Shown here: positions 1 to 64,000 of the stretch, piece by piece
Layout of the letters: every line of letters starts with the position of its first letter
Numbering within the stretch: the stretch's first letter is position 1
Assembly: GCA_963768055.1 (NCBI GenBank)
Contig: CAVYGN010000001.1
Span: 736,001 to 800,000, forward strand
DNA length: 64,000 nt
Source: an uncultured Spirochaetota bacterium
GTDB taxonomy: Bacteria; Spirochaetota; Brevinematia; Brevinematales; JAOACQ01
Reading direction: 5' to 3'
Made by a program: the position numbers and the translations under genes
Notes under the pieces: model-generated
Database searches by the model: none
What the model saw: only the letters and a program-made list of their open reading frames with translations
Told to the model about the DNA's origin: nothing

Positions 1-1
1 T

Positions 2-733
2 TACACTCGGCCTTGAAAACGACGGCATAACCTGTAACCTCTGCAAGGTCGCTAACATCGTAGCCCCTTTCATAGGAGAACCATTATCAGAATGTAAATA
101 CAAGCCTTTCAAATCAATGGTTTCTCCGATCTCTGCCACCATTCTTGCGGCATGATCAGAGCTTTCCTCCTCGTGCATTTTCCAGCCGACTATCTTACGG
201 CTCCAGACATCTTCGATCATATAGAGGTAGAAATACTTACCTTTTATATGACTGGATATATATGTAATATCCCAACTCCATACCTGATTAGGACCCGTCG
301 CTTCCAGTTCTCTTGGCGTTTTCCTTGCCGTTTTCGGCTTCGTTTCGTATCTATGGTGCAGCAAATCATTGTCCTTTAAAACGCGGTAAAAAGATGATTC
401 TGATGCTATATACCGACCTTCCTCTGCCAGCATGGGCACTATTTCATTCGGCGTCATATCTCTAAATCTCTCGCTGCAACAGCAGGAGATGATCTCCTCC
501 CTTTCTTCGGCCGACAGGGCATTTGAAGGCATTACATTTCTCAATTTTCTTCTGTCTCCCTCAAGATTTTTATTCCAGCGCTGTATGGTCCTTATATCAT
601 AGCCAGATTCTTCACAAGCCTTATCCCTGCTGGCCCCTGTCGTAACAGCCTCATTAATCAAGGCACAGATATCTATGCGTATATCCAATGGAGTTAATCT
701 TCCTCGATCCCGAACAGCTTGTTCAGTTTTTTT
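2..733 (-). CDS. IS3-family transposase OrfB (DDE/rve core), partial, reached by -1 frameshift; absent from the ORF track
   Basis: My translation is open from 733 to the window edge: ...YIASESSFYRVL...GPNQVWSWDITY...DVWSRKIVGW...LHSDNGSPMKGATMLATLQRLQVMPSFSRPSV. Confidence 0.9.
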
Positions 734-1176
734 TTAAGCACCAGCAGAGAAGTAACCTCGGCTATAGTTTTATCCTTACGGTTAATTTCTTTTTCTAACT
801 CTATGATTTTTGCTTTCAAACCCTTGTTTTCTTCTCTGTATGAGTTATTAGATATCACTGATAAACACTCCTGTTTCCAGAGTTCGATATGAGTCGACTG
901 GAGACCATTTTTTCTCAACCACTGTCCTAACTCTTCTCCCGATTGGCTTGCTGCGTCTACTACCGCCTGATATTTATCAGATAATTTCCAGCCTCTCGGG
1001 CTTCTATCCTGGAATCCTCTGGATACATTATTCTGGATCATTTTCCTCCAGTTGTAAAGGGTTTGTTCACATACTCCTATTTCCTGGCTCAGTTCAGATA
1101 CTGTTTTTCCTCCTGGCATACACATCTTTTGAACGATAGATTTCCTGAATTCCTCTGAACGAATTTGACTATTCAT
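694..1176 (-). CDS. IS3-family transposase OrfA (HTH plus coiled coil)
   Basis: SEEFRKSIVQKM...TVSELSQEIGVCEQTLYNWRK HTH. Ends LLVLKKK over an A9 run. Confidence 0.9.
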   Translation of the reverse strand: MNSQIRSEEFRKSIVQKMCMPGGKTVSELSQEIGVCEQTLYNWRKMIQNNVSRGFQDRSPRGWKLSDKYQAVVDAASQSGEELGQWLRKNGLQSTHIELWKQECLSVISNNSYREENKGLKAKIIELEKEINRKDKTIAEVTSLLVLKKKLNKLFGIEED

Positions 1177-1219
1177 TTTTTGTCTCCTAATATTTTAGGC
1201 GACAACTATCCTAACACAC

Positions 1220-1327
1220 GGGGAAAGAGGGAATGAAAATCTTGAAAAGCTAATAGATAGAAGGATTAACCATACTATTGAGCATATTGAGTATATTAAA
1301 AGGAATAAAACATTGTTCAGAAAATAA
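1220..1327 (+). pseudogene. 3' remnant of a DinB/YfiT-like gene cut by the IS
   Basis: Open frame from the IS end: GERGNENLEKLIDRRINHTIEHIEYIKRNKTLFRK*. HxxEH in the last helix resembles DinB-family C-termini. Confidence 0.5.
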
Positions 1328-1401
1328 ACAGGTTGAGCTCTTCCGTTCCTCTGTTTTGCCTATGAGGATGGGGGGTGAAGGAATGATTCAAGAGGTGGTA
1401 A

Positions 1402-1860
1402 ATGGTGTATCAAATAATCAATATGAAAAATTATTCAGGCGGACTTGTTGAAGGCATAAAATATTATCATAGTAAATGGGGTAATCATAGTAACTATAGT
1501 TTCTTTTTTGATGCGATTTCTCATTCAACAAACTCTAAATATGGTCTACCAAGGTTTTATTTATTAATCAAAAATGATAAAATTATTGGCTGCTGCGGTT
1601 TAATTATTAATGATTTTATCAGTCGTCATGATTTGTATCCTTGGCTTGCAGGCGTTTTCATAGAAGAAAATGAAAGAGGTCAGGGTTTAGGGAACATTAT
1701 TATAAAACATACTGAAAACGAAGCAAAAAATGCCGGATATTCAACGATTTACCTTACTACTAAACTTGATGGTTATTATGAGAAATATGGTTGGAAAAGA
1801 ACTGATGATGGGTATTATCTATCAGGTGAAATAACAAGAATATATATGAAGGAATTATAA
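1402..1860 (+). CDS. GNAT family N-acetyltransferase
   Basis: PWLAGVFIEENERGQGLG acetyl-CoA motif; GYYEKYGW. Confidence 0.9.
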   Translation: MVYQIINMKNYSGGLVEGIKYYHSKWGNHSNYSFFFDAISHSTNSKYGLPRFYLLIKNDKIIGCCGLIINDFISRHDLYPWLAGVFIEENERGQGLGNIIIKHTENEAKNAGYSTIYLTTKLDGYYEKYGWKRTDDGYYLSGEITRIYMKEL

Positions 1861-1961
1861 ATAATATTCTTCCTTTCCCTTGCTTCCCTTCCCATTTTCC
1901 AGCATTGCCAGACAAATGAATTATTGATAAATCAATGGGACGGGATTAGAATTAATGGAGG

Positions 1962-2438
1962 TTGCAGATGGTTATAACTGTATTGTATTTTATTGGCTTA
2001 ATATTTGGGATAATTGCTGTTAAAATTACAGGAGGACATATAACGACTCAAGGTATTGCAACTATAATGTTGCAATATTTTTTTCTTATTAGTGTAGGGT
2101 TAACATCAGTAATAGCATTTTTTGGACATGTTTTTAGTGGAGAAACTTCAGCAAAACTCCTTGGCTGGCAGTCTAATAATCCGTTTCAAAAGGAAGTGGG
2201 GTTTTGGGATTTAGCAGGAGGAGTTGGGGCTATTTTATGTTTTTGGATACATGGTGAATTTTGGTTAGCAATAATAATAATTACTACAATATTTTGGACA
2301 CTTGCCGGGGTATTACATTTACAACATGTATTCAGAAATAAAAATTATCATATAGATAATTTGCTTCCATCAATTATGGATTTTATTATTCCAGCGACGC
2401 TTATTATTCTTTACATATTCAGTGGACCTATTGTGTAA
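1962..2438 (+). CDS. Hypothetical membrane protein (4-5 TM)
   Basis: Hydrophobic ORF with LGWQSNNPFQKEVGFWDLA; GGAGG next to the start. Confidence 0.7.
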   Translation: MQMVITVLYFIGLIFGIIAVKITGGHITTQGIATIMLQYFFLISVGLTSVIAFFGHVFSGETSAKLLGWQSNNPFQKEVGFWDLAGGVGAILCFWIHGEFWLAIIIITTIFWTLAGVLHLQHVFRNKNYHIDNLLPSIMDFIIPATLIILYIFSGPIV

Positions 2439-2745
2439 AGGATAGTTGTCGTCTTCCGTTCCCCTGCGCCTGCTATGAGGGCAGCCTGTTCGGCTGTTTC
2501 GGGTCTGCGTTCGAGTTGCCTTCTTCGTTTGAAGAGGAAGGCAACTCTCACTTGACCATTTCACGTTGATTACATTTTGGGTATATTATTCCTTACTTTC
2601 TTGCTTTTGGTATATATTTGCTAAATAAAGCCAAGGAAGGGATTATGAAGATCATGACCAAATGATCGCCGATTTATTCAGGACCGTAATGGGATCGATT
2701 TGTGCATAAAGAATCTGACTGTTGCCTTATTGGAAAAGAGATTTA

Positions 2746-3477
2746 CTATCTGTTTTCAATATTTTTTAATATTACTATATTTGTACTTTTATTATCTTCA
2801 GGACCTTCATATTTTACAAATAAATTGTCCTTCGATCTGTACCAGTAATAATATTTGTAGGGCCAGAATGAAGATTCCATTGCGCCGTTAAGGCCCAGTT
2901 CATATTTTATAGTATTCTCTTTTTTTCCCAGAATATCCAATACTTCCTCGCCGATTTCTTTTAAATACATTCCCACAATTCTGTTATTCATTGACAGCAG
3001 CAAATTGAAATTAAAGACTGTGCCGGTATTGGGAAGGTAGTGTGAAAATTGGAAACCTAAGGTATTGTTCTGATCCAATAAATTTGTTCTCATATCGTAT
3101 TGAACATTATATATTCCGGAAAGCTTAATTTTATTGGATTCAGGATTGTAAGAAACTTCCAGTATCCTTTCCCCGTTTGAATTATATGTCGTTTGTTTGT
3201 CCAATCTGAAATCAGGGTAATAAGAGATTTTTTCCATTTTATTATCTTGATTTAATACCGTAAAGTTGATCTCTTTATTTTTATTGGTTTCGATCAAATA
3301 ATAAATATATTTTTCACTATTATTGATAAACGACGAATACTTCAGCAATAAATCTTTACCCCATGAAGAGCTAACGATAAAACATAAAGCGGTTAAAGCC
3401 CCTATAATATACTTAACTTTGTGAATTATAAAATTCCCCCTGTTTACCATTACATTGGTCAAAAGCTGTTTTTTCAT
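2746..3477 (-). CDS. Hypothetical exported protein, beta-rich, possibly DUF3108-like
   Basis: N-terminal hydrophobic segment; C-terminal GEEVLDILG...TIKYEL...YYWYR...VKYEGP pattern. Confidence 0.6.
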   Translation of the reverse strand: MKKQLLTNVMVNRGNFIIHKVKYIIGALTALCFIVSSSWGKDLLLKYSSFINNSEKYIYYLIETNKNKEINFTVLNQDNKMEKISYYPDFRLDKQTTYNSNGERILEVSYNPESNKIKLSGIYNVQYDMRTNLLDQNNTLGFQFSHYLPNTGTVFNFNLLLSMNNRIVGMYLKEIGEEVLDILGKKENTIKYELGLNGAMESSFWPYKYYYWYRSKDNLFVKYEGPEDNKSTNIVILKNIENR

Positions 3478-3655
3478 AATATTAAGGCAACTTAATGATA
3501 AAAGGTTGCCGTTTTATAAAAATTGTTTTGCCTGTCATTGCAGGCAATATATTTGACGAATTATATGCATTGAATTATGATAAATCAAATTAAGGGTATA
3601 GTCAAATTGTAGCCGTTTTACAAGGTTCCGGGATAAAGTCTTAGAGGATTGATGA

Positions 3656-5962
3656 ATGGAGAATAACACGCCGGCACAATCCGACAAAACCCATGCCATA
3701 CTTACCGGCATTTCCGTTTTCCTAGTGTCTTTCGCTTCTCTTTTTTTCGAGATAACATTTCCCCGCATTCTGCTTTTTATACGGTACTACAATGCCATTA
3801 CTATTATTCCTGCGGCCATGCTCGGCATGGGGGCAGGCGCGGTATTTTCCTATCTCATGGGCAAAAGCCGGATAGCGCATTTTATTTTCCTTCTCATTTT
3901 CCCTTTTTCGGTTTTCCTCTCTTTTTATGTCCTGATCTTTTACGATAAGCAAATATATATCATATTATCAGCCTCATTCGTGTTTTTTATTTCAAGCGTT
4001 ATTATTACTTATTTTTTTATCATCGGCCGTTCAAACAGGATTTATTTTTACAGCCTGGCCGGCGCGGGTCTCGGAGTGGCGGTATCGTTTTTTATCTTTC
4101 CAATGATCGGCGGGGAGAACAGCATCATCCTCAGCGCAGTTATAGCTTCATTATCCGGGGTAACGGCATGCTTAAGCAAAATCTCTTTCCCGAGATTCCG
4201 CTTCATAGCAGCAGGATTTCAGATACTGATTTTTGCAATTATTGCATCGGTATTTGCTTATAATCTCTCTACGGACAGGATCGATATCATCAGCATGATG
4301 CCGCTTTCCGCCAAAGGCGACCAGGATCCCCTCCTCACGGCTCATGGCATCCTCAAGGATAAAACCAGCGTCCATCTTTATAAAAAATGGAGCCTTATTT
4401 CGCGTATAGACGCCGTCTCGACTTCAAAAAAACTTTGGGACAGCCCGTACAATGGAAGAAGGGTTTATCTTTATCAAAACGATTTATACTTTAGTTATGT
4501 CCCGGTTTCGGACATTGCGCATTTCAGGCAGCCCGCCTATATTTTGTTCAAGGAACCCAAGTCATTGATCATGGGTACCGGCGGAGGGGCAGATATCGCT
4601 GTAGCCCGTGGAAATAATAGCAAAAGACCTGTAGGCGTAGAGATCGATCCCGCCATTGTGGATATTATGCGCAAGGAACTCAGCAAAACAAGCTCTAATG
4701 TATACGGCCAGGCGGATATCAGCGTCATCGACGGCCGGGCATTTGTCAAAAATTACAGGAACGCCTATGATGTAATCCTTATGAATTTCACCGATCTTAA
4801 TATCGCGTTCCCTAATTCGCAGGTCTTTATGGAATATTATCTCTATACTGTTGAAGCGCTCCGTGATTATCTTGCCGCGCTGACCGATAACGGAGTTGTT
4901 TATATAAATAAATGGGTGTCTGTCGGCAGGGGAAGGAAGCCCGAACTCCTCCGGCTTACCGCTACAGCGCTGGAAGCTCTTGAAAAATCAGGCTGTAAAG
5001 ATCCCCAAAAGCATCTTTTTATTGCATCCGAAAATCCTAAGAAATCTCTTGTATTCCCGGGTGCGATAAGAGGCTTTCTCCTTATGAAAAAATCGCCGTT
5101 CACGGCCGCCCAGATCGCGGAATTAAAGCAATGCATCGAGAATACGCATACAGTGCTTTATCCGGCGAGTGAATTCATTGAAAACAATTCATTTTCGTAC
5201 CTGATCGATTCAAAAAACAGGGATAATATTATAAATGAATTCAGGAACGATATTCATCCCACCCATGACGATAAACCTTACTTTAATGAATTCGATAAAA
5301 AACACACTTTCGCAGGAAATGTGGCAAAGGATTTCATTAATCTGATGCTGCTTTTAATCTGCCTTCCGGTTTTGCTTATCATTTTTATTGACAGAAACCT
5401 CAGGAAAATAAAAACCCCGCTCTTTGCCCTGTTTTTCGCATGCACCGGCCTCTCTTTTATGTTTTTTGAAACATTCCTTATCCAGAAATTCAATCTTGTG
5501 CTTGGAAGTCCCATTTACTCGCTGACTTTTAATGTCGGTGCGATACTTCTTTCGGCCGGTATCGGCGGATATTACAGCGCAAAGTTTAACAAAAAAATTT
5601 CAATGATTCTTGTAGCGCTGATCCCTTTTGTGCTTTTCGCTTATTATTTCCTGATAAACGGTTTCGCTTATAATTTACTGAACCTTCCCCTGGCGCTGAG
5701 ATTGCTGCTGTCCGGTATATCTCTGTTCCCGGTATTTTTCCTGCTCGGGATCCCTTTCCCGGGCATTATCGCAAAAGCAAAAGAGGTCTTTAGCGACAGA
5801 TCTGTCGGTATAATGTATGCTGTCGATGCAAGCTTTTCGACTTTCGCCGTCGTTTCTTCCATTATTATTTCAATGATCTTCGGATTTTCATCTCTGCTGA
5901 TTTTATCGGCGATCGTTTACTCTTTAACGGCGATATTATACATTATTATAAAAGAAGTGTAA
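3656..5962 (+). CDS. Membrane-embedded spermidine-synthase-like class I SAM-binding protein
   Basis: TM blocks at both ends flank a central IMGTGGGADI..VEIDP..IDGRAFV..YDVI Rossmann motif set. Confidence 0.8.
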   Translation: MENNTPAQSDKTHAILTGISVFLVSFASLFFEITFPRILLFIRYYNAITIIPAAMLGMGAGAVFSYLMGKSRIAHFIFLLIFPFSVFLSFYVLIFYDKQIYIILSASFVFFISSVIITYFFIIGRSNRIYFYSLAGAGLGVAVSFFIFPMIGGENSIILSAVIASLSGVTACLSKISFPRFRFIAAGFQILIFAIIASVFAYNLSTDRIDIISMMPLSAKGDQDPLLTAHGILKDKTSVHLYKKWSLISRIDAVSTSKKLWDSPYNGRRVYLYQNDLYFSYVPVSDIAHFRQPAYILFKEPKSLIMGTGGGADIAVARGNNSKRPVGVEIDPAIVDIMRKELSKTSSNVYGQADISVIDGRAFVKNYRNAYDVILMNFTDLNIAFPNSQVFMEYYLYTVEALRDYLAALTDNGVVYINKWVSVGRGRKPELLRLTATALEALEKSGCKDPQKHLFIASENPKKSLVFPGAIRGFLLMKKSPFTAAQIAELKQCIENTHTVLYPASEFIENNSFSYLIDSKNRDNIINEFRNDIHPTHDDKPYFNEFDKKHTFAGNVAKDFINLMLLLICLPVLLIIFIDRNLRKIKTPLFALFFACTGLSFMFFETFLIQKFNLVLGSPIYSLTFNVGAILLSAGIGGYYSAKFNKKISMILVALIPFVLFAYYFLINGFAYNLLNLPLALRLLLSGISLFPVFFLLGIPFPGIIAKAKEVFSDRSVGIMYAVDASFSTFAVVSSIIISMIFGFSSLLILSAIVYSLTAILYIIIKEV

Positions 5963-6065
5963 TCGGACAATTTCTTTATTTTGAGCTTGCCGGCTAGAAA
6001 ACGTTCATGCTTCAACCTTATCAGGAAATAACCCAAAACCCGGTCGTATTTTAATCTTGAATCCA

Positions 6066-6093
6066 TTGACAAAAATTCTAAATTTATTAGAAT
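6066..6093 (+). promoter_or_regulatory. Putative sigma70 promoter
   Basis: TTGACA-16 nt-TAGAAT about 65 nt upstream of 6157. Confidence 0.55.
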
Positions 6094-6156
6094 ATTCAAG
6101 GAATATCGGACTATTTTTCCGGGTATTTCTTATTAGATCAACGAAGGATAATTCAC

Positions 6157-6723
6157 ATGATTGAAATTAAAGGTTCGGTCATCAATGACGCTATAATTGC
6201 AATTAAGAAAAGAAGCGGAGATAAAATTTATAATAAAATTATCAGCCTCTTAGATGAACAATCAAAAAAGTTGTTTACGAGCGAGATATTTGCGTCAGAA
6301 TGGTTCCCATTGGATTCCTTTATAAAATTTCTTGAACTGGATATAAAATTATCCATAAATGGCAATGAAAAGGTTTTAGAATTTCGAGCGGAGGATTTAA
6401 TTGAAAAACAATTAAACGGCATTTATAAATCCTTTGTTAAATACGGATCTCCGGAATTTGTTATAGATAATTGTATTTCGGTTATGCATAAAAGTTATTT
6501 CAATGGCGTCTCGATTGAAAAGAAAATGGAAGGATTGAATAAAGCAAGAATTAAATATATTGGTTTTGAAAAACGGCATAGGCTTATTGAATATTGCATT
6601 ATCGGTTTTTATAAAAAGGCTTTAAAAGTATCAAGGGCAAAAAATATTCGGGCTGAATTTATAACTTCAATAGAAGAAAACAAGGGTTATTGCGAACTTG
6701 AAATTTCATGGATTGGGAAATAA
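6157..6723 (+). CDS. Hypothetical protein, H-NOX/V4R-like (DUF2378-like) fold suspected
   Basis: IKGSVI...IFASEWFP...IIGF...CELEISW pattern; AAGGA RBS. Confidence 0.55.
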   Translation: MIEIKGSVINDAIIAIKKRSGDKIYNKIISLLDEQSKKLFTSEIFASEWFPLDSFIKFLELDIKLSINGNEKVLEFRAEDLIEKQLNGIYKSFVKYGSPEFVIDNCISVMHKSYFNGVSIEKKMEGLNKARIKYIGFEKRHRLIEYCIIGFYKKALKVSRAKNIRAEFITSIEENKGYCELEISWIGK

Positions 6724-6750
6724 TAAATTTTCAATCCGGCAGGCGGAGTT

Positions 6751-8010
6751 TTAGGGCTCATTCAAAATATCCTCAAGTTCATTATGTTTGATAAGCTTTT
6801 TTTCAATATTCGGCAGGAAAACTGCAAGGATCCCTATTAACGGAAGGAAAGCGCACAACCGGTAAACAAAGTCGACGCTTGTCCTGTCAGCTACTACGCC
6901 AAGTACAGCGGAACCTATTCCGGCTATGCCGAACGCCAGGCCGAAGAAAAGACCGGATATAAGCCCTACCTTGCCGGGAATAAGCTCATGTGCAAAGACA
7001 AGTATGGCTGAAAAGGCTGATGAAAGTATCAATCCTATGCAAACTGTCAATAATGTTGTACCGACAAGCCCGGCATAAGGCAAAATCAGGGTAAAAGGAG
7101 CTACCCCCAGTATTGAGAACCATATAACATACTTACGACCTATCCTGTCTCCGACAGGTCCTCCAAGCAGGGTGCCCGCCGCAACTGCAGCCTGGAATAT
7201 GAAAAGATGCAATTGAGCGTTCTTAATGGTAAGGCCGAATTTGCTTATCAGGTAAAACATGTAAAAATTGTTAATGCTTGAAAGGTAAAAATACTTTGAA
7301 AAGATAAGGAAAATTAAAATGGTCATCGAGAAAACAACTGTCCTGCCTGAAACAGGCGGTTTAAGCAGCGCCGGTTTGTTTTTATTTTTATAATGAATTT
7401 CTTTTAATCTGGCGTTATACCAGCGTCCGACCCGGATCAGTATGATGATGCCAGATAAAGCTAGAATTGCAAACCATGCGATGTTTGATCTTTGATTATT
7501 TACAATAACTAAAGCAGCGAGAAGAGGGCCGAAAGAAGCCCCTGCATTTCCGCCTACCTGGAAAAAAGACTGGGCGAATCCCTTGCGGCCCCCGGAAGCC
7601 ATCTGGGCAATCCTTGAAGACTCGGGATGAAAGATTGAAGATCCGGCGCCGACCATTGCGACTGAAAACAAAAGAAAACCAAAGCTGCCCGCATAAGAAA
7701 GCATTATTAAACCGATTAAAGTGAAGCACATGCCGGCTGCCAATATATAAAGCTTGGGCCTTTTATCGGAATAAGCCCCTACAAGCGGCTGTAAAATTGA
7801 TGCGGTTAGCTGGTAAACAAATGTGATAAGGCCGATCTGCACATAGTTAAGCCTGAAAGACAGCTTTAAAATCGGATATGTGGCCAGGATAAGAGACTGA
7901 ATTGAGTCATTTAAAAAGTGGCATATGCATATTGCAACAAGGACAGTCATTATGGTTTTTTCGGCGGTAATTTTTAACCGGTGACCGTTATTAACTTTTT
8001 CAAGGTTCAT
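6751..8010 (-). CDS. fsr: MFS transporter, fosmidomycin-resistance (Fsr) family
   Basis: CHFLNDSIQS, QLTASILQP, SSIFHPESSR, AQSFFQVGGNAG, GGPVGDRIGRK. Confidence 0.85.
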   Translation of the reverse strand: MNLEKVNNGHRLKITAEKTIMTVLVAICICHFLNDSIQSLILATYPILKLSFRLNYVQIGLITFVYQLTASILQPLVGAYSDKRPKLYILAAGMCFTLIGLIMLSYAGSFGFLLFSVAMVGAGSSIFHPESSRIAQMASGGRKGFAQSFFQVGGNAGASFGPLLAALVIVNNQRSNIAWFAILALSGIIILIRVGRWYNARLKEIHYKNKNKPALLKPPVSGRTVVFSMTILIFLIFSKYFYLSSINNFYMFYLISKFGLTIKNAQLHLFIFQAAVAAGTLLGGPVGDRIGRKYVIWFSILGVAPFTLILPYAGLVGTTLLTVCIGLILSSAFSAILVFAHELIPGKVGLISGLFFGLAFGIAGIGSAVLGVVADRTSVDFVYRLCAFLPLIGILAVFLPNIEKKLIKHNELEDILNEP

Positions 8011-8302
8011 GAAAAGTATGATTCCTATTTAACAACGGTTGCAAAAACCGCCTGTTTTATATATTTATTATAAAACAATGTTAAATATAATTCAAAATTA
8101 ACCCTGCAGGTGTTTAGATGTCAAAACCGATTATCAGTTTCGGTCTTTGAGCGATAGTGATGTCTGGATAAGCAATATCTTGTTGGAAGGAGGTGATTAT
8201 TTATCGAAATTGGGGCTGTGGCGGAAATATTATGTTTGATTTTATATCCATTATTCATTAATTTTAAATTGTTCGAAATATTGATAAAGGGGAGGGAGAA
8301 AT

Positions 8303-8860
8303 ATGTCAAAAAAAAGTATCGCAGTTATAGTCGGCAGCCTTCGTAAAGAGTCTTTTAATTTAAAGATGGCAAAGGCTATGATTGATATCGCACCGGCCTC
8401 TTACCCTATGGAATTGGTCGATATCGGCCGGCTTGCTTTGTATAACCAGGACCTTGAAGACAATCCTCTGGCCCAGTGGACGGAATTCAGGGAAACGATG
8501 AAGAGGTTCGATGCCGTCCTATTTGTAACTCCCGAATATAACAGGTCTATTCCCGGGCCGCTTAAAAATGCTATCGATGTAGGTTCGAGGCCCTACGGCA
8601 AGAGCATATGGAACGGCCTGCCCGCTGCTGTAGTAAGCGTATCTCCGGGCCAGCTGGGTGCTTTCGGAGCGAACCACATCCTGAGGCAGTCGCTTGTTTT
8701 TCTGAATATGCCTGCGATGCCTGCACCGGAGGCTTACATCTCGAACGCATCGCAGCTTTTCGGCCCCGATGGTTCCTTGACTAATCCCGGGACTGTTGAA
8801 TACATGACAAAGTTCATGAACGCTTTCCTGTTATGGATCGAGGCGAATGAAAAAAAATGA
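8303..8860 (+). CDS. NADPH-dependent FMN reductase (ChrR/YieF type)
   Basis: VGSLRKESFN, VTPEYNRSIPGPLKNAIDVGSRPYG, GAFGANHILRQ. Confidence 0.9.
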   Translation: MSKKSIAVIVGSLRKESFNLKMAKAMIDIAPASYPMELVDIGRLALYNQDLEDNPLAQWTEFRETMKRFDAVLFVTPEYNRSIPGPLKNAIDVGSRPYGKSIWNGLPAAVVSVSPGQLGAFGANHILRQSLVFLNMPAMPAPEAYISNASQLFGPDGSLTNPGTVEYMTKFMNAFLLWIEANEKK

Positions 8861-8960
8861 TTCAATGCCGATTCGCTATCAGTGAAATTTTGATAAAAGT
8901 TCCGATCGGGAATAGAATAAATGACGGTTATCGATTGCGCCGAGAAGAAGGGCTGCAAAT

Positions 8961-9548
8961 ATGTCCGTTGAAGATTGCTTAAAGTTATTCAATCTAAAAC
9001 CTGATGCAACTTTAAATGATGTCAAAAAAGCTTACAGGATCCTCGCTAAAAAAAATCATCCCGATAGGTTCGTAAATACCGAATTGAAAAATAGACAAGA
9101 AGACACGATGGTTAAAATAAATGAAGCGTATAATCAAATCATCTTGAATTTTAAAAAAAATAAAAATGTTTTAAATTTTGAAATAAAAAAGGATACCTTT
9201 AAAAATTCCGGAAATGAGGCTGCCGATTACAGGCTTTATAAAACGGGCCTTGAATATTATGACAGGTGTTACGAGGGTATTTCTAAAATGGCAAAACATG
9301 ATATAAAGGATAGGGAGGACAACCTTAATAAAGCTAAATCTTGCTTTATACAGGTCTTAAATGAATATCCCAATAGCGATTGGGCGTTCGACGCGGGAGA
9401 AAAATTAAAAAAAATTGAAAAGCTCATAGATAGTCTTGAAAAACAAAGGAATTATAATCGGGATACTCAGTGGTCTCCGCCAAAAAAAGATTCCGGATTT
9501 TATTCGCAAAAATTTAAAGATTTGTTTAAGGGCGGTTCCAAAAACTAG
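8961..9548 (+). CDS. J-domain protein with C-terminal TPR-like helices
   Basis: KKAYRILAKKNHPDRF...INEAY J-domain; F..VLNEYPNSDWAFDA TPR-like motif. Confidence 0.85.
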   Translation: MSVEDCLKLFNLKPDATLNDVKKAYRILAKKNHPDRFVNTELKNRQEDTMVKINEAYNQIILNFKKNKNVLNFEIKKDTFKNSGNEAADYRLYKTGLEYYDRCYEGISKMAKHDIKDREDNLNKAKSCFIQVLNEYPNSDWAFDAGEKLKKIEKLIDSLEKQRNYNRDTQWSPPKKDSGFYSQKFKDLFKGGSKN

Positions 9549-9684
9549 ATTTTTGAAAAACAATCGTAATGATGAATCTAATAATTCCGCCAAATGGTGC
9601 CCTGGTGCCTGGCCCCAGGACAGGGCCACTTGTCCCCGTAAGGGTTTATCCCCGTAAGGGGGGCAGTTATTAGAAGTGCCCTTA
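9526..9684. mobile_element. MITE-like element, copy 1
   Basis: Left end TTAAGGGCGGTTCCAAAAACT; right end AGTTATTAGAAGTGCCCTTAA (imperfect inverted repeats, TTAA at both borders); GC-rich hairpins inside. Confidence 0.65.
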
Positions 9685-9738
9685 AAAAATAAATAGATCT
9701 TTCTTGTTATTAACCATCCATTAAATGAGGTAAAATAT

Positions 9739-9767
9739 TTGACCTGAAAATCGTGAATGGATATACT
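9739..9767 (+). promoter_or_regulatory. Putative sigma70 promoter of the C1 peptidase gene
   Basis: TTGACC-17 nt-TATACT. Confidence 0.55.
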
Positions 9768-9810
9768 TAAGACCATAATGGCGGGTTTGTCGTAAAGGGG
9801 TAATAGCGTT

Positions 9811-10857
9811 ATGAAATTATCTTTAAAAATTGCTTATACTGATCTTATACCTTCGGGAATAGTTTTATCGGCTGTTTTATGGCCGGCTCTTACAGTACTT
9901 GCAACACTTACACTTTCCGGCTGTTCGAATTCGCCGGGGTCTTCCGGGGGCGGGGGTGGAAATGGGTCCGGTTCTTCGACTTCAAAGCCGATCAACGACG
10001 CAGCCCATGAATTTTCTCCCTCCTGGGTTTACAACCAGATAAACGGCGGAGCGGATAACGGCAGCGATCCTGCCCAGGCGATGCAGCTGATAATTGGTAA
10101 TGGGATAGATACACTATATTATTTTCCATATAATCCAAACGATTATTCTACCAAGCCCGATTCCGCGTCCATGAAAAGGGCTATTCAATATAAAGAATCG
10201 GGATGGATGTTCGTTTCTATAGATATCAATTCCATTAAGCAGCTCTTATCCACGGGGTTGCCCGTCGCAATAGCGATCAAGACATATGATCCTGATTTTG
10301 ATAATCTTGGATCAACAACAGGTTCGCTGACCGGCGATGTTTATTGTACTACTAACGCTTATAAAAACAGCAATTATGACGGCGATCATGAAATCTGTCT
10401 TGTCGGTTATGACGACAACAAGGGTTATTCATACCCCTCAGGCTCGGGCAGCGGGGCGTTCAGGTTCATCAATTCATGGGGTACAGGTTGGGACGACAAC
10501 GGATACGGCTGGATATCCTATTCATTCATATCGAACAGTGTCATTGAAGAAGCTGTCACGTTTAATTCGGCCGGATCGATTGCCGGCGGATCGATTACTC
10601 TTTCTTATGAAACTATGCCCGGAAGTTCTCTTCCAAACATAACAGGCCTGAGACGGCGGGGCGTAAAATTTAATAAACAGGCAAGAATTGCTATGAGATC
10701 ATATCTTTTCAAAAGTTCGGTCGCTCCGTTAGGATCTTCGGCTGATATTTCCGGAAGCATGCCGCCTGTCGGCAATCAGGGAATCCAGAATTCCTGCGTC
10801 GGCTGGGCCATCGGCTACTATATGAAAACTTACCTTCAAAACGGAAGGGGGTGGTGA
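9811..10857 (+). CDS. Papain-family (C1A) cysteine peptidase lipoprotein, circularly permuted
   Basis: Lipobox LSGC and a Gly/Ser linker, then FSPSWVYNQ, GDHEICLVGYDD (His), FINSWGTGW (Asn), and MPPVGNQGIQNSCVGWA (Gln/Cys) at the C-terminus. Confidence 0.85.
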   Translation: MKLSLKIAYTDLIPSGIVLSAVLWPALTVLATLTLSGCSNSPGSSGGGGGNGSGSSTSKPINDAAHEFSPSWVYNQINGGADNGSDPAQAMQLIIGNGIDTLYYFPYNPNDYSTKPDSASMKRAIQYKESGWMFVSIDINSIKQLLSTGLPVAIAIKTYDPDFDNLGSTTGSLTGDVYCTTNAYKNSNYDGDHEICLVGYDDNKGYSYPSGSGSGAFRFINSWGTGWDDNGYGWISYSFISNSVIEEAVTFNSAGSIAGGSITLSYETMPGSSLPNITGLRRRGVKFNKQARIAMRSYLFKSSVAPLGSSADISGSMPPVGNQGIQNSCVGWAIGYYMKTYLQNGRGW

Positions 10858-10870
10858 TGGGGGCAGCTAA

Positions 10871-11449
10871 ATGGATGAAAGGTTCAGAAAGCAATTAGAT
10901 TTTATTATTGAGATCGATAAAATTAAATCAATTTTCCGCAAAACAAAATTATTTGACGGCTCAAGATTGGAAAATGATTCCGAACATTCCTGGCACCTGG
11001 CCATGATGGCTATTATCCTGTTAGAGTATTCTAATGAACCTCTAAATTTCCCGAAAGTCATTAAAATGGTATTAATCCATGATATTGTTGAAATAGATGC
11101 CGGCGATACGATCATATATGCAAAAGATGCCCAAAAAGACAATGATGAAATTAAAGCAGCCGATAGAATATTCTCTTTATTGCCTGAAGACCAAAAGCAG
11201 GAAATGATAAGCATATGGAAGGAATTTGAAAAAAGGGAATCGCCCGAAGCTAAATTTGCCGCCGCCATTGACCGTCTTGAACCGGTTATGCAGAATTATT
11301 ATAATGATGCCCTTGCCTGGAGAAATAATAATATACCGGCAGAAAAAATTTTAAATGTCAATATTAGAATTAAAAACGGTTCTGAAAAATTATGGGATTA
11401 TGCAAAGAGCCTTATCGATAAATGTATTGAAAAAGGCTTGATTAAATGA
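10871..11449 (+). CDS. HD domain phosphohydrolase (YfbR/HDDC2-like)
   Basis: ENDSEHSWH, LIHDIVEIDAGD, DRLEP. Confidence 0.9.
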   Translation: MDERFRKQLDFIIEIDKIKSIFRKTKLFDGSRLENDSEHSWHLAMMAIILLEYSNEPLNFPKVIKMVLIHDIVEIDAGDTIIYAKDAQKDNDEIKAADRIFSLLPEDQKQEMISIWKEFEKRESPEAKFAAAIDRLEPVMQNYYNDALAWRNNNIPAEKILNVNIRIKNGSEKLWDYAKSLIDKCIEKGLIK

Positions 11450-11497
11450 AGCGGAAAGCCCCTGGAAAGGCTCTATTTAAATAACGGAGAGCATATC

Positions 11498-12130
11498 ATG
11501 GTTTCTTTGATGAAATTTTCGGGATGCACTTTTATTATTTCTGCAATATGTTTGGGAATATGGTGGTTTTCAGCAATGTTCCTTTTTTTCTATTTTGAAA
11601 AAAATTTAAGCCAGAATTTCGGAAATTACTATCTGTCAAATTGGTCAATAATCAGTAATATTTTTCAGTTTCTGACTGTCATTCTCATTGCAATTTCTTT
11701 TGGAACAATCTACTTTGTTTTCATGGGCGAATTGAAAAATCTTGGAGTTGTGTTATTTTGTATTATAATGACAGGTTCAATCCTGATGGGGGGGATCGCT
11801 TTTTATGAAACATTTATCTGGCCCGTGTTAGCTAAAATTGACGTGCAGATTTTAAATTTAACAAAAGGGCCTGTTTATACGAATATCTTGTTCCTGATAG
11901 GATTTTCCATTCCCTTATTTCTTTTTGTTTTGAATTTTATCCTTTACGGGTTCGCATTCTGGAGTTTGGGGATTTATCCGGCTACGGCATTATTATCTTT
12001 TGTCTTCGGGGCTGTTATTTTCGCATTGGGGTCGCTGATAACCCCGGTCCGTTATTATGTTCAAAGTTCCGGGGTGATTTTATTGATCTGCGGTTTGATC
12101 GGGACGGGCTTAAGAAATTTGCATGGCTGA
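11498..12130 (+). CDS. Hypothetical membrane protein (about 6 TM)
   Basis: Long hydrophobic ORF; GGAG RBS. Confidence 0.7.
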   Translation: MVSLMKFSGCTFIISAICLGIWWFSAMFLFFYFEKNLSQNFGNYYLSNWSIISNIFQFLTVILIAISFGTIYFVFMGELKNLGVVLFCIIMTGSILMGGIAFYETFIWPVLAKIDVQILNLTKGPVYTNILFLIGFSIPLFLFVLNFILYGFAFWSLGIYPATALLSFVFGAVIFALGSLITPVRYYVQSSGVILLICGLIGTGLRNLHG

Positions 12131-12154
12131 TGGATTGATAATGGCGGTTTATTT

Positions 12155-12577
12155 ATGAAAGGAATAATTATTAAAGACGGCTTAGAAAATATGGATTTTG
12201 AAAAAATAACGGAAATGCTTTCCAAGTCATTCTGGGTTCCCGGCATTAAGATAGACGAGGTAAAAAAGGGGGCGTTTAATTCAGCCCTGGTTATAGGAGC
12301 ATTCCTGAATGATAATGTCCAGATAAGCTATGCAAGAGTAATATCGGATAAGACAAGGTTTGCTTACATTCTTGACGTGTATGTCGACGAACCCTATAGA
12401 AAACAGGGAATCGGCCAAGCTATGATAAAATATATCCTTTCACATAATGAATTGAAGGATGTTTATCAATGGACATTGATAACAAAAGACGCTCACGGGG
12501 TTTATAGTAAACTGGGTTTCAAGCCTACCGGCCGCGCATCGGACTGGATGGAAATCAGGAATGAAAGGCCGAGGTGA
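12155..12577 (+). CDS. GNAT family N-acetyltransferase
   Basis: ARVISDKTRFAYILDVYV..YRKQGIG, TKDAHGVYSKLGF. Confidence 0.9.
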   Translation: MKGIIIKDGLENMDFEKITEMLSKSFWVPGIKIDEVKKGAFNSALVIGAFLNDNVQISYARVISDKTRFAYILDVYVDEPYRKQGIGQAMIKYILSHNELKDVYQWTLITKDAHGVYSKLGFKPTGRASDWMEIRNERPR

Positions 12578-12579
12578 GG

Positions 12580-13619
12580 CTATTTTATTTTAAAACTTAT
12601 CCTGTTTCCCGCCATATAATGGGGAATGCCGCTTTTATTGTAGTCATGGCCCCAGTGCGGGGAATATCCGTAAACAAGCCAGCCTTCCCGGCCGCTTTCA
12701 TCATCGAAAACAATAACGGATTCACAGGAAAGCGATTTTCCTATAAGAGGCTGGCTGTAGTCCTTAATGAGCATTTCAGGGTCGGACCATGCCGTTCCGT
12801 CATTCGAATAGGATATATATATGCCGCTTTTGCTGAGGCCGGTATTGTACACGAATTCCTTCCAATAATCGACATTGAGAGTCATGATATATTTTTTGAG
12901 GTATGGGGAATATACCACATGGGCTTCCTCTGTTTCCGCTGTGTTCCCTCCGGGGAGATTAAATAACGGAGTGTTCCTGCCTCCTATTCCCGGCTCTTCA
13001 AATTTACCGTTATAATATTTATAAAATACCAGTCCGGTTTCATTGATTTTATCTATTGATGCTCGGGCCATGCATACCTGGACGCCGCGGTTATCTATTC
13101 GGGAATGTTCGGTATAATAGAGATAAACGAATTTTTTATTTTTATCGACGACAAGCCCCGGGTCGCCGGTTCCGCGGTAGCCTGGCCCTTAAAGAAAGTC
13201 CATTCTTTCGGCTTGCAGCTTTGGATTACAGGCCCGAGCTTCAGCCAGCTCAGCCCTCCGTTAGTGGATGAGGCGAGGAAGACCCTGCAATAAAAGCCCG
13301 GTACGCCGTTTCCGAGAGCAGGCAAATCCTCCTGGTCTTCGCCATGATAAACCGCATACCAGGTCCCGCTCTTATAAAAGGCCCCACTGACGCCGGCATA
13401 TCCATTGTCCTGAGAACCGGGAGGGCCGGGGTCAATTACCTTCCTTGCTCTTTCAAGGTGCCCGATATCTTTTCCTTCTATCAGGTAAGTATATTTAATT
13501 GCCGAAATCAGAGCGCGGAAAACAGGTTTTGTCTGCAAAACCGTTAAGGCCTCATCCGGGAAGTATTCCAGGCCGAGCGAGCCGCTTGAAAGCAGGGTCT
13601 GCCTGTCGCCGAGAGTCAA
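12580..13619 (-). pseudogene. Asp-box beta-propeller (glycosidase/sialidase-like) gene split by a 1-nt frameshift near 13178
   Basis: ORFs 13095..13619 and 12580..13071 join if one base is added: ...FKGQA[x]RGTGDPGLVVDKNKKFVYLYYTEHSRIDNRGVQVCMARAS... Asp-box-like SSTNGGLSW and SYSNDGTAW lie one in each half. Confidence 0.75.
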
Positions 13620-13816
13620 AATGATATCCGGCTTTTCATGGCAATATAATGATGAGCAGTAAATCAGAAAAATTAAAAAGGGAATAATTTTAAATAAAAT
13701 AAATATGCTCCCGGCAGGAAGTTTAACTTGTTAAGATCTTTTTGTAAAGGTATAACTAAAATTTTTGATAAAAACGGCAACCGGGGTTAGTATAATGGGC
13801 AAATAAAGGATTTATT

Positions 13817-14266
13817 ATGAGTTGTAAAATTATAGCAATCGGTAAAAGCCAGATTCAAAGGTTAAAGTCGTTATGGGAAAAGTTAAATGAAATGCATTTA
13901 ACAGATTCAAATTATTTCAAAGAACAATATAAAGAATTTACCTTTGATAAGCGCTGTGAAAAATTTATTGAAATGGAAGACAATAAAATTCTGATAGAAT
14001 TAGTCATAGACAATGAAATTCCTGTAGGCTACTGCATATCGACAATAGATAAGGGTGTCGGAGAAATTGATTCATTATTTGTTGAAGAAATATATAGAAA
14101 ATTTGGCTTCGGCAGGCAATTGATTTTAAACAGTATTAAATGGTTAAAAAGGAATCACTGTATTAAAATATTTGTCACGGTTGCCGAAGGCCACGAATCC
14201 GTATTCGGATTTTATCAAAGATTCGGTTTTTATCCAAGAATGACATATCTTCAGCTAAAAGAATGA
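13817..14266 (+). CDS. GNAT family N-acetyltransferase
   Basis: GEIDSLFVEEIYRKFGFG, GFYQRFGF. Confidence 0.9.
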   Translation: MSCKIIAIGKSQIQRLKSLWEKLNEMHLTDSNYFKEQYKEFTFDKRCEKFIEMEDNKILIELVIDNEIPVGYCISTIDKGVGEIDSLFVEEIYRKFGFGRQLILNSIKWLKRNHCIKIFVTVAEGHESVFGFYQRFGFYPRMTYLQLKE

Positions 14267-14547
14267 ATTGATTATGGCCGGCTGCGGAATGGCAATCCCC
14301 ATGCTAAACACTCCGCCGGAAAAAAATTTCTTCAATATTATATTTTAAACCGGTTAAGTATGCTATAATAATCGGCTGTAAAATTTATGAGGCGGCCCGC
14401 CGATGCCATTAAGCTTTTTATACAAATTATTTATGACTAAGAAAAGTAACCCTGATAAAAAGTTTTTTATGTCAAGTGACTGGATGAACCGTAACCGGAG
14501 CAAAATGTCCCGAAACAAAGAGAGGTATGTTTCGAAGGGGCGATAAT

Positions 14548-17500
14548 TCAACCAATAACTACCTCAGCCAAATGTTCTGCACGGTCATCGAAAAGCGGTA
14601 AGAATTTATCCTCCCGTTTTATCCCGTCGACGGCTACCGAAACAACATTATCCGATGCCCCGGCCCGCACGATCGTTATATGATAAAATGTCTCTCTATA
14701 GCGGTAATGGATCTTGAACGAATTCCACTCTTCCGGCAGGCAGGGTTCAAAAGAAAGCCTGTCAACTTTTAATTGTATTCCCAGCAGGTACTTAACTATG
14801 AGCTGGTACATCCATGACGCGGAACCGGTATACCATGTCCACCCGCCGCGCCCGGCATGGGGCAGGGCGGTGTAAACATCTCCGCACATGACAAAAGGTT
14901 CCACTTTGTAAACATCGCACTTATCCGGGGTATCGCTATGCCGGACAGGGTTGATCAGGTTCAATAATTCCCAGGCGCGGTTTCGATCTTTCAGCAGCGC
15001 AAACGCAATAACCGCCCATACCGCGGCATGTGTATACTGGGCCCCGTTTTCCCTCACGCCTGGAACATATCCCATTATATATCCGGGGTTATTCGCGGAT
15101 TTATCAAACGGGGGATCGAAGAGTTTTATCAGGCCGTCTTTTCTGTCAACAAGCCGCCGGTCAACCTGGTCCATAGCAGCTTTAGCCCTCTGGGCGCCGG
15201 ACTCTCCGGATATGACCGCCCAGGACTGGGGTATCGAATCGATTTGACATTCCATGTTGGACGAAGAACCCAGGATTTCCCCGTTATCGAAATACGCCCT
15301 TATGTACCATTGCCCGTCCCATGCGTTTTCTTCAATGTTTTGTGAAAGAAGGTCAGCTTCTTTGAGGCATAATTCCGAAAAGCTCGCGTCTCCGCGGTTC
15401 AAGCTCAGCACGGACATCGATTTCAGGACATAGTACAGGAAGAATGCCAGCCAGACGCTTTCCCCTTTCCCTTTATTTCCTACAAGGTTCATCCCGTCGT
15501 TCCAATCGCCGCTTCCCATAAGCGGGAGGCCATGAATGCCGAAATTCAAGCTCTTTTTTACCGCTAAAACACAATGTTCATATAATGTTCCTGATTTACC
15601 GGATCTTTTAGGCGTTTCAAAATAAGATTCATCCCCCGGTTTTACCGGAGGCCCTTCAAGAAAGGCTGCTTGTTCCTCAAGGACCCCTGTATCCCCGATC
15701 TCATTTACATAAAGACATGTAACAAGCGGAAGCCATAAATAATCGTCCGAACAATGGGTGCGGATGCCGGCGCCGGATGAAGGATGCCACCAATGCTGAA
15801 CGTCGCCTTCGATAAATTGCCGCGAAGCGAAGGTCAGTAATTGTTCCCTTGCCATTCCCGGATTGGTATGCATCAGGGCCATGCAGTCCTGCAGCTGGTC
15901 GCGGAAACCGTACGCGCCGCCTGACTGATAAAAACCGCTGCGACCCCACAGGCGGCAGCTTATCACCTGATATTGCAGCCATCCGTTCACAAGAAAATTG
16001 ATAGAATTGTCAGGCGTTTCGATATATACCACTCCAAGGGTGTGTTTCCAGTATTCCCAGACGGCTTCCAGTTCCCGGCGTACCGACTCGGCTCCGTTAA
16101 AACGCTGCAGAAAACCCCTTGCTTCATCGACGCTTTTGCCGGAGCCGAAGATAAATATAATCTCCTTCTCATAGCTGTCGTCCAGCTGGAAAATTACCTG
16201 CATGGACGCACATGGGTCAAGGCCTGCTCCGGTATTGCCCGATAATCTTTCGCACAGCATTGCGGCGGGAGCCGCCATTGTGCCGTTCCTTCCTATAAAC
16301 TCGATCCTGTCGCCGCATACGAAACGTGCAGTTTCGTTGGTATCGAGGAAAACGATCCTGTCGGTGAAATCTTTATTGTAGGGATTATAAGCCAGGAGCG
16401 CGCCGCTTTTCGGGTCTACTTCTGTTGAAATATGCATATGGAATTTATCTCTGAAGGTACCCATAACCAGCTCATAGTAGGCTGCAGCGGAGAGTATTCT
16501 TTTTCGACCGGAGTTGTTTTTAACTTTTAAGACTGCAAATTTTACAGGGTGTTCAAGAGAAACAAAAACCGTCAATTCTGTGAAAATTCCCCACTCCTCA
16601 TGCTCGAAAATACTGTATCCGAAACCATGGCGGGTTACATAGATAGTTTTTCCCCCGGCTGGAAGTGGGGCGGGGGACCAGAAAAAACCTGTTTCCTCAT
16701 CGCGCAGATAAAGCGCTTCTCCGCAGGCGTCCGTTACCGGGTCGTTCTTCCATGGCGTTAGACGGTACTCATGCGCGTTTTCGCTCCATGTATACGCGGA
16801 CCCGCTTTCTGAAACTATTGTGCCGAAATTCCTGTTGGCCAGCACGTTTACCCAGGGAGCGGGAGTCCTGGCCGATAAGTTGGTTGTGATTACATATTCG
16901 CGGCCGTCATGGGTAAAACCGCCTAAACCGTTGAAATATTCCAGGTCGGAGCGTTCCCCGAATTTCTCTCCCGTTGTGCCGTAGGGCTGCCTTGACTTTT
17001 TACCCGGAGCAAACGGAAACCTGATTATCCTGGGTTGAGCTTTATACTCTATTTGTTCCGCCAGTGTTCCGCCCTTGTCGGTAATTACTATCCGCGTTGC
17101 GGTTTGCAGCAATATTTTATCATCTTCGGACATCTGGTCGGTACGCCTTAAGAATATCCTGCCCTGATGTTTCGACCCTGCCTCGGCATATGCCGATATC
17201 AGGCCGTTTATCCTTTCACTCATGCTGTCGCGATAAACCGAATGATCCTCATTCCAGATTACGAGGTCTGTTATCAGGCCTTTCAAGCTCCAGAACGAAT
17301 GCGCCTTCACCATTTGCGTTATCAAGTCAATATTTTCCTGATGTTCGATACTGACAAGCACTATAGGAAGGTCCCCTGAAATGCCATGTCCCCACAGGTC
17401 GGACTGCCCCCTTAAATTCTGCCTGAGGATGGCGGGATTCGCCCGCCATACGGGATTTGAATAAACAATGGCGCTCGCAAGACGGCCGTACAATTGAGCT

Positions 17501-20500
17501 TCGGATTCCGTTGTGTTGATCTGCTGCAATTCTACCTGCCCGTTCGTCCATGCAAGATCGAATACTCTGTCGGCAAGATTGCGGTCCCTGTACTTTTCCA
17601 TCAATGCGCGTGTGGATTCCCTGCTGCCGCATATTCCGGTAATATAATCGATTGTCGCCGATTCATCGTTTTCCAGTTCAATCCTGCAGCGGATGGAAAC
17701 AATCGGGTCCAGCACAGAACCTTCGCTGCCTGAAAGAGCTTCCCTGGTCTGCATGGCAAGCGGCCTTTCGGGTGTATTACATCTGCCGATAAATTTATTA
17801 CGATCGGTTTCATAGGTAGCGCCTTCGATCGAATTGCCATGAACAGCCATAAGATGCAGCATTATAGGAAAGGCGTCCTTTTCAGACCTGGGCCTCCGGG
17901 TGCAGATAATCGCCTGGTGCGACCTGATAATTTCCGTTTGTACAAACAGGTTGCTGAAACTTTTGTGCGCGTAGTCATTCGCGGGATAGTTCAAAACAAC
18001 TTCCGCATAGCTGGTAAGTTCAATAATGCGCTTGGTGCGAGACCTGTTTGTGATTGTAACCCTGCGTAGTTCTATATCGTCTTCCGGGGAAACAGCTATT
18101 TTCGTATGAGTTTCTATATGATGGTCCCTTCGCTTGAATTCCGCCCACGACCTTGAAAATATCGCCTCATAATTTCCTGATTTCTGCAGGGCCGGCTGGT
18201 ATGCCGAAGACCAGTATTCGCCCGTTTTCATATCGCGCAGATAAAGGAAAGTTCCTTCATTCTCCAAAGCCGTATCTTCGTGCCATCTGGTAATAGCGAT
18301 ATTATTCCAGCTGCTGTAACCGCCTCCGGAATTGGTCACCATGACGCTGTATTTGCCGTTGGATAACAGGTGTATTTCGGGCACAGGGGTATTGGGATTG
18401 GGAAATACACGCAATAAAGCCTCTCTTTCCTCTATTTTTCTGAGTAATCCGGTTACTTCGATATCGTAAAGGAATGGAACATCCTTGGGTACCCGTTCCT
18501 GAAGAAGCAGCTCCGTCGCCTTGAACATCGGGTCTGCCAGAAATCTTCTCTGCATAGGTTTATCCAGCAGGCAATATGCGAGAGCGAGTAAGCTCATCCC
18601 CTGGTGATGCGCCATGAATGACTTGACGACCGCATGTGTTTCATTATGGGCAAGCCTTGAAGGAGTATAATCTATTGCCTCATAAAAACCGTATTCTCCG
18701 TTAAATCCTTCCGTTCTCAAATTTTCAAGGTTTGTGCATGCTTTATCCGGCGTAACCATGAGGGCCAGGGCGGAAGCGTAAGGGGCGACGACCAGATCTT
18801 CGGACAGTCCCCTCTTAAAACCGATATCAGGTATTCCGAATGCGCGGTATTGATAGGCCATAGACGCATCCAGCTTATTATAGCCCGATTCGGAGATACC
18901 CCAGGGTATGTTGTTGCGAAAGGCATAGTCGATCTGGCGGCTTACCATGGTTTTATATGTTTTATTAAGCAGGGTTCCCTCGTAAGATGGCATAACAAGA
19001 AGAGGCATCAGGTATTCGAACATCGATCCGCCCCATGATACCAGAACGGGTTTTCCGCCGGGCTTTGAAAGCAGCCTGCCGAGCATAAACCAATGTTCCT
19101 GGGGCAGCCTCCCCTGGGCAATTGCCACAAAACTGCCGAGCCTGGCTTCGGATGCGAGAAGGTCGTAAAATGAAGGGTCCGGTTTGTGTTCGGCTACATT
19201 GTAACCTATTGAAAGAAGATGCGAGGATCTATTGTACAAAAACTCATATTCCATGACTGACATTTCGCTGCAGATTTGAGCCAGGTCATTAATCAAAACG
19301 ATCCTTGCGCTTGATCTTGCGCCGGCATCCTTAATCGAGGCCCTGAAAGCGGCGAACCATTCATTTCCCTTTATCGATTCGTCATCGTTCAGAATAAAAT
19401 GTTCGAGTATTGAATCTACCAGCGGCAATAATTTAAGCTCCAATCTTGCGGCTTCTCTAAGGGTGGGGATTTCATTAAGGCCTGACAATTCTTCCCTGAA
19501 CCGGGCAAGGCGCTTTTTCTGCTCATCATCCCCTTTGTCCCAAATACCCGGTATTAAAGGCGGTAGAAGGACCCAGGGTGAGTAAAAAGACAGTTCCTCC
19601 AGGCAATCGTAGCACTGTTTTTCAAGAGCCTTTACCCATTTTTTAATTTTTTCAGAGTACTGCAGATCCAGGATAGAGAGAATTTTTGAGATATCGGCTG
19701 TAAGCCCGTTTAAAAGCGGGTAAATTTCAGAAAGGCGGGCAGGCGGGGAATCGATTTTGTCCCTGATATGCTCTATCTCTTCATTTACTATTTTAAATGT
19801 ATCCCCGCGCCCCTTAACGTTTTCATGCAGGATATTCAAGGTATCGCAAAGCCCGTCAAATATCTTCAGGGATAGTATTTTATTCCCGGGTAATTCCAGC
19901 AGCCCGGAACGCAAAACCATGAGATGGCCGGCCATATTTCCGCTGTCGACCGAGGAAATATACAGCGGCTTCAAGGGTTTTATGGTAATTGTATCGTACC
20001 AGTTATAAAAATGCCCCCTGTATTTTTCCATGCCTTTCATTGTATGAAACGTTTTTCCCGTTCTGTCCAGCAGTCTGCCCATGGATATATAACCGAAATC
20101 GTATGCGGCCAGGTTTGATAGAAGGGACAAACCGATATTGGTCGGCGATGTCCTGTGGGCTGCTGCTCCCAGGAACTTTTCCTGGAAATTATCCGGAGGA
20201 AGCCAGTTATCCTGTCCGGTAACGAAGGTTTCGAAAAACCCCCAGGTCCTTCGGGCTATAGTTCTGAGAAAAACAAGCTGTTCTCCTGATAATCCGGCTT
20301 TAATGGCAGAAGGCGTCCCGCTGATGATATATGCGATCGCCGGCGATAAAAGCCATAAAATCGAAATGATAAAAACAAACGCACCGGTATATTTAAACAT
20401 TAAAACTGATACTATTAAAAGAGAAACGGCGGCGACAGGGGAAATAAACATTCTTTTATAAAAACCGATCGGTGATTTCGGCGAATTGTTTTCCGGCTCG

Positions 20501-23211
20501 CCGGATGTGATCCATTCAAGAAGGCGTCTGTGCGATACGGTCAGACGCCATAATGTCGAGATTATAGCGTTTAGAATGAAATAAGCCTCATATGCCATAA
20601 AGACGAACGAAAAACAAAATTGTGTAAAACGAATTCCGGCCGTCCGAACCGATGCCTTACGCGGTTTTTTCATGATTTCAAATAATGACATCAGCAGTCC
20701 GGGCAAACCTGTAAGAATGATTACAGCCGCAGGCCAGCCGGAAAGCAGAAGCAGAAGTGCAGATGCGGGAACCAGGCTTCGCCTCAAATTATCAAGGATC
20801 TTCCATTTTGATAAAAAAGAAAGCGGATTTCTTACATTGTTATGCCCGAAATCCGAAACGAGGGGTAAGAGCCACTTAGCGATCTGCCAATCGCCGCGGA
20901 CCCAGCGGTGCCTGCGTTGTACGTCTTTCAGGTAACCTTCCGGATAATCTTCATACAGCTGAATATCAGAAACAAGGGCGCTGCGTGCATAGCATCCTTC
21001 CAGCAGGTCATGGCTCAATATCAGGTTTTCCGGAAAACGCCCTTCTATGGATTTTTCAAAGGCGTCGATGTCATATAGTCCTTTTCCTATGAAGGAACCC
21101 TCTTGAAACAGGTCCTGGTATACATCCGATACCTCTTTAGTGTAGGGATCGATACCCGATTCACCCCCGTATACTTTAACGAAAGGGGAAGGATTATCCC
21201 CGGGATAGCCTGCCTCTACCCTGGGCTGAAGAATACCGTACCCGGCGGTTATGCGGTGTTTTTTTTCATCGTATACCGGCCTGTTCAGCGGATGCGAAAT
21301 TATTCCCACAAGGTCTCTTGCCGTATTCCGGGGCATCCGTGTATCCGTGTCGATCGTTATAACGTACTTAACATCCTGCAGACGCGAGGGATCGCCGATT
21401 ACAGTGCTGAACCTGGCCGTACCCCCGCCCCTGAGCAGGAAATTCAAATCCGAAAGTTTGCCTCTTTTCCGTTCATAACCCATCCATAATTTTTCCTGTA
21501 CATTCCATTTTCTTGGCCGGTGAAAGAGATAGAAAGTGTTTTCTTTTAGCCGCCTGTATTTTTGATTGAGTTTTTCTATTCCTTCTACAGCCTGTAAAAG
21601 TAATTGTTCGTCTCCGGGAACGGTTTCATGAACAGCATCGTTAAAATCCGTTAATAATGCGAAATCCAGATTGGGATCCGTGTTCGCGAGATAACGGACT
21701 TCAAGGTTTTCAATTAGCGATTCAACCGCCGAGGAGCTGCTGAGAATGGAGGGGACTACAATAAGCGTATGAGCCGATGCAGGTATGCCTTCAGAAAAAT
21801 CCATTTTAGGCAGTTTTTCAGGGGCGGCTAAGAGAGTTGAAATCCAGTTTACCAGGGATACAGCCGCCTGGCTGGCTGTAAACAGCAGCGGCAGGCTGAA
21901 TAAAAAAAGCCATTCCCGGTGCAGGTATCCCGGTTTCCATGGCAGGAACAAAGAGAGTGCCGCCGATGCGAATGTAATAATAAATATCGAGCCTATGTAT
22001 AAGAAGAGAAGCATCCGGGTATTTTTTGTGTGAAATCTCCCATGAGAGAACTTTTCAAGGCCTTTATCGATTAAATAATATCCTATATGTGCGGTGCGGT
22101 CATCAGGGCCTTTCAGGGATTTTGCCTCCTGTGCAGCCTGCACGACACTCGCCGCGATTTCCTCTTCCGTCTGCCCGCTTTGAATGGAAAGTTTTTCGAT
22201 CACATGGCGGTAACGGTCCCGTGTGACAAAAGACATTTTCCCGTAATCTCCGGAAGGGTCCTGTTTTAAAATATTTTCAACAAAGCTTAAATTCTCGACA
22301 AATTCATGCCAATCCACGGTATCCAGAAAGCGCAGGCTAATTATGGTATTTGCGATTGAAACCTGGTCCGCTGCCTGGTTTCTGCTTGTTAATTGAATAA
22401 GACGGTCGATTGTTTCCCCGTTTTCGGAAAGTTTTTTTTCAAGCCAGACAAGAGGAAAGTTTAGAGCGGAAGTCTGGCCCTGAAGCCTTCGCACAAATTC
22501 CGCCACGAAAGAATCCGAAAGCGGAAGGTCGAACTTCGCCATCGCGGCAATCTCGAGAACAATGCCGTCGGTATCTTTAACGGATATATCCAGGATACGG
22601 TTAGCCCAGTAATCCGCCCTGTCGTTGTCTATCTGCGAGCGCACCATGCGGTAGGAAACACGCCTCAAGTTTTCAATTAAAGCCAGCCTTATCATTATGG
22701 GAATGGCCCAGAGTTCCCCCAGCTTCAAATGTACTATCGACTGATATGCGGAAACAAAACCGGTAAGCCATTTTAAATCCACACGGCCGTCCCCATGGGA
22801 CACTATCTCCATGGCAATATCGTAAACCCTGGGATAACCGGCCAGCGGGCCTTTTATCAAAGTCGGCAATTCACGGCTGTAGCCCTTCGGCAGGAACCGC
22901 TGCGCGAGTCTTATCTGCTCTTCGATCAGATAGTAATTATCCAGCAGCCAGTCCCCGGCCGGCGAAACTTTTCTTTTGGCGTTTTCAGCCTCGGCAAGCA
23001 ATTCATTTGCTTTGACGATGATTTCTTCGTTTTCTTTCAGCCGGAAAAGAAGCTTTTCCCGCCCTCTTTTAAATCTGACCGAATGTTTTTCAGCCAGGCT
23101 TGCGGCGTACTGTTCGAATTGGTCCTGGCTGAAAAGCTCCGCCCTGAGCGGCTGTTCGTCAATATACTCCCTCACTGCCGAAAGATCATTTTTAAGAGAT
23201 TTTAGAGACAA
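14548..23211 (-). CDS. ndvB: Cyclic beta-1,2-glucan synthase (Cgs/NdvB/ChvB): GT84, cyclisation and GH94 phosphorylase domains
   Basis: 2887 aa. WLLDNYYLIEEQI, WMGYERKRGKL, IDTDT, SHDLLEG, RRHRWVRGDWQ, DLLASEARL, SWGGSMFEYLMP, YQSGGAYGFRDQLQD, GDWNDGMN, ENGAQYTHAA. TTG start with AAGGAG RBS. Confidence 0.93.
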   Translation of the reverse strand: MSLKSLKNDLSAVREYIDEQPLRAELFSQDQFEQYAASLAEKHSVRFKRGREKLLFRLKENEEIIVKANELLAEAENAKRKVSPAGDWLLDNYYLIEEQIRLAQRFLPKGYSRELPTLIKGPLAGYPRVYDIAMEIVSHGDGRVDLKWLTGFVSAYQSIVHLKLGELWAIPIMIRLALIENLRRVSYRMVRSQIDNDRADYWANRILDISVKDTDGIVLEIAAMAKFDLPLSDSFVAEFVRRLQGQTSALNFPLVWLEKKLSENGETIDRLIQLTSRNQAADQVSIANTIISLRFLDTVDWHEFVENLSFVENILKQDPSGDYGKMSFVTRDRYRHVIEKLSIQSGQTEEEIAASVVQAAQEAKSLKGPDDRTAHIGYYLIDKGLEKFSHGRFHTKNTRMLLFLYIGSIFIITFASAALSLFLPWKPGYLHREWLFLFSLPLLFTASQAAVSLVNWISTLLAAPEKLPKMDFSEGIPASAHTLIVVPSILSSSSAVESLIENLEVRYLANTDPNLDFALLTDFNDAVHETVPGDEQLLLQAVEGIEKLNQKYRRLKENTFYLFHRPRKWNVQEKLWMGYERKRGKLSDLNFLLRGGGTARFSTVIGDPSRLQDVKYVITIDTDTRMPRNTARDLVGIISHPLNRPVYDEKKHRITAGYGILQPRVEAGYPGDNPSPFVKVYGGESGIDPYTKEVSDVYQDLFQEGSFIGKGLYDIDAFEKSIEGRFPENLILSHDLLEGCYARSALVSDIQLYEDYPEGYLKDVQRRHRWVRGDWQIAKWLLPLVSDFGHNNVRNPLSFLSKWKILDNLRRSLVPASALLLLLSGWPAAVIILTGLPGLLMSLFEIMKKPRKASVRTAGIRFTQFCFSFVFMAYEAYFILNAIISTLWRLTVSHRRLLEWITSGEPENNSPKSPIGFYKRMFISPVAAVSLLIVSVLMFKYTGAFVFIISILWLLSPAIAYIISGTPSAIKAGLSGEQLVFLRTIARRTWGFFETFVTGQDNWLPPDNFQEKFLGAAAHRTSPTNIGLSLLSNLAAYDFGYISMGRLLDRTGKTFHTMKGMEKYRGHFYNWYDTITIKPLKPLYISSVDSGNMAGHLMVLRSGLLELPGNKILSLKIFDGLCDTLNILHENVKGRGDTFKIVNEEIEHIRDKIDSPPARLSEIYPLLNGLTADISKILSILDLQYSEKIKKWVKALEKQCYDCLEELSFYSPWVLLPPLIPGIWDKGDDEQKKRLARFREELSGLNEIPTLREAARLELKLLPLVDSILEHFILNDDESIKGNEWFAAFRASIKDAGARSSARIVLINDLAQICSEMSVMEYEFLYNRSSHLLSIGYNVAEHKPDPSFYDLLASEARLGSFVAIAQGRLPQEHWFMLGRLLSKPGGKPVLVSWGGSMFEYLMPLLVMPSYEGTLLNKTYKTMVSRQIDYAFRNNIPWGISESGYNKLDASMAYQYRAFGIPDIGFKRGLSEDLVVAPYASALALMVTPDKACTNLENLRTEGFNGEYGFYEAIDYTPSRLAHNETHAVVKSFMAHHQGMSLLALAYCLLDKPMQRRFLADPMFKATELLLQERVPKDVPFLYDIEVTGLLRKIEEREALLRVFPNPNTPVPEIHLLSNGKYSVMVTNSGGGYSSWNNIAITRWHEDTALENEGTFLYLRDMKTGEYWSSAYQPALQKSGNYEAIFSRSWAEFKRRDHHIETHTKIAVSPEDDIELRRVTITNRSRTKRIIELTSYAEVVLNYPANDYAHKSFSNLFVQTEIIRSHQAIICTRRPRSEKDAFPIMLHLMAVHGNSIEGATYETDRNKFIGRCNTPERPLAMQTREALSGSEGSVLDPIVSIRCRIELENDESATIDYITGICGSRESTRALMEKYRDRNLADRVFDLAWTNGQVELQQINTTESEAQLYGRLASAIVYSNPVWRANPAILRQNLRGQSDLWGHGISGDLPIVLVSIEHQENIDLITQMVKAHSFWSLKGLITDLVIWNEDHSVYRDSMSERINGLISAYAEAGSKHQGRIFLRRTDQMSEDDKILLQTATRIVITDKGGTLAEQIEYKAQPRIIRFPFAPGKKSRQPYGTTGEKFGERSDLEYFNGLGGFTHDGREYVITTNLSARTPAPWVNVLANRNFGTIVSESGSAYTWSENAHEYRLTPWKNDPVTDACGEALYLRDEETGFFWSPAPLPAGGKTIYVTRHGFGYSIFEHEEWGIFTELTVFVSLEHPVKFAVLKVKNNSGRKRILSAAAYYELVMGTFRDKFHMHISTEVDPKSGALLAYNPYNKDFTDRIVFLDTNETARFVCGDRIEFIGRNGTMAAPAAMLCERLSGNTGAGLDPCASMQVIFQLDDSYEKEIIFIFGSGKSVDEARGFLQRFNGAESVRRELEAVWEYWKHTLGVVYIETPDNSINFLVNGWLQYQVISCRLWGRSGFYQSGGAYGFRDQLQDCMALMHTNPGMAREQLLTFASRQFIEGDVQHWWHPSSGAGIRTHCSDDYLWLPLVTCLYVNEIGDTGVLEEQAAFLEGPPVKPGDESYFETPKRSGKSGTLYEHCVLAVKKSLNFGIHGLPLMGSGDWNDGMNLVGNKGKGESVWLAFFLYYVLKSMSVLSLNRGDASFSELCLKEADLLSQNIEENAWDGQWYIRAYFDNGEILGSSSNMECQIDSIPQSWAVISGESGAQRAKAAMDQVDRRLVDRKDGLIKLFDPPFDKSANNPGYIMGYVPGVRENGAQYTHAAVWAVIAFALLKDRNRAWELLNLINPVRHSDTPDKCDVYKVEPFVMCGDVYTALPHAGRGGWTWYTGSASWMYQLIVKYLLGIQLKVDRLSFEPCLPEEWNSFKIHYRYRETFYHITIVRAGASDNVVSVAVDGIKREDKFLPLFDDRAEHLAEVVIG

Positions 23212-23248
23212 TAAAAACTCCTTGATCTAAAAAAGTAGTTTCAAGGTC

Positions 23249-23257
23249 ATTATAGCA
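23249..23257 (-). promoter_or_regulatory. Extended -10 promoter for the glucan synthase
   Basis: TGCTATAAT (TGnTATAAT) on the minus strand about 40 nt upstream of the start. Confidence 0.55.
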
Positions 23258-23305
23258 CAGTTCGGTAAGAAAGGAAAAGGGGTGAAGGGGTGGGGGGGTA
23301 GGACA

Positions 23306-23554
23306 TCAGCTTCTCCATAAATAATCTTCGCCTAATTGCGTTAAATAAATAAGGTCGTCCTTCTTTATCTTAATAAAACCTTTAGTTTCAAGGGATTTTA
23401 AAACATTTTCCAGATTTTCATAATTGCTGGGGCTCATATATTTATGCACCTGCCCGGCAATCTCCTTTCTCGATATGCTGTCTTCAGTTATCGACTTATA
23501 ATATCTGAATATCTCTAAAAATTCTTTCTCGGCATTATTTAAATTTTCCGACAT
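23306..23554 (-). CDS. Small hypothetical protein, winged-helix-like
   Basis: LKSLETKGFIKI...IYLTQLGEDYL resembles a wHTH wing. Confidence 0.6.
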   Translation of the reverse strand: MSENLNNAEKEFLEIFRYYKSITEDSISRKEIAGQVHKYMSPSNYENLENVLKSLETKGFIKIKKDDLIYLTQLGEDYLWRS

Positions 23555-23572
23555 TTTTCGTCTCTTTCGTTA

Positions 23573-25006
23573 TTATAACTTTTGAATTTTTACAGGGAAC
23601 GATATAGTAAATTTAGTCCCGTCGACCGAATTTATCCTGACGGTTCCCTTTAGTTGCAAAATCAGTAAATTTACCATTAATAGCCCGAATGACTGCATGG
23701 TATTGTTCAGGTCGAAACCTGGCGGAAATCCTTTGCCGTCGTCCCGAACAATTAAATTGCAAAGTCCGGTATTTTTATCGGAAAATAATTTTACAAGGAT
23801 TATACCCGCTTCTCCTTCTGCAAAGGCATGTTTGAGACAATTCGATACCAATTCATTGAGAATAAGGCCGCATGGGATCGCATCATCGATGCCGAGATGG
23901 ATATCCTCCGCCTCGATTTTAATCATTATCTCATTCCGCTTGTAACTTGAGCGCAGGTTGCTGATTAGTTTAGGAATAAATATCCCGAAGTTGATGTCGG
24001 CAAAATTAGTGAATTTATATAAGTCATTTTGGATAAGGGCCATTGTTTTTATTCGGCTTATGCTGTCTATAAACAAATCGGCAGCTTCAGGATCCTTCAC
24101 ATATTGTAATTGAGAGTTGAGCATGCTTTGAATAAGCCGCATGTTGTTTCTAATCCGGTGATGTATTTCTTTTAATAGAATTTCTTTTTCTTTAATTGAA
24201 GCTTTTAACTTTTCTTCGGCATTTTTTATTTCAGTCATATCCCTGAACGATTCGACGGCCCCTATGATATTTCCATTAATACCGTATAGAATTGAAGACG
24301 TCTCCCAGATACGAATATTTTTATCTTCCGATATGAGGAACCTGCCGGCGATAAGAATGTCTTCAGTTTTTTGAAAATAGCTGTAATTTTTTTCGATTTC
24401 GTTAAAGGGTTTCAGCATCAGATCAATAAGTAATCGCTTTTCATAACCATAAAACGGCACTTCATTTTCATAATCCCTTTTCCCGATAATATCCTGCGAT
24501 TTTACACCTGATATCTTTTCCAGGGCTTTATTCCATAAATAAACCTTCAAATTGACATCGATTACGAACGTCGGATCGGGAATATTGTTAAGGATATTGA
24601 ATAATAATTCTTCAGAGTGTTTTATGGTTAAATCGTTCAGCTTTTTTTCAGTTATATTTTTAACACAGATAAGCCTGGCCGGTTTGCCCTCCCACGCTGT
24701 TGTTATTGAAATGATTTTAACAAAAACCAGGCGGCCGTTTTTATTTAATATGCGGAAGACCAGATCATCCGGTAATTCTTCTTTATTGGCTATTTTATTC
24801 TGAAAATCAGAGACTTTTTCCCTGTCGTCTATATGAATAAAATCGAAAACGTTTTTATCTTTTACGTCATTTAGAGAATACCCTAAATTCTCGAGCGGTT
24901 TTTGGTTTACATATTCTATTTTATTATCCTGAATAACTATTATGAGATGGGTTGCGTTTTCTAATAATAATTTGTATTGTATATAATTGTTATAGTCCCC
25001 TCCCAT
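23573..25006 (-). CDS. PAS-PAS sensor histidine kinase (HisKA_2 type)
   Basis: FIHIDDRE PAS; LLKEIHHRIRNN H-box; GLILNELVSNCLKHAF, VRDDGKGFP. Confidence 0.9.
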   Translation of the reverse strand: MGGDYNNYIQYKLLLENATHLIIVIQDNKIEYVNQKPLENLGYSLNDVKDKNVFDFIHIDDREKVSDFQNKIANKEELPDDLVFRILNKNGRLVFVKIISITTAWEGKPARLICVKNITEKKLNDLTIKHSEELLFNILNNIPDPTFVIDVNLKVYLWNKALEKISGVKSQDIIGKRDYENEVPFYGYEKRLLIDLMLKPFNEIEKNYSYFQKTEDILIAGRFLISEDKNIRIWETSSILYGINGNIIGAVESFRDMTEIKNAEEKLKASIKEKEILLKEIHHRIRNNMRLIQSMLNSQLQYVKDPEAADLFIDSISRIKTMALIQNDLYKFTNFADINFGIFIPKLISNLRSSYKRNEIMIKIEAEDIHLGIDDAIPCGLILNELVSNCLKHAFAEGEAGIILVKLFSDKNTGLCNLIVRDDGKGFPPGFDLNNTMQSFGLLMVNLLILQLKGTVRINSVDGTKFTISFPVKIQKL

Positions 25007-25038
25007 ATATTACTCCCTTATCCGGCCTGCCCGGCAGC

Positions 25039-27204
25039 TTACTTTACAGTCATATTGAAAACACAATCCCAGTCGGCGGGAGGCGGATTATTCTTAAAGA
25101 TTATGCAGCGGTCGTAAAATACCTGGCTTGGCCCGTCTTTGTATTTTTCAACATTTTCAATGAATATTGACCTGGCTTCATCCCAATTCCTGTTGCGGTA
25201 GAGTTTAAGGCCTTTTTCAAATTTTTCTTTCAACTCGACTGTTTCCTTATTCATCCTGCTTTTTTCCCCGACAATCTCATATATAGTAATCGGTTCTTTT
25301 TTCCCTTTTACAGTCATCAAATCAATTTCCCTGCACACATATATATTGCGCACCTGATTATAAACGCTTGACGTGATTAGCGATTTTGTTTTGTACTCTT
25401 TATTCGCACCCTCAAGCCTAGCCGCTATATTAACATTGTCTCCAATGCAGGTAAAGTCCATCCTTTCCCTCGCTCCCATGCTTCCGAATATAACCTGGCC
25501 AGAGTTTATACCTATTCCTATATCGATACTCGGCTCGTTGTTCGCTATGCGTTTTTCCTTTTCCGCCCCCATGGCTTTCTGGATTTCCAGGCTCGCTTTG
25601 CAGGCGTTTAACTCCTTGTCCGGACCGTCGAAAACCGACATCACCTCATCGCCCACAAATTTGTCAATGTCTCCTTTATTTTCGAGTATGATCTGTGTCT
25701 GCAGATCCAGGTAATAATTTAAAATCTCCACGACTTCATTGGGTGTCTTACCTTCGCTTATAGTTGTAAATCCGCGAATGTCCGTAAAGACGAAGGCCAG
25801 GTCTTTAATTGCCGAGGTTTTTCCCTCCTTTTCAGAATACTGAAGCGTGGAGGCTGAAATATATGGAATAATACCCTTGATTACCGTTACCATCTTGTTT
25901 ATCTCCAGAGAGAGGGTTTTAAGTTCATCCTGGGAATGGATCATATCTTCATACTTCAGGTTGGATGCCTTGATTTCTTCACTTCCAAGGATCATGTTGG
26001 ATAAAGTTGAGCTGATCTTCCTTGTATTCATCTGGAGGAATAGAATCGGGAAAACAATATTACTTCCGAAAATGAAAATTAAAATTATAGACAGGTAGAT
26101 GAAAAATATTGCCAATATTATAATACGGAACTGGGTCTGGCGGTAAGTTTTAAATATTTCGTCCTGGTTGTATTGAACGACGGAATATCCCAATTTCTTA
26201 TTTCCCATGTAAATAGGGGCGATGATATCATAATTTTTTGTCTGGATGTTATATCGGGTGGTAACATCGCTGATCGCATAATAATCCCATTTCAATGTTT
26301 TACCCACGAGTTTGTCGTCCGTTGATAAAAGGATAACAGACCTGGCGGTCGCTTTATCATTTCCGTACCAGGAGATTGAATTAAAAGGCAGGGTAGACGC
26401 CTTGTTTTTTGCCTCCAGCCTTTTGAAATATGAGTTGACTTCTAAGTTGAGTATTTCCTTTCCTTTTGTTCTGACTTTCAGATTTTCGAGAATATAACCG
26501 GCGCTTTGTTCCGCAAGTACAGTTCCCTCTGCAATAACGGATCCTAAGATAGTCTTTCTGAATTGACTCAGCGATATCGAACTGAGGGATAATATTATGA
26601 CCAGATTTGTAAGGATAAATAATATTAACAGTTTTTGTAAAATTCCCAGCCGGACAGCCTTTTGCTGTAGTTTTATCTGCTGCATAGCGTCGCTCGATCC
26701 CGACAGCGCGATATAACTTTTGTATGACCGGCTTAGATTTCTGGTATTATTGATAATATTGATCGTCTGTATAAAACTGTATATTATCGTCGTTATTATA
26801 ATTACCCTTGTAAAAAGATCTATATCGCGCATTTCTAAATCTTTATTTAAAATAATCAATATTATTAAAAGAAACGCCAGCCCGGAAAAGATGAAATTCA
26901 TAATAAACGACACATAATGATAGGGCTTGAAAAGCCCGGGATATTTTTCCTTCAAAAAGACAGAGGCGATTTTAATTAATAATACGGCCGGAGTTAAAAA
27001 GAGTAACAAAGATGCCGGGAAAAGCCAGAAATAGGGCACCCCTACATTATTCTTAAAACTGTCAATATTAGTAATAATTTTTATTAATTCGATTTTAATA
27101 CCTGTGTTTGCAATAATTATCGGCGCCAGCAGCCAGAATAGGAGCATTGTGAAAAATACAATATCGATTATAAGAAATAACGAAATCTGTTTTTTCCCGT
27201 TCAT
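25039..27204 (-). CDS. Membrane-bound class III adenylate cyclase
   Basis: FTDIRGFT, DKFVGDEVM, FTCIGDNVNIAARLE with ATP-type K/T residues; N-terminal TMs, periplasmic loop, HAMP-like linker, C-terminal TPR-like helices. Confidence 0.9.
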   Translation of the reverse strand: MNGKKQISLFLIIDIVFFTMLLFWLLAPIIIANTGIKIELIKIITNIDSFKNNVGVPYFWLFPASLLLFLTPAVLLIKIASVFLKEKYPGLFKPYHYVSFIMNFIFSGLAFLLIILIILNKDLEMRDIDLFTRVIIITTIIYSFIQTINIINNTRNLSRSYKSYIALSGSSDAMQQIKLQQKAVRLGILQKLLILFILTNLVIILSLSSISLSQFRKTILGSVIAEGTVLAEQSAGYILENLKVRTKGKEILNLEVNSYFKRLEAKNKASTLPFNSISWYGNDKATARSVILLSTDDKLVGKTLKWDYYAISDVTTRYNIQTKNYDIIAPIYMGNKKLGYSVVQYNQDEIFKTYRQTQFRIIILAIFFIYLSIILIFIFGSNIVFPILFLQMNTRKISSTLSNMILGSEEIKASNLKYEDMIHSQDELKTLSLEINKMVTVIKGIIPYISASTLQYSEKEGKTSAIKDLAFVFTDIRGFTTISEGKTPNEVVEILNYYLDLQTQIILENKGDIDKFVGDEVMSVFDGPDKELNACKASLEIQKAMGAEKEKRIANNEPSIDIGIGINSGQVIFGSMGARERMDFTCIGDNVNIAARLEGANKEYKTKSLITSSVYNQVRNIYVCREIDLMTVKGKKEPITIYEIVGEKSRMNKETVELKEKFEKGLKLYRNRNWDEARSIFIENVEKYKDGPSQVFYDRCIIFKNNPPPADWDCVFNMTVK

Positions 27205-27462
27205 AACTTGCCTCGATCAGGATGATTTATAAACCGTCTGCGATAAACAGATTATTTTTATCAACTTAATATTAATAAAACACCATTATAATGAATTATA
27301 GACCATATTTACAGTTTAGTCAACTAATAAATTGTTTTACTGTAATGAATTATAATCCGCTCATCAATTTTTCAACTGAAAATTTATTTCATTGCCGGAA
27401 AAATAATTAAATTTTGATAAATATGCCAATCAGGGATAGAATCCCGGATATTACCACTGTTA

Positions 27463-27501
27463 AACATTAACCTTGACGTTAATGTTAATGTTAATTATAA
27501 T
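27463..27501 (+). promoter_or_regulatory. sigma70 promoter with overlapping operator for the MerR operon
   Basis: TTGACG-17 nt-TATAAT (27473..27501); inverted repeat AACATTAAC-N6-GTTAATGTT across the -35; GTTAAT x3 in the spacer. Confidence 0.7.
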
Positions 27502-27531
27502 ATTAAAAAATTTACTGAATGAGTAATAAAG

Positions 27532-27933
27532 ATGGAGAATTTATCCGGATTGCTTAAAATCGAAGAAGCTGCCGTAAAAACAGGGCTGACAAAAAGGGCC
27601 TTAAGGTATTATGAGGAATTAAAGCTCATATTTCCCGTACGAGGAGAGTCGGGTTACAGGATGTATACCGGCGAAGACATTGAAAAGGTCCTGAGGATCA
27701 AGGAGATCAAGAGCAGCCTTGGATTCGGATTGAACGAAATCAAGGATATTTTCGAACTGGAAAAGAATCTTATAACTATTATAAAAGATAAGAATTATGA
27801 TACCGCTTTGATAGGCAGTTCCATTAAAGAGATTAACAGGCAGATCCTTCTGATTGAGGACAAGGAAGCCACACTGAAAAGGGTCAAAAGGAAATATCAT
27901 GCTATTCTCAAGCAGTTGAAGGAAATAAAATGA
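27532..27933 (+). CDS. MerR family transcriptional regulator
   Basis: LKIEEAAVKTGLTKRALRYYEELKLIFP..GYRMY..LGFGLNEIK. Confidence 0.92.
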   Translation: MENLSGLLKIEEAAVKTGLTKRALRYYEELKLIFPVRGESGYRMYTGEDIEKVLRIKEIKSSLGFGLNEIKDIFELEKNLITIIKDKNYDTALIGSSIKEINRQILLIEDKEATLKRVKRKYHAILKQLKEIK

Positions 27934-29390
27934 AAAAGATCGATTACAAGTGGATCGCTCTCTCCTGCACATCGATAGGGTTGTTTTTTGCCGTTATAAG
28001 CGGTAATACCCTGATCGTAGCGCTGCCGGTTATAATGAAGGACCTGAATGCGTCATTTCAGGAGATCATCTGGAGTATGATGGGTTTTATGTTTATAATG
28101 AGCATTTTGGTCCCCGCGATTGGAAGAGTGGCGGATATGATAGGCAGGAAAAAGCTTTTTATTGCGGGTTTTATTGTATTTACCCTGGGTTCGCTGCTTT
28201 GCGCTTTTTCGAGGACTGGAACAGACCTTCTCTTATACAGGATGGTACAGGCGATCGGCGGGGCTCTAATGGCGGCTAACAGCGTGCCGATAATAACGGA
28301 CGCCTTCCACAGGAAAGAGCTAGGCAAGGCTTTAGGCATCAATGGAATGATAATAAGCATCGGCGGAGTTGTAGGGCCGGTCCTGGGGGGGCTTTTGATA
28401 AGCATGGGCTGGCGCTGGATTTTCTATATAAACGTCCCGATCGGCATTATCGGGACAATCTGGGCCGCAGTCCAGCTTAAGGAACTCGATGTACTTCCGG
28501 CGAAGCAGAAATTTGACTGGCCCGGGACAATCCTTTACTCAACCGGCATGCTTGCCCTGCTTCTTTTCCTTACCTTCGGCGGACTCTACGGATGGCTGAA
28601 ACCGGGAGTATTTATTGCGCTTGCAGGGGCTGTCATTTTATTGCCTCTTTTCGTTTATATAGAATTCCGGTCGGCTGAACCCCTGCTGGACATGAGGCTT
28701 TTCGAATCAAGGGCGCTGGCATTTGCATACATGTCAAATCTTCTAAACGGCATAGCCAGAGGAGCGGTTACCTTTCTCCTTATCTTTTATTTCCAGGGGA
28801 TAAAAGGGATCGACCCTATCCAGGCCGCTGTAATGCTTATACCCTTTGTACTGCCGCAGATGATCGTAGCCCCTGTTTGCGGATGGCTTTCCGACAGGAT
28901 CGGTTCAAGAATCCTGAGTTCCATCGGGCTCTTTGTATCCGCCCTTGGATTTTTAGGGCTTATCTGGATAAAGCCCGAGAGTTCTTATATGGAATTATCA
29001 ATAGCAATGATAATTATCGGAATAGGCTCCGGTATGTTCTTTGCGCCGAACAACAAAGCCATTATGGAAGCGGTTCCTGTTGAAAGAAGGGGCATAGCGG
29101 GCGGGGTACGCACTATGATGAATAATCTCGGCATGATCGTCAGCATGGCGCTCTGCATGACCGTTATTATTTCCTGCATCACACCGGAAGCCTTCTCCGG
29201 GCTTATGACAGGGACACAGGTCGGTTCAAAGGGTATTGCCGTAAAGGAATTTATTTCAGGTTTGAGAATACTATTCTTAATCTCATTTTTGATCAGCATA
29301 TTTGCAGCCTTTATTTCATATCTGAGAGGGAGTCTGCCTGACTGGCGGCATGACACTGCGCATCAGCAGAAACAAACAGTAGATTTTTAA
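27930..29390 (+). CDS. DHA2 (EmrB/QacA) MFS efflux transporter
   Basis: GRVADMIGRK, GPVLGGLL, WRWIFYINVPIG; 14-TM layout. Confidence 0.9.
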   Translation: MKKIDYKWIALSCTSIGLFFAVISGNTLIVALPVIMKDLNASFQEIIWSMMGFMFIMSILVPAIGRVADMIGRKKLFIAGFIVFTLGSLLCAFSRTGTDLLLYRMVQAIGGALMAANSVPIITDAFHRKELGKALGINGMIISIGGVVGPVLGGLLISMGWRWIFYINVPIGIIGTIWAAVQLKELDVLPAKQKFDWPGTILYSTGMLALLLFLTFGGLYGWLKPGVFIALAGAVILLPLFVYIEFRSAEPLLDMRLFESRALAFAYMSNLLNGIARGAVTFLLIFYFQGIKGIDPIQAAVMLIPFVLPQMIVAPVCGWLSDRIGSRILSSIGLFVSALGFLGLIWIKPESSYMELSIAMIIIGIGSGMFFAPNNKAIMEAVPVERRGIAGGVRTMMNNLGMIVSMALCMTVIISCITPEAFSGLMTGTQVGSKGIAVKEFISGLRILFLISFLISIFAAFISYLRGSLPDWRHDTAHQQKQTVDF

Positions 29391-29407
29391 AATAATAGGA
29401 GCTTTTT

Positions 29408-30430
29408 ATGGCATTGATGAAAGCAATACAGGTAAAATCTCCCGGCGCGGATTTTGAACTGGTCAGAATGGAAATTCCAGTCCCTAAAGAGGACGAAGTC
29501 CTGATCAAAGTCCAGGCCTGCGGTATCTGCCATGGCGACGCAATAGTTAAAGAGGGCCATTATCCCGGGGTGAAATACCCCAGGATCCCGGGACATGAGG
29601 TGATCGGGATTATCGAGGGGCTCGGCCCCGGCGTTTCCGTATGGCAGGCAGGCCAGCGTGTCGGGGTTGGCTGGTACGGGGGCCCATGCCTTAAATGCGA
29701 CTCCTGCAGGAAAAAAGATTACGCTAATTGTGAAAGTTTTCTTACAACGGGGATTTCCTTCGACGGGGGCTATGCAGAGTATATGACCGCCCACATGCAG
29801 GCTTTAAATATTATCCCGGATAAGCTTTCCGCAATGGAAGCGGCGCCGCTGCTTTGTGCCGGCAGGACGACGTTTTCAGCCCTCCGCAACAGCGGCGCCA
29901 GAGGCGGAGACATAGTAGCCGTGCTGGGCCTGGGGGGCCTCGGGCACCTTGCGATCCAGTTTTCAAGGAAACTCGGCTTCTACACGGTGGCCCTATCCCG
30001 TGGAAAAGAGAAGGAAGAACTGGCTTACAAGCTGGGAGCTCATGCCTATATAGACACGAATGAGTCGAACCCGGCTACGGAGCTTAAGAAACTTGGCGGG
30101 GCCAGGGTTGTCATTGCCACGGCTCCAAGCGGAAAAGCGATACAGGATGTGATCAACGGCCTGTGTTTCGACGGGCAGGTGATTATTGTAGCCGGGCAGG
30201 GCGAACCTATGCAGGTCGTTCCAGGCCAGCTGCTGGGCGGAAGGCGCTCGATCAGGGGATGGGTATCAGGGCCCATAAGAAATAAACCTGATGATGCCCT
30301 TAATTTCAGCACAATATCCGGGGTTATACCCATGATCGAGGTTTTCCCGCTGGAACAGGCGGCCCTGGCTTATGAGAAAATGATCTCATCGAAGGTCCAT
30401 TTCAGATCGGTTCTTAAAGTATCCGATTAA
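29408..30430 (+). CDS. Zn-dependent alcohol dehydrogenase
   Basis: CGICHGD, PGHE, CLKCDSC...C, GLGGLGH. Confidence 0.92.
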   Translation: MALMKAIQVKSPGADFELVRMEIPVPKEDEVLIKVQACGICHGDAIVKEGHYPGVKYPRIPGHEVIGIIEGLGPGVSVWQAGQRVGVGWYGGPCLKCDSCRKKDYANCESFLTTGISFDGGYAEYMTAHMQALNIIPDKLSAMEAAPLLCAGRTTFSALRNSGARGGDIVAVLGLGGLGHLAIQFSRKLGFYTVALSRGKEKEELAYKLGAHAYIDTNESNPATELKKLGGARVVIATAPSGKAIQDVINGLCFDGQVIIVAGQGEPMQVVPGQLLGGRRSIRGWVSGPIRNKPDDALNFSTISGVIPMIEVFPLEQAALAYEKMISSKVHFRSVLKVSD

Positions 30431-30443
30431 TTGGAGGTCAAAT

Positions 30444-31163
30444 ATGAATGAAATCCTTAAATTGATCTGTGAAAGGCATTCTTCAAGAGTGCCCTTTGAT
30501 GCCGGCCGGCCCCTGTCAGGAGAGGATTTGACAGAGATTCTCGAGGCGGCCCGGTGGACGCCTACAGCCCACAATATGCAGAATTTTGAAATAATCGTCG
30601 TTAAAGATAAGAAGGTCCTGGAAATGATCGGAAATATCAAACGGCCTGTTTCCGAGATCTTCATCAGGGAAAATTACCGGCAGTTGTCTTTTTCAGAAGA
30701 AGAGCTGATGAGAAAAAAAACAGGAATAATGGGTGCTATGTTTCCGCCCTCCTGGAGAAACCCCGATTTTAAACTTGATAAGGCGGATGAAAAAGAGATT
30801 GCTTCAATGCAGAGACCTTTACCGGCCGGCCCCATTTTGCTTATAGTGGTTTATGACCCCGGCAGGAGAGCCCCTGCTTCCGAGGGGGATTTTCTCGGGA
30901 TTATCAGCCTCGGCTGCTTAATGGAAAATATGTGGCTGGCGGCAGCATCACTGGGGATAGAAATGCATATAATCAGTTCACTGAGTTCCGAACCCGGGGT
31001 TAGAAAGATCCTGAATATTCCCGACAATCTTGTAATCGCTTTTTCATGCCGGCTAGGGTATCCGGTTTCAAAACCTGCCGCTTATCTCCGTGTGCGCAGG
31101 GATATTATGGATTTCATACATCACAATATATACGGGAATAAGGAGGAAAACAATGGCAATTAA
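30444..31163 (+). CDS. Nitroreductase family protein
   Basis: RHSSRVPFD, ARWTPTAHNMQNF, ENMWLAAASLG. Confidence 0.88.
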   Translation: MNEILKLICERHSSRVPFDAGRPLSGEDLTEILEAARWTPTAHNMQNFEIIVVKDKKVLEMIGNIKRPVSEIFIRENYRQLSFSEEELMRKKTGIMGAMFPPSWRNPDFKLDKADEKEIASMQRPLPAGPILLIVVYDPGRRAPASEGDFLGIISLGCLMENMWLAAASLGIEMHIISSLSSEPGVRKILNIPDNLVIAFSCRLGYPVSKPAAYLRVRRDIMDFIHHNIYGNKEENNGN

Positions 31164-31959
31164 AGGAGAATGGATCAATTATGGAGACCAGAAGGGGTAC
31201 TTCGCATTTCCGGAAAAAGCCTCGGAGCCGCTTCCGGGTATCATTGTAATCCAGGAAGCATGGGGAGTAAATGAACACATAGAAGATGTTACTAGGCGTT
31301 TCGCCGCCGCGGGTTATGCGGCCCTGGCTCCCGACCTGTTTGCGGTCGGCGGAAGCAGGCCGGCTGTACTTTCCCGGCAAAGGATCGAAAAGGCCATACA
31401 ATTCATGAGAAAGCTTCCCCCGACTGTAATGGGGGATATGGCGGCCAGGGCGGCCGAGATTGCCAAGCTTCCCGAACCGGACAGGACCGAGATAAGCGAA
31501 ACCTTCGGCCAGTTATTCACGGGCCCGGGCAGGATGATGGAACATATACCAAAGCTAAAGGCGGCGGTTCATCACCTCAGGAAAGAGCGGTCGGAAACAA
31601 AGGATCAAAAGGTAGCCTGTGTCGGATTCTGCATGGGGGGAGGGCTTTCGGCCCTGCTTGCCTGTGAAGAACCTGAAATTTCAGGCGCCGCAGTCTTCTA
31701 CGGGACTACCCCCCCCGAGGATAAAATTCCATCCATAAACTGTCCTGTCATAGGGTTCTATGGCGCAAACGACCAGCGCGTCAACGCGGGGATTCCGGCT
31801 TTTGAAAAAGCTATGCGTAGTGCGGGAAAGTCTTATGAGCATTTTATCTACGAAGGAGCCAATCATTCCTTCTTCAATGACGACGGCCTGGTATATAATG
31901 TCAAGGCGGTCAGGGATTCATTCGTACGACTTTTGACATTCTTTTCCAAAACTCTTTGA
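31153..31959 (+). CDS. Dienelactone hydrolase family protein
   Basis: QEAWGV, GFCMGG nucleophile, ANHSFFND. Start moved to ATG 31153 after the AGGAGG RBS. Confidence 0.9.
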   Translation: MAIKGEWINYGDQKGYFAFPEKASEPLPGIIVIQEAWGVNEHIEDVTRRFAAAGYAALAPDLFAVGGSRPAVLSRQRIEKAIQFMRKLPPTVMGDMAARAAEIAKLPEPDRTEISETFGQLFTGPGRMMEHIPKLKAAVHHLRKERSETKDQKVACVGFCMGGGLSALLACEEPEISGAAVFYGTTPPEDKIPSINCPVIGFYGANDQRVNAGIPAFEKAMRSAGKSYEHFIYEGANHSFFNDDGLVYNVKAVRDSFVRLLTFFSKTL

Positions 31960-32043
31960 GGGGCGTCCGGGTAATTTCCTTATTTCTGTCAGGTTTTTTT
32001 GCAATAAATCTGTTTATTTAACGTCATCATGAATAATGATATG

Positions 32044-32121
32044 TTGACAACCATTGGAAAACAGGTTAAAATTATTTCGTATGCAAAATATTATAATGCG
32101 AATAGTTTGTAAGCAAAATAT
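32044..32121 (+). promoter_or_regulatory. sigma70 promoter and tandem MarR-type operators
   Basis: TTGACA-17 nt-TAAAAT followed by imperfect palindromes TATTTCGTATGCAAAATA and TAGTTTGTAAGCAAAATA. Confidence 0.65.
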
Positions 32122-32152
32122 TTAGTAATTTATTGACGGGAGATGTTTTTTT

Positions 32153-32590
32153 ATGAAGCCGACTGAAGAAAACCTTGATGTAATCAGGCTGCTTAAAGAA
32201 GTAATGGTTTTTTTTAAGCATAATATGACTAAAGCCCTTGAGAACAGCGGCCTTACCGTTCCCCAGGGAATGCTTGTCGGCGTGCTTGGGAACCATGGAA
32301 GGATGAGAATCCACGAGCTCGGCAGCAGGCTCAGTATGACTGACAGCACTGTATCGGGCGTCGTCGACAGGCTTGAAAAGCAGGGAATTGTAAAAAGGAC
32401 AAGGAGCCGGGAAGATAAAAGAGTTGTATATGTCAGCGTTTCTCCGAATTTTGAAGAAAAGCAGCAGGAACTTCATGACTTTATGAATAAAGCAATCGAA
32501 AACGTGATCAGCAAAGCCTCAGCCAGGGAACTCGATGAGGTAAGGCATGGCCTTAACGTGTTAAAACGGCTCATGGGCGGAACAGTATAA
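32153..32590 (+). CDS. MarR family transcriptional regulator
   Basis: GLTVPQ, STVSGVVDRLEKQGIVKRTRSREDKRVV. Confidence 0.92.
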   Translation: MKPTEENLDVIRLLKEVMVFFKHNMTKALENSGLTVPQGMLVGVLGNHGRMRIHELGSRLSMTDSTVSGVVDRLEKQGIVKRTRSREDKRVVYVSVSPNFEEKQQELHDFMNKAIENVISKASARELDEVRHGLNVLKRLMGGTV

Positions 32591-32621
32591 TAGACAACTT
32601 ATTAAATTGGAGTAAAATTCC

Positions 32622-34352
32622 GTGCTGAAATTAATGAAATATTTGAAACCATATACAATACCTGTAATAGCTGTGTTCGTTCTGGTTTTTCTCCAGGCGA
32701 TCAGCGACCTATACCTGCCGACCCTTATGTCTGACATTGTGAACAAAGGGATTACCAACGGAGATACAAATTATATCCTGTCAACCGGCGGGCTGATGCT
32801 GGCAGTCGCCCTGGGAGGATCCGTCTGCGCTGTTCTGGCGGCTTACTTTTCTGCGCATTCCGCTATGGGGCTTGGAGAAATTATCCGTGAAAAGCTCTTT
32901 ACGCATATCACCACATTTTCCCTCCATGAATTCGACAAGGTCGGCACTCCTTCAATGATCACCCGTAACACTAATGACGTAACGCAAATCCAAAATGTCC
33001 TCGTTATCATGCTCCGGATGATGATAAGCGCGCCGATCATGTGCGTAGGCGGAATCATTATGGCCATATCCAAGGATCAGGGCCTGTCATGGGTAATTGT
33101 GGTTGTCATACCGGTCCTTGCCGGAACCATTGCTTTTGTAGCAATAAAAGGTTTTCCCCTTTTTCAATCCATTCAAAAGAAGGTTGATAAGATCAACCTG
33201 GTGATCCGGGAGGGATTAACCGGCATCCGGGTTATTCGCGCTTTCAACCGCTCAAGCGATGAGAAAGAGCGTTTCGAAGATGCGAATTCCGACCTGATGC
33301 AGACCTCCATCCAGGTTAACCGCCTGATGGCGGTCCTCATGCCCGTTATGATGCTGATGATGAATATTACGACCGTTGCGATAATCTGGGTGGGCAGCAT
33401 AAGGGTCAATATCGGCACTTCGAATATTGGCAATATGATGGCCTTTCTTCAGTATGCGATGCAGATCTTATTTTCATTGATCATGGCTTCCATAATGTTC
33501 ATTATGGTCCCGAGGGCGCAGGCTTCCGCGATAAGGATCAACGAGGTGCTGGCTATCGTTCCGGAAATAAAAGACACTGAAAGGCCGGAGGCAGTAAGTG
33601 ACCGGACAAAAGGCTATATCGAATTCCGGGACGTGACATTCAGCTACCATGGCGCCGAGGAGCCGGCTGTACGCAATGTCTCTTTCTCGGCTAAACCGGG
33701 CGAAGTCACCGCTATCATCGGAAGCACCGGCTCGGGAAAATCCACGCTGATCAATCTGATCCCCCGGTTTTATGACGCCGACAGCGGAAGTGTTTTAATA
33801 GACGGGGTCGATGTGCGGGATATGCCCCAGCTGGCGTTGAGGAACAGGATAGGATTTGTCCCTCAAAATGCGATTTTATTTACCGGGACCATAGCGGACA
33901 ATATCCGTTACGGAAAGGAAGACGCGAATGAAAAAGAAATTATAAAAGCGGCCCGGGTTGCCCAGGCGGAGGAATTCATCTGTGAAATGAAAGATGGATA
34001 CGATTCGTTCATATCCCAGGGGGGTATTAACGTATCCGGAGGCCAGAAACAGCGCCTTTCGATAGCGAGAGCCCTTATAAAAAAGCCCGAGATTTATGTT
34101 TTTGACGACAGCTTTTCAGCCCTTGACTTCAAGACTGACTCAAGGCTCAGGGCCGCCCTTAGAAAAGAAACCTCCCATTCGACAGTCATTATAGTCGGCC
34201 AGCGTGTAGCCACGATTATGGGCGCCGACCGCATTATTGTCCTGGACGAAGGCCGTATCGCCGGGCTCGGCACCCATAAAGAGCTTTATGAAAGCTGCGG
34301 CGTTTACCGCGAGATCGTAGCTTCACAACTTTCCGAAGAGGAGCTGGCATGA
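32622..34352 (+). CDS. Heterodimeric ABC multidrug exporter, subunit 1 (TMD plus NBD)
   Basis: GSTGSGKST, VSGGQKQR, degenerate Walker B FDDSFSALD and Q in the H-loop (TM287-like). Confidence 0.92.
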   Translation: MLKLMKYLKPYTIPVIAVFVLVFLQAISDLYLPTLMSDIVNKGITNGDTNYILSTGGLMLAVALGGSVCAVLAAYFSAHSAMGLGEIIREKLFTHITTFSLHEFDKVGTPSMITRNTNDVTQIQNVLVIMLRMMISAPIMCVGGIIMAISKDQGLSWVIVVVIPVLAGTIAFVAIKGFPLFQSIQKKVDKINLVIREGLTGIRVIRAFNRSSDEKERFEDANSDLMQTSIQVNRLMAVLMPVMMLMMNITTVAIIWVGSIRVNIGTSNIGNMMAFLQYAMQILFSLIMASIMFIMVPRAQASAIRINEVLAIVPEIKDTERPEAVSDRTKGYIEFRDVTFSYHGAEEPAVRNVSFSAKPGEVTAIIGSTGSGKSTLINLIPRFYDADSGSVLIDGVDVRDMPQLALRNRIGFVPQNAILFTGTIADNIRYGKEDANEKEIIKAARVAQAEEFICEMKDGYDSFISQGGINVSGGQKQRLSIARALIKKPEIYVFDDSFSALDFKTDSRLRAALRKETSHSTVIIVGQRVATIMGADRIIVLDEGRIAGLGTHKELYESCGVYREIVASQLSEEELA

Positions 34353-36262
34353 GCGACAATAAAACGCAAAGACCGGCTGCGCAGCCCCGGGGCGGTTTCG
34401 GACGGGGCCCGGGAGGGGGCAGGGGAGGCTTTGGCGGCGGCATGTTCGGCCAGGGACCTGTCCAGAAGGCGAAGGATTTTTCAGGAACAACCCGACGGCT
34501 TTTAATATATTTAAGGCCATACAGGATACAGCTGATCATCGTTGCGATGTTCGCAGTTCTCAGCACGGTCTTCAACATCGCCGGGCCGAAAATTCTCGGG
34601 TTGGCAACGACAAAACTCTTTGACGGATTGATCGGAAAGTACGGAGCCTACCTGCTTCACAAGCCCGTGCCTTCGATCGACTTCATATACATAGGGCGGA
34701 TCATTATAATTCTAATCGGACTCTATCTTATTAGTGCCGTGTTCAGCTATATACAGCAGTATCAAATGGCCGGCCTGTCGCAGAAGACCGTTTACGATAT
34801 GCGGCGCGACTTAAACGACAAAATTTCCAGGCTTCCCCTGAAATTTTTTGACGGAAGGACCCATGGGGAAATTATGAGCCGTTTCACGAATGATATAGAT
34901 AATATAAGCACAACGCTCCAGCAGAGTCTAACCCAGCTTATAACGTCGGCATGCACCATTCTCGGAGTCCTTGTAATGATGCTGACGATCAGTCCCTGGC
35001 TTACATTGATAACTATCGTGACATTGCCGGTTTCCTTTATAATGACCGCCAATATAGCCAAAATGTCCCAGAAATACTTCGGCGCCCAGCAGAAGTCGCT
35101 GGGAGAACTGAACGGCCATGTGGAAGAAATGTTCACCGGGCATAAGATTGTAAAGGCTTTCGGTCATGAGAACAGATCCCTGCATGAATTCAAAACGATA
35201 AACGGAAGGTTCTACAACGCCGCATGGAAAGCGCAGTTCGTTTCGGGGATCATCTTCCCGATGATGAATTTTATTAACAATATCGGCTATGTGCTTGTAT
35301 GCGTCGTCGGGGGTATAATGGCGGCAAGAAAGGCATTAAAGATCGGCGATATCCAGGCCTTCATCCAGTATTCGCGTCAGTTTACTATGCCTATAGCCCA
35401 GACGGCAAATATCGCCAATGTTCTTCAATCGACAATTGCTTCCGCCGAACGTGTTTTTGAAATTCTGGACGAACCGGAAGAAATTCCCGAAAGTCCTTTC
35501 GCTAAACAGATAAAGGCGCCGAGGGGTGAAGTACGTTTCGAACATGTGAAATTCGGCTATAAAGAAGATGTTATTCTGATGGAAGACCTCAATATCGATG
35601 TCAGGCAGGGCCAGACAATAGCTATTGTCGGGCCGACAGGTGCAGGTAAGACTACGATGGTAAATCTGCTGATGCGCTTTTATGAACTCGATGGCGGGAA
35701 GATAACTGTCGACGGTGTTGATATCCGGGATTTAGAGCGGGGCAGACTGAGGACTATGTTCGGAATGGTTCTCCAGGATACATGGTTATTCAACGGTACG
35801 ATTAAAGAAAATATCGGTTATGGTCGTGAAGGCGCCAGCAACGATCAAATAATAGAGGCTGCAAAGGCCGCCCATGCCGACCATTTTATAAGGGCTCTCC
35901 CCGAAGGCTACGATACTATCCTGAATGAAGAAGCGTCGAACATATCCCAGGGAGAAAAACAGCTTCTCACGATCGCCCGTGCAATTCTCTCGGATCCGGC
36001 AATCCTTATCCTGGACGAAGCGACATCCAGCGTTGATACCAGGACCGAAGTTTTCATTCAGAAAGCCATGAAGTCTCTCAGAGAAGGCCGGACCAGCTTT
36101 GTGATCGCTCACCGCCTTTCAACCATCCGGGACGCCGAATTGATACTGGTCATGAACCATGGGAACATCATTGAAATGGGAAATCACAAAGAACTGCTGG
36201 ATAAAGGGGGTTTCTATGCCGATCTGTATAACAGCCAGTTTACAGGGGCCTATGTAGAGTAA
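34349..36262 (+). CDS. Heterodimeric ABC multidrug exporter, subunit 2
   Basis: GPTGAGKTT, ISQGEKQ, LDEATSSVD, IAHRLST (TM288-like). Confidence 0.92.
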   Translation: MSDNKTQRPAAQPRGGFGRGPGGGRGGFGGGMFGQGPVQKAKDFSGTTRRLLIYLRPYRIQLIIVAMFAVLSTVFNIAGPKILGLATTKLFDGLIGKYGAYLLHKPVPSIDFIYIGRIIIILIGLYLISAVFSYIQQYQMAGLSQKTVYDMRRDLNDKISRLPLKFFDGRTHGEIMSRFTNDIDNISTTLQQSLTQLITSACTILGVLVMMLTISPWLTLITIVTLPVSFIMTANIAKMSQKYFGAQQKSLGELNGHVEEMFTGHKIVKAFGHENRSLHEFKTINGRFYNAAWKAQFVSGIIFPMMNFINNIGYVLVCVVGGIMAARKALKIGDIQAFIQYSRQFTMPIAQTANIANVLQSTIASAERVFEILDEPEEIPESPFAKQIKAPRGEVRFEHVKFGYKEDVILMEDLNIDVRQGQTIAIVGPTGAGKTTMVNLLMRFYELDGGKITVDGVDIRDLERGRLRTMFGMVLQDTWLFNGTIKENIGYGREGASNDQIIEAAKAAHADHFIRALPEGYDTILNEEASNISQGEKQLLTIARAILSDPAILILDEATSSVDTRTEVFIQKAMKSLREGRTSFVIAHRLSTIRDAELILVMNHGNIIEMGNHKELLDKGGFYADLYNSQFTGAYVE

Positions 36263-36316
36263 ATTATTTTAAATTGAATATAAAGAGATAAAAATAAAAA
36301 ATAAGGAAGAAGAACA

Positions 36317-37222
36317 ATGCCAACAAAAACAAAAACTGACGAAAGGAAAAAACCTGTGCAACTGGGAGCGATCATTTTAGCAGTTATCCTGATTGTCGGG
36401 GGAGGTTTCGGCATCTACTGGCTGAGCGATGTTATAAATTATGTAAGTACCGACGACGCCGCGATCGATTGCGACCATGTGGCCGTCAGTTCGAAAATAC
36501 TCGGCCGTATTCAAAGCCTGAATGTGGCGGAAAGAGACAAAGTGCATATCGGCCAGCTGCTTGTTCAGCTCGACAATTCGGATATAATCGCCCAGGAATC
36601 TCAGGCCCTTGCCTCCCTTAAATATTCCAGGCAAAACCTTGTACTTGAAAAAGTCAATCTTGACCATGCCCAGGACGATTTTATACGCGCCAAAGCCTTG
36701 TTTAACAGCGGGGTGGATACTAAAGAGCAGTATAATCACGCCTCAAAGTCCCAGGAAACAGCCGCTGTTCAGTATGAGATCGCACAATCCCAGGTGGATA
36801 CAGCTCTGGCGCAGCTCGGCGTAATTCAAACCCAGCTTTCAAACACGAAGATCATTGCGCCGATTGACGGTAGCGTCGCCAAACTTAACTATATTCAGGG
36901 CGACGTCGTGCAGCCGGGACAGTCGATCTTCACTATTAACAACCTTAGTAAAGTCTGGGTAACAGCCAATTTCGAGGAAACTAAAGTCCGCCGTATACAT
37001 ATTGGAGCTGAAGCTGAAATTTCAATTGACGCTTATCCCGGAAGATCTTTTAAAGGCAGGGTTTCGAGGATAGCGGCAGGTATAGTGCCGCCATCTTTTT
37101 CGATCGGAGATTTTACAAAGACAACGCAGCGTATACCGATAACTATAGAATTTGAAAAGATACCTGATACACTAGTGGCATTGCCGGGAATGTCGGTCGA
37201 GGTTAAAATTAAATCCAGATAG
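36317..37222 (+). CDS. HlyD/EmrA family membrane fusion protein
   Basis: YVSTDDAAI, IIAPIDGSV, WVTANFEET, FTKTTQRIPI, PGMSVEV. Confidence 0.9.
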   Translation: MPTKTKTDERKKPVQLGAIILAVILIVGGGFGIYWLSDVINYVSTDDAAIDCDHVAVSSKILGRIQSLNVAERDKVHIGQLLVQLDNSDIIAQESQALASLKYSRQNLVLEKVNLDHAQDDFIRAKALFNSGVDTKEQYNHASKSQETAAVQYEIAQSQVDTALAQLGVIQTQLSNTKIIAPIDGSVAKLNYIQGDVVQPGQSIFTINNLSKVWVTANFEETKVRRIHIGAEAEISIDAYPGRSFKGRVSRIAAGIVPPSFSIGDFTKTTQRIPITIEFEKIPDTLVALPGMSVEVKIKSR

Positions 37223-37344
37223 GACGACCAGATCAATATACATCCGTTATGAAGTTGATTTTTTACTGTGCTTATTCGTAAGCTTAAGTGCCCGTAGGGT
37301 ATGAACTGCATGGCTTCAGAACTCACGGCTTTAGCTGGCAGTAA

Positions 37345-37470
37345 TGTCATTTCGAGGATAACAGCCCTAAAGGGGCTGTATGACGAGAAATCCACCTTCG
37401 AAGAAGATTTCTCCCGATCTGCCGGGTCGGGATAAACCCTTTCAGGATAAACACTGCGTTCGAAATGACA
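37345..37470. repeat. Palindromic intergenic element (TGTCATTTCGA...GAGAAATC...GATTTCTC...TCGAAATGACA type)
   Basis: Perfect 11-bp terminal inverted repeat plus inner GAGAAATC/GATTTCTC pair, between convergent genes. Confidence 0.8.
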
Positions 37471-37515
37471 ATCCTTTCATAATGCGAGATAAAAATTGAC
37501 CTCATAAAAAAACAA

Positions 37516-38496
37516 TTATTGTTTTGAATCAGCGGGAAAAGACTGCTGACTGTCGACTTCCGGCTTTGGACTACCGATTTTTATGAACCAGGGAATTATT
37601 TTCGATGTTTCTTTTTGATAAATTGAATATTCGCTGTATTTGCGGCTTGAAATGGATTCCGTGAGTACGGTCGATCCCTGGAACAAAAGGGTGAGAAGAA
37701 CAGCTCCGGCGCAGCTCCAGTTGAGCCAGATGCCCGACGCCGAGCAGCCTAGAAAATAAACCGTCCACCAGATGCATATCTCTGCAAAATAATTGGGGTG
37801 CCTGGAATATCTGAAAAGGCCATGAGTGAGAAATCCCCGGGAAATGTCTCCTTCCGCTTTGGCGGCTGATCCGGCCGCCGCTTTTTTATCCTGTTGAAAG
37901 TTCCATTGCTGCTGATCGGCTATTGTTTCAATGACAAGGAATGCAAGGAATAAAATCGAAAAAAAGATATCGATATTTTCGGGAGGTTTGCCCCTGTTAA
38001 TGTAAATAATATAAACGGGCAGCGAAAAGAGCAGTATAAGGATATGCTGGTAAAAAGATATGAAAAACAGATTAAACAATTGCCATAAGGTTTTGTTCCT
38101 TACAATCTTGCGCAGCTCGGCCCACCGGTAATCTTCCTTGTCTGAATATCCTCCCTTTCTTGCAAAGTTATAAGTTAGCCGCGCACCCCATAAGGTTACA
38201 AGTACAGCGGCAAAAATAAGGCGGATATCGGGCCAGCCATGCCAGGCAAGTATCCAGACATAAATTACCGGTGTAATACTCCAGAACCTGTCCACCCAGG
38301 AATAATCGTTAGTTGCAAAGCCCATCAGGAAGCTTGTTATCCCAAAAGTGCCGGCTGTAATGATAAGTATGTACATTGGTTCGCCGCTGCAAACGAAGAC
38401 TAAAGGATGGCCTCCTGAAAAGACAGCCATCAAAGCTAAAGCAATTAGAACTGTTAATATCGAGAATAAAGCTAATTTAATTTGAAGGCTCCTCAC
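37516..38496 (-). CDS. DUF1295 (steroid 5-alpha-reductase-like) membrane protein
   Basis: DYSWVDRFWS, WGARLTYNF, EDYRW, ADQQQW, GLFRYSRHPNYF. Confidence 0.88.
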   Translation of the reverse strand: MRSLQIKLALFSILTVLIALALMAVFSGGHPLVFVCSGEPMYILIITAGTFGITSFLMGFATNDYSWVDRFWSITPVIYVWILAWHGWPDIRLIFAAVLVTLWGARLTYNFARKGGYSDKEDYRWAELRKIVRNKTLWQLFNLFFISFYQHILILLFSLPVYIIYINRGKPPENIDIFFSILFLAFLVIETIADQQQWNFQQDKKAAAGSAAKAEGDISRGFLTHGLFRYSRHPNYFAEICIWWTVYFLGCSASGIWLNWSCAGAVLLTLLFQGSTVLTESISSRKYSEYSIYQKETSKIIPWFIKIGSPKPEVDSQQSFPADSKQ

Positions 38497-38559
38497 CGAG
38501 TATCGAATGGGCCCAACCTTGCCGCCCTTGTGCCGACTTGCTCGGCGTGAAAAGGCTAT

Positions 38560-38592
38560 GTCCTGTAAGGAGGTTATTAGAAGGGCCCTTAA
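38560..38592. mobile_element. MITE-like element, copy 2 (one terminus recognisable)
   Basis: GTCCTGTAAGGAGGTTATTAGAAGGGCCCTTAA matches the right end of 9526..9684. Confidence 0.55.
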
Positions 38593-38777
38593 ATCATATT
38601 ATATGATTCTTTGAAATATATAACAATAGAATGGCCGTTTATCTTTCGCAGAACGGAAGGCGGTTTTTCCTGTAATGGTGATCCCTGCATTCCTTGCAAT
38701 TCCCATGCCTTGGGCATTTATTTTTCAGGCAGGGGCAATCCCGGCGGTTTTCTGATGTACTCATTAATTTTCCAGAA

Positions 38778-39641
38778 TTATTTTTTATTCGCGGCTGAAA
38801 TGTTTGAAATCCCTGCAAGCTCGATCAAGCTTACCGTATTTTTCAGCCTGACCAGAAGCCTTCTGGGGGAGTCCTCCACCCAGAATAGCATTTCCTTCCT
38901 GTAAGGCTCTATAAGCCGGCCTAAAAAAGGATCGGTGGAAAGAAGACCGACTTTATCCGTATGGAAATCTCCCGACAGGGTATGAAGAGTCTCATGACCC
39001 ATATTTACCAGCGAAACCGGGATAGGTTCTTTAAGAATCTCGGGAACAACAAAGAAGAATATTCCCGATTTCCCTGTTTCCATGAACCTCAGCGCAAAGA
39101 AGGACCCTGATATGGAGTCCCAGGCAGGAAAACCCGGCCTTATTTTGATCCTGCTTTGTCGGCTTTTGACTTCATATCCGTTCCAGTTTTTATTTTCATA
39201 ATCTATCCACCCATTTTCAGGATTAAGGCGGTAATGCCATTCAACGAGGCCTTTATAACCGGCGGGGGCATTTTCCTCCCTGTTGGTTCCATAGCCGCCA
39301 GATGATTCAAGCAGGGTCGCCGATCTCAGATCGATCCGGAAAAACATATTATAATTCGTGTATGAATCGGGCAGCTTTTTAGGCCGGGAAACCCTTATGC
39401 CTTCTTCATATACAAAAGCCTCTCCGCCTTCCGGGGGGATAATGCTTACAAAATAGATATCCATATTCTTTTCCCCGCCGATATACTGGATATAATGAAG
39501 GAATTCACCGCTGGGAACAGAAAGATTTTTCGCCGGTTTCATCGGGATCATCGTTACTTTTCCGGCCATGGGAAAAGCAATCGCAACAAAAAATAATATA
39601 AAATTAATAATAGCCGGTCCGGCCCGGTAAAATCCGTTCAT
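38778..39641 (-). CDS. Hypothetical exported protein, paralog of 57074..57946
   Basis: Signal-like N-terminus; IPMK..P.GEFLHY, DPFL.RL, VEDS.RRL shared with the paralog. Confidence 0.75.
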   Translation of the reverse strand: MNGFYRAGPAIINFILFFVAIAFPMAGKVTMIPMKPAKNLSVPSGEFLHYIQYIGGEKNMDIYFVSIIPPEGGEAFVYEEGIRVSRPKKLPDSYTNYNMFFRIDLRSATLLESSGGYGTNREENAPAGYKGLVEWHYRLNPENGWIDYENKNWNGYEVKSRQSRIKIRPGFPAWDSISGSFFALRFMETGKSGIFFFVVPEILKEPIPVSLVNMGHETLHTLSGDFHTDKVGLLSTDPFLGRLIEPYRKEMLFWVEDSPRRLLVRLKNTVSLIELAGISNISAANKK

Positions 39642-39736
39642 TGAACTTTCCCTTATTTTTTATGTCATTATAGCTTGAAGAAATAGATATGGCAATAGAA
39701 AACGAGTTGGGAATTTGGGGGTTTTAAACGAGATCT

Positions 39737-40765
39737 TCACTTATCCGGATACGCGGCCCATTTCTCTTCAACTGACTTAATATACCTGACCTTTTCAGAT
39801 TCCTTCAGGAAACATGCGTTGAACCCGTTTATTATGATGCTTTTAATTTCTTCAAACGTAAAATTCAGTTTGCTGTAAAGATTCCAATATTCGTCTATGG
39901 TGCTGACGTGGAAAAAAGTAGGGTCGTCTGTATTGATCGTAATGATGACTCCCCTATCGTACAGTTCCCTTACAGGGTGGTCCTCGATTTTCTTGACGAT
40001 TTTTTTTGTAAATACGTTGCTTGTAATGCAAATTTCAAGGGGTATTTTATTTTCTTTGAGATATTCTATAAGCTTGTCATCCTGGATGGCTGTTATGCCG
40101 TGTCCGATCCTTTCGGCATGGAGCATCAGCAGGGAGTCCCAGATGGATTTAGGGCCCTCATCCTCACCGGCGTGAGCCACCGTATGCAAACCTTTCTTAC
40201 GGGCTTCCTCGAATATTTTTTTGAAATTTTTCGCCGGCCCTTTTAACTCGTCCCCGCCCAGGCCAATACCTATAATATAATCGTTTTTGAAGGACATTGC
40301 GAGCTCAAGGTTATGAGCGGCATTCTCAACGCCGAAAGTACGCGAGATGTCAATAATGATGCGGATGGTTATTCCGCGGACCAATTTGATCTCATCTATT
40401 TTTCTGGTAATTACCGACATTATTTCATCAAATTTCATTCCTTTCTGGATGAACATTGAGGGAGCGAAAAAAAGCTCGCAGTAGACGATATTATTCATTG
40501 ATAGATAATTGGCCGCATCGTCGAACAAGGTTTCGAAATCGGAAGGCATTTCGAAAAGGTTTTGTATTGTAAGAAAAGAATGGATGAAATCCTTTAAGCT
40601 GTTGTAGGAGAATAATTTGTTAAGGTCCAATGGGCTCTTTCCGGTTTTATGCTTCCTGGTTAGGAATTTATTTACTGTGTCGATACTGATCATACCTTCC
40701 GCATGGAGATGAATTTCGGATTTGGGTATCGATTTTATAAACGAATAAAATCCGTCTTTTGTCAT
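39737..40765 (-). CDS. add: Adenosine deaminase
   Basis: PKSEIHLHAEG, AHAGE, ERIGHG, LEICITSN, NTDDP. Confidence 0.92.
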   Translation of the reverse strand: MTKDGFYSFIKSIPKSEIHLHAEGMISIDTVNKFLTRKHKTGKSPLDLNKLFSYNSLKDFIHSFLTIQNLFEMPSDFETLFDDAANYLSMNNIVYCELFFAPSMFIQKGMKFDEIMSVITRKIDEIKLVRGITIRIIIDISRTFGVENAAHNLELAMSFKNDYIIGIGLGGDELKGPAKNFKKIFEEARKKGLHTVAHAGEDEGPKSIWDSLLMLHAERIGHGITAIQDDKLIEYLKENKIPLEICITSNVFTKKIVKKIEDHPVRELYDRGVIITINTDDPTFFHVSTIDEYWNLYSKLNFTFEEIKSIIINGFNACFLKESEKVRYIKSVEEKWAAYPDK

Positions 40766-40865
40766 AAATGGTTCTCCTGTGAAAATGATTGTGCGAATTC
40801 AGCACAGTTAAGCTTATATATTAATCGGAAGATATTGTTATTAAATAAAATAGATATTGTCAGTC

Positions 40866-41477
40866 TTAGATTTTTTTAAAAGAAAGGTAATTTATATCGC
40901 GAAACGGACTCATTTTTCTGTAAAACAATGTCGGGAAACCATCGTAAATATTTTCTTCGATCAAATTTCTATAATTATTTTCAAGCCGCGGGAAATCAGA
41001 GAGAAGTTTTCCGGCGTATTCGGCGTATTCCCTTACATCGGTTACAAAATTAATTATTCCTCCTTTTTTCAATATCCGGATAGATTGAATCAAAAATGAG
41101 GGTTTCATGATTCTGTTTTTCCATTGTCTTATTCGAAGCCATGGATCAGGAAAATTTATATGAATTTCGTCGACTGTATTCTCAGGAAAAAGGAGTTTAA
41201 GGGCCAGCTCGCCGTCGCTGTCCAGAACACGGTAATTATTAATATTCCTTTTGACAAGCCTTTCGGAGGTTTTGTTGGCCCTTTTTCTTGATATCTCTAT
41301 GCCGATAAAGAAAAAGCCGGGATTTGACGCAGACCTTTCTATCAGAAAATCTCCATGCCCGCATCCCATATCGATAACGGTATAACGGCCTTCAAGTATA
41401 GAATGAAAATTACTTATAGATTTTTCATCATACTTGCTTACTTCATTAACTATTACAGGAAAAGTGTTTTTCTGCAC
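40866..41477 (-). CDS. trmB: tRNA (guanine-N7)-methyltransferase
   Basis: DMGCGHGDF, GIEI, INFPDPW, VTDVREYA. Confidence 0.88.
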   Translation of the reverse strand: MQKNTFPVIVNEVSKYDEKSISNFHSILEGRYTVIDMGCGHGDFLIERSASNPGFFFIGIEISRKRANKTSERLVKRNINNYRVLDSDGELALKLLFPENTVDEIHINFPDPWLRIRQWKNRIMKPSFLIQSIRILKKGGIINFVTDVREYAEYAGKLLSDFPRLENNYRNLIEENIYDGFPTLFYRKMSPFRDINYLSFKKI

Positions 41478-41486
41478 TAAGAAACC

Positions 41487-41780
41487 TTAATATTCGATAA
41501 TTTTTGGGACAACGATGCTGCCGGACTCGAAGCGCGGCGCCATCTGCGAAATTTCCTCGACTTTCATCGATTCTTTTAACGCATCGTTCCTGACAGTATT
41601 GCTTTTTTCTACTGCATGCGTCATGGGGGGTATTTTTTCAGTATCAAGTTCACTTATTTTTTCTATAAAACCGACTATTTTTGAAAACTGCATCAGAAAA
41701 CTGTCCTTTTCATCGCCGGTAAATTCCAATTTAGCAAGAAGGGCGGTTTTTTCAACATCCTGTATGGTAATTTTTGACAT
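41487..41780 (-). CDS. gatC: Asp/Glu-tRNA amidotransferase subunit C
   Basis: ITIQDVEKTALLAKL..IVGFIEKISELDT..P..H..R.D..VPKI. Start set at ATG 41780. Confidence 0.88.
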   Translation of the reverse strand: MSKITIQDVEKTALLAKLEFTGDEKDSFLMQFSKIVGFIEKISELDTEKIPPMTHAVEKSNTVRNDALKESMKVEEISQMAPRFESGSIVVPKIIEY

Positions 41781-41837
41781 CAGACAACCTCCGGATTGCA
41801 CCTATTTTACTGTATGGCCTCGTTTTAGTCAAATTTG

Positions 41838-42383
41838 TTATGCATGATACAGGGTCCTTGACGCCTGTTTTCTGGATTCATCAGGTGAAACGATAATCTC
41901 CACAAGTTTGATTGCCGCATCCAGGGAAGTTCCGACTCCCTGCGAGGTAATGATGTTCCCGTCTATTACAACTCTGTCTTCCAGCCTGTTGCCTGTTAAT
42001 ATTTCAGTTCCCGGAAAGCAAGTATAATTTCTGCCCTTCAATATTCCGGCCCTGTCGAGAACCATCGGAGCCGCGCAAACAGCAAAAATCAACTTATTTT
42101 CCTTGTTGAATTCCCTTACAATCCGGAGAAGAATTTCGTTTTTAGCGAGTTCCGCTGCGCCTGGTCCCCCGGGGATCAATATTCCATTATATTCCCTGCT
42201 GTCGATATCACTCTCATCCTTTAATATCCTGTCAGTGCTGACAGTAAGTCCGCTTCTACCCCTGATTGAGGACGAACCCACGCCGTATATATCAACGGTT
42301 ACTGCTGCCCTGCGGAGGAGGTCTATTACTGTCACGGCTTCGGTTTCTTCGAAATTTTCCCCCATGATCATGCAATACTTCAT
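41838..42383 (-). CDS. DJ-1/ThiJ/YajL family protein
   Basis: FEETEAVTVIDLLRRA, IPGGPGA, AVCAAP, ITSQGVGT. Confidence 0.9.
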   Translation of the reverse strand: MKYCMIMGENFEETEAVTVIDLLRRAAVTVDIYGVGSSSIRGRSGLTVSTDRILKDESDIDSREYNGILIPGGPGAAELAKNEILLRIVREFNKENKLIFAVCAAPMVLDRAGILKGRNYTCFPGTEILTGNRLEDRVVIDGNIITSQGVGTSLDAAIKLVEIIVSPDESRKQASRTLYHA

Positions 42384-42594
42384 AATTTCTCCCGGTTATT
42401 TGATAGTCCATACCTTAAGTTAATTAAAGGGATTGAAAATGGCAAGAAAGACTAAAACGGAAAATTGACTTTTTGACATATAAAGAAAAAATTGAAGGCT
42501 TTTTTGGGTCATAATGACGCAGAAAATAAGCCGGAAAAAACGGGTAAAAACCTCATATTTCTTTTTATTTCAACAGTTGAGTAAAGTTTTCACA

Positions 42595-42610
42595 TGGCAT
42601 ATAAGTTGCG
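42595..42610 (+). promoter_or_regulatory. sigma54 (-24/-12) promoter
   Basis: TGGCAT-ATAAG-TTGCG versus consensus TGGCAC-N5-TTGCW, ending 31 nt upstream of the sigma gene start. Confidence 0.8.
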
Positions 42611-42641
42611 AAACTATTAATAGAAAAGAGGAGAGGATTTT

Positions 42642-43532
42642 ATGAATAAAAAGAATATTAAATCGAAGACCCCTTCAAAGCTGGATAATTGGGCTCGCTA
42701 TTTGAAAACCAACGCAGTTTCGTTGTATCTAAGAGAGATCGATAGAATACCCCTTTTGAGCAGAAGCGAAGAAATAGAGCTTTCAAAGCAAACCGCCGCA
42801 GGAAATATGGAGGCAAAGGAGAAACTTATAATTTCAAACCTGCGTTTTGTTATTTCCATAGCTAAAAAATACCAGGGCTTCGGGATTCCGCTATCCGACC
42901 TGATAAGCGAAGGAAATCTCGGATTGATGTCGGCGGTAGATAAGTTCGATTATAAAAAGGGCTTCCATTTTATTTCATATGCGATTTGGTGGATAAGGCA
43001 GTCAATCATGAAGGCCTTATCGGAAAAATCCAGACTGGTCAGATTGCCTATGAACAGATCTAATGAATTGATGCATATCTGGAAATTCATCGAGGAGTTT
43101 TCCAAAACATATGGAAAAAGGCCGTCGGATGATTTAATAGCCGAGTATCTTTCTCTTAATAAAAGCGATATTAAAAAAGTGCTGGAGATTTCCCAGGCAC
43201 ATTCGTCCCTTGAAGATCTGTTCAGCGACGATGATAATGGTTCGGCCGAAGAAGTCTTCGAGGATATGGAAAGCGAAAACAGGCCCGATGATATGGCGAT
43301 CACTTCTTCACTTAAAGAGATGGTGAGGAAGGTTCTGAATAAACTCCCGGCCAGGGAGAAAAGGATCATTGAATATCGCTTCGGATTGAACGGAGAAGAA
43401 CCGCAATCGCTGTCAAGCATAGGGGACAAACTTCATTTGACAAAAGAAAGGATAAGGCAGATAGAAAAAGCGGCTATCAATCAGATCCGTAATTATACGG
43501 AATGTCCCTATCTATACGCTTTTCTAAACTGA
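42642..43532 (+). CDS. Alternative sigma70-family factor lacking region 1.1 (RpoS-like)
   Basis: YLREIDRIPLLS (1.2), NLRFVISIAKKY, FISYAIWWIRQSI, LTKERIRQIE; only 296 aa. Confidence 0.9.
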   Translation: MNKKNIKSKTPSKLDNWARYLKTNAVSLYLREIDRIPLLSRSEEIELSKQTAAGNMEAKEKLIISNLRFVISIAKKYQGFGIPLSDLISEGNLGLMSAVDKFDYKKGFHFISYAIWWIRQSIMKALSEKSRLVRLPMNRSNELMHIWKFIEEFSKTYGKRPSDDLIAEYLSLNKSDIKKVLEISQAHSSLEDLFSDDDNGSAEEVFEDMESENRPDDMAITSSLKEMVRKVLNKLPAREKRIIEYRFGLNGEEPQSLSSIGDKLHLTKERIRQIEKAAINQIRNYTECPYLYAFLN

Positions 43533-43651
43533 AGGTTACTTGCCTGCTCCGAAGGGACCGAAGGGTAGGGAAGCCCCAAATTTAAATAATTTTCCATTGC
43601 AAAAATTTGAAGTTTCTTTATAATGATCGATATTCTAAGATATAAGGGTGG

Positions 43652-44998
43652 ATGGAAATTTTTCCGATGGAAAAGGCAGCAGTTACCAGTCAGAAAATCG
43701 AACTGTATGTAAATTTTTTATATTCAGGTATTATTTTAAAAGGGGATTCTTTTGCATTATCGGGGGAAAAAGTAAATACCGCTTCGGTTCCATTCACGGT
43801 GGAGATGATCGAAAATCTGAAAGCAAAGGGCATACAGAAAATTTATTACGAGCGGCCTCCGTTGACACCGAAATCGGGTATTTCAAAACCGGCAGTCGAT
43901 CAGCCGAATATAAATGAAGCTGTAAATGTTGTACAGGAGTTGGAATACGCAGTCAAGGCGAAAACCATACTTCCACAAAAAGAATTAGACAAGGTCTCCG
44001 GCGATTTTGTCGAGAATATTTCAGCCAGGGATGATTCAGTCCTTAATCTCCTGGAGTTAAAAGACATCGATGATTATACCTTTACACATTCGATAAATGT
44101 GACTCTGTTGGCAATTATGCTTGCTAAAAAGATAGGCTACAGCAATGAAGGACTTAAAATAATTGCAACAGCTGGACTTCTTCATGACATAGGAAAAACA
44201 TTGATCCCGAAAGAGATCCTGAGTAAGACAAGTGAAATTACGGATGAAGAGTATGAAATTATTAAAAAACACCCTGTTTACGGCTATGAGATAATAAAAT
44301 CCTATTCCGGATATCCCTCGCTTATCCAGAAGATAGTCTTGCTGCATCATGAAAAAGTATCGGGTAAGGGATATCCTTTCGGGTTAAGAGGAGAACAGAT
44401 GGGAGAAGGGGCGCAGATAATAAGCCTTGCCGATATGTTCGACGGTACGACAAACCCAAGGGTCGGGACTGCGGCCCGCCCTTTCTGGTATTCACTGACC
44501 CAGATCAACAAGGAAAGCGGTTCGAGTTTTTCACCAAGGCTGGCTAAAACATTTACAAATGAAATGCCGTATCATCTTACAGAAGATGAAATATTTAAAA
44601 AAGGTTCTTTTGTTACCCTTAACACGGGCGAGATTGCCGAAGTTATCGACTACGATTATCCGCAATCTCTATCTCCCTATGTAAATATATATATAAACTC
44701 CAAGAAGGAAATAGTGCGCTTTCCCATCCAGATCAATCTGGAATATGATGACACAAGGTTTATAACCCAGGTTATCCAGGACGAGAATGCAATAACCAAA
44801 CTCTCGGAAATAAGCGAAAAGATCGGCGGTAAAAAGCAAAAAGAGGATAAAATAACAACAAAAGAAAAAAGGCAGGGGCTCTTTGAGGCAAAAATTGAAA
44901 ACCAGGGTGACGATAAGGAATTGCCGATTGAAAAGATCAAGGCCAATTCAGTCGATCCATCGGTGCTTAAAACCGATGAAAGTTCGCTTAGAAAATAA
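43652..44998 (+). CDS. HD-GYP c-di-GMP phosphodiesterase
   Basis: YTFTHSINV, LLHDIGK, KHP, HHEKVSGKGYPFGL, LADMFD. Confidence 0.88.
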   Translation: MEIFPMEKAAVTSQKIELYVNFLYSGIILKGDSFALSGEKVNTASVPFTVEMIENLKAKGIQKIYYERPPLTPKSGISKPAVDQPNINEAVNVVQELEYAVKAKTILPQKELDKVSGDFVENISARDDSVLNLLELKDIDDYTFTHSINVTLLAIMLAKKIGYSNEGLKIIATAGLLHDIGKTLIPKEILSKTSEITDEEYEIIKKHPVYGYEIIKSYSGYPSLIQKIVLLHHEKVSGKGYPFGLRGEQMGEGAQIISLADMFDGTTNPRVGTAARPFWYSLTQINKESGSSFSPRLAKTFTNEMPYHLTEDEIFKKGSFVTLNTGEIAEVIDYDYPQSLSPYVNIYINSKKEIVRFPIQINLEYDDTRFITQVIQDENAITKLSEISEKIGGKKQKEDKITTKEKRQGLFEAKIENQGDDKELPIEKIKANSVDPSVLKTDESSLRK

Positions 44999-45090
44999 TG
45001 AAGAAAGCTTTTAAATATAAGCTATGCAAAAATAGCAATGTCTCTTTAATTGTTGTATAATTAGTCTAAAATAAGTGGAGGAGTTTGTCT

Positions 45091-45366
45091 ATGACTAAAG
45101 CAGATTTCATTGTGAAGTACTCTAACAAAATCGGGGAAAGCAAAAAACGTTCAGGCGAGCTTGTGGATTCTTTTTTACTTACAATCCAGGAAAATCTATT
45201 GAAAGGCGAATCCGTTCAATTTGTCGGTTGGGGGACATTTCAGGTCCAGAAAAAACCTGAAAAGATCGGCAGAAATCCAAAAACAGGCGAAAAAATAAAA
45301 ATTCCCGCCAAAAAAGTTGTAAAATTCAAAGCCGGTAAAAAACTGGCTGAAAAAGTCAAAAAGTGA
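45091..45366 (+). CDS. hup: DNA-binding protein HU
   Basis: MTKADFI..VQFVGWGTF..GRNPKTGEKIKIPAKKVVKFKAGK. Confidence 0.93.
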   Translation: MTKADFIVKYSNKIGESKKRSGELVDSFLLTIQENLLKGESVQFVGWGTFQVQKKPEKIGRNPKTGEKIKIPAKKVVKFKAGKKLAEKVKK

Positions 45367-45529
45367 TTTAACTGAAAATCCTCAAAGCAGCGGAAGTCTG
45401 GATGGGATAGGGGAGTTATTTCATTGACCTCCGGGGGTTTATAGGTCGTATTCTTATCGTATCGTAAGGGCTGTTCCTGATTGTCACTTCGAGTATAAAT
45501 GCTTATATTTGCTATTATAAGCGGGGCTT

Positions 45530-46267
45530 ATGCTGAAGGAGGGCAAAGTGCCTAGGGTATTAGTCATCGATAATGATAAGAATTCATTTACGTCTGTAAA
45601 GGACATTCTTGAATTTGAAGGGTTTGAGGTATTTATCTCAACAACAGGCAAGGATGCAGAAATGAGGGTCCTCAACGAGACCTACGATACGGTAATAATC
45701 GATCTTTTTTCACCGGCATATAACGGTGTAGAATTGATCAAACAGCTTCGTAAAATAAACAAGATTGTTCCGATCATTGCCGTCTCCGAAAGAACAAAAG
45801 AGGAGGATAAAGTCTTCGGTTTAAATTTGGGAGCTGATGATTTTATTACAAAACCTTTTTCAATGATGGAGCTTCTTGCCAGAATAAGGGCCCATTTAAG
45901 AAAAATCAATATGATAAAATCAGGGACCCTGACCAGTATGGGAGCGTTAAACGGTTATGAGCCCGTAACTATCAAAATCGGGGACTCTTTGATATATCTT
46001 GATAAAATGATTTTGAAACACAACGATTTGGAGGAACCTTTGACTCCTAAAGAGCTGGGTATTATAAGGCTCCTCTATAAGAACCGGGGAAAAGTCGTAT
46101 CAAGGGATGTTATGATGAAAGAAATATGGGGCGACGGCATATATGTAACAGAAAGGGTCATAGATACGAATGTCGTTTCAATCAGGAAAAAGATAGGAGA
46201 TACGGGAAGAAAGCCTAAATATATAAAAACTGTTTTCGGAGTAGGTTATAAAATGGTGGAATATTAA
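45530..46267 (+). CDS. OmpR/PhoB family response regulator (no adjacent kinase)
   Basis: IIDLFSP phospho-Asp, LGADDFITKPF, LTPKE, IKTVFGVGYK. Confidence 0.92.
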   Translation: MLKEGKVPRVLVIDNDKNSFTSVKDILEFEGFEVFISTTGKDAEMRVLNETYDTVIIDLFSPAYNGVELIKQLRKINKIVPIIAVSERTKEEDKVFGLNLGADDFITKPFSMMELLARIRAHLRKINMIKSGTLTSMGALNGYEPVTIKIGDSLIYLDKMILKHNDLEEPLTPKELGIIRLLYKNRGKVVSRDVMMKEIWGDGIYVTERVIDTNVVSIRKKIGDTGRKPKYIKTVFGVGYKMVEY

Positions 46268-46861
46268 TTGATTAAAATTGCCGCGGTATCGATTTTGTTT
46301 TTATTTATGCTTCTTTCCATTGTTTTTACAGCGCCTCTCATAATAAACCCGGTTACATTAGACAACGGAAAGTTCATGTTCTATGGCGCTTCTGATTCAG
46401 ATACGTTATCCAATAATATAAATAGTCTTTTCACACTCGGAATAAGATACGGCATTTCGGATGGTAATGAAATCGGTTTGAGAATACTTTCAAGCGATTT
46501 TAGCGGCGTTATGGGGGATTTTAAAACGAGGGTTCTCAAGAACGACCCTTTCACTGTAACATTTGACGCCGGCCTTGGATTTACAGCTGATTCTTATGTC
46601 GTCAATATCGCATTCTACCTCGACGCCGAAATTGACAGGAATTTTGCCGTGTTTATTGCAGCCAGGGGGACATATCCCGCCAACGATATTATCGATACTA
46701 CAGACCTTCCGACCCAGGGGTTTGTATTTTCACCAAGGGTGGGGCTTGAACTATTCAGGGGCTTGAACTTTTCCTTAATAATTGAAGGAGGGGTTGTAAT
46801 GAGCTGGTATTCCCCTCAACTGGATTATAATGCAGCCGCTCTTGCCGGGTTCAAGATCTGA
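46268..46861 (+). CDS. Hypothetical exported protein, possible small outer-membrane beta-barrel
   Basis: Signal peptide; alternating beta-strand pattern; ends AGFKI. Confidence 0.55.
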   Translation: MIKIAAVSILFLFMLLSIVFTAPLIINPVTLDNGKFMFYGASDSDTLSNNINSLFTLGIRYGISDGNEIGLRILSSDFSGVMGDFKTRVLKNDPFTVTFDAGLGFTADSYVVNIAFYLDAEIDRNFAVFIAARGTYPANDIIDTTDLPTQGFVFSPRVGLELFRGLNFSLIIEGGVVMSWYSPQLDYNAAALAGFKI

Positions 46862-46877
46862 TCCCGCGGTTATTATT

Positions 46878-47768
46878 ATGCTGAAATTAAACGGCATACT
46901 GCCTATCAATAAACCTTCCGGAGTAAGCTCCTTCGATGTAATACGGATTCTTAAACATCGTTTACAGCTGGATTGGAAAAAACAAAAAATCGGCCATGGA
47001 GGGACCCTGGATTACCTTGCCTCAGGTGTTCTGCCGGTACTCCTAGGAGAAGCTTCGAAAGCCTTCGATTACCTGTTGTTGTCAGGTAAAGAATACGAGG
47101 CTGTAATTCAGCTTGGTGTTGAAACGGATACGGATGACGCTGAAGGTTCCATAATAGGGACATTTGACAGGGAAATCGAAAGGAAGGATATTGAATCGGT
47201 TCTTCCAAAATTCCAGGGTGTTATTCTGCAGGTCCCGCCTTATTATTCCTCTCTTCACATAAACGGACGTAGGAGTTATGAACTTGCCCGTAAAAACATA
47301 TTGATCGCTAAAGACCCTAGAAAAGTTGAAATTTCGGATATTACTATAAACGATTATAATAAGGATGAAAAGAGGCTTACCATCAAGGTGGCCTGCTCTT
47401 CTGGGACATATATAAGGAGCCTTGCAAGGGATATCGGCAGGGAACTTTCATGCGGCGGCCATATACTACAACTTCAAAGGCTGTCGAGTTCCGGAATAAG
47501 GATTTCTGATTGCGTATCTTTTGAAGAAGTAGATATCGCGAATATTGAAAGGATTCTTCTCCCTCTTAATACAGCGTTATCGCTTCCGGGCCTCAATTTA
47601 CTCCCGGATCCGGAATATGTGAAGAACGGCCGATTACTTAGCCTTGATTTGTTCAAGGAAGAGGCCTTAGACGACGGGTTATACAAAATCGTCAAGGGCG
47701 GATCGGTTCTGGCTATAGTTGAAAAGAAAGGCCCGCTTTTCAATTATTTAAGGGTCTTCAATGAGTAA
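46878..47768 (+). CDS. truB: tRNA pseudouridine(55) synthase
   Basis: NKPSGVSS, GHGGTLDYLASGVL, KEYEA, QVPPYYS, CSSGTYIRSL. Confidence 0.93.
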   Translation: MLKLNGILPINKPSGVSSFDVIRILKHRLQLDWKKQKIGHGGTLDYLASGVLPVLLGEASKAFDYLLLSGKEYEAVIQLGVETDTDDAEGSIIGTFDREIERKDIESVLPKFQGVILQVPPYYSSLHINGRRSYELARKNILIAKDPRKVEISDITINDYNKDEKRLTIKVACSSGTYIRSLARDIGRELSCGGHILQLQRLSSSGIRISDCVSFEEVDIANIERILLPLNTALSLPGLNLLPDPEYVKNGRLLSLDLFKEEALDDGLYKIVKGGSVLAIVEKKGPLFNYLRVFNE

Positions 47769-49071
47769 AAAAGGGATTCTTCTGGTAAATCCTTTTATCG
47801 AGGATTTCGCGGCATACGATCACTTTTCTAAACCTCTGGGCCTGCTCCATCTGGCCTCCTATCTTAAGGAACATTTTGAACTTTATTTTGTCAACGCAGT
47901 TTCCAGGTCCGGTGGCCCGGGAACACCCCGTATAAAATTCAATGAAAACGGGACCGGTCCATTTCCATTTTATTTCATCGACACCCCGAATGTATTAAAA
48001 GACATTCCAAGGCGCTTTAAAAGATACGGGATTGCCCCCGAATTATTTTATAATGAATTAAAAAATGTTCCGTTTAATCCGGATTTTATTTTCGTAACCT
48101 CGGGAATGACATATTGGTACACGGGCTTAGCCTATACTATAGGCTTATTAAGGGAATATTTTCCGGACTCAAAAATTGTTCTGGGAGGGATCTATGCGGC
48201 GCTCCTGCCGGAGCATGCCCGCAGTGCGATAAAATGCGACTATATAGTGCCGCACCAGGGAATTTTCAAAGCGCTCTCGGCAATTGAAAAAATAACCGGC
48301 TTAACTTTTGAAAAAAAACTGAAATTTCCGTCTTATGAGCTTCTAGGCGAATATTACTACGCACCTGTGATGACTTCAACAGGATGTGTTTTTAACTGTG
48401 CTTACTGTGCGGTTGATTACCTTAACTCTTTTTCCAGGTATCCGGTTTCCCTTGCCGGAAGGGCTATCATAGACCTTTGTAAAATTTACGGGGTAAATAA
48501 AATAGCCTTCTACGACGACGCTTTATTATTCGATTCCCCGAACCACCTGGATAAAATCCTTGAAATAATTATAGAATCCGGAATCAAGGCCCGTTTTTAC
48601 ACCCCTAACGGCCTGCATATCAAGTTCCTTACATCCGAAACAGCGGCTTTAATGAAACAGGCCGGTTTTACTGATATAAGGCTCTCGCTGGAATCCCAGG
48701 ATGAAAAATTTCATGAGGCTGAAGGGAACAAGACCTGCCTTTCCGAGTTCAAGTTATCGATGGAAATTCTTACAAGAGCGGGATTCGAACAAAAGGATAT
48801 AAAATGTTATGTTCTTGTAAATCTTCCGGGCCAGGATATCGGATCGATTGAGGCAACGATTGAAACGGTGCACGGGCTGGGGGCGATTCCAATGCTCTCG
48901 TATTATTCCCCCATTCCTCACACCCCGGATTTTGACAGGGCCTCCCGTATAACAGATGTGTCAGAGCCATTGTTTCAGAACAATAATGTTTACCTTTTTC
49001 GCAGCGGTTTCGATATGGAGTACCTGAAGCATCTAAAAGCCAGGGAACTCTTATTCAGGAAGCAAGCTTAG
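47761..49071 (+). CDS. B12-binding-domain radical SAM protein
   Basis: NPFIEDFAAYD..KPLGL, VLGGIYA, GCVFNCAYC (CxxxCxxC), FYDDAL, TPNGLH. Confidence 0.88.
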   Translation: MSKKGILLVNPFIEDFAAYDHFSKPLGLLHLASYLKEHFELYFVNAVSRSGGPGTPRIKFNENGTGPFPFYFIDTPNVLKDIPRRFKRYGIAPELFYNELKNVPFNPDFIFVTSGMTYWYTGLAYTIGLLREYFPDSKIVLGGIYAALLPEHARSAIKCDYIVPHQGIFKALSAIEKITGLTFEKKLKFPSYELLGEYYYAPVMTSTGCVFNCAYCAVDYLNSFSRYPVSLAGRAIIDLCKIYGVNKIAFYDDALLFDSPNHLDKILEIIIESGIKARFYTPNGLHIKFLTSETAALMKQAGFTDIRLSLESQDEKFHEAEGNKTCLSEFKLSMEILTRAGFEQKDIKCYVLVNLPGQDIGSIEATIETVHGLGAIPMLSYYSPIPHTPDFDRASRITDVSEPLFQNNNVYLFRSGFDMEYLKHLKARELLFRKQA

Positions 49072-49483
49072 CCTTTAGCCTTATTATGACACTGCCCAGG
49101 GCCTTTGAAACAGGGCAGTTCTTTTCAGCGTCTTCGGCAATCTGCTGGAATTTCATTTGATCTATTCCGGGTACTTCCGCTTCAGTGTCAAGATCGATTT
49201 CCGGAATAACGAATCCCCCTCCTTCGCTTACTATATGGACTGATGCAGTAGTGCGGATGCTTTTAGGTTTAAACCCCTCCTGGCCCAGCGCAGCGGCGAA
49301 AGCCATTGAAAAGCATCCTGCGTGAGCGGCGCCTATCAGCTCTTCCGGATTTGTTCCCGGGCCGTTCTCAAAACGCGAGGAAAACGAATAATTCCCCTCG
49401 AATGCACCGCTGCCGAGCCTCATCGTTCCTTTACCGGTTTTAAGTTCACCTTCCCATACCGCCTTTGCCGTTCTTACAGCCAT
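49055..49483 (-). CDS. osmC: OsmC family peroxiredoxin
   Basis: AVWEG..G.G, GTNPEELIGAAHAGCFSMA, NCPVSKAL. Confidence 0.92.
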   Translation of the reverse strand: MAVRTAKAVWEGELKTGKGTMRLGSGAFEGNYSFSSRFENGPGTNPEELIGAAHAGCFSMAFAAALGQEGFKPKSIRTTASVHIVSEGGGFVIPEIDLDTEAEVPGIDQMKFQQIAEDAEKNCPVSKALGSVIIRLKAKLAS

Positions 49484-49504
49484 AACAACCTCCATATTTT
49501 TTGA

Positions 49505-49611
49505 TAAGGGCAGTTTAATATCTCAAGAATCTCCGTTTAATGAACAATTTAATATTATGTTTGCCCTATGGGAGCTACCTATCCGAAGGGTATATTTAGA
49601 AGCACCCATAA
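49505..49611. mobile_element. MITE-like element, copy 3 (degenerate)
   Basis: Left TAAGGGCAGTTTAATA; right TATTTAGAAGCACCCATAA; internal CCGAAGGG. Confidence 0.5.
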
Positions 49612-49654
49612 TTAAAGATACAGATTCGTTTTCTCTTCGGCAAGCCCGGCGTAA

Positions 49655-50449
49655 CTACTGTTCTATATGAAATACCTGGCCTTCAGCGGGAAAAAGCCCT
49701 TCCTTTACTTCCTGTGTGTAGGATGTAACAGCCGATTTGATAATACCGTAAAGATCGGCATATTTTTTAACATGCCTAAAATTCGATTCTTTATCCAGCC
49801 CGAGCATATCGGTTATTACAAGGACCTGGCCGTCTGTGTAACGTCCTGCGCCTATGCCTATGGTCGGGATTGAAATCCTTTCCGTGATTTCCCTGGCAGC
49901 TTCTTCTGTAGTTCCCTCGATAACAAAAGAGAAAGCACCGGCTTCCTTAATAGCCATGGCATCTAAAATGAGTTCCTCGGTTTCTCCGGCGTTTTTGCCC
50001 ATGATCCTGTGGCCGAAACGGCGGATTGATTGAGGTTTAAGCCCAATATGGCCCATTACAGGTATTCCAATGGTTGTAATTGATGAAATTACCGGCGCAA
50101 GCGCCGCTCCTCCTTCGAGCTTTACAGCGTCGGCATGAGCCTCTTTCATGAATCGGCCGGCATTTCTGATGCTTTCTTCGCTGGAAGTTCCATAGCTTAG
50201 AAAAGGCATATCTGCTATTATAAAAGAATCGGGTGCGCCCCTCCTTACTGCTTTAACATGATAGATCATTTCGTCCATGGTCACCGGCAGCGTGCTTTTA
50301 TATCCGGAGTAAACCATACCGGCGGTATCTCCGACAAGGATTAAATCTATCTTAAGTTCATTGAGGATCCTTGCCGTCAGGGTATCGTATGCCGTAAGCA
50401 TTACTATTTTTTCCCTGTTCTTAAGGGACATGATTTTGCCGACAGTCAT
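49655..50449 (-). CDS. panB: 3-methyl-2-oxobutanoate hydroxymethyltransferase
   Basis: MLTAYD, ILVGDT, ADMPFLSY, AVKLEGG, GHIGLKPQ, PTIGIGAG. Confidence 0.95.
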   Translation of the reverse strand: MTVGKIMSLKNREKIVMLTAYDTLTARILNELKIDLILVGDTAGMVYSGYKSTLPVTMDEMIYHVKAVRRGAPDSFIIADMPFLSYGTSSEESIRNAGRFMKEAHADAVKLEGGAALAPVISSITTIGIPVMGHIGLKPQSIRRFGHRIMGKNAGETEELILDAMAIKEAGAFSFVIEGTTEEAAREITERISIPTIGIGAGRYTDGQVLVITDMLGLDKESNFRHVKKYADLYGIIKSAVTSYTQEVKEGLFPAEGQVFHIEQ

Positions 50450-50460
50450 TCGGACCTCCT

Positions 50461-53145
50461 TTAATTATAAAGTTTAATATGCATCAAAACCTGCTTCTTT
50501 AGAATAAGCCTGTTGACCGGGGAAATAAAAGACAGGCCGATAGCCAGGATCCATAGCCTTAAATCAAGGACCGGCACGGTTTTAAAAACAGTGCCAAGGG
50601 GTTTTATGTAGATGATAACCGGGATCAACGAAAGCATCAGCAGGCTGGATAAAAAAAGCAGGGGGTTCGGCCGCAGGAACTTGTCCTTGAGTTTACCATC
50701 CCTCAGGAAATAAATGGAAATTTGCGGTGAAATAAGCGTGACTGAAAAAGCTATGGTCCTTGCCATTTCCGCGCTTTTTGTCAGGCGGAAGGTTATTATA
50801 AATGAGAGCATGATGCACAAACCGAAAACAAAACCGTCCAGTACCATATTGAAATGTTCGGGAAAGGTGAGGAGAGGTTCGGCGGTTTTCACAGGTTTTT
50901 TTTTCATAATACTTTCATCCAAAGGGTCCATGCCGATTCCGACGCTTGGGAGGGATTCCATCACTATATTCGACAATAATATCTGAATGGGAACAAGCAC
51001 GGCAGGGTACCCGAAAAGCGGTGTGAAAAGAACCGCGATTACTTTGCCAATATTATTTGTGATCAGGTAGCGAACAAGCTTTTTAATGTTCCGGAAAAGT
51101 GTGCGGCCTTCCCCGATGGCTTTTATAATTACTTCCAGATTATCTTCTGCAAGAATCATATCCGCCGCTTCCTGGGCAACCTGGCTGCCGGAACGGCCCA
51201 TAGCTATACCGATATCGGAGGCTTTAAGAGCCGGAGCGTCGTTTACCCCGTCTCCAGTCATAGCTACCGTGTGGCCTTTCTCTCTAAGCTTTTCCACTAT
51301 TCTGAGTTTATCCAGCGGTGATACCCGGGAATAAACACTGAGATTCTCTACAATCGATGAGAACTTATTTTCATTCATTCCTTCAAGTTCATGGCCTTCG
51401 ATAATCTGATTTGGATCGGCGGCGATACCGACGCTTTCCGCTATAGAAAGTGCGGTTTTTCTGCCGTCCCCCGTAATCATGACGACCTGAATATTCGCTT
51501 CATGTGCGTTCTCGATCACCCTTTTTACCTCGTCCTTCGGAGGGTCGTAGAGGACTGCCGCTCCAAGGAATACGAGCCCTGACGCCATATTAGCCCCGAT
51601 TCTTTTATTCCAGTCCGGGGCCGGTTTTCTCGCGAAGACGATAATGCGGAATCCCTTTTCCGCCTTTTCCGATAGCTCGCTTAGTATATGCATGGCAAAA
51701 TGTTCATCGAGAGGTTTCTCCTTTTCATCGGAATAGTAACGGGAACAGAGCGGGAGTATCTTTTCGAGGGCTCCCTTCATATAATAATTTTTTTTACCCG
51801 ATGCGTCTCTAATAAGGCAGGCCGAGTACATTTTTTCAGATGAAAACGGTTCGCAGTCAAGGACTTTGAAGGTTTCGAAATTGTCAGGTTTGAATCCGAG
51901 AATAATACCGCTCTTTATTAGCGACGTCTCCGTCGGGTCTCCAATTTCCCTGACTAAATTACCGTCCTTCTCAATAACACGTGAACTAGAACACTTTACC
52001 GAAGTAAGGAAAATATCATGAATAGCGCCCGATTTGCCCTCGGATATCATTTTAAGAAGATCGGCGTTGACATAGAACCTGTTATTAATAAAATATTCCC
52101 TGACCGATATAATATGACGGGTGAGCGTTCCTGTTTTGTCCGTACATATGAAATCAACATTCCCAAGCGTTTCAACTGATGATAATTTTTTAATAATTAC
52201 GGATTTTTTAGCCATCCTTTCCACTGCAAACGCCATGGAAATTGTGATAGAGGCCGGCAATCCTTCAGGGAAAACCGCGACCATGATGCTGATGGCTAAG
52301 AGGACAGCCTCTTTTATCTCAAAGCTCCTTAAAATACTCACAAGAAGGATTAATATAGATGAAAATAAAGCAAGCCCTACAATGAATGAAATCTCCGAAT
52401 TCAGCCTTTTCTGGAGGGGAGTAGTTTTAACTTTGCCGATCCGGATTTTATCGGCTATTTTACCGATTTCGGAATTAAACCCGGTATTTATGATCAAGGC
52501 TTTTCCTTCACCCTTTAAAACTTTGCTTCCGGCAAAGAGGATGTTTTTCATTTCATACAGCTTAAATTCTTCTCCCTTCATGGACCTGGAGGTTTTCTCA
52601 ATCGGTATGCTTTCTCCCGTCAGGTGCGACTCGTCTACAAGAATGCTTTTAGCTTCGATAATCCGGGCATCGGCAGGGATTATATCCCCCGCTCCATATG
52701 TCAGGAGGTCGCCGGGTACAAGATATTTTGAGGAGATTACTTCCAGGTTTCCTTCCCTGATAACCTTTGATTGGGGGAAAAGGATTTTTTTAAGCTCTAT
52801 GACCGCTTTGTCAGCTTTTCTATCCTGGAAAATACTCAGGGTGGTGTTTATGATTATTACACCCATAATAGCCAGTGCGGAAGTCCAGTCTCTTATAATA
52901 AAAGCGAAGAGAGAGGCACCGATCAGCACTGTCCCCATGGGATCGAAAAGGCTTTTCAGCATCTGGTTGAAGAATCCCTTTCCCCTTTCCGTTTCGAATT
53001 CATTAAAGCCGTTTTCCTCAACTAATTTTTTCACTGTTACGTTATCAAGACCGTCCTTTGAAGACGATAGAAACCTGTAGGCTGTACTGACGCTGAGCGA
53101 AGAAATTGAAGTCAAATCATGATACATGCAGTTTCCTTCAATCAA
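50461..53145 (-). CDS. P-type cation-transporting ATPase (type IIA, Ca2+-like)
   Basis: LTGES, PEGL, DKTGT, MTGDGVNDAPAL. Confidence 0.92.
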   Translation of the reverse strand: MIEGNCMYHDLTSISSLSVSTAYRFLSSSKDGLDNVTVKKLVEENGFNEFETERGKGFFNQMLKSLFDPMGTVLIGASLFAFIIRDWTSALAIMGVIIINTTLSIFQDRKADKAVIELKKILFPQSKVIREGNLEVISSKYLVPGDLLTYGAGDIIPADARIIEAKSILVDESHLTGESIPIEKTSRSMKGEEFKLYEMKNILFAGSKVLKGEGKALIINTGFNSEIGKIADKIRIGKVKTTPLQKRLNSEISFIVGLALFSSILILLVSILRSFEIKEAVLLAISIMVAVFPEGLPASITISMAFAVERMAKKSVIIKKLSSVETLGNVDFICTDKTGTLTRHIISVREYFINNRFYVNADLLKMISEGKSGAIHDIFLTSVKCSSSRVIEKDGNLVREIGDPTETSLIKSGIILGFKPDNFETFKVLDCEPFSSEKMYSACLIRDASGKKNYYMKGALEKILPLCSRYYSDEKEKPLDEHFAMHILSELSEKAEKGFRIIVFARKPAPDWNKRIGANMASGLVFLGAAVLYDPPKDEVKRVIENAHEANIQVVMITGDGRKTALSIAESVGIAADPNQIIEGHELEGMNENKFSSIVENLSVYSRVSPLDKLRIVEKLREKGHTVAMTGDGVNDAPALKASDIGIAMGRSGSQVAQEAADMILAEDNLEVIIKAIGEGRTLFRNIKKLVRYLITNNIGKVIAVLFTPLFGYPAVLVPIQILLSNIVMESLPSVGIGMDPLDESIMKKKPVKTAEPLLTFPEHFNMVLDGFVFGLCIMLSFIITFRLTKSAEMARTIAFSVTLISPQISIYFLRDGKLKDKFLRPNPLLFLSSLLMLSLIPVIIYIKPLGTVFKTVPVLDLRLWILAIGLSFISPVNRLILKKQVLMHIKLYN

Positions 53146-54023
53146 CTATGGCTCTGGCAGAGATTGTCACCTGCATGGTATTTCTCTGTCTCGGGCTGGA
53201 ATAGAATATGCGTAATACCGAAATCGACCAGTTCGCACCTTAGATCTTCCAATAGGGTTTCAATTTGTTCAAGGGAGTATATTTTATCGAGAACAATATG
53301 TGCCGAAAACATCATATCTTTTGACGAAGGCTGAATTATATGAATGTCATGAATACTTTTTATTTCTTTATGTGAGAGTATTTTTTTTATAATATCGTTC
53401 AAATTTTCATTTCCTGCGTCCATAAGGCTTAAAAATGTCCTTTTGAGGATCTTTAAAGACCATAATAAAATAAACAGGGAAAATATTATTGAAACCAGGG
53501 GATCTATTATTGAAACTCCGAAAATCGAAATAAGGATTCCCCCCGCGACTACCCCCGCGGACAGCCCGGCGTCGCTTATCAGGTGAAGATATGAAGCTGC
53601 GATATTCATATTCTCGTTTTCATGAACTTTTCCGTTATTCCGGAAGAGAAGGGCTGATAAAAGGTTAACCGCGAAGGCCGCTGCGGCGGCTGTAATCATA
53701 TAGAAACTGTTTACAGGGGATGGCGTAAAAAGCCTTTTCACGGCTTCGAAGATAATGAAAACCATTGAAAGAAATAAAAAGAGGGAATGAACGAATCCAG
53801 CCATCATTTCCGACCTTATATATCCGAAGGTCATTTCCGGGGTAGCCTTCCTGGTGCTGTAAATAAACGCTATCAGGGCTATAGTTAGAGATAAAACATC
53901 TCCGAGGTTATGAAAAGCGTCGGTAATAAGGGACATTGAATTTGACAGGAGACCGAAAAAGAATTCGCCGATTACAATTACAACATTCAGGGAGATTGCG
54001 CTAAAAAAGCGTAACCTTGTCAT
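53142..54023 (-). CDS. CDF family Zn/Co/Cd efflux transporter (CzcD-like)
   Basis: DAFHNLGD, TFGYIRSE, YLHLISD, IHDIHI, THILFQPE. Confidence 0.9.
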   Translation of the reverse strand: MTRLRFFSAISLNVVIVIGEFFFGLLSNSMSLITDAFHNLGDVLSLTIALIAFIYSTRKATPEMTFGYIRSEMMAGFVHSLFLFLSMVFIIFEAVKRLFTPSPVNSFYMITAAAAAFAVNLLSALLFRNNGKVHENENMNIAASYLHLISDAGLSAGVVAGGILISIFGVSIIDPLVSIIFSLFILLWSLKILKRTFLSLMDAGNENLNDIIKKILSHKEIKSIHDIHIIQPSSKDMMFSAHIVLDKIYSLEQIETLLEDLRCELVDFGITHILFQPETEKYHAGDNLCQSHS

Positions 54024-54029
54024 GGTTTT

Positions 54030-54356
54030 TTATTTTACTAATGAAATATTGTCGACAATCTGGAAAAATTCGTTAAGCCTGAAAGTGAAAAAAAGGTCCT
54101 TGATGTCTTTGTTAAGCCCTACTATGAAGAGTTTTCCGTTCAGGTCCGAGAGCCTTTTATAAGCTAAAAGAAGCTTGCCGATGCCGCTTGACCCGATGAA
54201 TATCATATCGGAAAAATCGATTATTATTTCCCTTTTGCCGTCGTCAATGAGTGTTGTGAGTATCTCTTTAAAGTCCCTGGCATCGGGATCCGTAACTAAA
54301 TTTTCCTTGATCTTCAGTAAGGTTTTGCCCTTGTAATCCGATATTTCGTATTTCAT
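54030..54356 (-). CDS. STAS domain anti-sigma-factor antagonist
   Basis: IIIDFSDMIFIGSSGIGKL. Confidence 0.88.
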   Translation of the reverse strand: MKYEISDYKGKTLLKIKENLVTDPDARDFKEILTTLIDDGKREIIIDFSDMIFIGSSGIGKLLLAYKRLSDLNGKLFIVGLNKDIKDLFFTFRLNEFFQIVDNISLVK

Positions 54357-54449
54357 TTTGATCTCCCGGTTATTTATTTATAAATACCAGATATCATATG
54401 AGATTTTTCGAATAAATGCAAGTTCATTTTGATTTAATATTCATTCGCT

Positions 54450-55997
54450 TTAATGCCTGAAATGCCTGATTCCTGTGAAGGCCATTGAGATGCCATGCTC
54501 ATCAGCCGCCCGGATCGTTTCTTCGTCCCTTACTGAACCGCCCGGCTGAACAATGGCGCCGATCCCGCTTGCTGCGGCGCTGTCTATGCTGTCCCTGAAT
54601 GGGAAATATGCGTCGGAAGCCATAACCGAGCCCTTTGCGTCGAAACCGGATTCTCCGGCCTTAATAAGGGCCAGTCGGGCCGAATCTACCCTTGACATCT
54701 GTCCGGCCCCGATGCCGATAGTTTGCTTGTCTTTTACATATACTATAGCGTTGGATTTCACATATTTGCATATTTTAAAAGCGAATTTGAGATCGGACAA
54801 TTCCTGTTCGGACGGTCTTTTTTTTGTTACGATCTCCCATTTTTCTTCCATACCCCCGCCGGTGTCCCATTCCTGTACGAGCATGCCGCCTTCAATGCGC
54901 CTGTATGACATTCCCCTTTTTTTCCAGTCGTTTCCGTTCAGCTTCAATATGCGCAGATTTTTTCTCCCCTCCAGAATCCTTACCGCTTCATCCTCATAAT
55001 CGGGAGCGATTACTATCTCATAAAACCTTTCCCCTATCTTTGATGCGGTCCGGGCATCCATTTTTTTATTGAATCCTATTATTCCGCCGAAAGCGGATGA
55101 GGGGTCGCAGGCCAGCGCCCTCTCGTAAGCGTTGCAAAGGTCCTCCGATAAAGCCGATCCGCAGGGATTCGAATGCTTGATGATAACGGCGAAAGGGCCC
55201 TCGCCGGAGAATTCCCTTAATATATCGATGCATGCGTCGGCGTCAAGAAAGTTATTGTAAGACATTTCCTTGCCCCAGAGGATCGCTGCCCCGGGTGCTG
55301 ATATGTTATCATCGACGTAGCTCCTGTACAGCATTGCTTTCTGGTGGGGATTTTCACCGTACCTGAGAGACTGTTTTATTTTAAGCGGAAGGCCGAATTC
55401 CGCGGGAAATTGCCTGACCGCCAGCCGGTTGAAGTAAGTGGATATAAACGAGTCATAATACGCGGTAAGGCTGAAAGCCTTGGCGGCAAGTTCAATACGG
55501 GTTTCCCGGGACAGAAACCCCTTTTCATTTATCTCGTTAATTATTCTTTCGAAATCGCCGTTGTCCACGATAACAGCTACGTCCTGGAAGTTTTTAGCCG
55601 CGGCCCTTATGAGTGCGACGCCGCCTATATCGATCTGTTCGATAATTTGATCAAAAGAAGATTTTGAATTTTGGACCGTCTCTTCGAAGGGATAGAGATT
55701 AACAACTACATAATCGATCGGCGGAATGTCATGATTTTGCAATTCGGAGATATGGTCAGGCTTGGAACGGACTGCAAGAATCCCGGCATGGATAGCCGGA
55801 TGAAGGGTTTTGACCCTCCCATCGAGGATCTCGGGAAAACCGGTGGCTGAAGACACCTCCGTAACTTTTACTTTATGCTCCCTCAGGTACTTGAAAGTTC
55901 CGCCCGTAGAAAGGATTTCGAAGCCTTTTTCCTGCAGAAAGAGTGCGAATTTTTCAGACCCTTCTTTATGATATAAACTGAAAAGAGCCCTTTTCAT
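54450..55997 (-). CDS. purH: Bifunctional AICAR transformylase/IMP cyclohydrolase
   Basis: [47 protein letters not shown]. Confidence 0.96.
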
Positions 55998-56250
55998 AAA
56001 TACCCCTAAACATTTAATGGTTGTATTAAATTTGTAAATTTTATGTAAAATTATAGCTGATGTTGTGACTTAACGCAAAGAGTACAAAGATTTTTTACAT
56101 GAGCCGCAGGGAGAATTTCAAACAGGCCGGGTGATCGTTTGAGATAAATATCCTTGGAAATTTCATTGGTCCATCGGGCCAGAATAATAGGAAAATCCTG
56201 AATGCGGGTATTGATAGCAGAATGATCCGAACTGCCGCGTTTCATAATTA

Positions 56251-57012
56251 TTACAGGATATTCCGTCTGTTCCCGGAATGCACTGTGAAATATTTTCTAA
56301 TTTTGTTAAAATCAATTATCAACAAAGGAAACCATACTAAATATAAAGTACCGGCAATTACCATTATATACGAGGCGATTTTTTCAAAAAACAAACTAAC
56401 AAAAATATGTATTAAGTCAAGGGAAAATGTAACAATACCTATAATTCCCGTAATTTTTTTAAATAGTTTACCTTTAATCATTAATATTGAATATAATATT
56501 GCACATATTTGAATTATTATTCCGCTTAATACTGTTCCTGTGCTACGCCACATATCCGATACTCTTAATGTTTCTCCTATAATCAGTAAATTTTTCTTTA
56601 TAATTTCATTTTGTTCATTTTTATATCTATGACTTAATTCCATCATTTGAAAAATGTTTGCCGTCGAAAGAAATAAGGTGAAACCGATAATCAGAAATAT
56701 TAAGAGCAGGTTATTTATTTCGTCATTTTCATACTCCGTTTTTAAAATTCGGGATATTGAATAAAACATAATTAAATATAATGGCATGACCATAACAGTA
56801 AGAATATCAAGTCGAATTAGTCCCAGAAAATAATTTTTATTTAATAATTCAAATACATCAGCAATACTATCGGGCAATGCCCCCAAGATCATGGTTTGGA
56901 TAAGTGTCTCTATTGAATATACGAGAAATACAACCGATGTAACTATTCCAAATAGAGCTAAAGTTTTAATATTCCGATTCAGAGTAAAATCGTTATTCGT
57001 TTTAATCGCCAT
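56251..57012 (-). CDS. Membrane protein, DUF4386-like; visibly AT-rich
   Basis: Multiple TMs, LSHRY motif, K.TGIIGI. Confidence 0.65.
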   Translation of the reverse strand: MAIKTNNDFTLNRNIKTLALFGIVTSVVFLVYSIETLIQTMILGALPDSIADVFELLNKNYFLGLIRLDILTVMVMPLYLIMFYSISRILKTEYENDEINNLLLIFLIIGFTLFLSTANIFQMMELSHRYKNEQNEIIKKNLLIIGETLRVSDMWRSTGTVLSGIIIQICAILYSILMIKGKLFKKITGIIGIVTFSLDLIHIFVSLFFEKIASYIMVIAGTLYLVWFPLLIIDFNKIRKYFTVHSGNRRNIL

Positions 57013-57073
57013 AAATTTCTTCCTTATCTTCCAGAATTATAAAACTCCGTGACTCCGTGTAAATTCTCACTCG

Positions 57074-57946
57074 TTATTTCATGTTAATATTTGAAATATC
57101 CTCAAGTACAATTTCACCCCCGGCTAAAGAAGATCTTATAGTAAGCCTTCTGTCCGAATCCTCCACCATGGCGGTCGATCCTTTTAAAAAAGCGCCCATC
57201 AGCCTGTTCAGGAACGGGTCTGCCAGGGCATAACTGAATTCGCTTACATTGAAAGAACCGGCCTTGGTCCGGATAGTTTCCTTCGATAAAAATTTCCAGG
57301 AAATAATCATGGGTTCCTTCATGATCTCAGGGAGTATAGTGAGATAAATTCCTCCTCTTTGTATATCAAGGAAGCGGGGGATAAACCCTGTACCGGACCA
57401 CATGCTCATAGAAGGGATACTGGTATTAACTTTTACATGGTATCTGCTTTCGTTCGTCACATTGCCCTTCAATAATTTCGATGTATATTCCACTTCGCCC
57501 TTTTCACGCTGCAGCTTATAATGCCAGTAAATAAGGCCGCCCCCTTTCACCCAGTTTTTTGAATTTTCGGGGGTCAGATTTCCTTCGGATTCGATCACCG
57601 AACCGAGTTTCGGGTCTATTGTGAAATATGCCGGCCATTTTAAGTAAGAATCGGGCTTTTGCTGATTTTCCTCGGTTGTAATTAAATTAAAATAAATACG
57701 GTAATAAATCCCGCCGTCAACAGAGGCGACCTTTTTTGTTACAAAATAATAATCCCCTTCCCTTTCTCCGAGAGAATAAGAACCGTAATGAAGGAACTCC
57801 CCGTCGGGGATGTTAATAACATTATATATCTTCATAGGGATCTTTTGTATTTTACCGCCCATAGTACAGGAGATTGCGGTAAAAAATGTTATTATCAGCA
57901 TCATCCCGGTTAAAGATTTTAAATACCCGGTCATATCAGGCTCCAT
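57074..57946 (-). CDS. Hypothetical lipoprotein, paralog of 38778..39641
   Basis: Lipobox-like AISC; ETIRTKAGSF (DUF3108-like motif). Confidence 0.75.
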   Translation of the reverse strand: MEPDMTGYLKSLTGMMLIITFFTAISCTMGGKIQKIPMKIYNVINIPDGEFLHYGSYSLGEREGDYYFVTKKVASVDGGIYYRIYFNLITTEENQQKPDSYLKWPAYFTIDPKLGSVIESEGNLTPENSKNWVKGGGLIYWHYKLQREKGEVEYTSKLLKGNVTNESRYHVKVNTSIPSMSMWSGTGFIPRFLDIQRGGIYLTILPEIMKEPMIISWKFLSKETIRTKAGSFNVSEFSYALADPFLNRLMGAFLKGSTAMVEDSDRRLTIRSSLAGGEIVLEDISNINMK

Positions 57947-58070
57947 ATTTTAAAATCTAAAAAATATACCACTTTTTTACTCCGGAAGCAACTTTATGGG
58001 CATACCTTAAAATCAACATTGATAAAATTTGAGAGGGATATGAATTTGTTGTATCATTAAACGGGAATAT

Positions 58071-58137
58071 CTACTCGAAGGGCCGAAGGTTGTGCCCGAA
58101 GGGTACTTGTGCCTGAAGGGTATGTGCTTCGGGGGTT
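58071..58137. repeat. Tandem GNA-loop mini-hairpin repeats (TGCCCGAAGGGTA variants)
   Basis: TACTCGAAGGG, CCGAAGG, GTGCCCGAAGGGTAC, GTGCCTGAAGGGTAT, GCTTCGGGGG in series. Confidence 0.7.
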
Positions 58138-58140
58138 AAA

Positions 58141-59328
58141 ATGAGAACAAAAATGGACCCTGCTGTGAAAAAAGCCATGGGCGTCATCGTGCTTTTCGGC
58201 GTCGTAAGCCTTTTCGGTGATATCGTTTATGAAGGGGCCAGAAGCGTCAACGGCCCTTTTTTAAAAACTCTCAGCGCGAACGCGGTTATGGTCGGATTTA
58301 TTGCAGGGCTGGGGGAACTTATAGGTTACGGTATCCGCCTTGTTTCAGGTTATTTTGCCGACCGGACGAGGGCTTACTGGATATTTACCTTTATCGGTTA
58401 CGGGCTTCTTATTTCAGTGCCTCTGCTTGCATTGACAGACTTCTGGCAGATGGCGGCGGTCCTTATTGTACTTGAAAGGCTTGGAAAAGCCCTGAGAGCG
58501 CCCGCAAAAGATACTATAATGTCGCAAGCGGCCAGCCGTGTCGGGCGGGGTTTCGGGTTCGGACTTCAGCAGGCGATGGACCAGATCGGCGCAATTATAG
58601 GCCCGCTTATCTTTACATTGGTTTTCTACTTTAAGGGAAGTTATAAAACCGGTTATACGATTTTGTGGATTCCATTCGTCCTTGTAATGGTCAGCGTGTT
58701 CATAGCGTTTCTTGCGCTTCCTGATCCCGGCAAACTTGAGGAAAATCAGGCCGGCCAGGCAAAAATCCCGGAAAAATTCACAAAAGTTTTCTGGTTTTAT
58801 AACCTTTTCGCTTTTTTATCGATACTCGGCTTTGTCAATTTCACTCTTCTAGGTTACCATTATAAATCGACGGGCATCCTTCCTGATGCCTATATCCCGC
58901 TATTTTATTCTGTAGCAATGGGCGTCGATGCGGTTACAGCGCTGATAATCGGAAGATTATACGACCGGAAAGGCCTTATTACTCTAATTGCTATTCCCGT
59001 AGCCTGCGCAGCGGTCCCTGTCCTTGCTTTCGCGGGGAGTCCCGGATTTGCTGTTGCGGGGGCGGTTCTCTGGGGAGTGGCGATGGGTGTTCATGACACT
59101 ATCATGAAGGCGGCTATTGCCGATCTGACACACATCAGGAAAAGGGGAACCGGTTACGGCATCTTTAATATCGGCAACGGGCTGGCATTTTTCCTTGGCA
59201 GTTCCCTGATGGGTTATCTTTATAATTTCAACGTTATCTGGATTATCATTTTCTGCGCCGCTATGGAAATATTATCTATACCGGTATTTATTCTGATGAG
59301 GAAGGAAGCGGCGAAAAGCCTGGTATGA
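58141..59328 (+). CDS. MFS transporter
   Basis: VSLFGDIVYEGARS, GYFADR, ERLGKALRAPAKD, GRLYDR. Confidence 0.88.
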   Translation: MRTKMDPAVKKAMGVIVLFGVVSLFGDIVYEGARSVNGPFLKTLSANAVMVGFIAGLGELIGYGIRLVSGYFADRTRAYWIFTFIGYGLLISVPLLALTDFWQMAAVLIVLERLGKALRAPAKDTIMSQAASRVGRGFGFGLQQAMDQIGAIIGPLIFTLVFYFKGSYKTGYTILWIPFVLVMVSVFIAFLALPDPGKLEENQAGQAKIPEKFTKVFWFYNLFAFLSILGFVNFTLLGYHYKSTGILPDAYIPLFYSVAMGVDAVTALIIGRLYDRKGLITLIAIPVACAAVPVLAFAGSPGFAVAGAVLWGVAMGVHDTIMKAAIADLTHIRKRGTGYGIFNIGNGLAFFLGSSLMGYLYNFNVIWIIIFCAAMEILSIPVFILMRKEAAKSLV

Positions 59329-59359
59329 AATTTCTAAATAATGGAGATAATTTACTTTT

Positions 59360-61516
59360 ATGGCTGAATTAAGATGGAACCCCCTTCTCAAAACATGGAC
59401 CATGGTCGCGGTAGACCGGCAGACAAGGCCGCTTATGCCGAAGGATTGGTGTCCGTTCTGCCCCGGTTCAGGCAGGGTGCCTGACGACTATGAGGTTTTA
59501 AAATACGATAACGATTTCCCTGTACTTTCCCCTAATCCCTCGAAAGTCGAAGCCCTCGATTCTTACGTTTACCAGAGGGAGGAGGCGCAGGGGAAATGCG
59601 AGGTGATTTTATATTCCCCTGACCACCGCAGGCACCTGTACCAACTGCCCATTGAGCATATAAGAAAGCTTGTAGATCTTTGGGTTGAAAGGATCGATGA
59701 AATTTCGAAAGATAGAAAAGTGCAGTATGTTTTTCCTTTTGAAAACAGGGGCGAGGAAGTGGGGGTGACAATGCCGCACCCGCATGGCCAGATATACGGA
59801 TATCCCTTTATTCCCCTCAAAATAAAAACCGAACTCGACAGTGCCAAAGAATATTATGAGAAACGGAACAAGTGTCTCATCTGCGAAATGAACGAGGAGG
59901 AATCCGAGGAAAAAAACAGAGTGGTGTTCGAAAACAGCGATTTTATTGCATATATACCGTATTTTACTGATTATCCCTACGGGGTTTTCATCGTCAGCAA
60001 GCTCCACAAGGGATCTTTATCCAATCTCGACGATAAGGAGAAGACCTCCCTGGCGCAGGCTTTGAAGGTTGTTACAGGAAGCTTCGACATGATCTTCAAC
60101 AGGCCCTTCCCGTATATGATGGCATTGCATCAGACCCCGGTAAATTCAAAGGAATATAAGGACTGTGAAAATTACTACCATTTCCATATTGAATTTTATC
60201 CTCCCCTTTACGCTAAAGACAGGCTCAAGTACAACGCCTCTTCGGAAACCGGGGCATGGGCTGCGGCAAACGTTGTCAGCGTGGCCGACACCGCCAGGCA
60301 GATGAGGACCGCCAAATTGAAATATCTTTCTAAGGGATATAACACGCTCCTGCGCAAAGAACTTATAAGAGAGTTTATAGCTCTTTACGGGGGCAGGGAG
60401 GGCGATGTTTTTGTTTTCACGGCTCCTGCCAGGGTCAATCTTATCGGGGAGCATATAGATTATAACGGAGGATTTGTGCTTCCGGTAGACCTCGATATGT
60501 ATATTAGTATGGCAATAAGAAAAAGAAAAGACGGCAGGGTAATATTCCGGGATTTGAACTACCCTGAAGCCGCGGAGGCCAGTATTTTCGAAGCGGTAAT
60601 AAAAAACAAGGAAGTCGGCTGGGCCAATTATCCTCTTGGAGTTCTTAAAGTTATGACGGAAAAGGGATACAGGATCGATACCGGTTTTGAAGTCCTTTTT
60701 TTCAGCGAAATACCCGTCGGGGCCGGGATGTCCTCTTCTGCCGCTTTCGAGCTTGTTTTTGCGTACGGGCTTTCCGAGATCTACACTCTGGGAATAAGCA
60801 AGAAAAACCTGGCTATTCTATGCCAGAAGGTTGAAAACGAATTTGTCGGAGTGGAATGCGGGATCATGGATCAATTCAGCATAGCCCTCGGCGAAAAAGG
60901 TTTTGCGATGTTCCTTAACTGCTCGACCCTGGATTACAAATATATTCCTCTTACCCTCGGTGATTACAGGATGATAATTACAAACACCAACAAACCCCAT
61001 AAACTTTTAACTTCAAAATACAACGAAAGGCTGGCTGAGTGCAAAGATGGTTTAGCCGATATCAGGAAAGTGATGAATATAGAAAATCTCTGCAGCCTGG
61101 ATTCGGAACAGTATAAAAAGGTCAGGGACTCGATTACAAGCCAGACGGTAAAAAAAAGAGTGCGTCATGTCGTCACGGAGAACGAGAGGGTAAAGCAAGC
61201 CGCCGAGGCCCTCGAAAAAAGCGACCTTAAAACATTCGGCAAGCTTATGGAAAAATCGCACTCATCCCTGAGGGACGATTACGAAGTCACGGGTATAGAG
61301 CTTGACACACTCTTTGAAAAAGCCCGAAAATTTAACGGATGTATCGGGACAAGGATGACCGGCGGAGGTTTCGGCGGGTGTACGATTAGCCTTGTACACA
61401 AGCATAAAATCGATGAATTCATGGATACTGTCGGCAAGGGTTATAAGGATGAGACGGGTATAGCCCCTTCATTTTATATCTGCGATTCGGGGGATGGCGT
61501 AAAAAGGATAGATTAA
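59360..61516 (+). CDS. galT-galK: Fused galactose-1-phosphate uridylyltransferase / galactokinase (GalT-GalK)
   Basis: GalT: ELRWNP, CPFCPG, FENRG..GVTMPHPHGQ, HFHIEFYPP. GalK: APARVNLIGEHIDYNGG, PVGAGMSSSAA, CGIMDQF, RMTGGGFGGC. Confidence 0.92.
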   Translation: MAELRWNPLLKTWTMVAVDRQTRPLMPKDWCPFCPGSGRVPDDYEVLKYDNDFPVLSPNPSKVEALDSYVYQREEAQGKCEVILYSPDHRRHLYQLPIEHIRKLVDLWVERIDEISKDRKVQYVFPFENRGEEVGVTMPHPHGQIYGYPFIPLKIKTELDSAKEYYEKRNKCLICEMNEEESEEKNRVVFENSDFIAYIPYFTDYPYGVFIVSKLHKGSLSNLDDKEKTSLAQALKVVTGSFDMIFNRPFPYMMALHQTPVNSKEYKDCENYYHFHIEFYPPLYAKDRLKYNASSETGAWAAANVVSVADTARQMRTAKLKYLSKGYNTLLRKELIREFIALYGGREGDVFVFTAPARVNLIGEHIDYNGGFVLPVDLDMYISMAIRKRKDGRVIFRDLNYPEAAEASIFEAVIKNKEVGWANYPLGVLKVMTEKGYRIDTGFEVLFFSEIPVGAGMSSSAAFELVFAYGLSEIYTLGISKKNLAILCQKVENEFVGVECGIMDQFSIALGEKGFAMFLNCSTLDYKYIPLTLGDYRMIITNTNKPHKLLTSKYNERLAECKDGLADIRKVMNIENLCSLDSEQYKKVRDSITSQTVKKRVRHVVTENERVKQAAEALEKSDLKTFGKLMEKSHSSLRDDYEVTGIELDTLFEKARKFNGCIGTRMTGGGFGGCTISLVHKHKIDEFMDTVGKGYKDETGIAPSFYICDSGDGVKRID

Positions 61517-61545
61517 GTTTCCGGCTGATGAGGAGGAGGTACCGT

Positions 61546-62004
61546 ATGGATCTTATAGTGAAAAGCGAGGCCTTCGGAGAAGGCCAGATGATCCCGGCCA
61601 GGTATTCATGCGATAGTGAAAATATTTCTCCGCCGATTGAATGGGAGAACGTCCCTGCCGGAACGGCGAGCTTTGCCTTGATCTGCGACGATCCGGACGC
61701 TCCGATGGGCACTTTTGTACACTGGGTTATTTATAACATACCGCCTGAAGCCAGAAAACTCAATGCCGGGATCCCGCGTAAAAAGGAACTTCCGGACGGC
61801 TCGAATCAAGGTTATAACAGCTTCGGCCAGACCGGCTACGGCGGGCCCTGCCCTTCGGGAGGAACTCACAGGTATTATTTCAATGTTTACGCTCTTAACT
61901 CAATGTTCAAAGCCCAACCGGATATGACAAAGGAAACACTGGTTCAGGAAATGGGACGGCATATCATTTCAAAGGGCCAGCTTATGGGCAGGTACTCAAG
62001 ATAA
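61546..62004 (+). CDS. YbhB/YbcL (PEBP) family protein
   Basis: NISPP, DDPDAP..FVHWV, YGGPCP..HRYYF. ATG 61546 follows GGAGG. Confidence 0.92.
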   Translation: MDLIVKSEAFGEGQMIPARYSCDSENISPPIEWENVPAGTASFALICDDPDAPMGTFVHWVIYNIPPEARKLNAGIPRKKELPDGSNQGYNSFGQTGYGGPCPSGGTHRYYFNVYALNSMFKAQPDMTKETLVQEMGRHIISKGQLMGRYSR

Positions 62005-63759
62005 TTTTGTGTCTTCGCCAAGGTCGAACCGGATTGAGGAACAGCCCCTGTTCAGGGCGACTGTCATCGGCAATTGTTTTGAAACAGGGCCCCAGAGCTG
62101 CCTGGGGCCAGGGCTTGAAAAATGGTCCCTTTCCGCCCAAACCCGCCTTCTGGACTCGAAAAAGCGGAACGCGGGCGACTCCACTTCGACAAGGCCCTTT
62201 CTGATGACGAATTCGCTCCTGCCATGCCTTCTTTCAATGGCCAGAAGGCCGGTAAGGGGAAGAGCGATCACCCTGCCGCCTCTGTCCAGGTTGGTAACAG
62301 AAGCTATATAACCCGTCTTACCGTCAAGTATAAGGGAACCCGCCGCAAGGCCCAGATTGAAAGTATAAGCGGCGTCAAAAAGGGTAGGCGCTCCGCAGCG
62401 GCCCTCGTATCCGAAGAAATGGCTGTTTGTCGAGAATTTGGAATCGGAGAATTTTTTATATTCGGCCTCGGTCATTTTAAGGTGCTTAACCTCGTCGGAA
62501 TGCCTTTTCATTTCTTTTAGCTTTTCTTCGACCATCTGTATCAAAAGCCTTTCTGTGGGTATTTGGGAGACCTGGAGGTTTCCATGAGAATCCCTTTCAA
62601 GAAGAAGCATCCTTTCTATTTCCTTGGGAAGAGAGGCCAACAGCTTTGCAGAATCCGGGGTCATTTTTTTATCTATAAATTCGGATTTTTCATTGAAATC
62701 GACGATTTTTTCCATATCTATGCTGAATTTTCCCATGATTTCGTTCAATTCCGATATAAGCACCTTCATCTCGGGTATGAACTCGATCAATCCTTCGGGA
62801 ATGATTACAACGCCGTGGTTTATTCCGATAGACGCCCTTTTTGCTATGATATCGCAGATCTGGTTTACTATATCCGACAAAAACATTTTTTTGGCCTCGA
62901 CCTCTTCCGAAATAAGGGTTACTGCGGGCTTGGTCTGGAGCGCTACCTCAAGGGCGACATGACTTGCTGAACGGCCCATCAGCTTTATAAAATGCCAGTA
63001 TTTATGGGAAGAGGGCGTATCCTGCAGGATATTGCCCACCATTTCCGAGTAGATCTTGGTTGCGGTGTCAAAACCGAAGGATATAGGGATGATTTCACCG
63101 ACCTGAAGGTCTCCGTCGATCGTCTTGGGAACGCCGATAACCTGGACCCCATCGTCATAAAGGATTTCGGCGAGCATGGCAGCGTTTGTGTTGGAATCGT
63201 CGCCGCCTATGACCACAATGCCTGTGAGCCTGTTGTCAAGAGCGGTTTTTTTTACCCCTGAAATTTGTTCGGGAGTTTTTATCTTTGTCCTGTCGGTACC
63301 CAGGAAATCGAATCCCCCGGTGTTAAAGATTTTGGGGATGTCTTCCTCCTTTATTTCGAAAACCGTTCCCTCGATGAGGCCCTTCGGGCCGTTTTTTATG
63401 CCGATCAGGGTATTGTTCTTTCCGATGACCTTCTTGAGGCCCGCGATTACATTATGGCCGCCCGCAGCCGGGCCGCCGGAAAAAAGAACGGCAATCCTCT
63501 TCCCCGCGGCGCAGATATTGGATTTTTCACCTTCCAGTACTTTATTTTCAGTTTGTTTTACTGTTTTTGGAAATTCCTTATTAACGTTCATCGTATCGCT
63601 TGTTCCTATAACATGTTCTGTTTTTTTAAATACCGCAGGCATAATATGCCCGTTATTTAAGAAAATTGAAGAGACCGGGACCTGGATTTTTCTTATCTCA
63701 TTTTCGAAGATTGAGCAATTGTCTTCCATTTTGATTAAATTTTGAGACAGATCGGGCAT
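61996..63759 (-). CDS. pfp: PPi-dependent phosphofructokinase (long clade)
   Basis: FSGGPAAGGHNV, NTGGFD, IGGDDSNTNA, VPKTIDGD, LMGRSASH, FFGYEGRC. ATG 63759 follows GGAGG. Confidence 0.93.
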   Translation of the reverse strand: MPDLSQNLIKMEDNCSIFENEIRKIQVPVSSIFLNNGHIMPAVFKKTEHVIGTSDTMNVNKEFPKTVKQTENKVLEGEKSNICAAGKRIAVLFSGGPAAGGHNVIAGLKKVIGKNNTLIGIKNGPKGLIEGTVFEIKEEDIPKIFNTGGFDFLGTDRTKIKTPEQISGVKKTALDNRLTGIVVIGGDDSNTNAAMLAEILYDDGVQVIGVPKTIDGDLQVGEIIPISFGFDTATKIYSEMVGNILQDTPSSHKYWHFIKLMGRSASHVALEVALQTKPAVTLISEEVEAKKMFLSDIVNQICDIIAKRASIGINHGVVIIPEGLIEFIPEMKVLISELNEIMGKFSIDMEKIVDFNEKSEFIDKKMTPDSAKLLASLPKEIERMLLLERDSHGNLQVSQIPTERLLIQMVEEKLKEMKRHSDEVKHLKMTEAEYKKFSDSKFSTNSHFFGYEGRCGAPTLFDAAYTFNLGLAAGSLILDGKTGYIASVTNLDRGGRVIALPLTGLLAIERRHGRSEFVIRKGLVEVESPAFRFFESRRRVWAERDHFSSPGPRQLWGPVSKQLPMTVALNRGCSSIRFDLGEDTKLS

Positions 63760-63876
63760 ATGATAACCTCCAAGGCATTGTAAGCTAATTATTTTAAAGG
63801 AAAATGCATGAATTTTCAAATAAACGGGCTTTATATGGGAAAATACGGGGCAATTGAAGCATTGGAGTCATTACTT

Positions 63877-64000
63877 TCAACCACGATAAGTGATCCTGTA
63901 GATCAGCCCGGCATAGTCGTCCGAAACCAGAAGGGCCCCGTCGGGCATTACGAGAACGTCCACCGGCCTGCCGAGCTTGGCGTCGCCGGCCGTAAGCCAG
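63877..64000 (-). CDS. PQQ-dependent sugar (sorbosone) dehydrogenase family, 3' end only
   Basis: My translation: WLTAGDAKLGRPVDVLVMPDGALLVSDDYAGLIYRITYRG*, the typical C-terminus of this family. Confidence 0.8.
   Translation of the reverse strand, partial: WLTAGDAKLGRPVDVLVMPDGALLVSDDYAGLIYRITYRG

Follow-up and report, generated by a model that had tools for sequence, protein, structure and literature searches.

The open reading frame at positions 9811 to 10857 on the plus strand of the window, that is, of the whole stretch of 64,000 nucleotides analysed here, raises the question whether a bacterial papain-type (C1) peptidase can carry the two pieces of its fold in reversed order as a genuine gene product, or whether the reversed order reflects decay or faulty assembly. 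The first-pass annotation had described a lipoprotein in which the segment with the catalytic Cys follows the part with the catalytic His and Asn. The reading frame and every motif quoted for this description were found at the residues assigned to them. The parts of the gene, and the elements next to it, are listed below.

9739..9767, plus strand: promoter-like TTGACC-17 nt-TATACT, 44 nt upstream of the ATG, a consensus match only
9794..9800, plus strand: Shine-Dalgarno-like AAAGGGG, 10 nt before the ATG, read from the sequence
9811..10857, plus strand: ORF of the apparently permuted C1 peptidase lipoprotein (P0001), 348 codons plus TGA
9811..9924, plus strand: signal peptide with lipobox L-S-G-C (Cys38), by inspection
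9925..9984, plus strand: Gly/Ser-rich tether SNSPGSSGGGGGNGSGSSTS, residues 39-58
9985..10566, plus strand: "body", residues 59-252, the papain fold beginning in the loop behind the Cys helix and running to the usual C-terminus (...AVTFN)
10567..10644, plus strand: new linker SAGSIAGGSITLSYETMPGSSLPNIT, residues 253-278, 26 aa, pLDDT below 50
10645..10758, plus strand: internalised N-terminal extension, residues 279-316, GLRRRGVKFNK...ADISGS, homologous to the GLHPLGAKFD... region of relatives
10759..10854, plus strand: Gln/Cys-helix segment MPPVGNQGIQNSCVGWAIGYYMKTYLQNGRGW, residues 317-348, with Gln323 at 10777-10779 and Cys329 at 10795-10797
10871..11449, plus strand: HD_3 phosphohydrolase gene, 13 nt after the protease stop codon

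Lipoboxes follow the pattern [LVI][ASTVI][GAS]C, and the LSGC that had been claimed is present at residues 35-38, behind a long hydrophobic stretch, as judged by inspection; the relatives have comparable lipoboxes (...SC/..NC..). The putative signal peptide, with its 38 residues, is unusually long. For the Gly/Ser tether no homology was found, except for a low-complexity match in one locus (L001). The body contains FSPSWVYNQ (residues 68-76), GDHEICLVGYDD (residues 191-202) with His193 (10387-10389), and INSWG (residues 220-224) with Asn221 (10471-10473) and Trp223. Further on come the basic stretch TGLRRRGVKFNKQARIAMRS (residues 278-297) and SADISGSMPPVGNQGIQNSCVGWAIGYYMKTYLQNGRGW (residues 310-348), in which the oxyanion Gln323 stands six residues before Cys329 and which ends in GW, directly followed by TGA. 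The gene had also been credited with a promoter of its own. A promoter-like site, matching 10 of 12 consensus positions, does lie upstream, but as a consensus match only, and 16 such sites are found in the region, compared with 5.8 +/- 2.6 in shuffled sequence. The doubled CCCCGTAAGGG upstream of the gene showed no repeats elsewhere beyond chance, and Rfam gave no matches over the window.

The order of the two pieces was analysed by profile searches. The Pfam model PF00112 (Peptidase_C1) matches residues 83-247 only, corresponding to profile positions 67-214 of 220, with a score of 47.9 bits against a cut-off of 20.7 (E 2.2e-12); the first 66 positions, which include the Gln and Cys part, are missing from the match. 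Two partial hits in swapped order had been predicted for this model, and one was obtained; the tail alone, submitted as 80 or 48 amino acids, produced no Pfam match, being too short for the general model. The swapped pair was seen with a family-specific profile of 297 match states, built from 17 canonical close homologs. In this profile, residues 60-252 correspond to positions 111-297 (252.7 bits), and residues 277-344 to positions 36-105 (58.5 bits, E 3e-20). By this measure, the two pieces are matched far beyond chance, are swapped in order and are complementary within about 5 positions. Pairwise alignments agree with the profile: the tail corresponds to residues 37-103 of P0002 (53.7% identity, E 7e-16) and the body to residues 124-321 of the same protein (57% identity). 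The catalytic residues run His193, Asn221, Gln323, Cys329 along the chain, and not in the linear C1 order of Gln/Cys, His and Asn. Both the family-profile matches and the alignments thus place the Gln/Cys segment, together with the N-terminal extension, C-terminal to the His/Asn part, as had been claimed, and the permutation is supported at the sequence level.

The position of the breaks was established by aligning the eight closest proteins. Their canonical plan consists of a signal peptide with lipobox, a short linker, an extension of the GLHPLGAKFD type, the MPPVGNQG..SC..GW helix, a loop, the stretch EFSPSWVYNQ ... GGHAICLVGYDD ... FINSWG ... AVTFD, and the stop codon. The permuted protein reads lipobox, Gly/Ser tether, KPINDAAHEFSP ... 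AVTFN, the new linker, GLRRRGVKFNK ... GW, and stop. The loop between GW and EFSP is 8 to about 27 residues long in the relatives, and the break point falls inside it. The moved block starts at about the point where the post-lipobox linker starts in the relatives, its last codon is the one before the stop codon, and an open reading frame crosses both junctions. The two parts had been said to fit together with no gap or overlap. This stands for complementarity within about 5 profile positions and not to the residue, because the break falls in a loop of variable length, so that the statement holds at profile resolution only. The new linker starts with an imperfect 15-nt tandem duplication (10566-10580 / 10581-10595, family D1, 80% identity). 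By eye, this linker looks like the post-lipobox linker of P0005.

The internalised segment had been interpreted as a propeptide. It is homologous to the short N-terminal extension of the relatives, which measures 40-60 aa only and, as their GLHPLGAKFD... region, comes behind the lipobox; no I29-type propeptide family was matched, since the Pfam search gave no hit to I29, the cathepsin propeptide inhibitor domain, even at E <= 10. Part of the relatives are labelled "C1A family cysteine protease" in their source records.

In order to evaluate whether the order is shared, relatives were collected by several routes. A word-indexed search gave 227 matches. Of the 119 listed, 118 carry a homolog of the Cys segment immediately before the body; P0104 consists of the body without it, and no permuted protein is among them. 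An exhaustive phmmer search over 1.84 billion representatives gave 7089 matches at E <= 1e-3; among the best 150 of them, the query alone is matched in one stretch (1-348), the other 149 being matched in two or three stretches. Distant permuted relatives may exist beyond these best 150. When 242 homologs were fetched and their order was tested, the Cys segment was found directly upstream of the body in all 241 that have both parts, whereas it is downstream in the query; the remaining one is a truncated, body-only protein, and none is permuted. Nor do these 242 proteins include any two-domain C1 protein with a collinear arrangement of body, linker and Cys helix. From species-representative genomes, 333 relatives were found and 80 kept, and 79 loci were examined, all from genomes other than those of the window and of P0004. 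They gave 85 canonical body matches and no permuted one; the remaining matches are accounted for by a canonical gene with the next tandem gene behind it (L019), two loci cut by contig ends (L043, L067) and a weak edge match (L076). In the ESM Atlas, only ordinary C1 clusters (PF00112) came up as nearest, and no model of this protein is among its entries; at the 90% level, the query forms a cluster by itself. The first-pass annotation had named a lack of homologs with the same order, combined with inactivity, as grounds against its reading; the first half of this applies to the 242 homologs, the 79 loci and the best 150 phmmer matches. Since none of the relatives examined is permuted, the gene is a singleton, and there is consequently no evidence of evolutionary maintenance.

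Signs of decay were sought by comparing the protein with its relatives, column by column. In 73 aligned sequences, the columns of His193, Asn221, Trp223 and Cys329 are invariant and that of Gln323 is near-invariant, which bears out the claim that all four catalytic residues are retained. At body columns conserved in at least 85% of 72 relatives, the query departs at 2 of 35 (R218 and D228), and 20 of the 72 relatives depart as much or more; at conserved tail columns it departs at 1 of 12 (Q343), and 22 of the 72 do so as much or more. Judged by sequence, the permuted protein has lost conserved residues to an extent also seen among its relatives. P0002 is the nearest relative of both pieces (63.5% identity for the body and 47.8% for the tail, over profile columns), and the identities of body and tail to the 17 homologs correlate (Spearman 0.67, p 0.003). 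The ratio of tail to body identity is 0.753; the median for canonical pairs is 0.853, with per-sequence medians of 0.749-0.953, and the query is thus at the low end of the family range, yet inside it.

Two of the residues in the body are unusual. Directly behind the catalytic His193 stands Glu194, whereas none of the 72 relatives has Glu at this position (A in 60, G in 6, V in 3, S in 2, T in 1). Asp228 occupies a column with Gly in 72 of the 72 relatives, and is also Asp in the close homolog P0003. The residue after the catalytic His (Ala160 in papain), which we take to line the S2 pocket, corresponds to Glu194, and this substitution could mean a changed specificity rather than damage. The nearest relative, at only about 57-63% identity, is too distant for the event to be dated or for intact motifs to prove selection.

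The fold of the protein was modelled by AF2. A first model, made for residues 60-348 with 72 body homologs and no tail homologs, reached a mean pLDDT of 65.3 and a pTM of 0.66; the body scored about 85-90, the tail 26-39, and everything from residue 263 onward fell below 50. A second model was based on an alignment, A8, to which 4 correctly aligned tail homologs had been added and which was checked clean. Here the mean pLDDT was 70.3 and the pTM 0.75 (0.66 before), the successive blocks of residues 300-348 scored 61, 66, 52, 59 and 46, and residues 330-343 came out as helical; residues 255-303, and 325-328 just before Cys329, remained below 50. At most 4 tail rows could be aligned cleanly by MAFFT beside the body rows. 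The combined alignments with many tail rows (A2, A5, A6 and A7) were rejected and left unfolded, as MAFFT had misaligned them, drawing GAFKFINSWG..GYGWISY or the His block of body rows onto tail columns. In these models the body is folded confidently and the tail is only weakly placed. By fold, the body falls among C1 structures, and Xylellain of Xylella fastidiosa (PDB 3ois) is the best PDB match both by sequence (E 7e-8) and by fold. A further match of the body is to chain B, of 205 residues, in the cathepsin B entries 1huc and 1sp4, with a TM of 0.64 normalised to the target.

The latter match bears on the tolerance of the fold to a break. Chain B of 1huc and 1sp4 is, we assume, the heavy chain of two-chain cathepsin B, without the Cys segment, the catalytic Cys being on the light chain (about residues 1-47). 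On this assumption, a C1 enzyme can be active with its chain cut in roughly the loop that follows the Cys helix. In cathepsin B, however, the break is made post-translationally in a precursor of canonical order and the chains are held by a disulfide, whereas in the query it is the gene itself that has the altered order, with the pieces linked in reverse. The canonical C1 lipoprotein peptidases P0002, P0003 and P0004 show body identities of 57, 58 and 53% to the query by BLASTP, and the tail identities of the canonical relatives to the query are 40-54%. Query and canonical relatives (P0002-P0004, L001) have in common a candidate lipobox near the N-terminus, the extension motif GL.xxGxKF(D/N), the catalytic residues and the ...AVTF(D/N) end; the query differs from them by its Gly/Ser tether, its new 26-aa linker and Glu194.

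Permutation of the core helix has been described in papain-like families other than C1 (PMC10318531, PMC3142127), the review PMC10318531 naming PPPDE/C97, C92, LRAT and LupA. In PPPDE/DeSI (C97, PF05903), YaeF/YiiX-like (C92), LRAT/H-RAS-like (PF04970) and LupA proteins, the core helix with the catalytic Cys comes after the His-bearing beta-sheet, the same kind of change as in the query; cluster I (papain, cathepsins) is said in the same review to "retain canonical structures". The topology of the query would match that of the helix-last families PPPDE/C97, LRAT and YiiX/C92. The likeness is in topology only, as neither PF05903, PF04970 nor related models matched the query at E <= 10. In addition, the helix-permuted groups are ancient and large, belong to the NlpC/P60 or deubiquitinase clusters and have Pfam models of their own, whereas the query is a C1 member with canonical relatives about 60% identical to it. 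No description of a permuted C1 or cathepsin-type enzyme was found in the literature searched, coverage being incomplete for subscription journals; PMC4070553, retrieved as a candidate report, concerns PDZ domains and was discarded. The permutation is of a kind known in other papain-like families and, with the same restriction on coverage, not found in print for C1.

Taken at about an even chance, the gene encodes a bacterial C1 lipoprotein peptidase that has undergone genuine circular permutation in one lineage, that of a Brevinematales-like spirochaete. A block of about 96 codons, made of linker, extension and Gln/Cys helix, follows AVTFN and runs up to the stop codon, and the Gly/Ser tether connects the lipobox to the loop in front of EFSP. 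In the folded product, the C-terminal helix may pack back into the inter-domain groove of the body, so as to have Cys329 face His193 and Asn221, with Gln323 as the oxyanion residue. The two old termini would be connected by about 64 residues (253-316), and the tether would hold the new N-terminus at the lipidated Cys38. Such a product would be a cysteine peptidase attached to the membrane, at the cell surface or in the periplasm. The rearrangement may have arisen most simply by duplication followed by deletion, or else by relocation of the block from between lipobox and loop to before the stop codon. Two or three C1 genes on the same strand within about 2.5 kb occur in 7 of the 79 loci (L019, L032, L040, L046, L049, L051, L079), and such adjacent genes would provide the raw material for the duplication-deletion route. 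The tandem duplication at the start of the linker suggests later changes in linker length.

The gene is surrounded by ordinary chromosomal genes, with a J-domain protein upstream and the HD_3 gene, a membrane protein and a GNAT downstream. The HD_3 gene, which is possibly co-transcribed with the protease, lies too close to it for the remains of a second copy of the protease to fit in between. The G+C content of the protease gene is about 0.39-0.56, somewhat above the roughly 0.28-0.40 of its two neighbours. The PurH of the window is 81-82% identical to its closest proteins and 67% to one Brevinematales PurH, and the closest C1 locus is that of a Brevinematales MAG (L001). The neighbouring genes of the window are shared by none of the 79 loci.

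Against the reading as a genuine permutation, three other explanations have to be weighed. The order could be an artefact of assembly or consensus, the organism carrying a canonical gene or two adjacent ones: a single record carries the permuted order, and tandem paralogs, which are able to confuse assemblers, occur in relatives of the family. The junctions speak against it, as no repeat longer than about 15 nt was found at any of the three; G-rich similarities of 13 of 15 nt (9952-9966 vs 10847-10861) are the only ones present, and repeats were rejected as the source of the junctions, such similarities being too weak to argue a mechanism. No tandem repeats were found by TRF, and both linkers are unique sequence. 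The 64-kb window holds no second C1 fragment: all matches outside the ORF have E >= 0.09, except for the tail alignment of P0013, which extends beyond the protease stop codon. The contig on which the protein is recorded measures 1,800,866 nt, and a misjoin is unlikely to yield an uninterrupted, in-frame and exactly complementary ORF that runs from a lipobox to a stop codon only 13 nt short of the gene behind it. We regard an artefact as improbable. Still more so, to the point of being hardly credible, is an arrangement in which the body works alone, as a dead papain-fold binding module or one complemented in trans, with the Cys segment as a dispensable appendage. The body is modelled confidently without the tail; the tail, however, retains 11 of 12 conserved family positions, Cys and Gln included, and a body deprived of the helix would expose its core, because the central helix of the papain fold forms the domain interface.

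A more serious rival is a recent dead rearrangement. The rearrangement would be real, and the gene a recent, non-functional relic, either scrambled internally or left by the collapse of a tandem pair, with a misfolded or inactive product; too little time would have passed for stops or loss of motifs to show. It is because the gene is a singleton among the relatives examined that this rival stays a serious one, and it also draws on Glu194 beside the catalytic His, seen in none of the 72 relatives, on Asp228, on the low tail/body identity ratio and on the tail that docks confidently in neither AF2 model. However, an unselected accident would rarely combine what is seen here: two in-frame junctions, pieces that complement each other to within a variable loop at the surface, a moved block that finishes precisely at the stop codon, and a preserved lipobox. 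Moreover, conserved residues are not lost in excess, and papain-like folds are known to tolerate both the break point and the helix-last order (PMC10318531). On this evidence we consider a relic unlikely, though it has to be taken seriously.

The genuine permutation may be extended to a more far-reaching proposal, which we put forward tentatively and would not expect to hold in full: that the protein is the first natural, active, circularly permuted C1 member caught near its origin. The former extension would act as an occluding, excisable tether, and its removal would give a lipid-anchored two-chain enzyme with a break at the place of the light/heavy cut of cathepsin B and a preference altered by Glu194.

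Permutation of the Cys helix separates whole papain-like families from one another, and there the events are ancient and the intermediates lost. Here a permuted gene is found beside canonical relatives at about 60% identity, and both new junctions, as well as the linkers, can be read. If the product is inactive, the finding reduces to an ordinary gene rearrangement in one genome. If it is active, it would be a natural test of the re-threading of a fold, of the recruitment of linkers and of the use of an N-terminal extension as an internal tether, and it would show that annotation based on PF00112 sees only a "partial" C1 domain in such genes.

An imperfect tandem duplication of 15 nt (TTCGGCCGGATCGAT / TGCCGGCGGATCGAT) is located at positions 10566-10595 of the window, inside the permuted protease ORF, and codes for SAGSI-AGGSI, where the new linker between the body of the enzyme and its internalised N-terminal extension begins; TRF does not pick up this duplication. 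A G-rich similarity (13/15 nt, family D14) was also observed between 9952-9966, within the Gly/Ser tether, and 10847-10861, corresponding to the final codons and the stop of the ORF, the two segments being read in different frames. The similarity could represent a rearrangement microhomology, or could be due to chance.

The intergenic spacer upstream of the protease gene is A+T-rich, except for a G+C-rich patch at 9590-9670. Within the patch, the sequence CCCCGTAAGGG is present twice, 16 nt apart, and the patch is flanked by a 25 nt inverted repeat (9522-9546 / 9665-9689). No match to the patch was found in Rfam. The J-domain gene, the upstream neighbour of the protease gene, may have its terminator region here.

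Other ORFs of the window are listed below.

697-1176, minus strand: ORF of 160 aa with a transposase HTH_Tnp_1 domain (Pfam)
3656-5959, plus strand: ORF of 768 aa with a spermine/spermidine synthase domain (Pfam)
14551-23211, minus strand: giant single ORF of 2887 aa with glucoamylase-like, GH94 supersandwich and GH94 catalytic domains
59360-61513, plus strand: GalT-GalK fusion ORF of 718 aa (domain matches)

The transposase-domain ORF, which lies some 9 kb away from the permuted protease ORF, is the sole trace of a mobile element seen within the window. The synthase domain, at residues 304-415, is the only Pfam match of its ORF, the remainder of which has no assignment. The giant ORF has the domain layout of cyclic beta-1,2-glucan synthase-type proteins. 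The fusion combines, in one protein, the N and C domains of galactose-1-phosphate uridylyltransferase and a galactokinase (GHMP kinase).

Among the loci carrying C1 relatives, L019, from a Bacillota MAG, contains a same-strand tandem array of three C1 peptidase genes (5470-8828). Two same-strand C1 genes, within about 2.5 kb, are found at six more loci (L032, L040, L046, L049, L051 and L079), and those of L032 share one reading frame.
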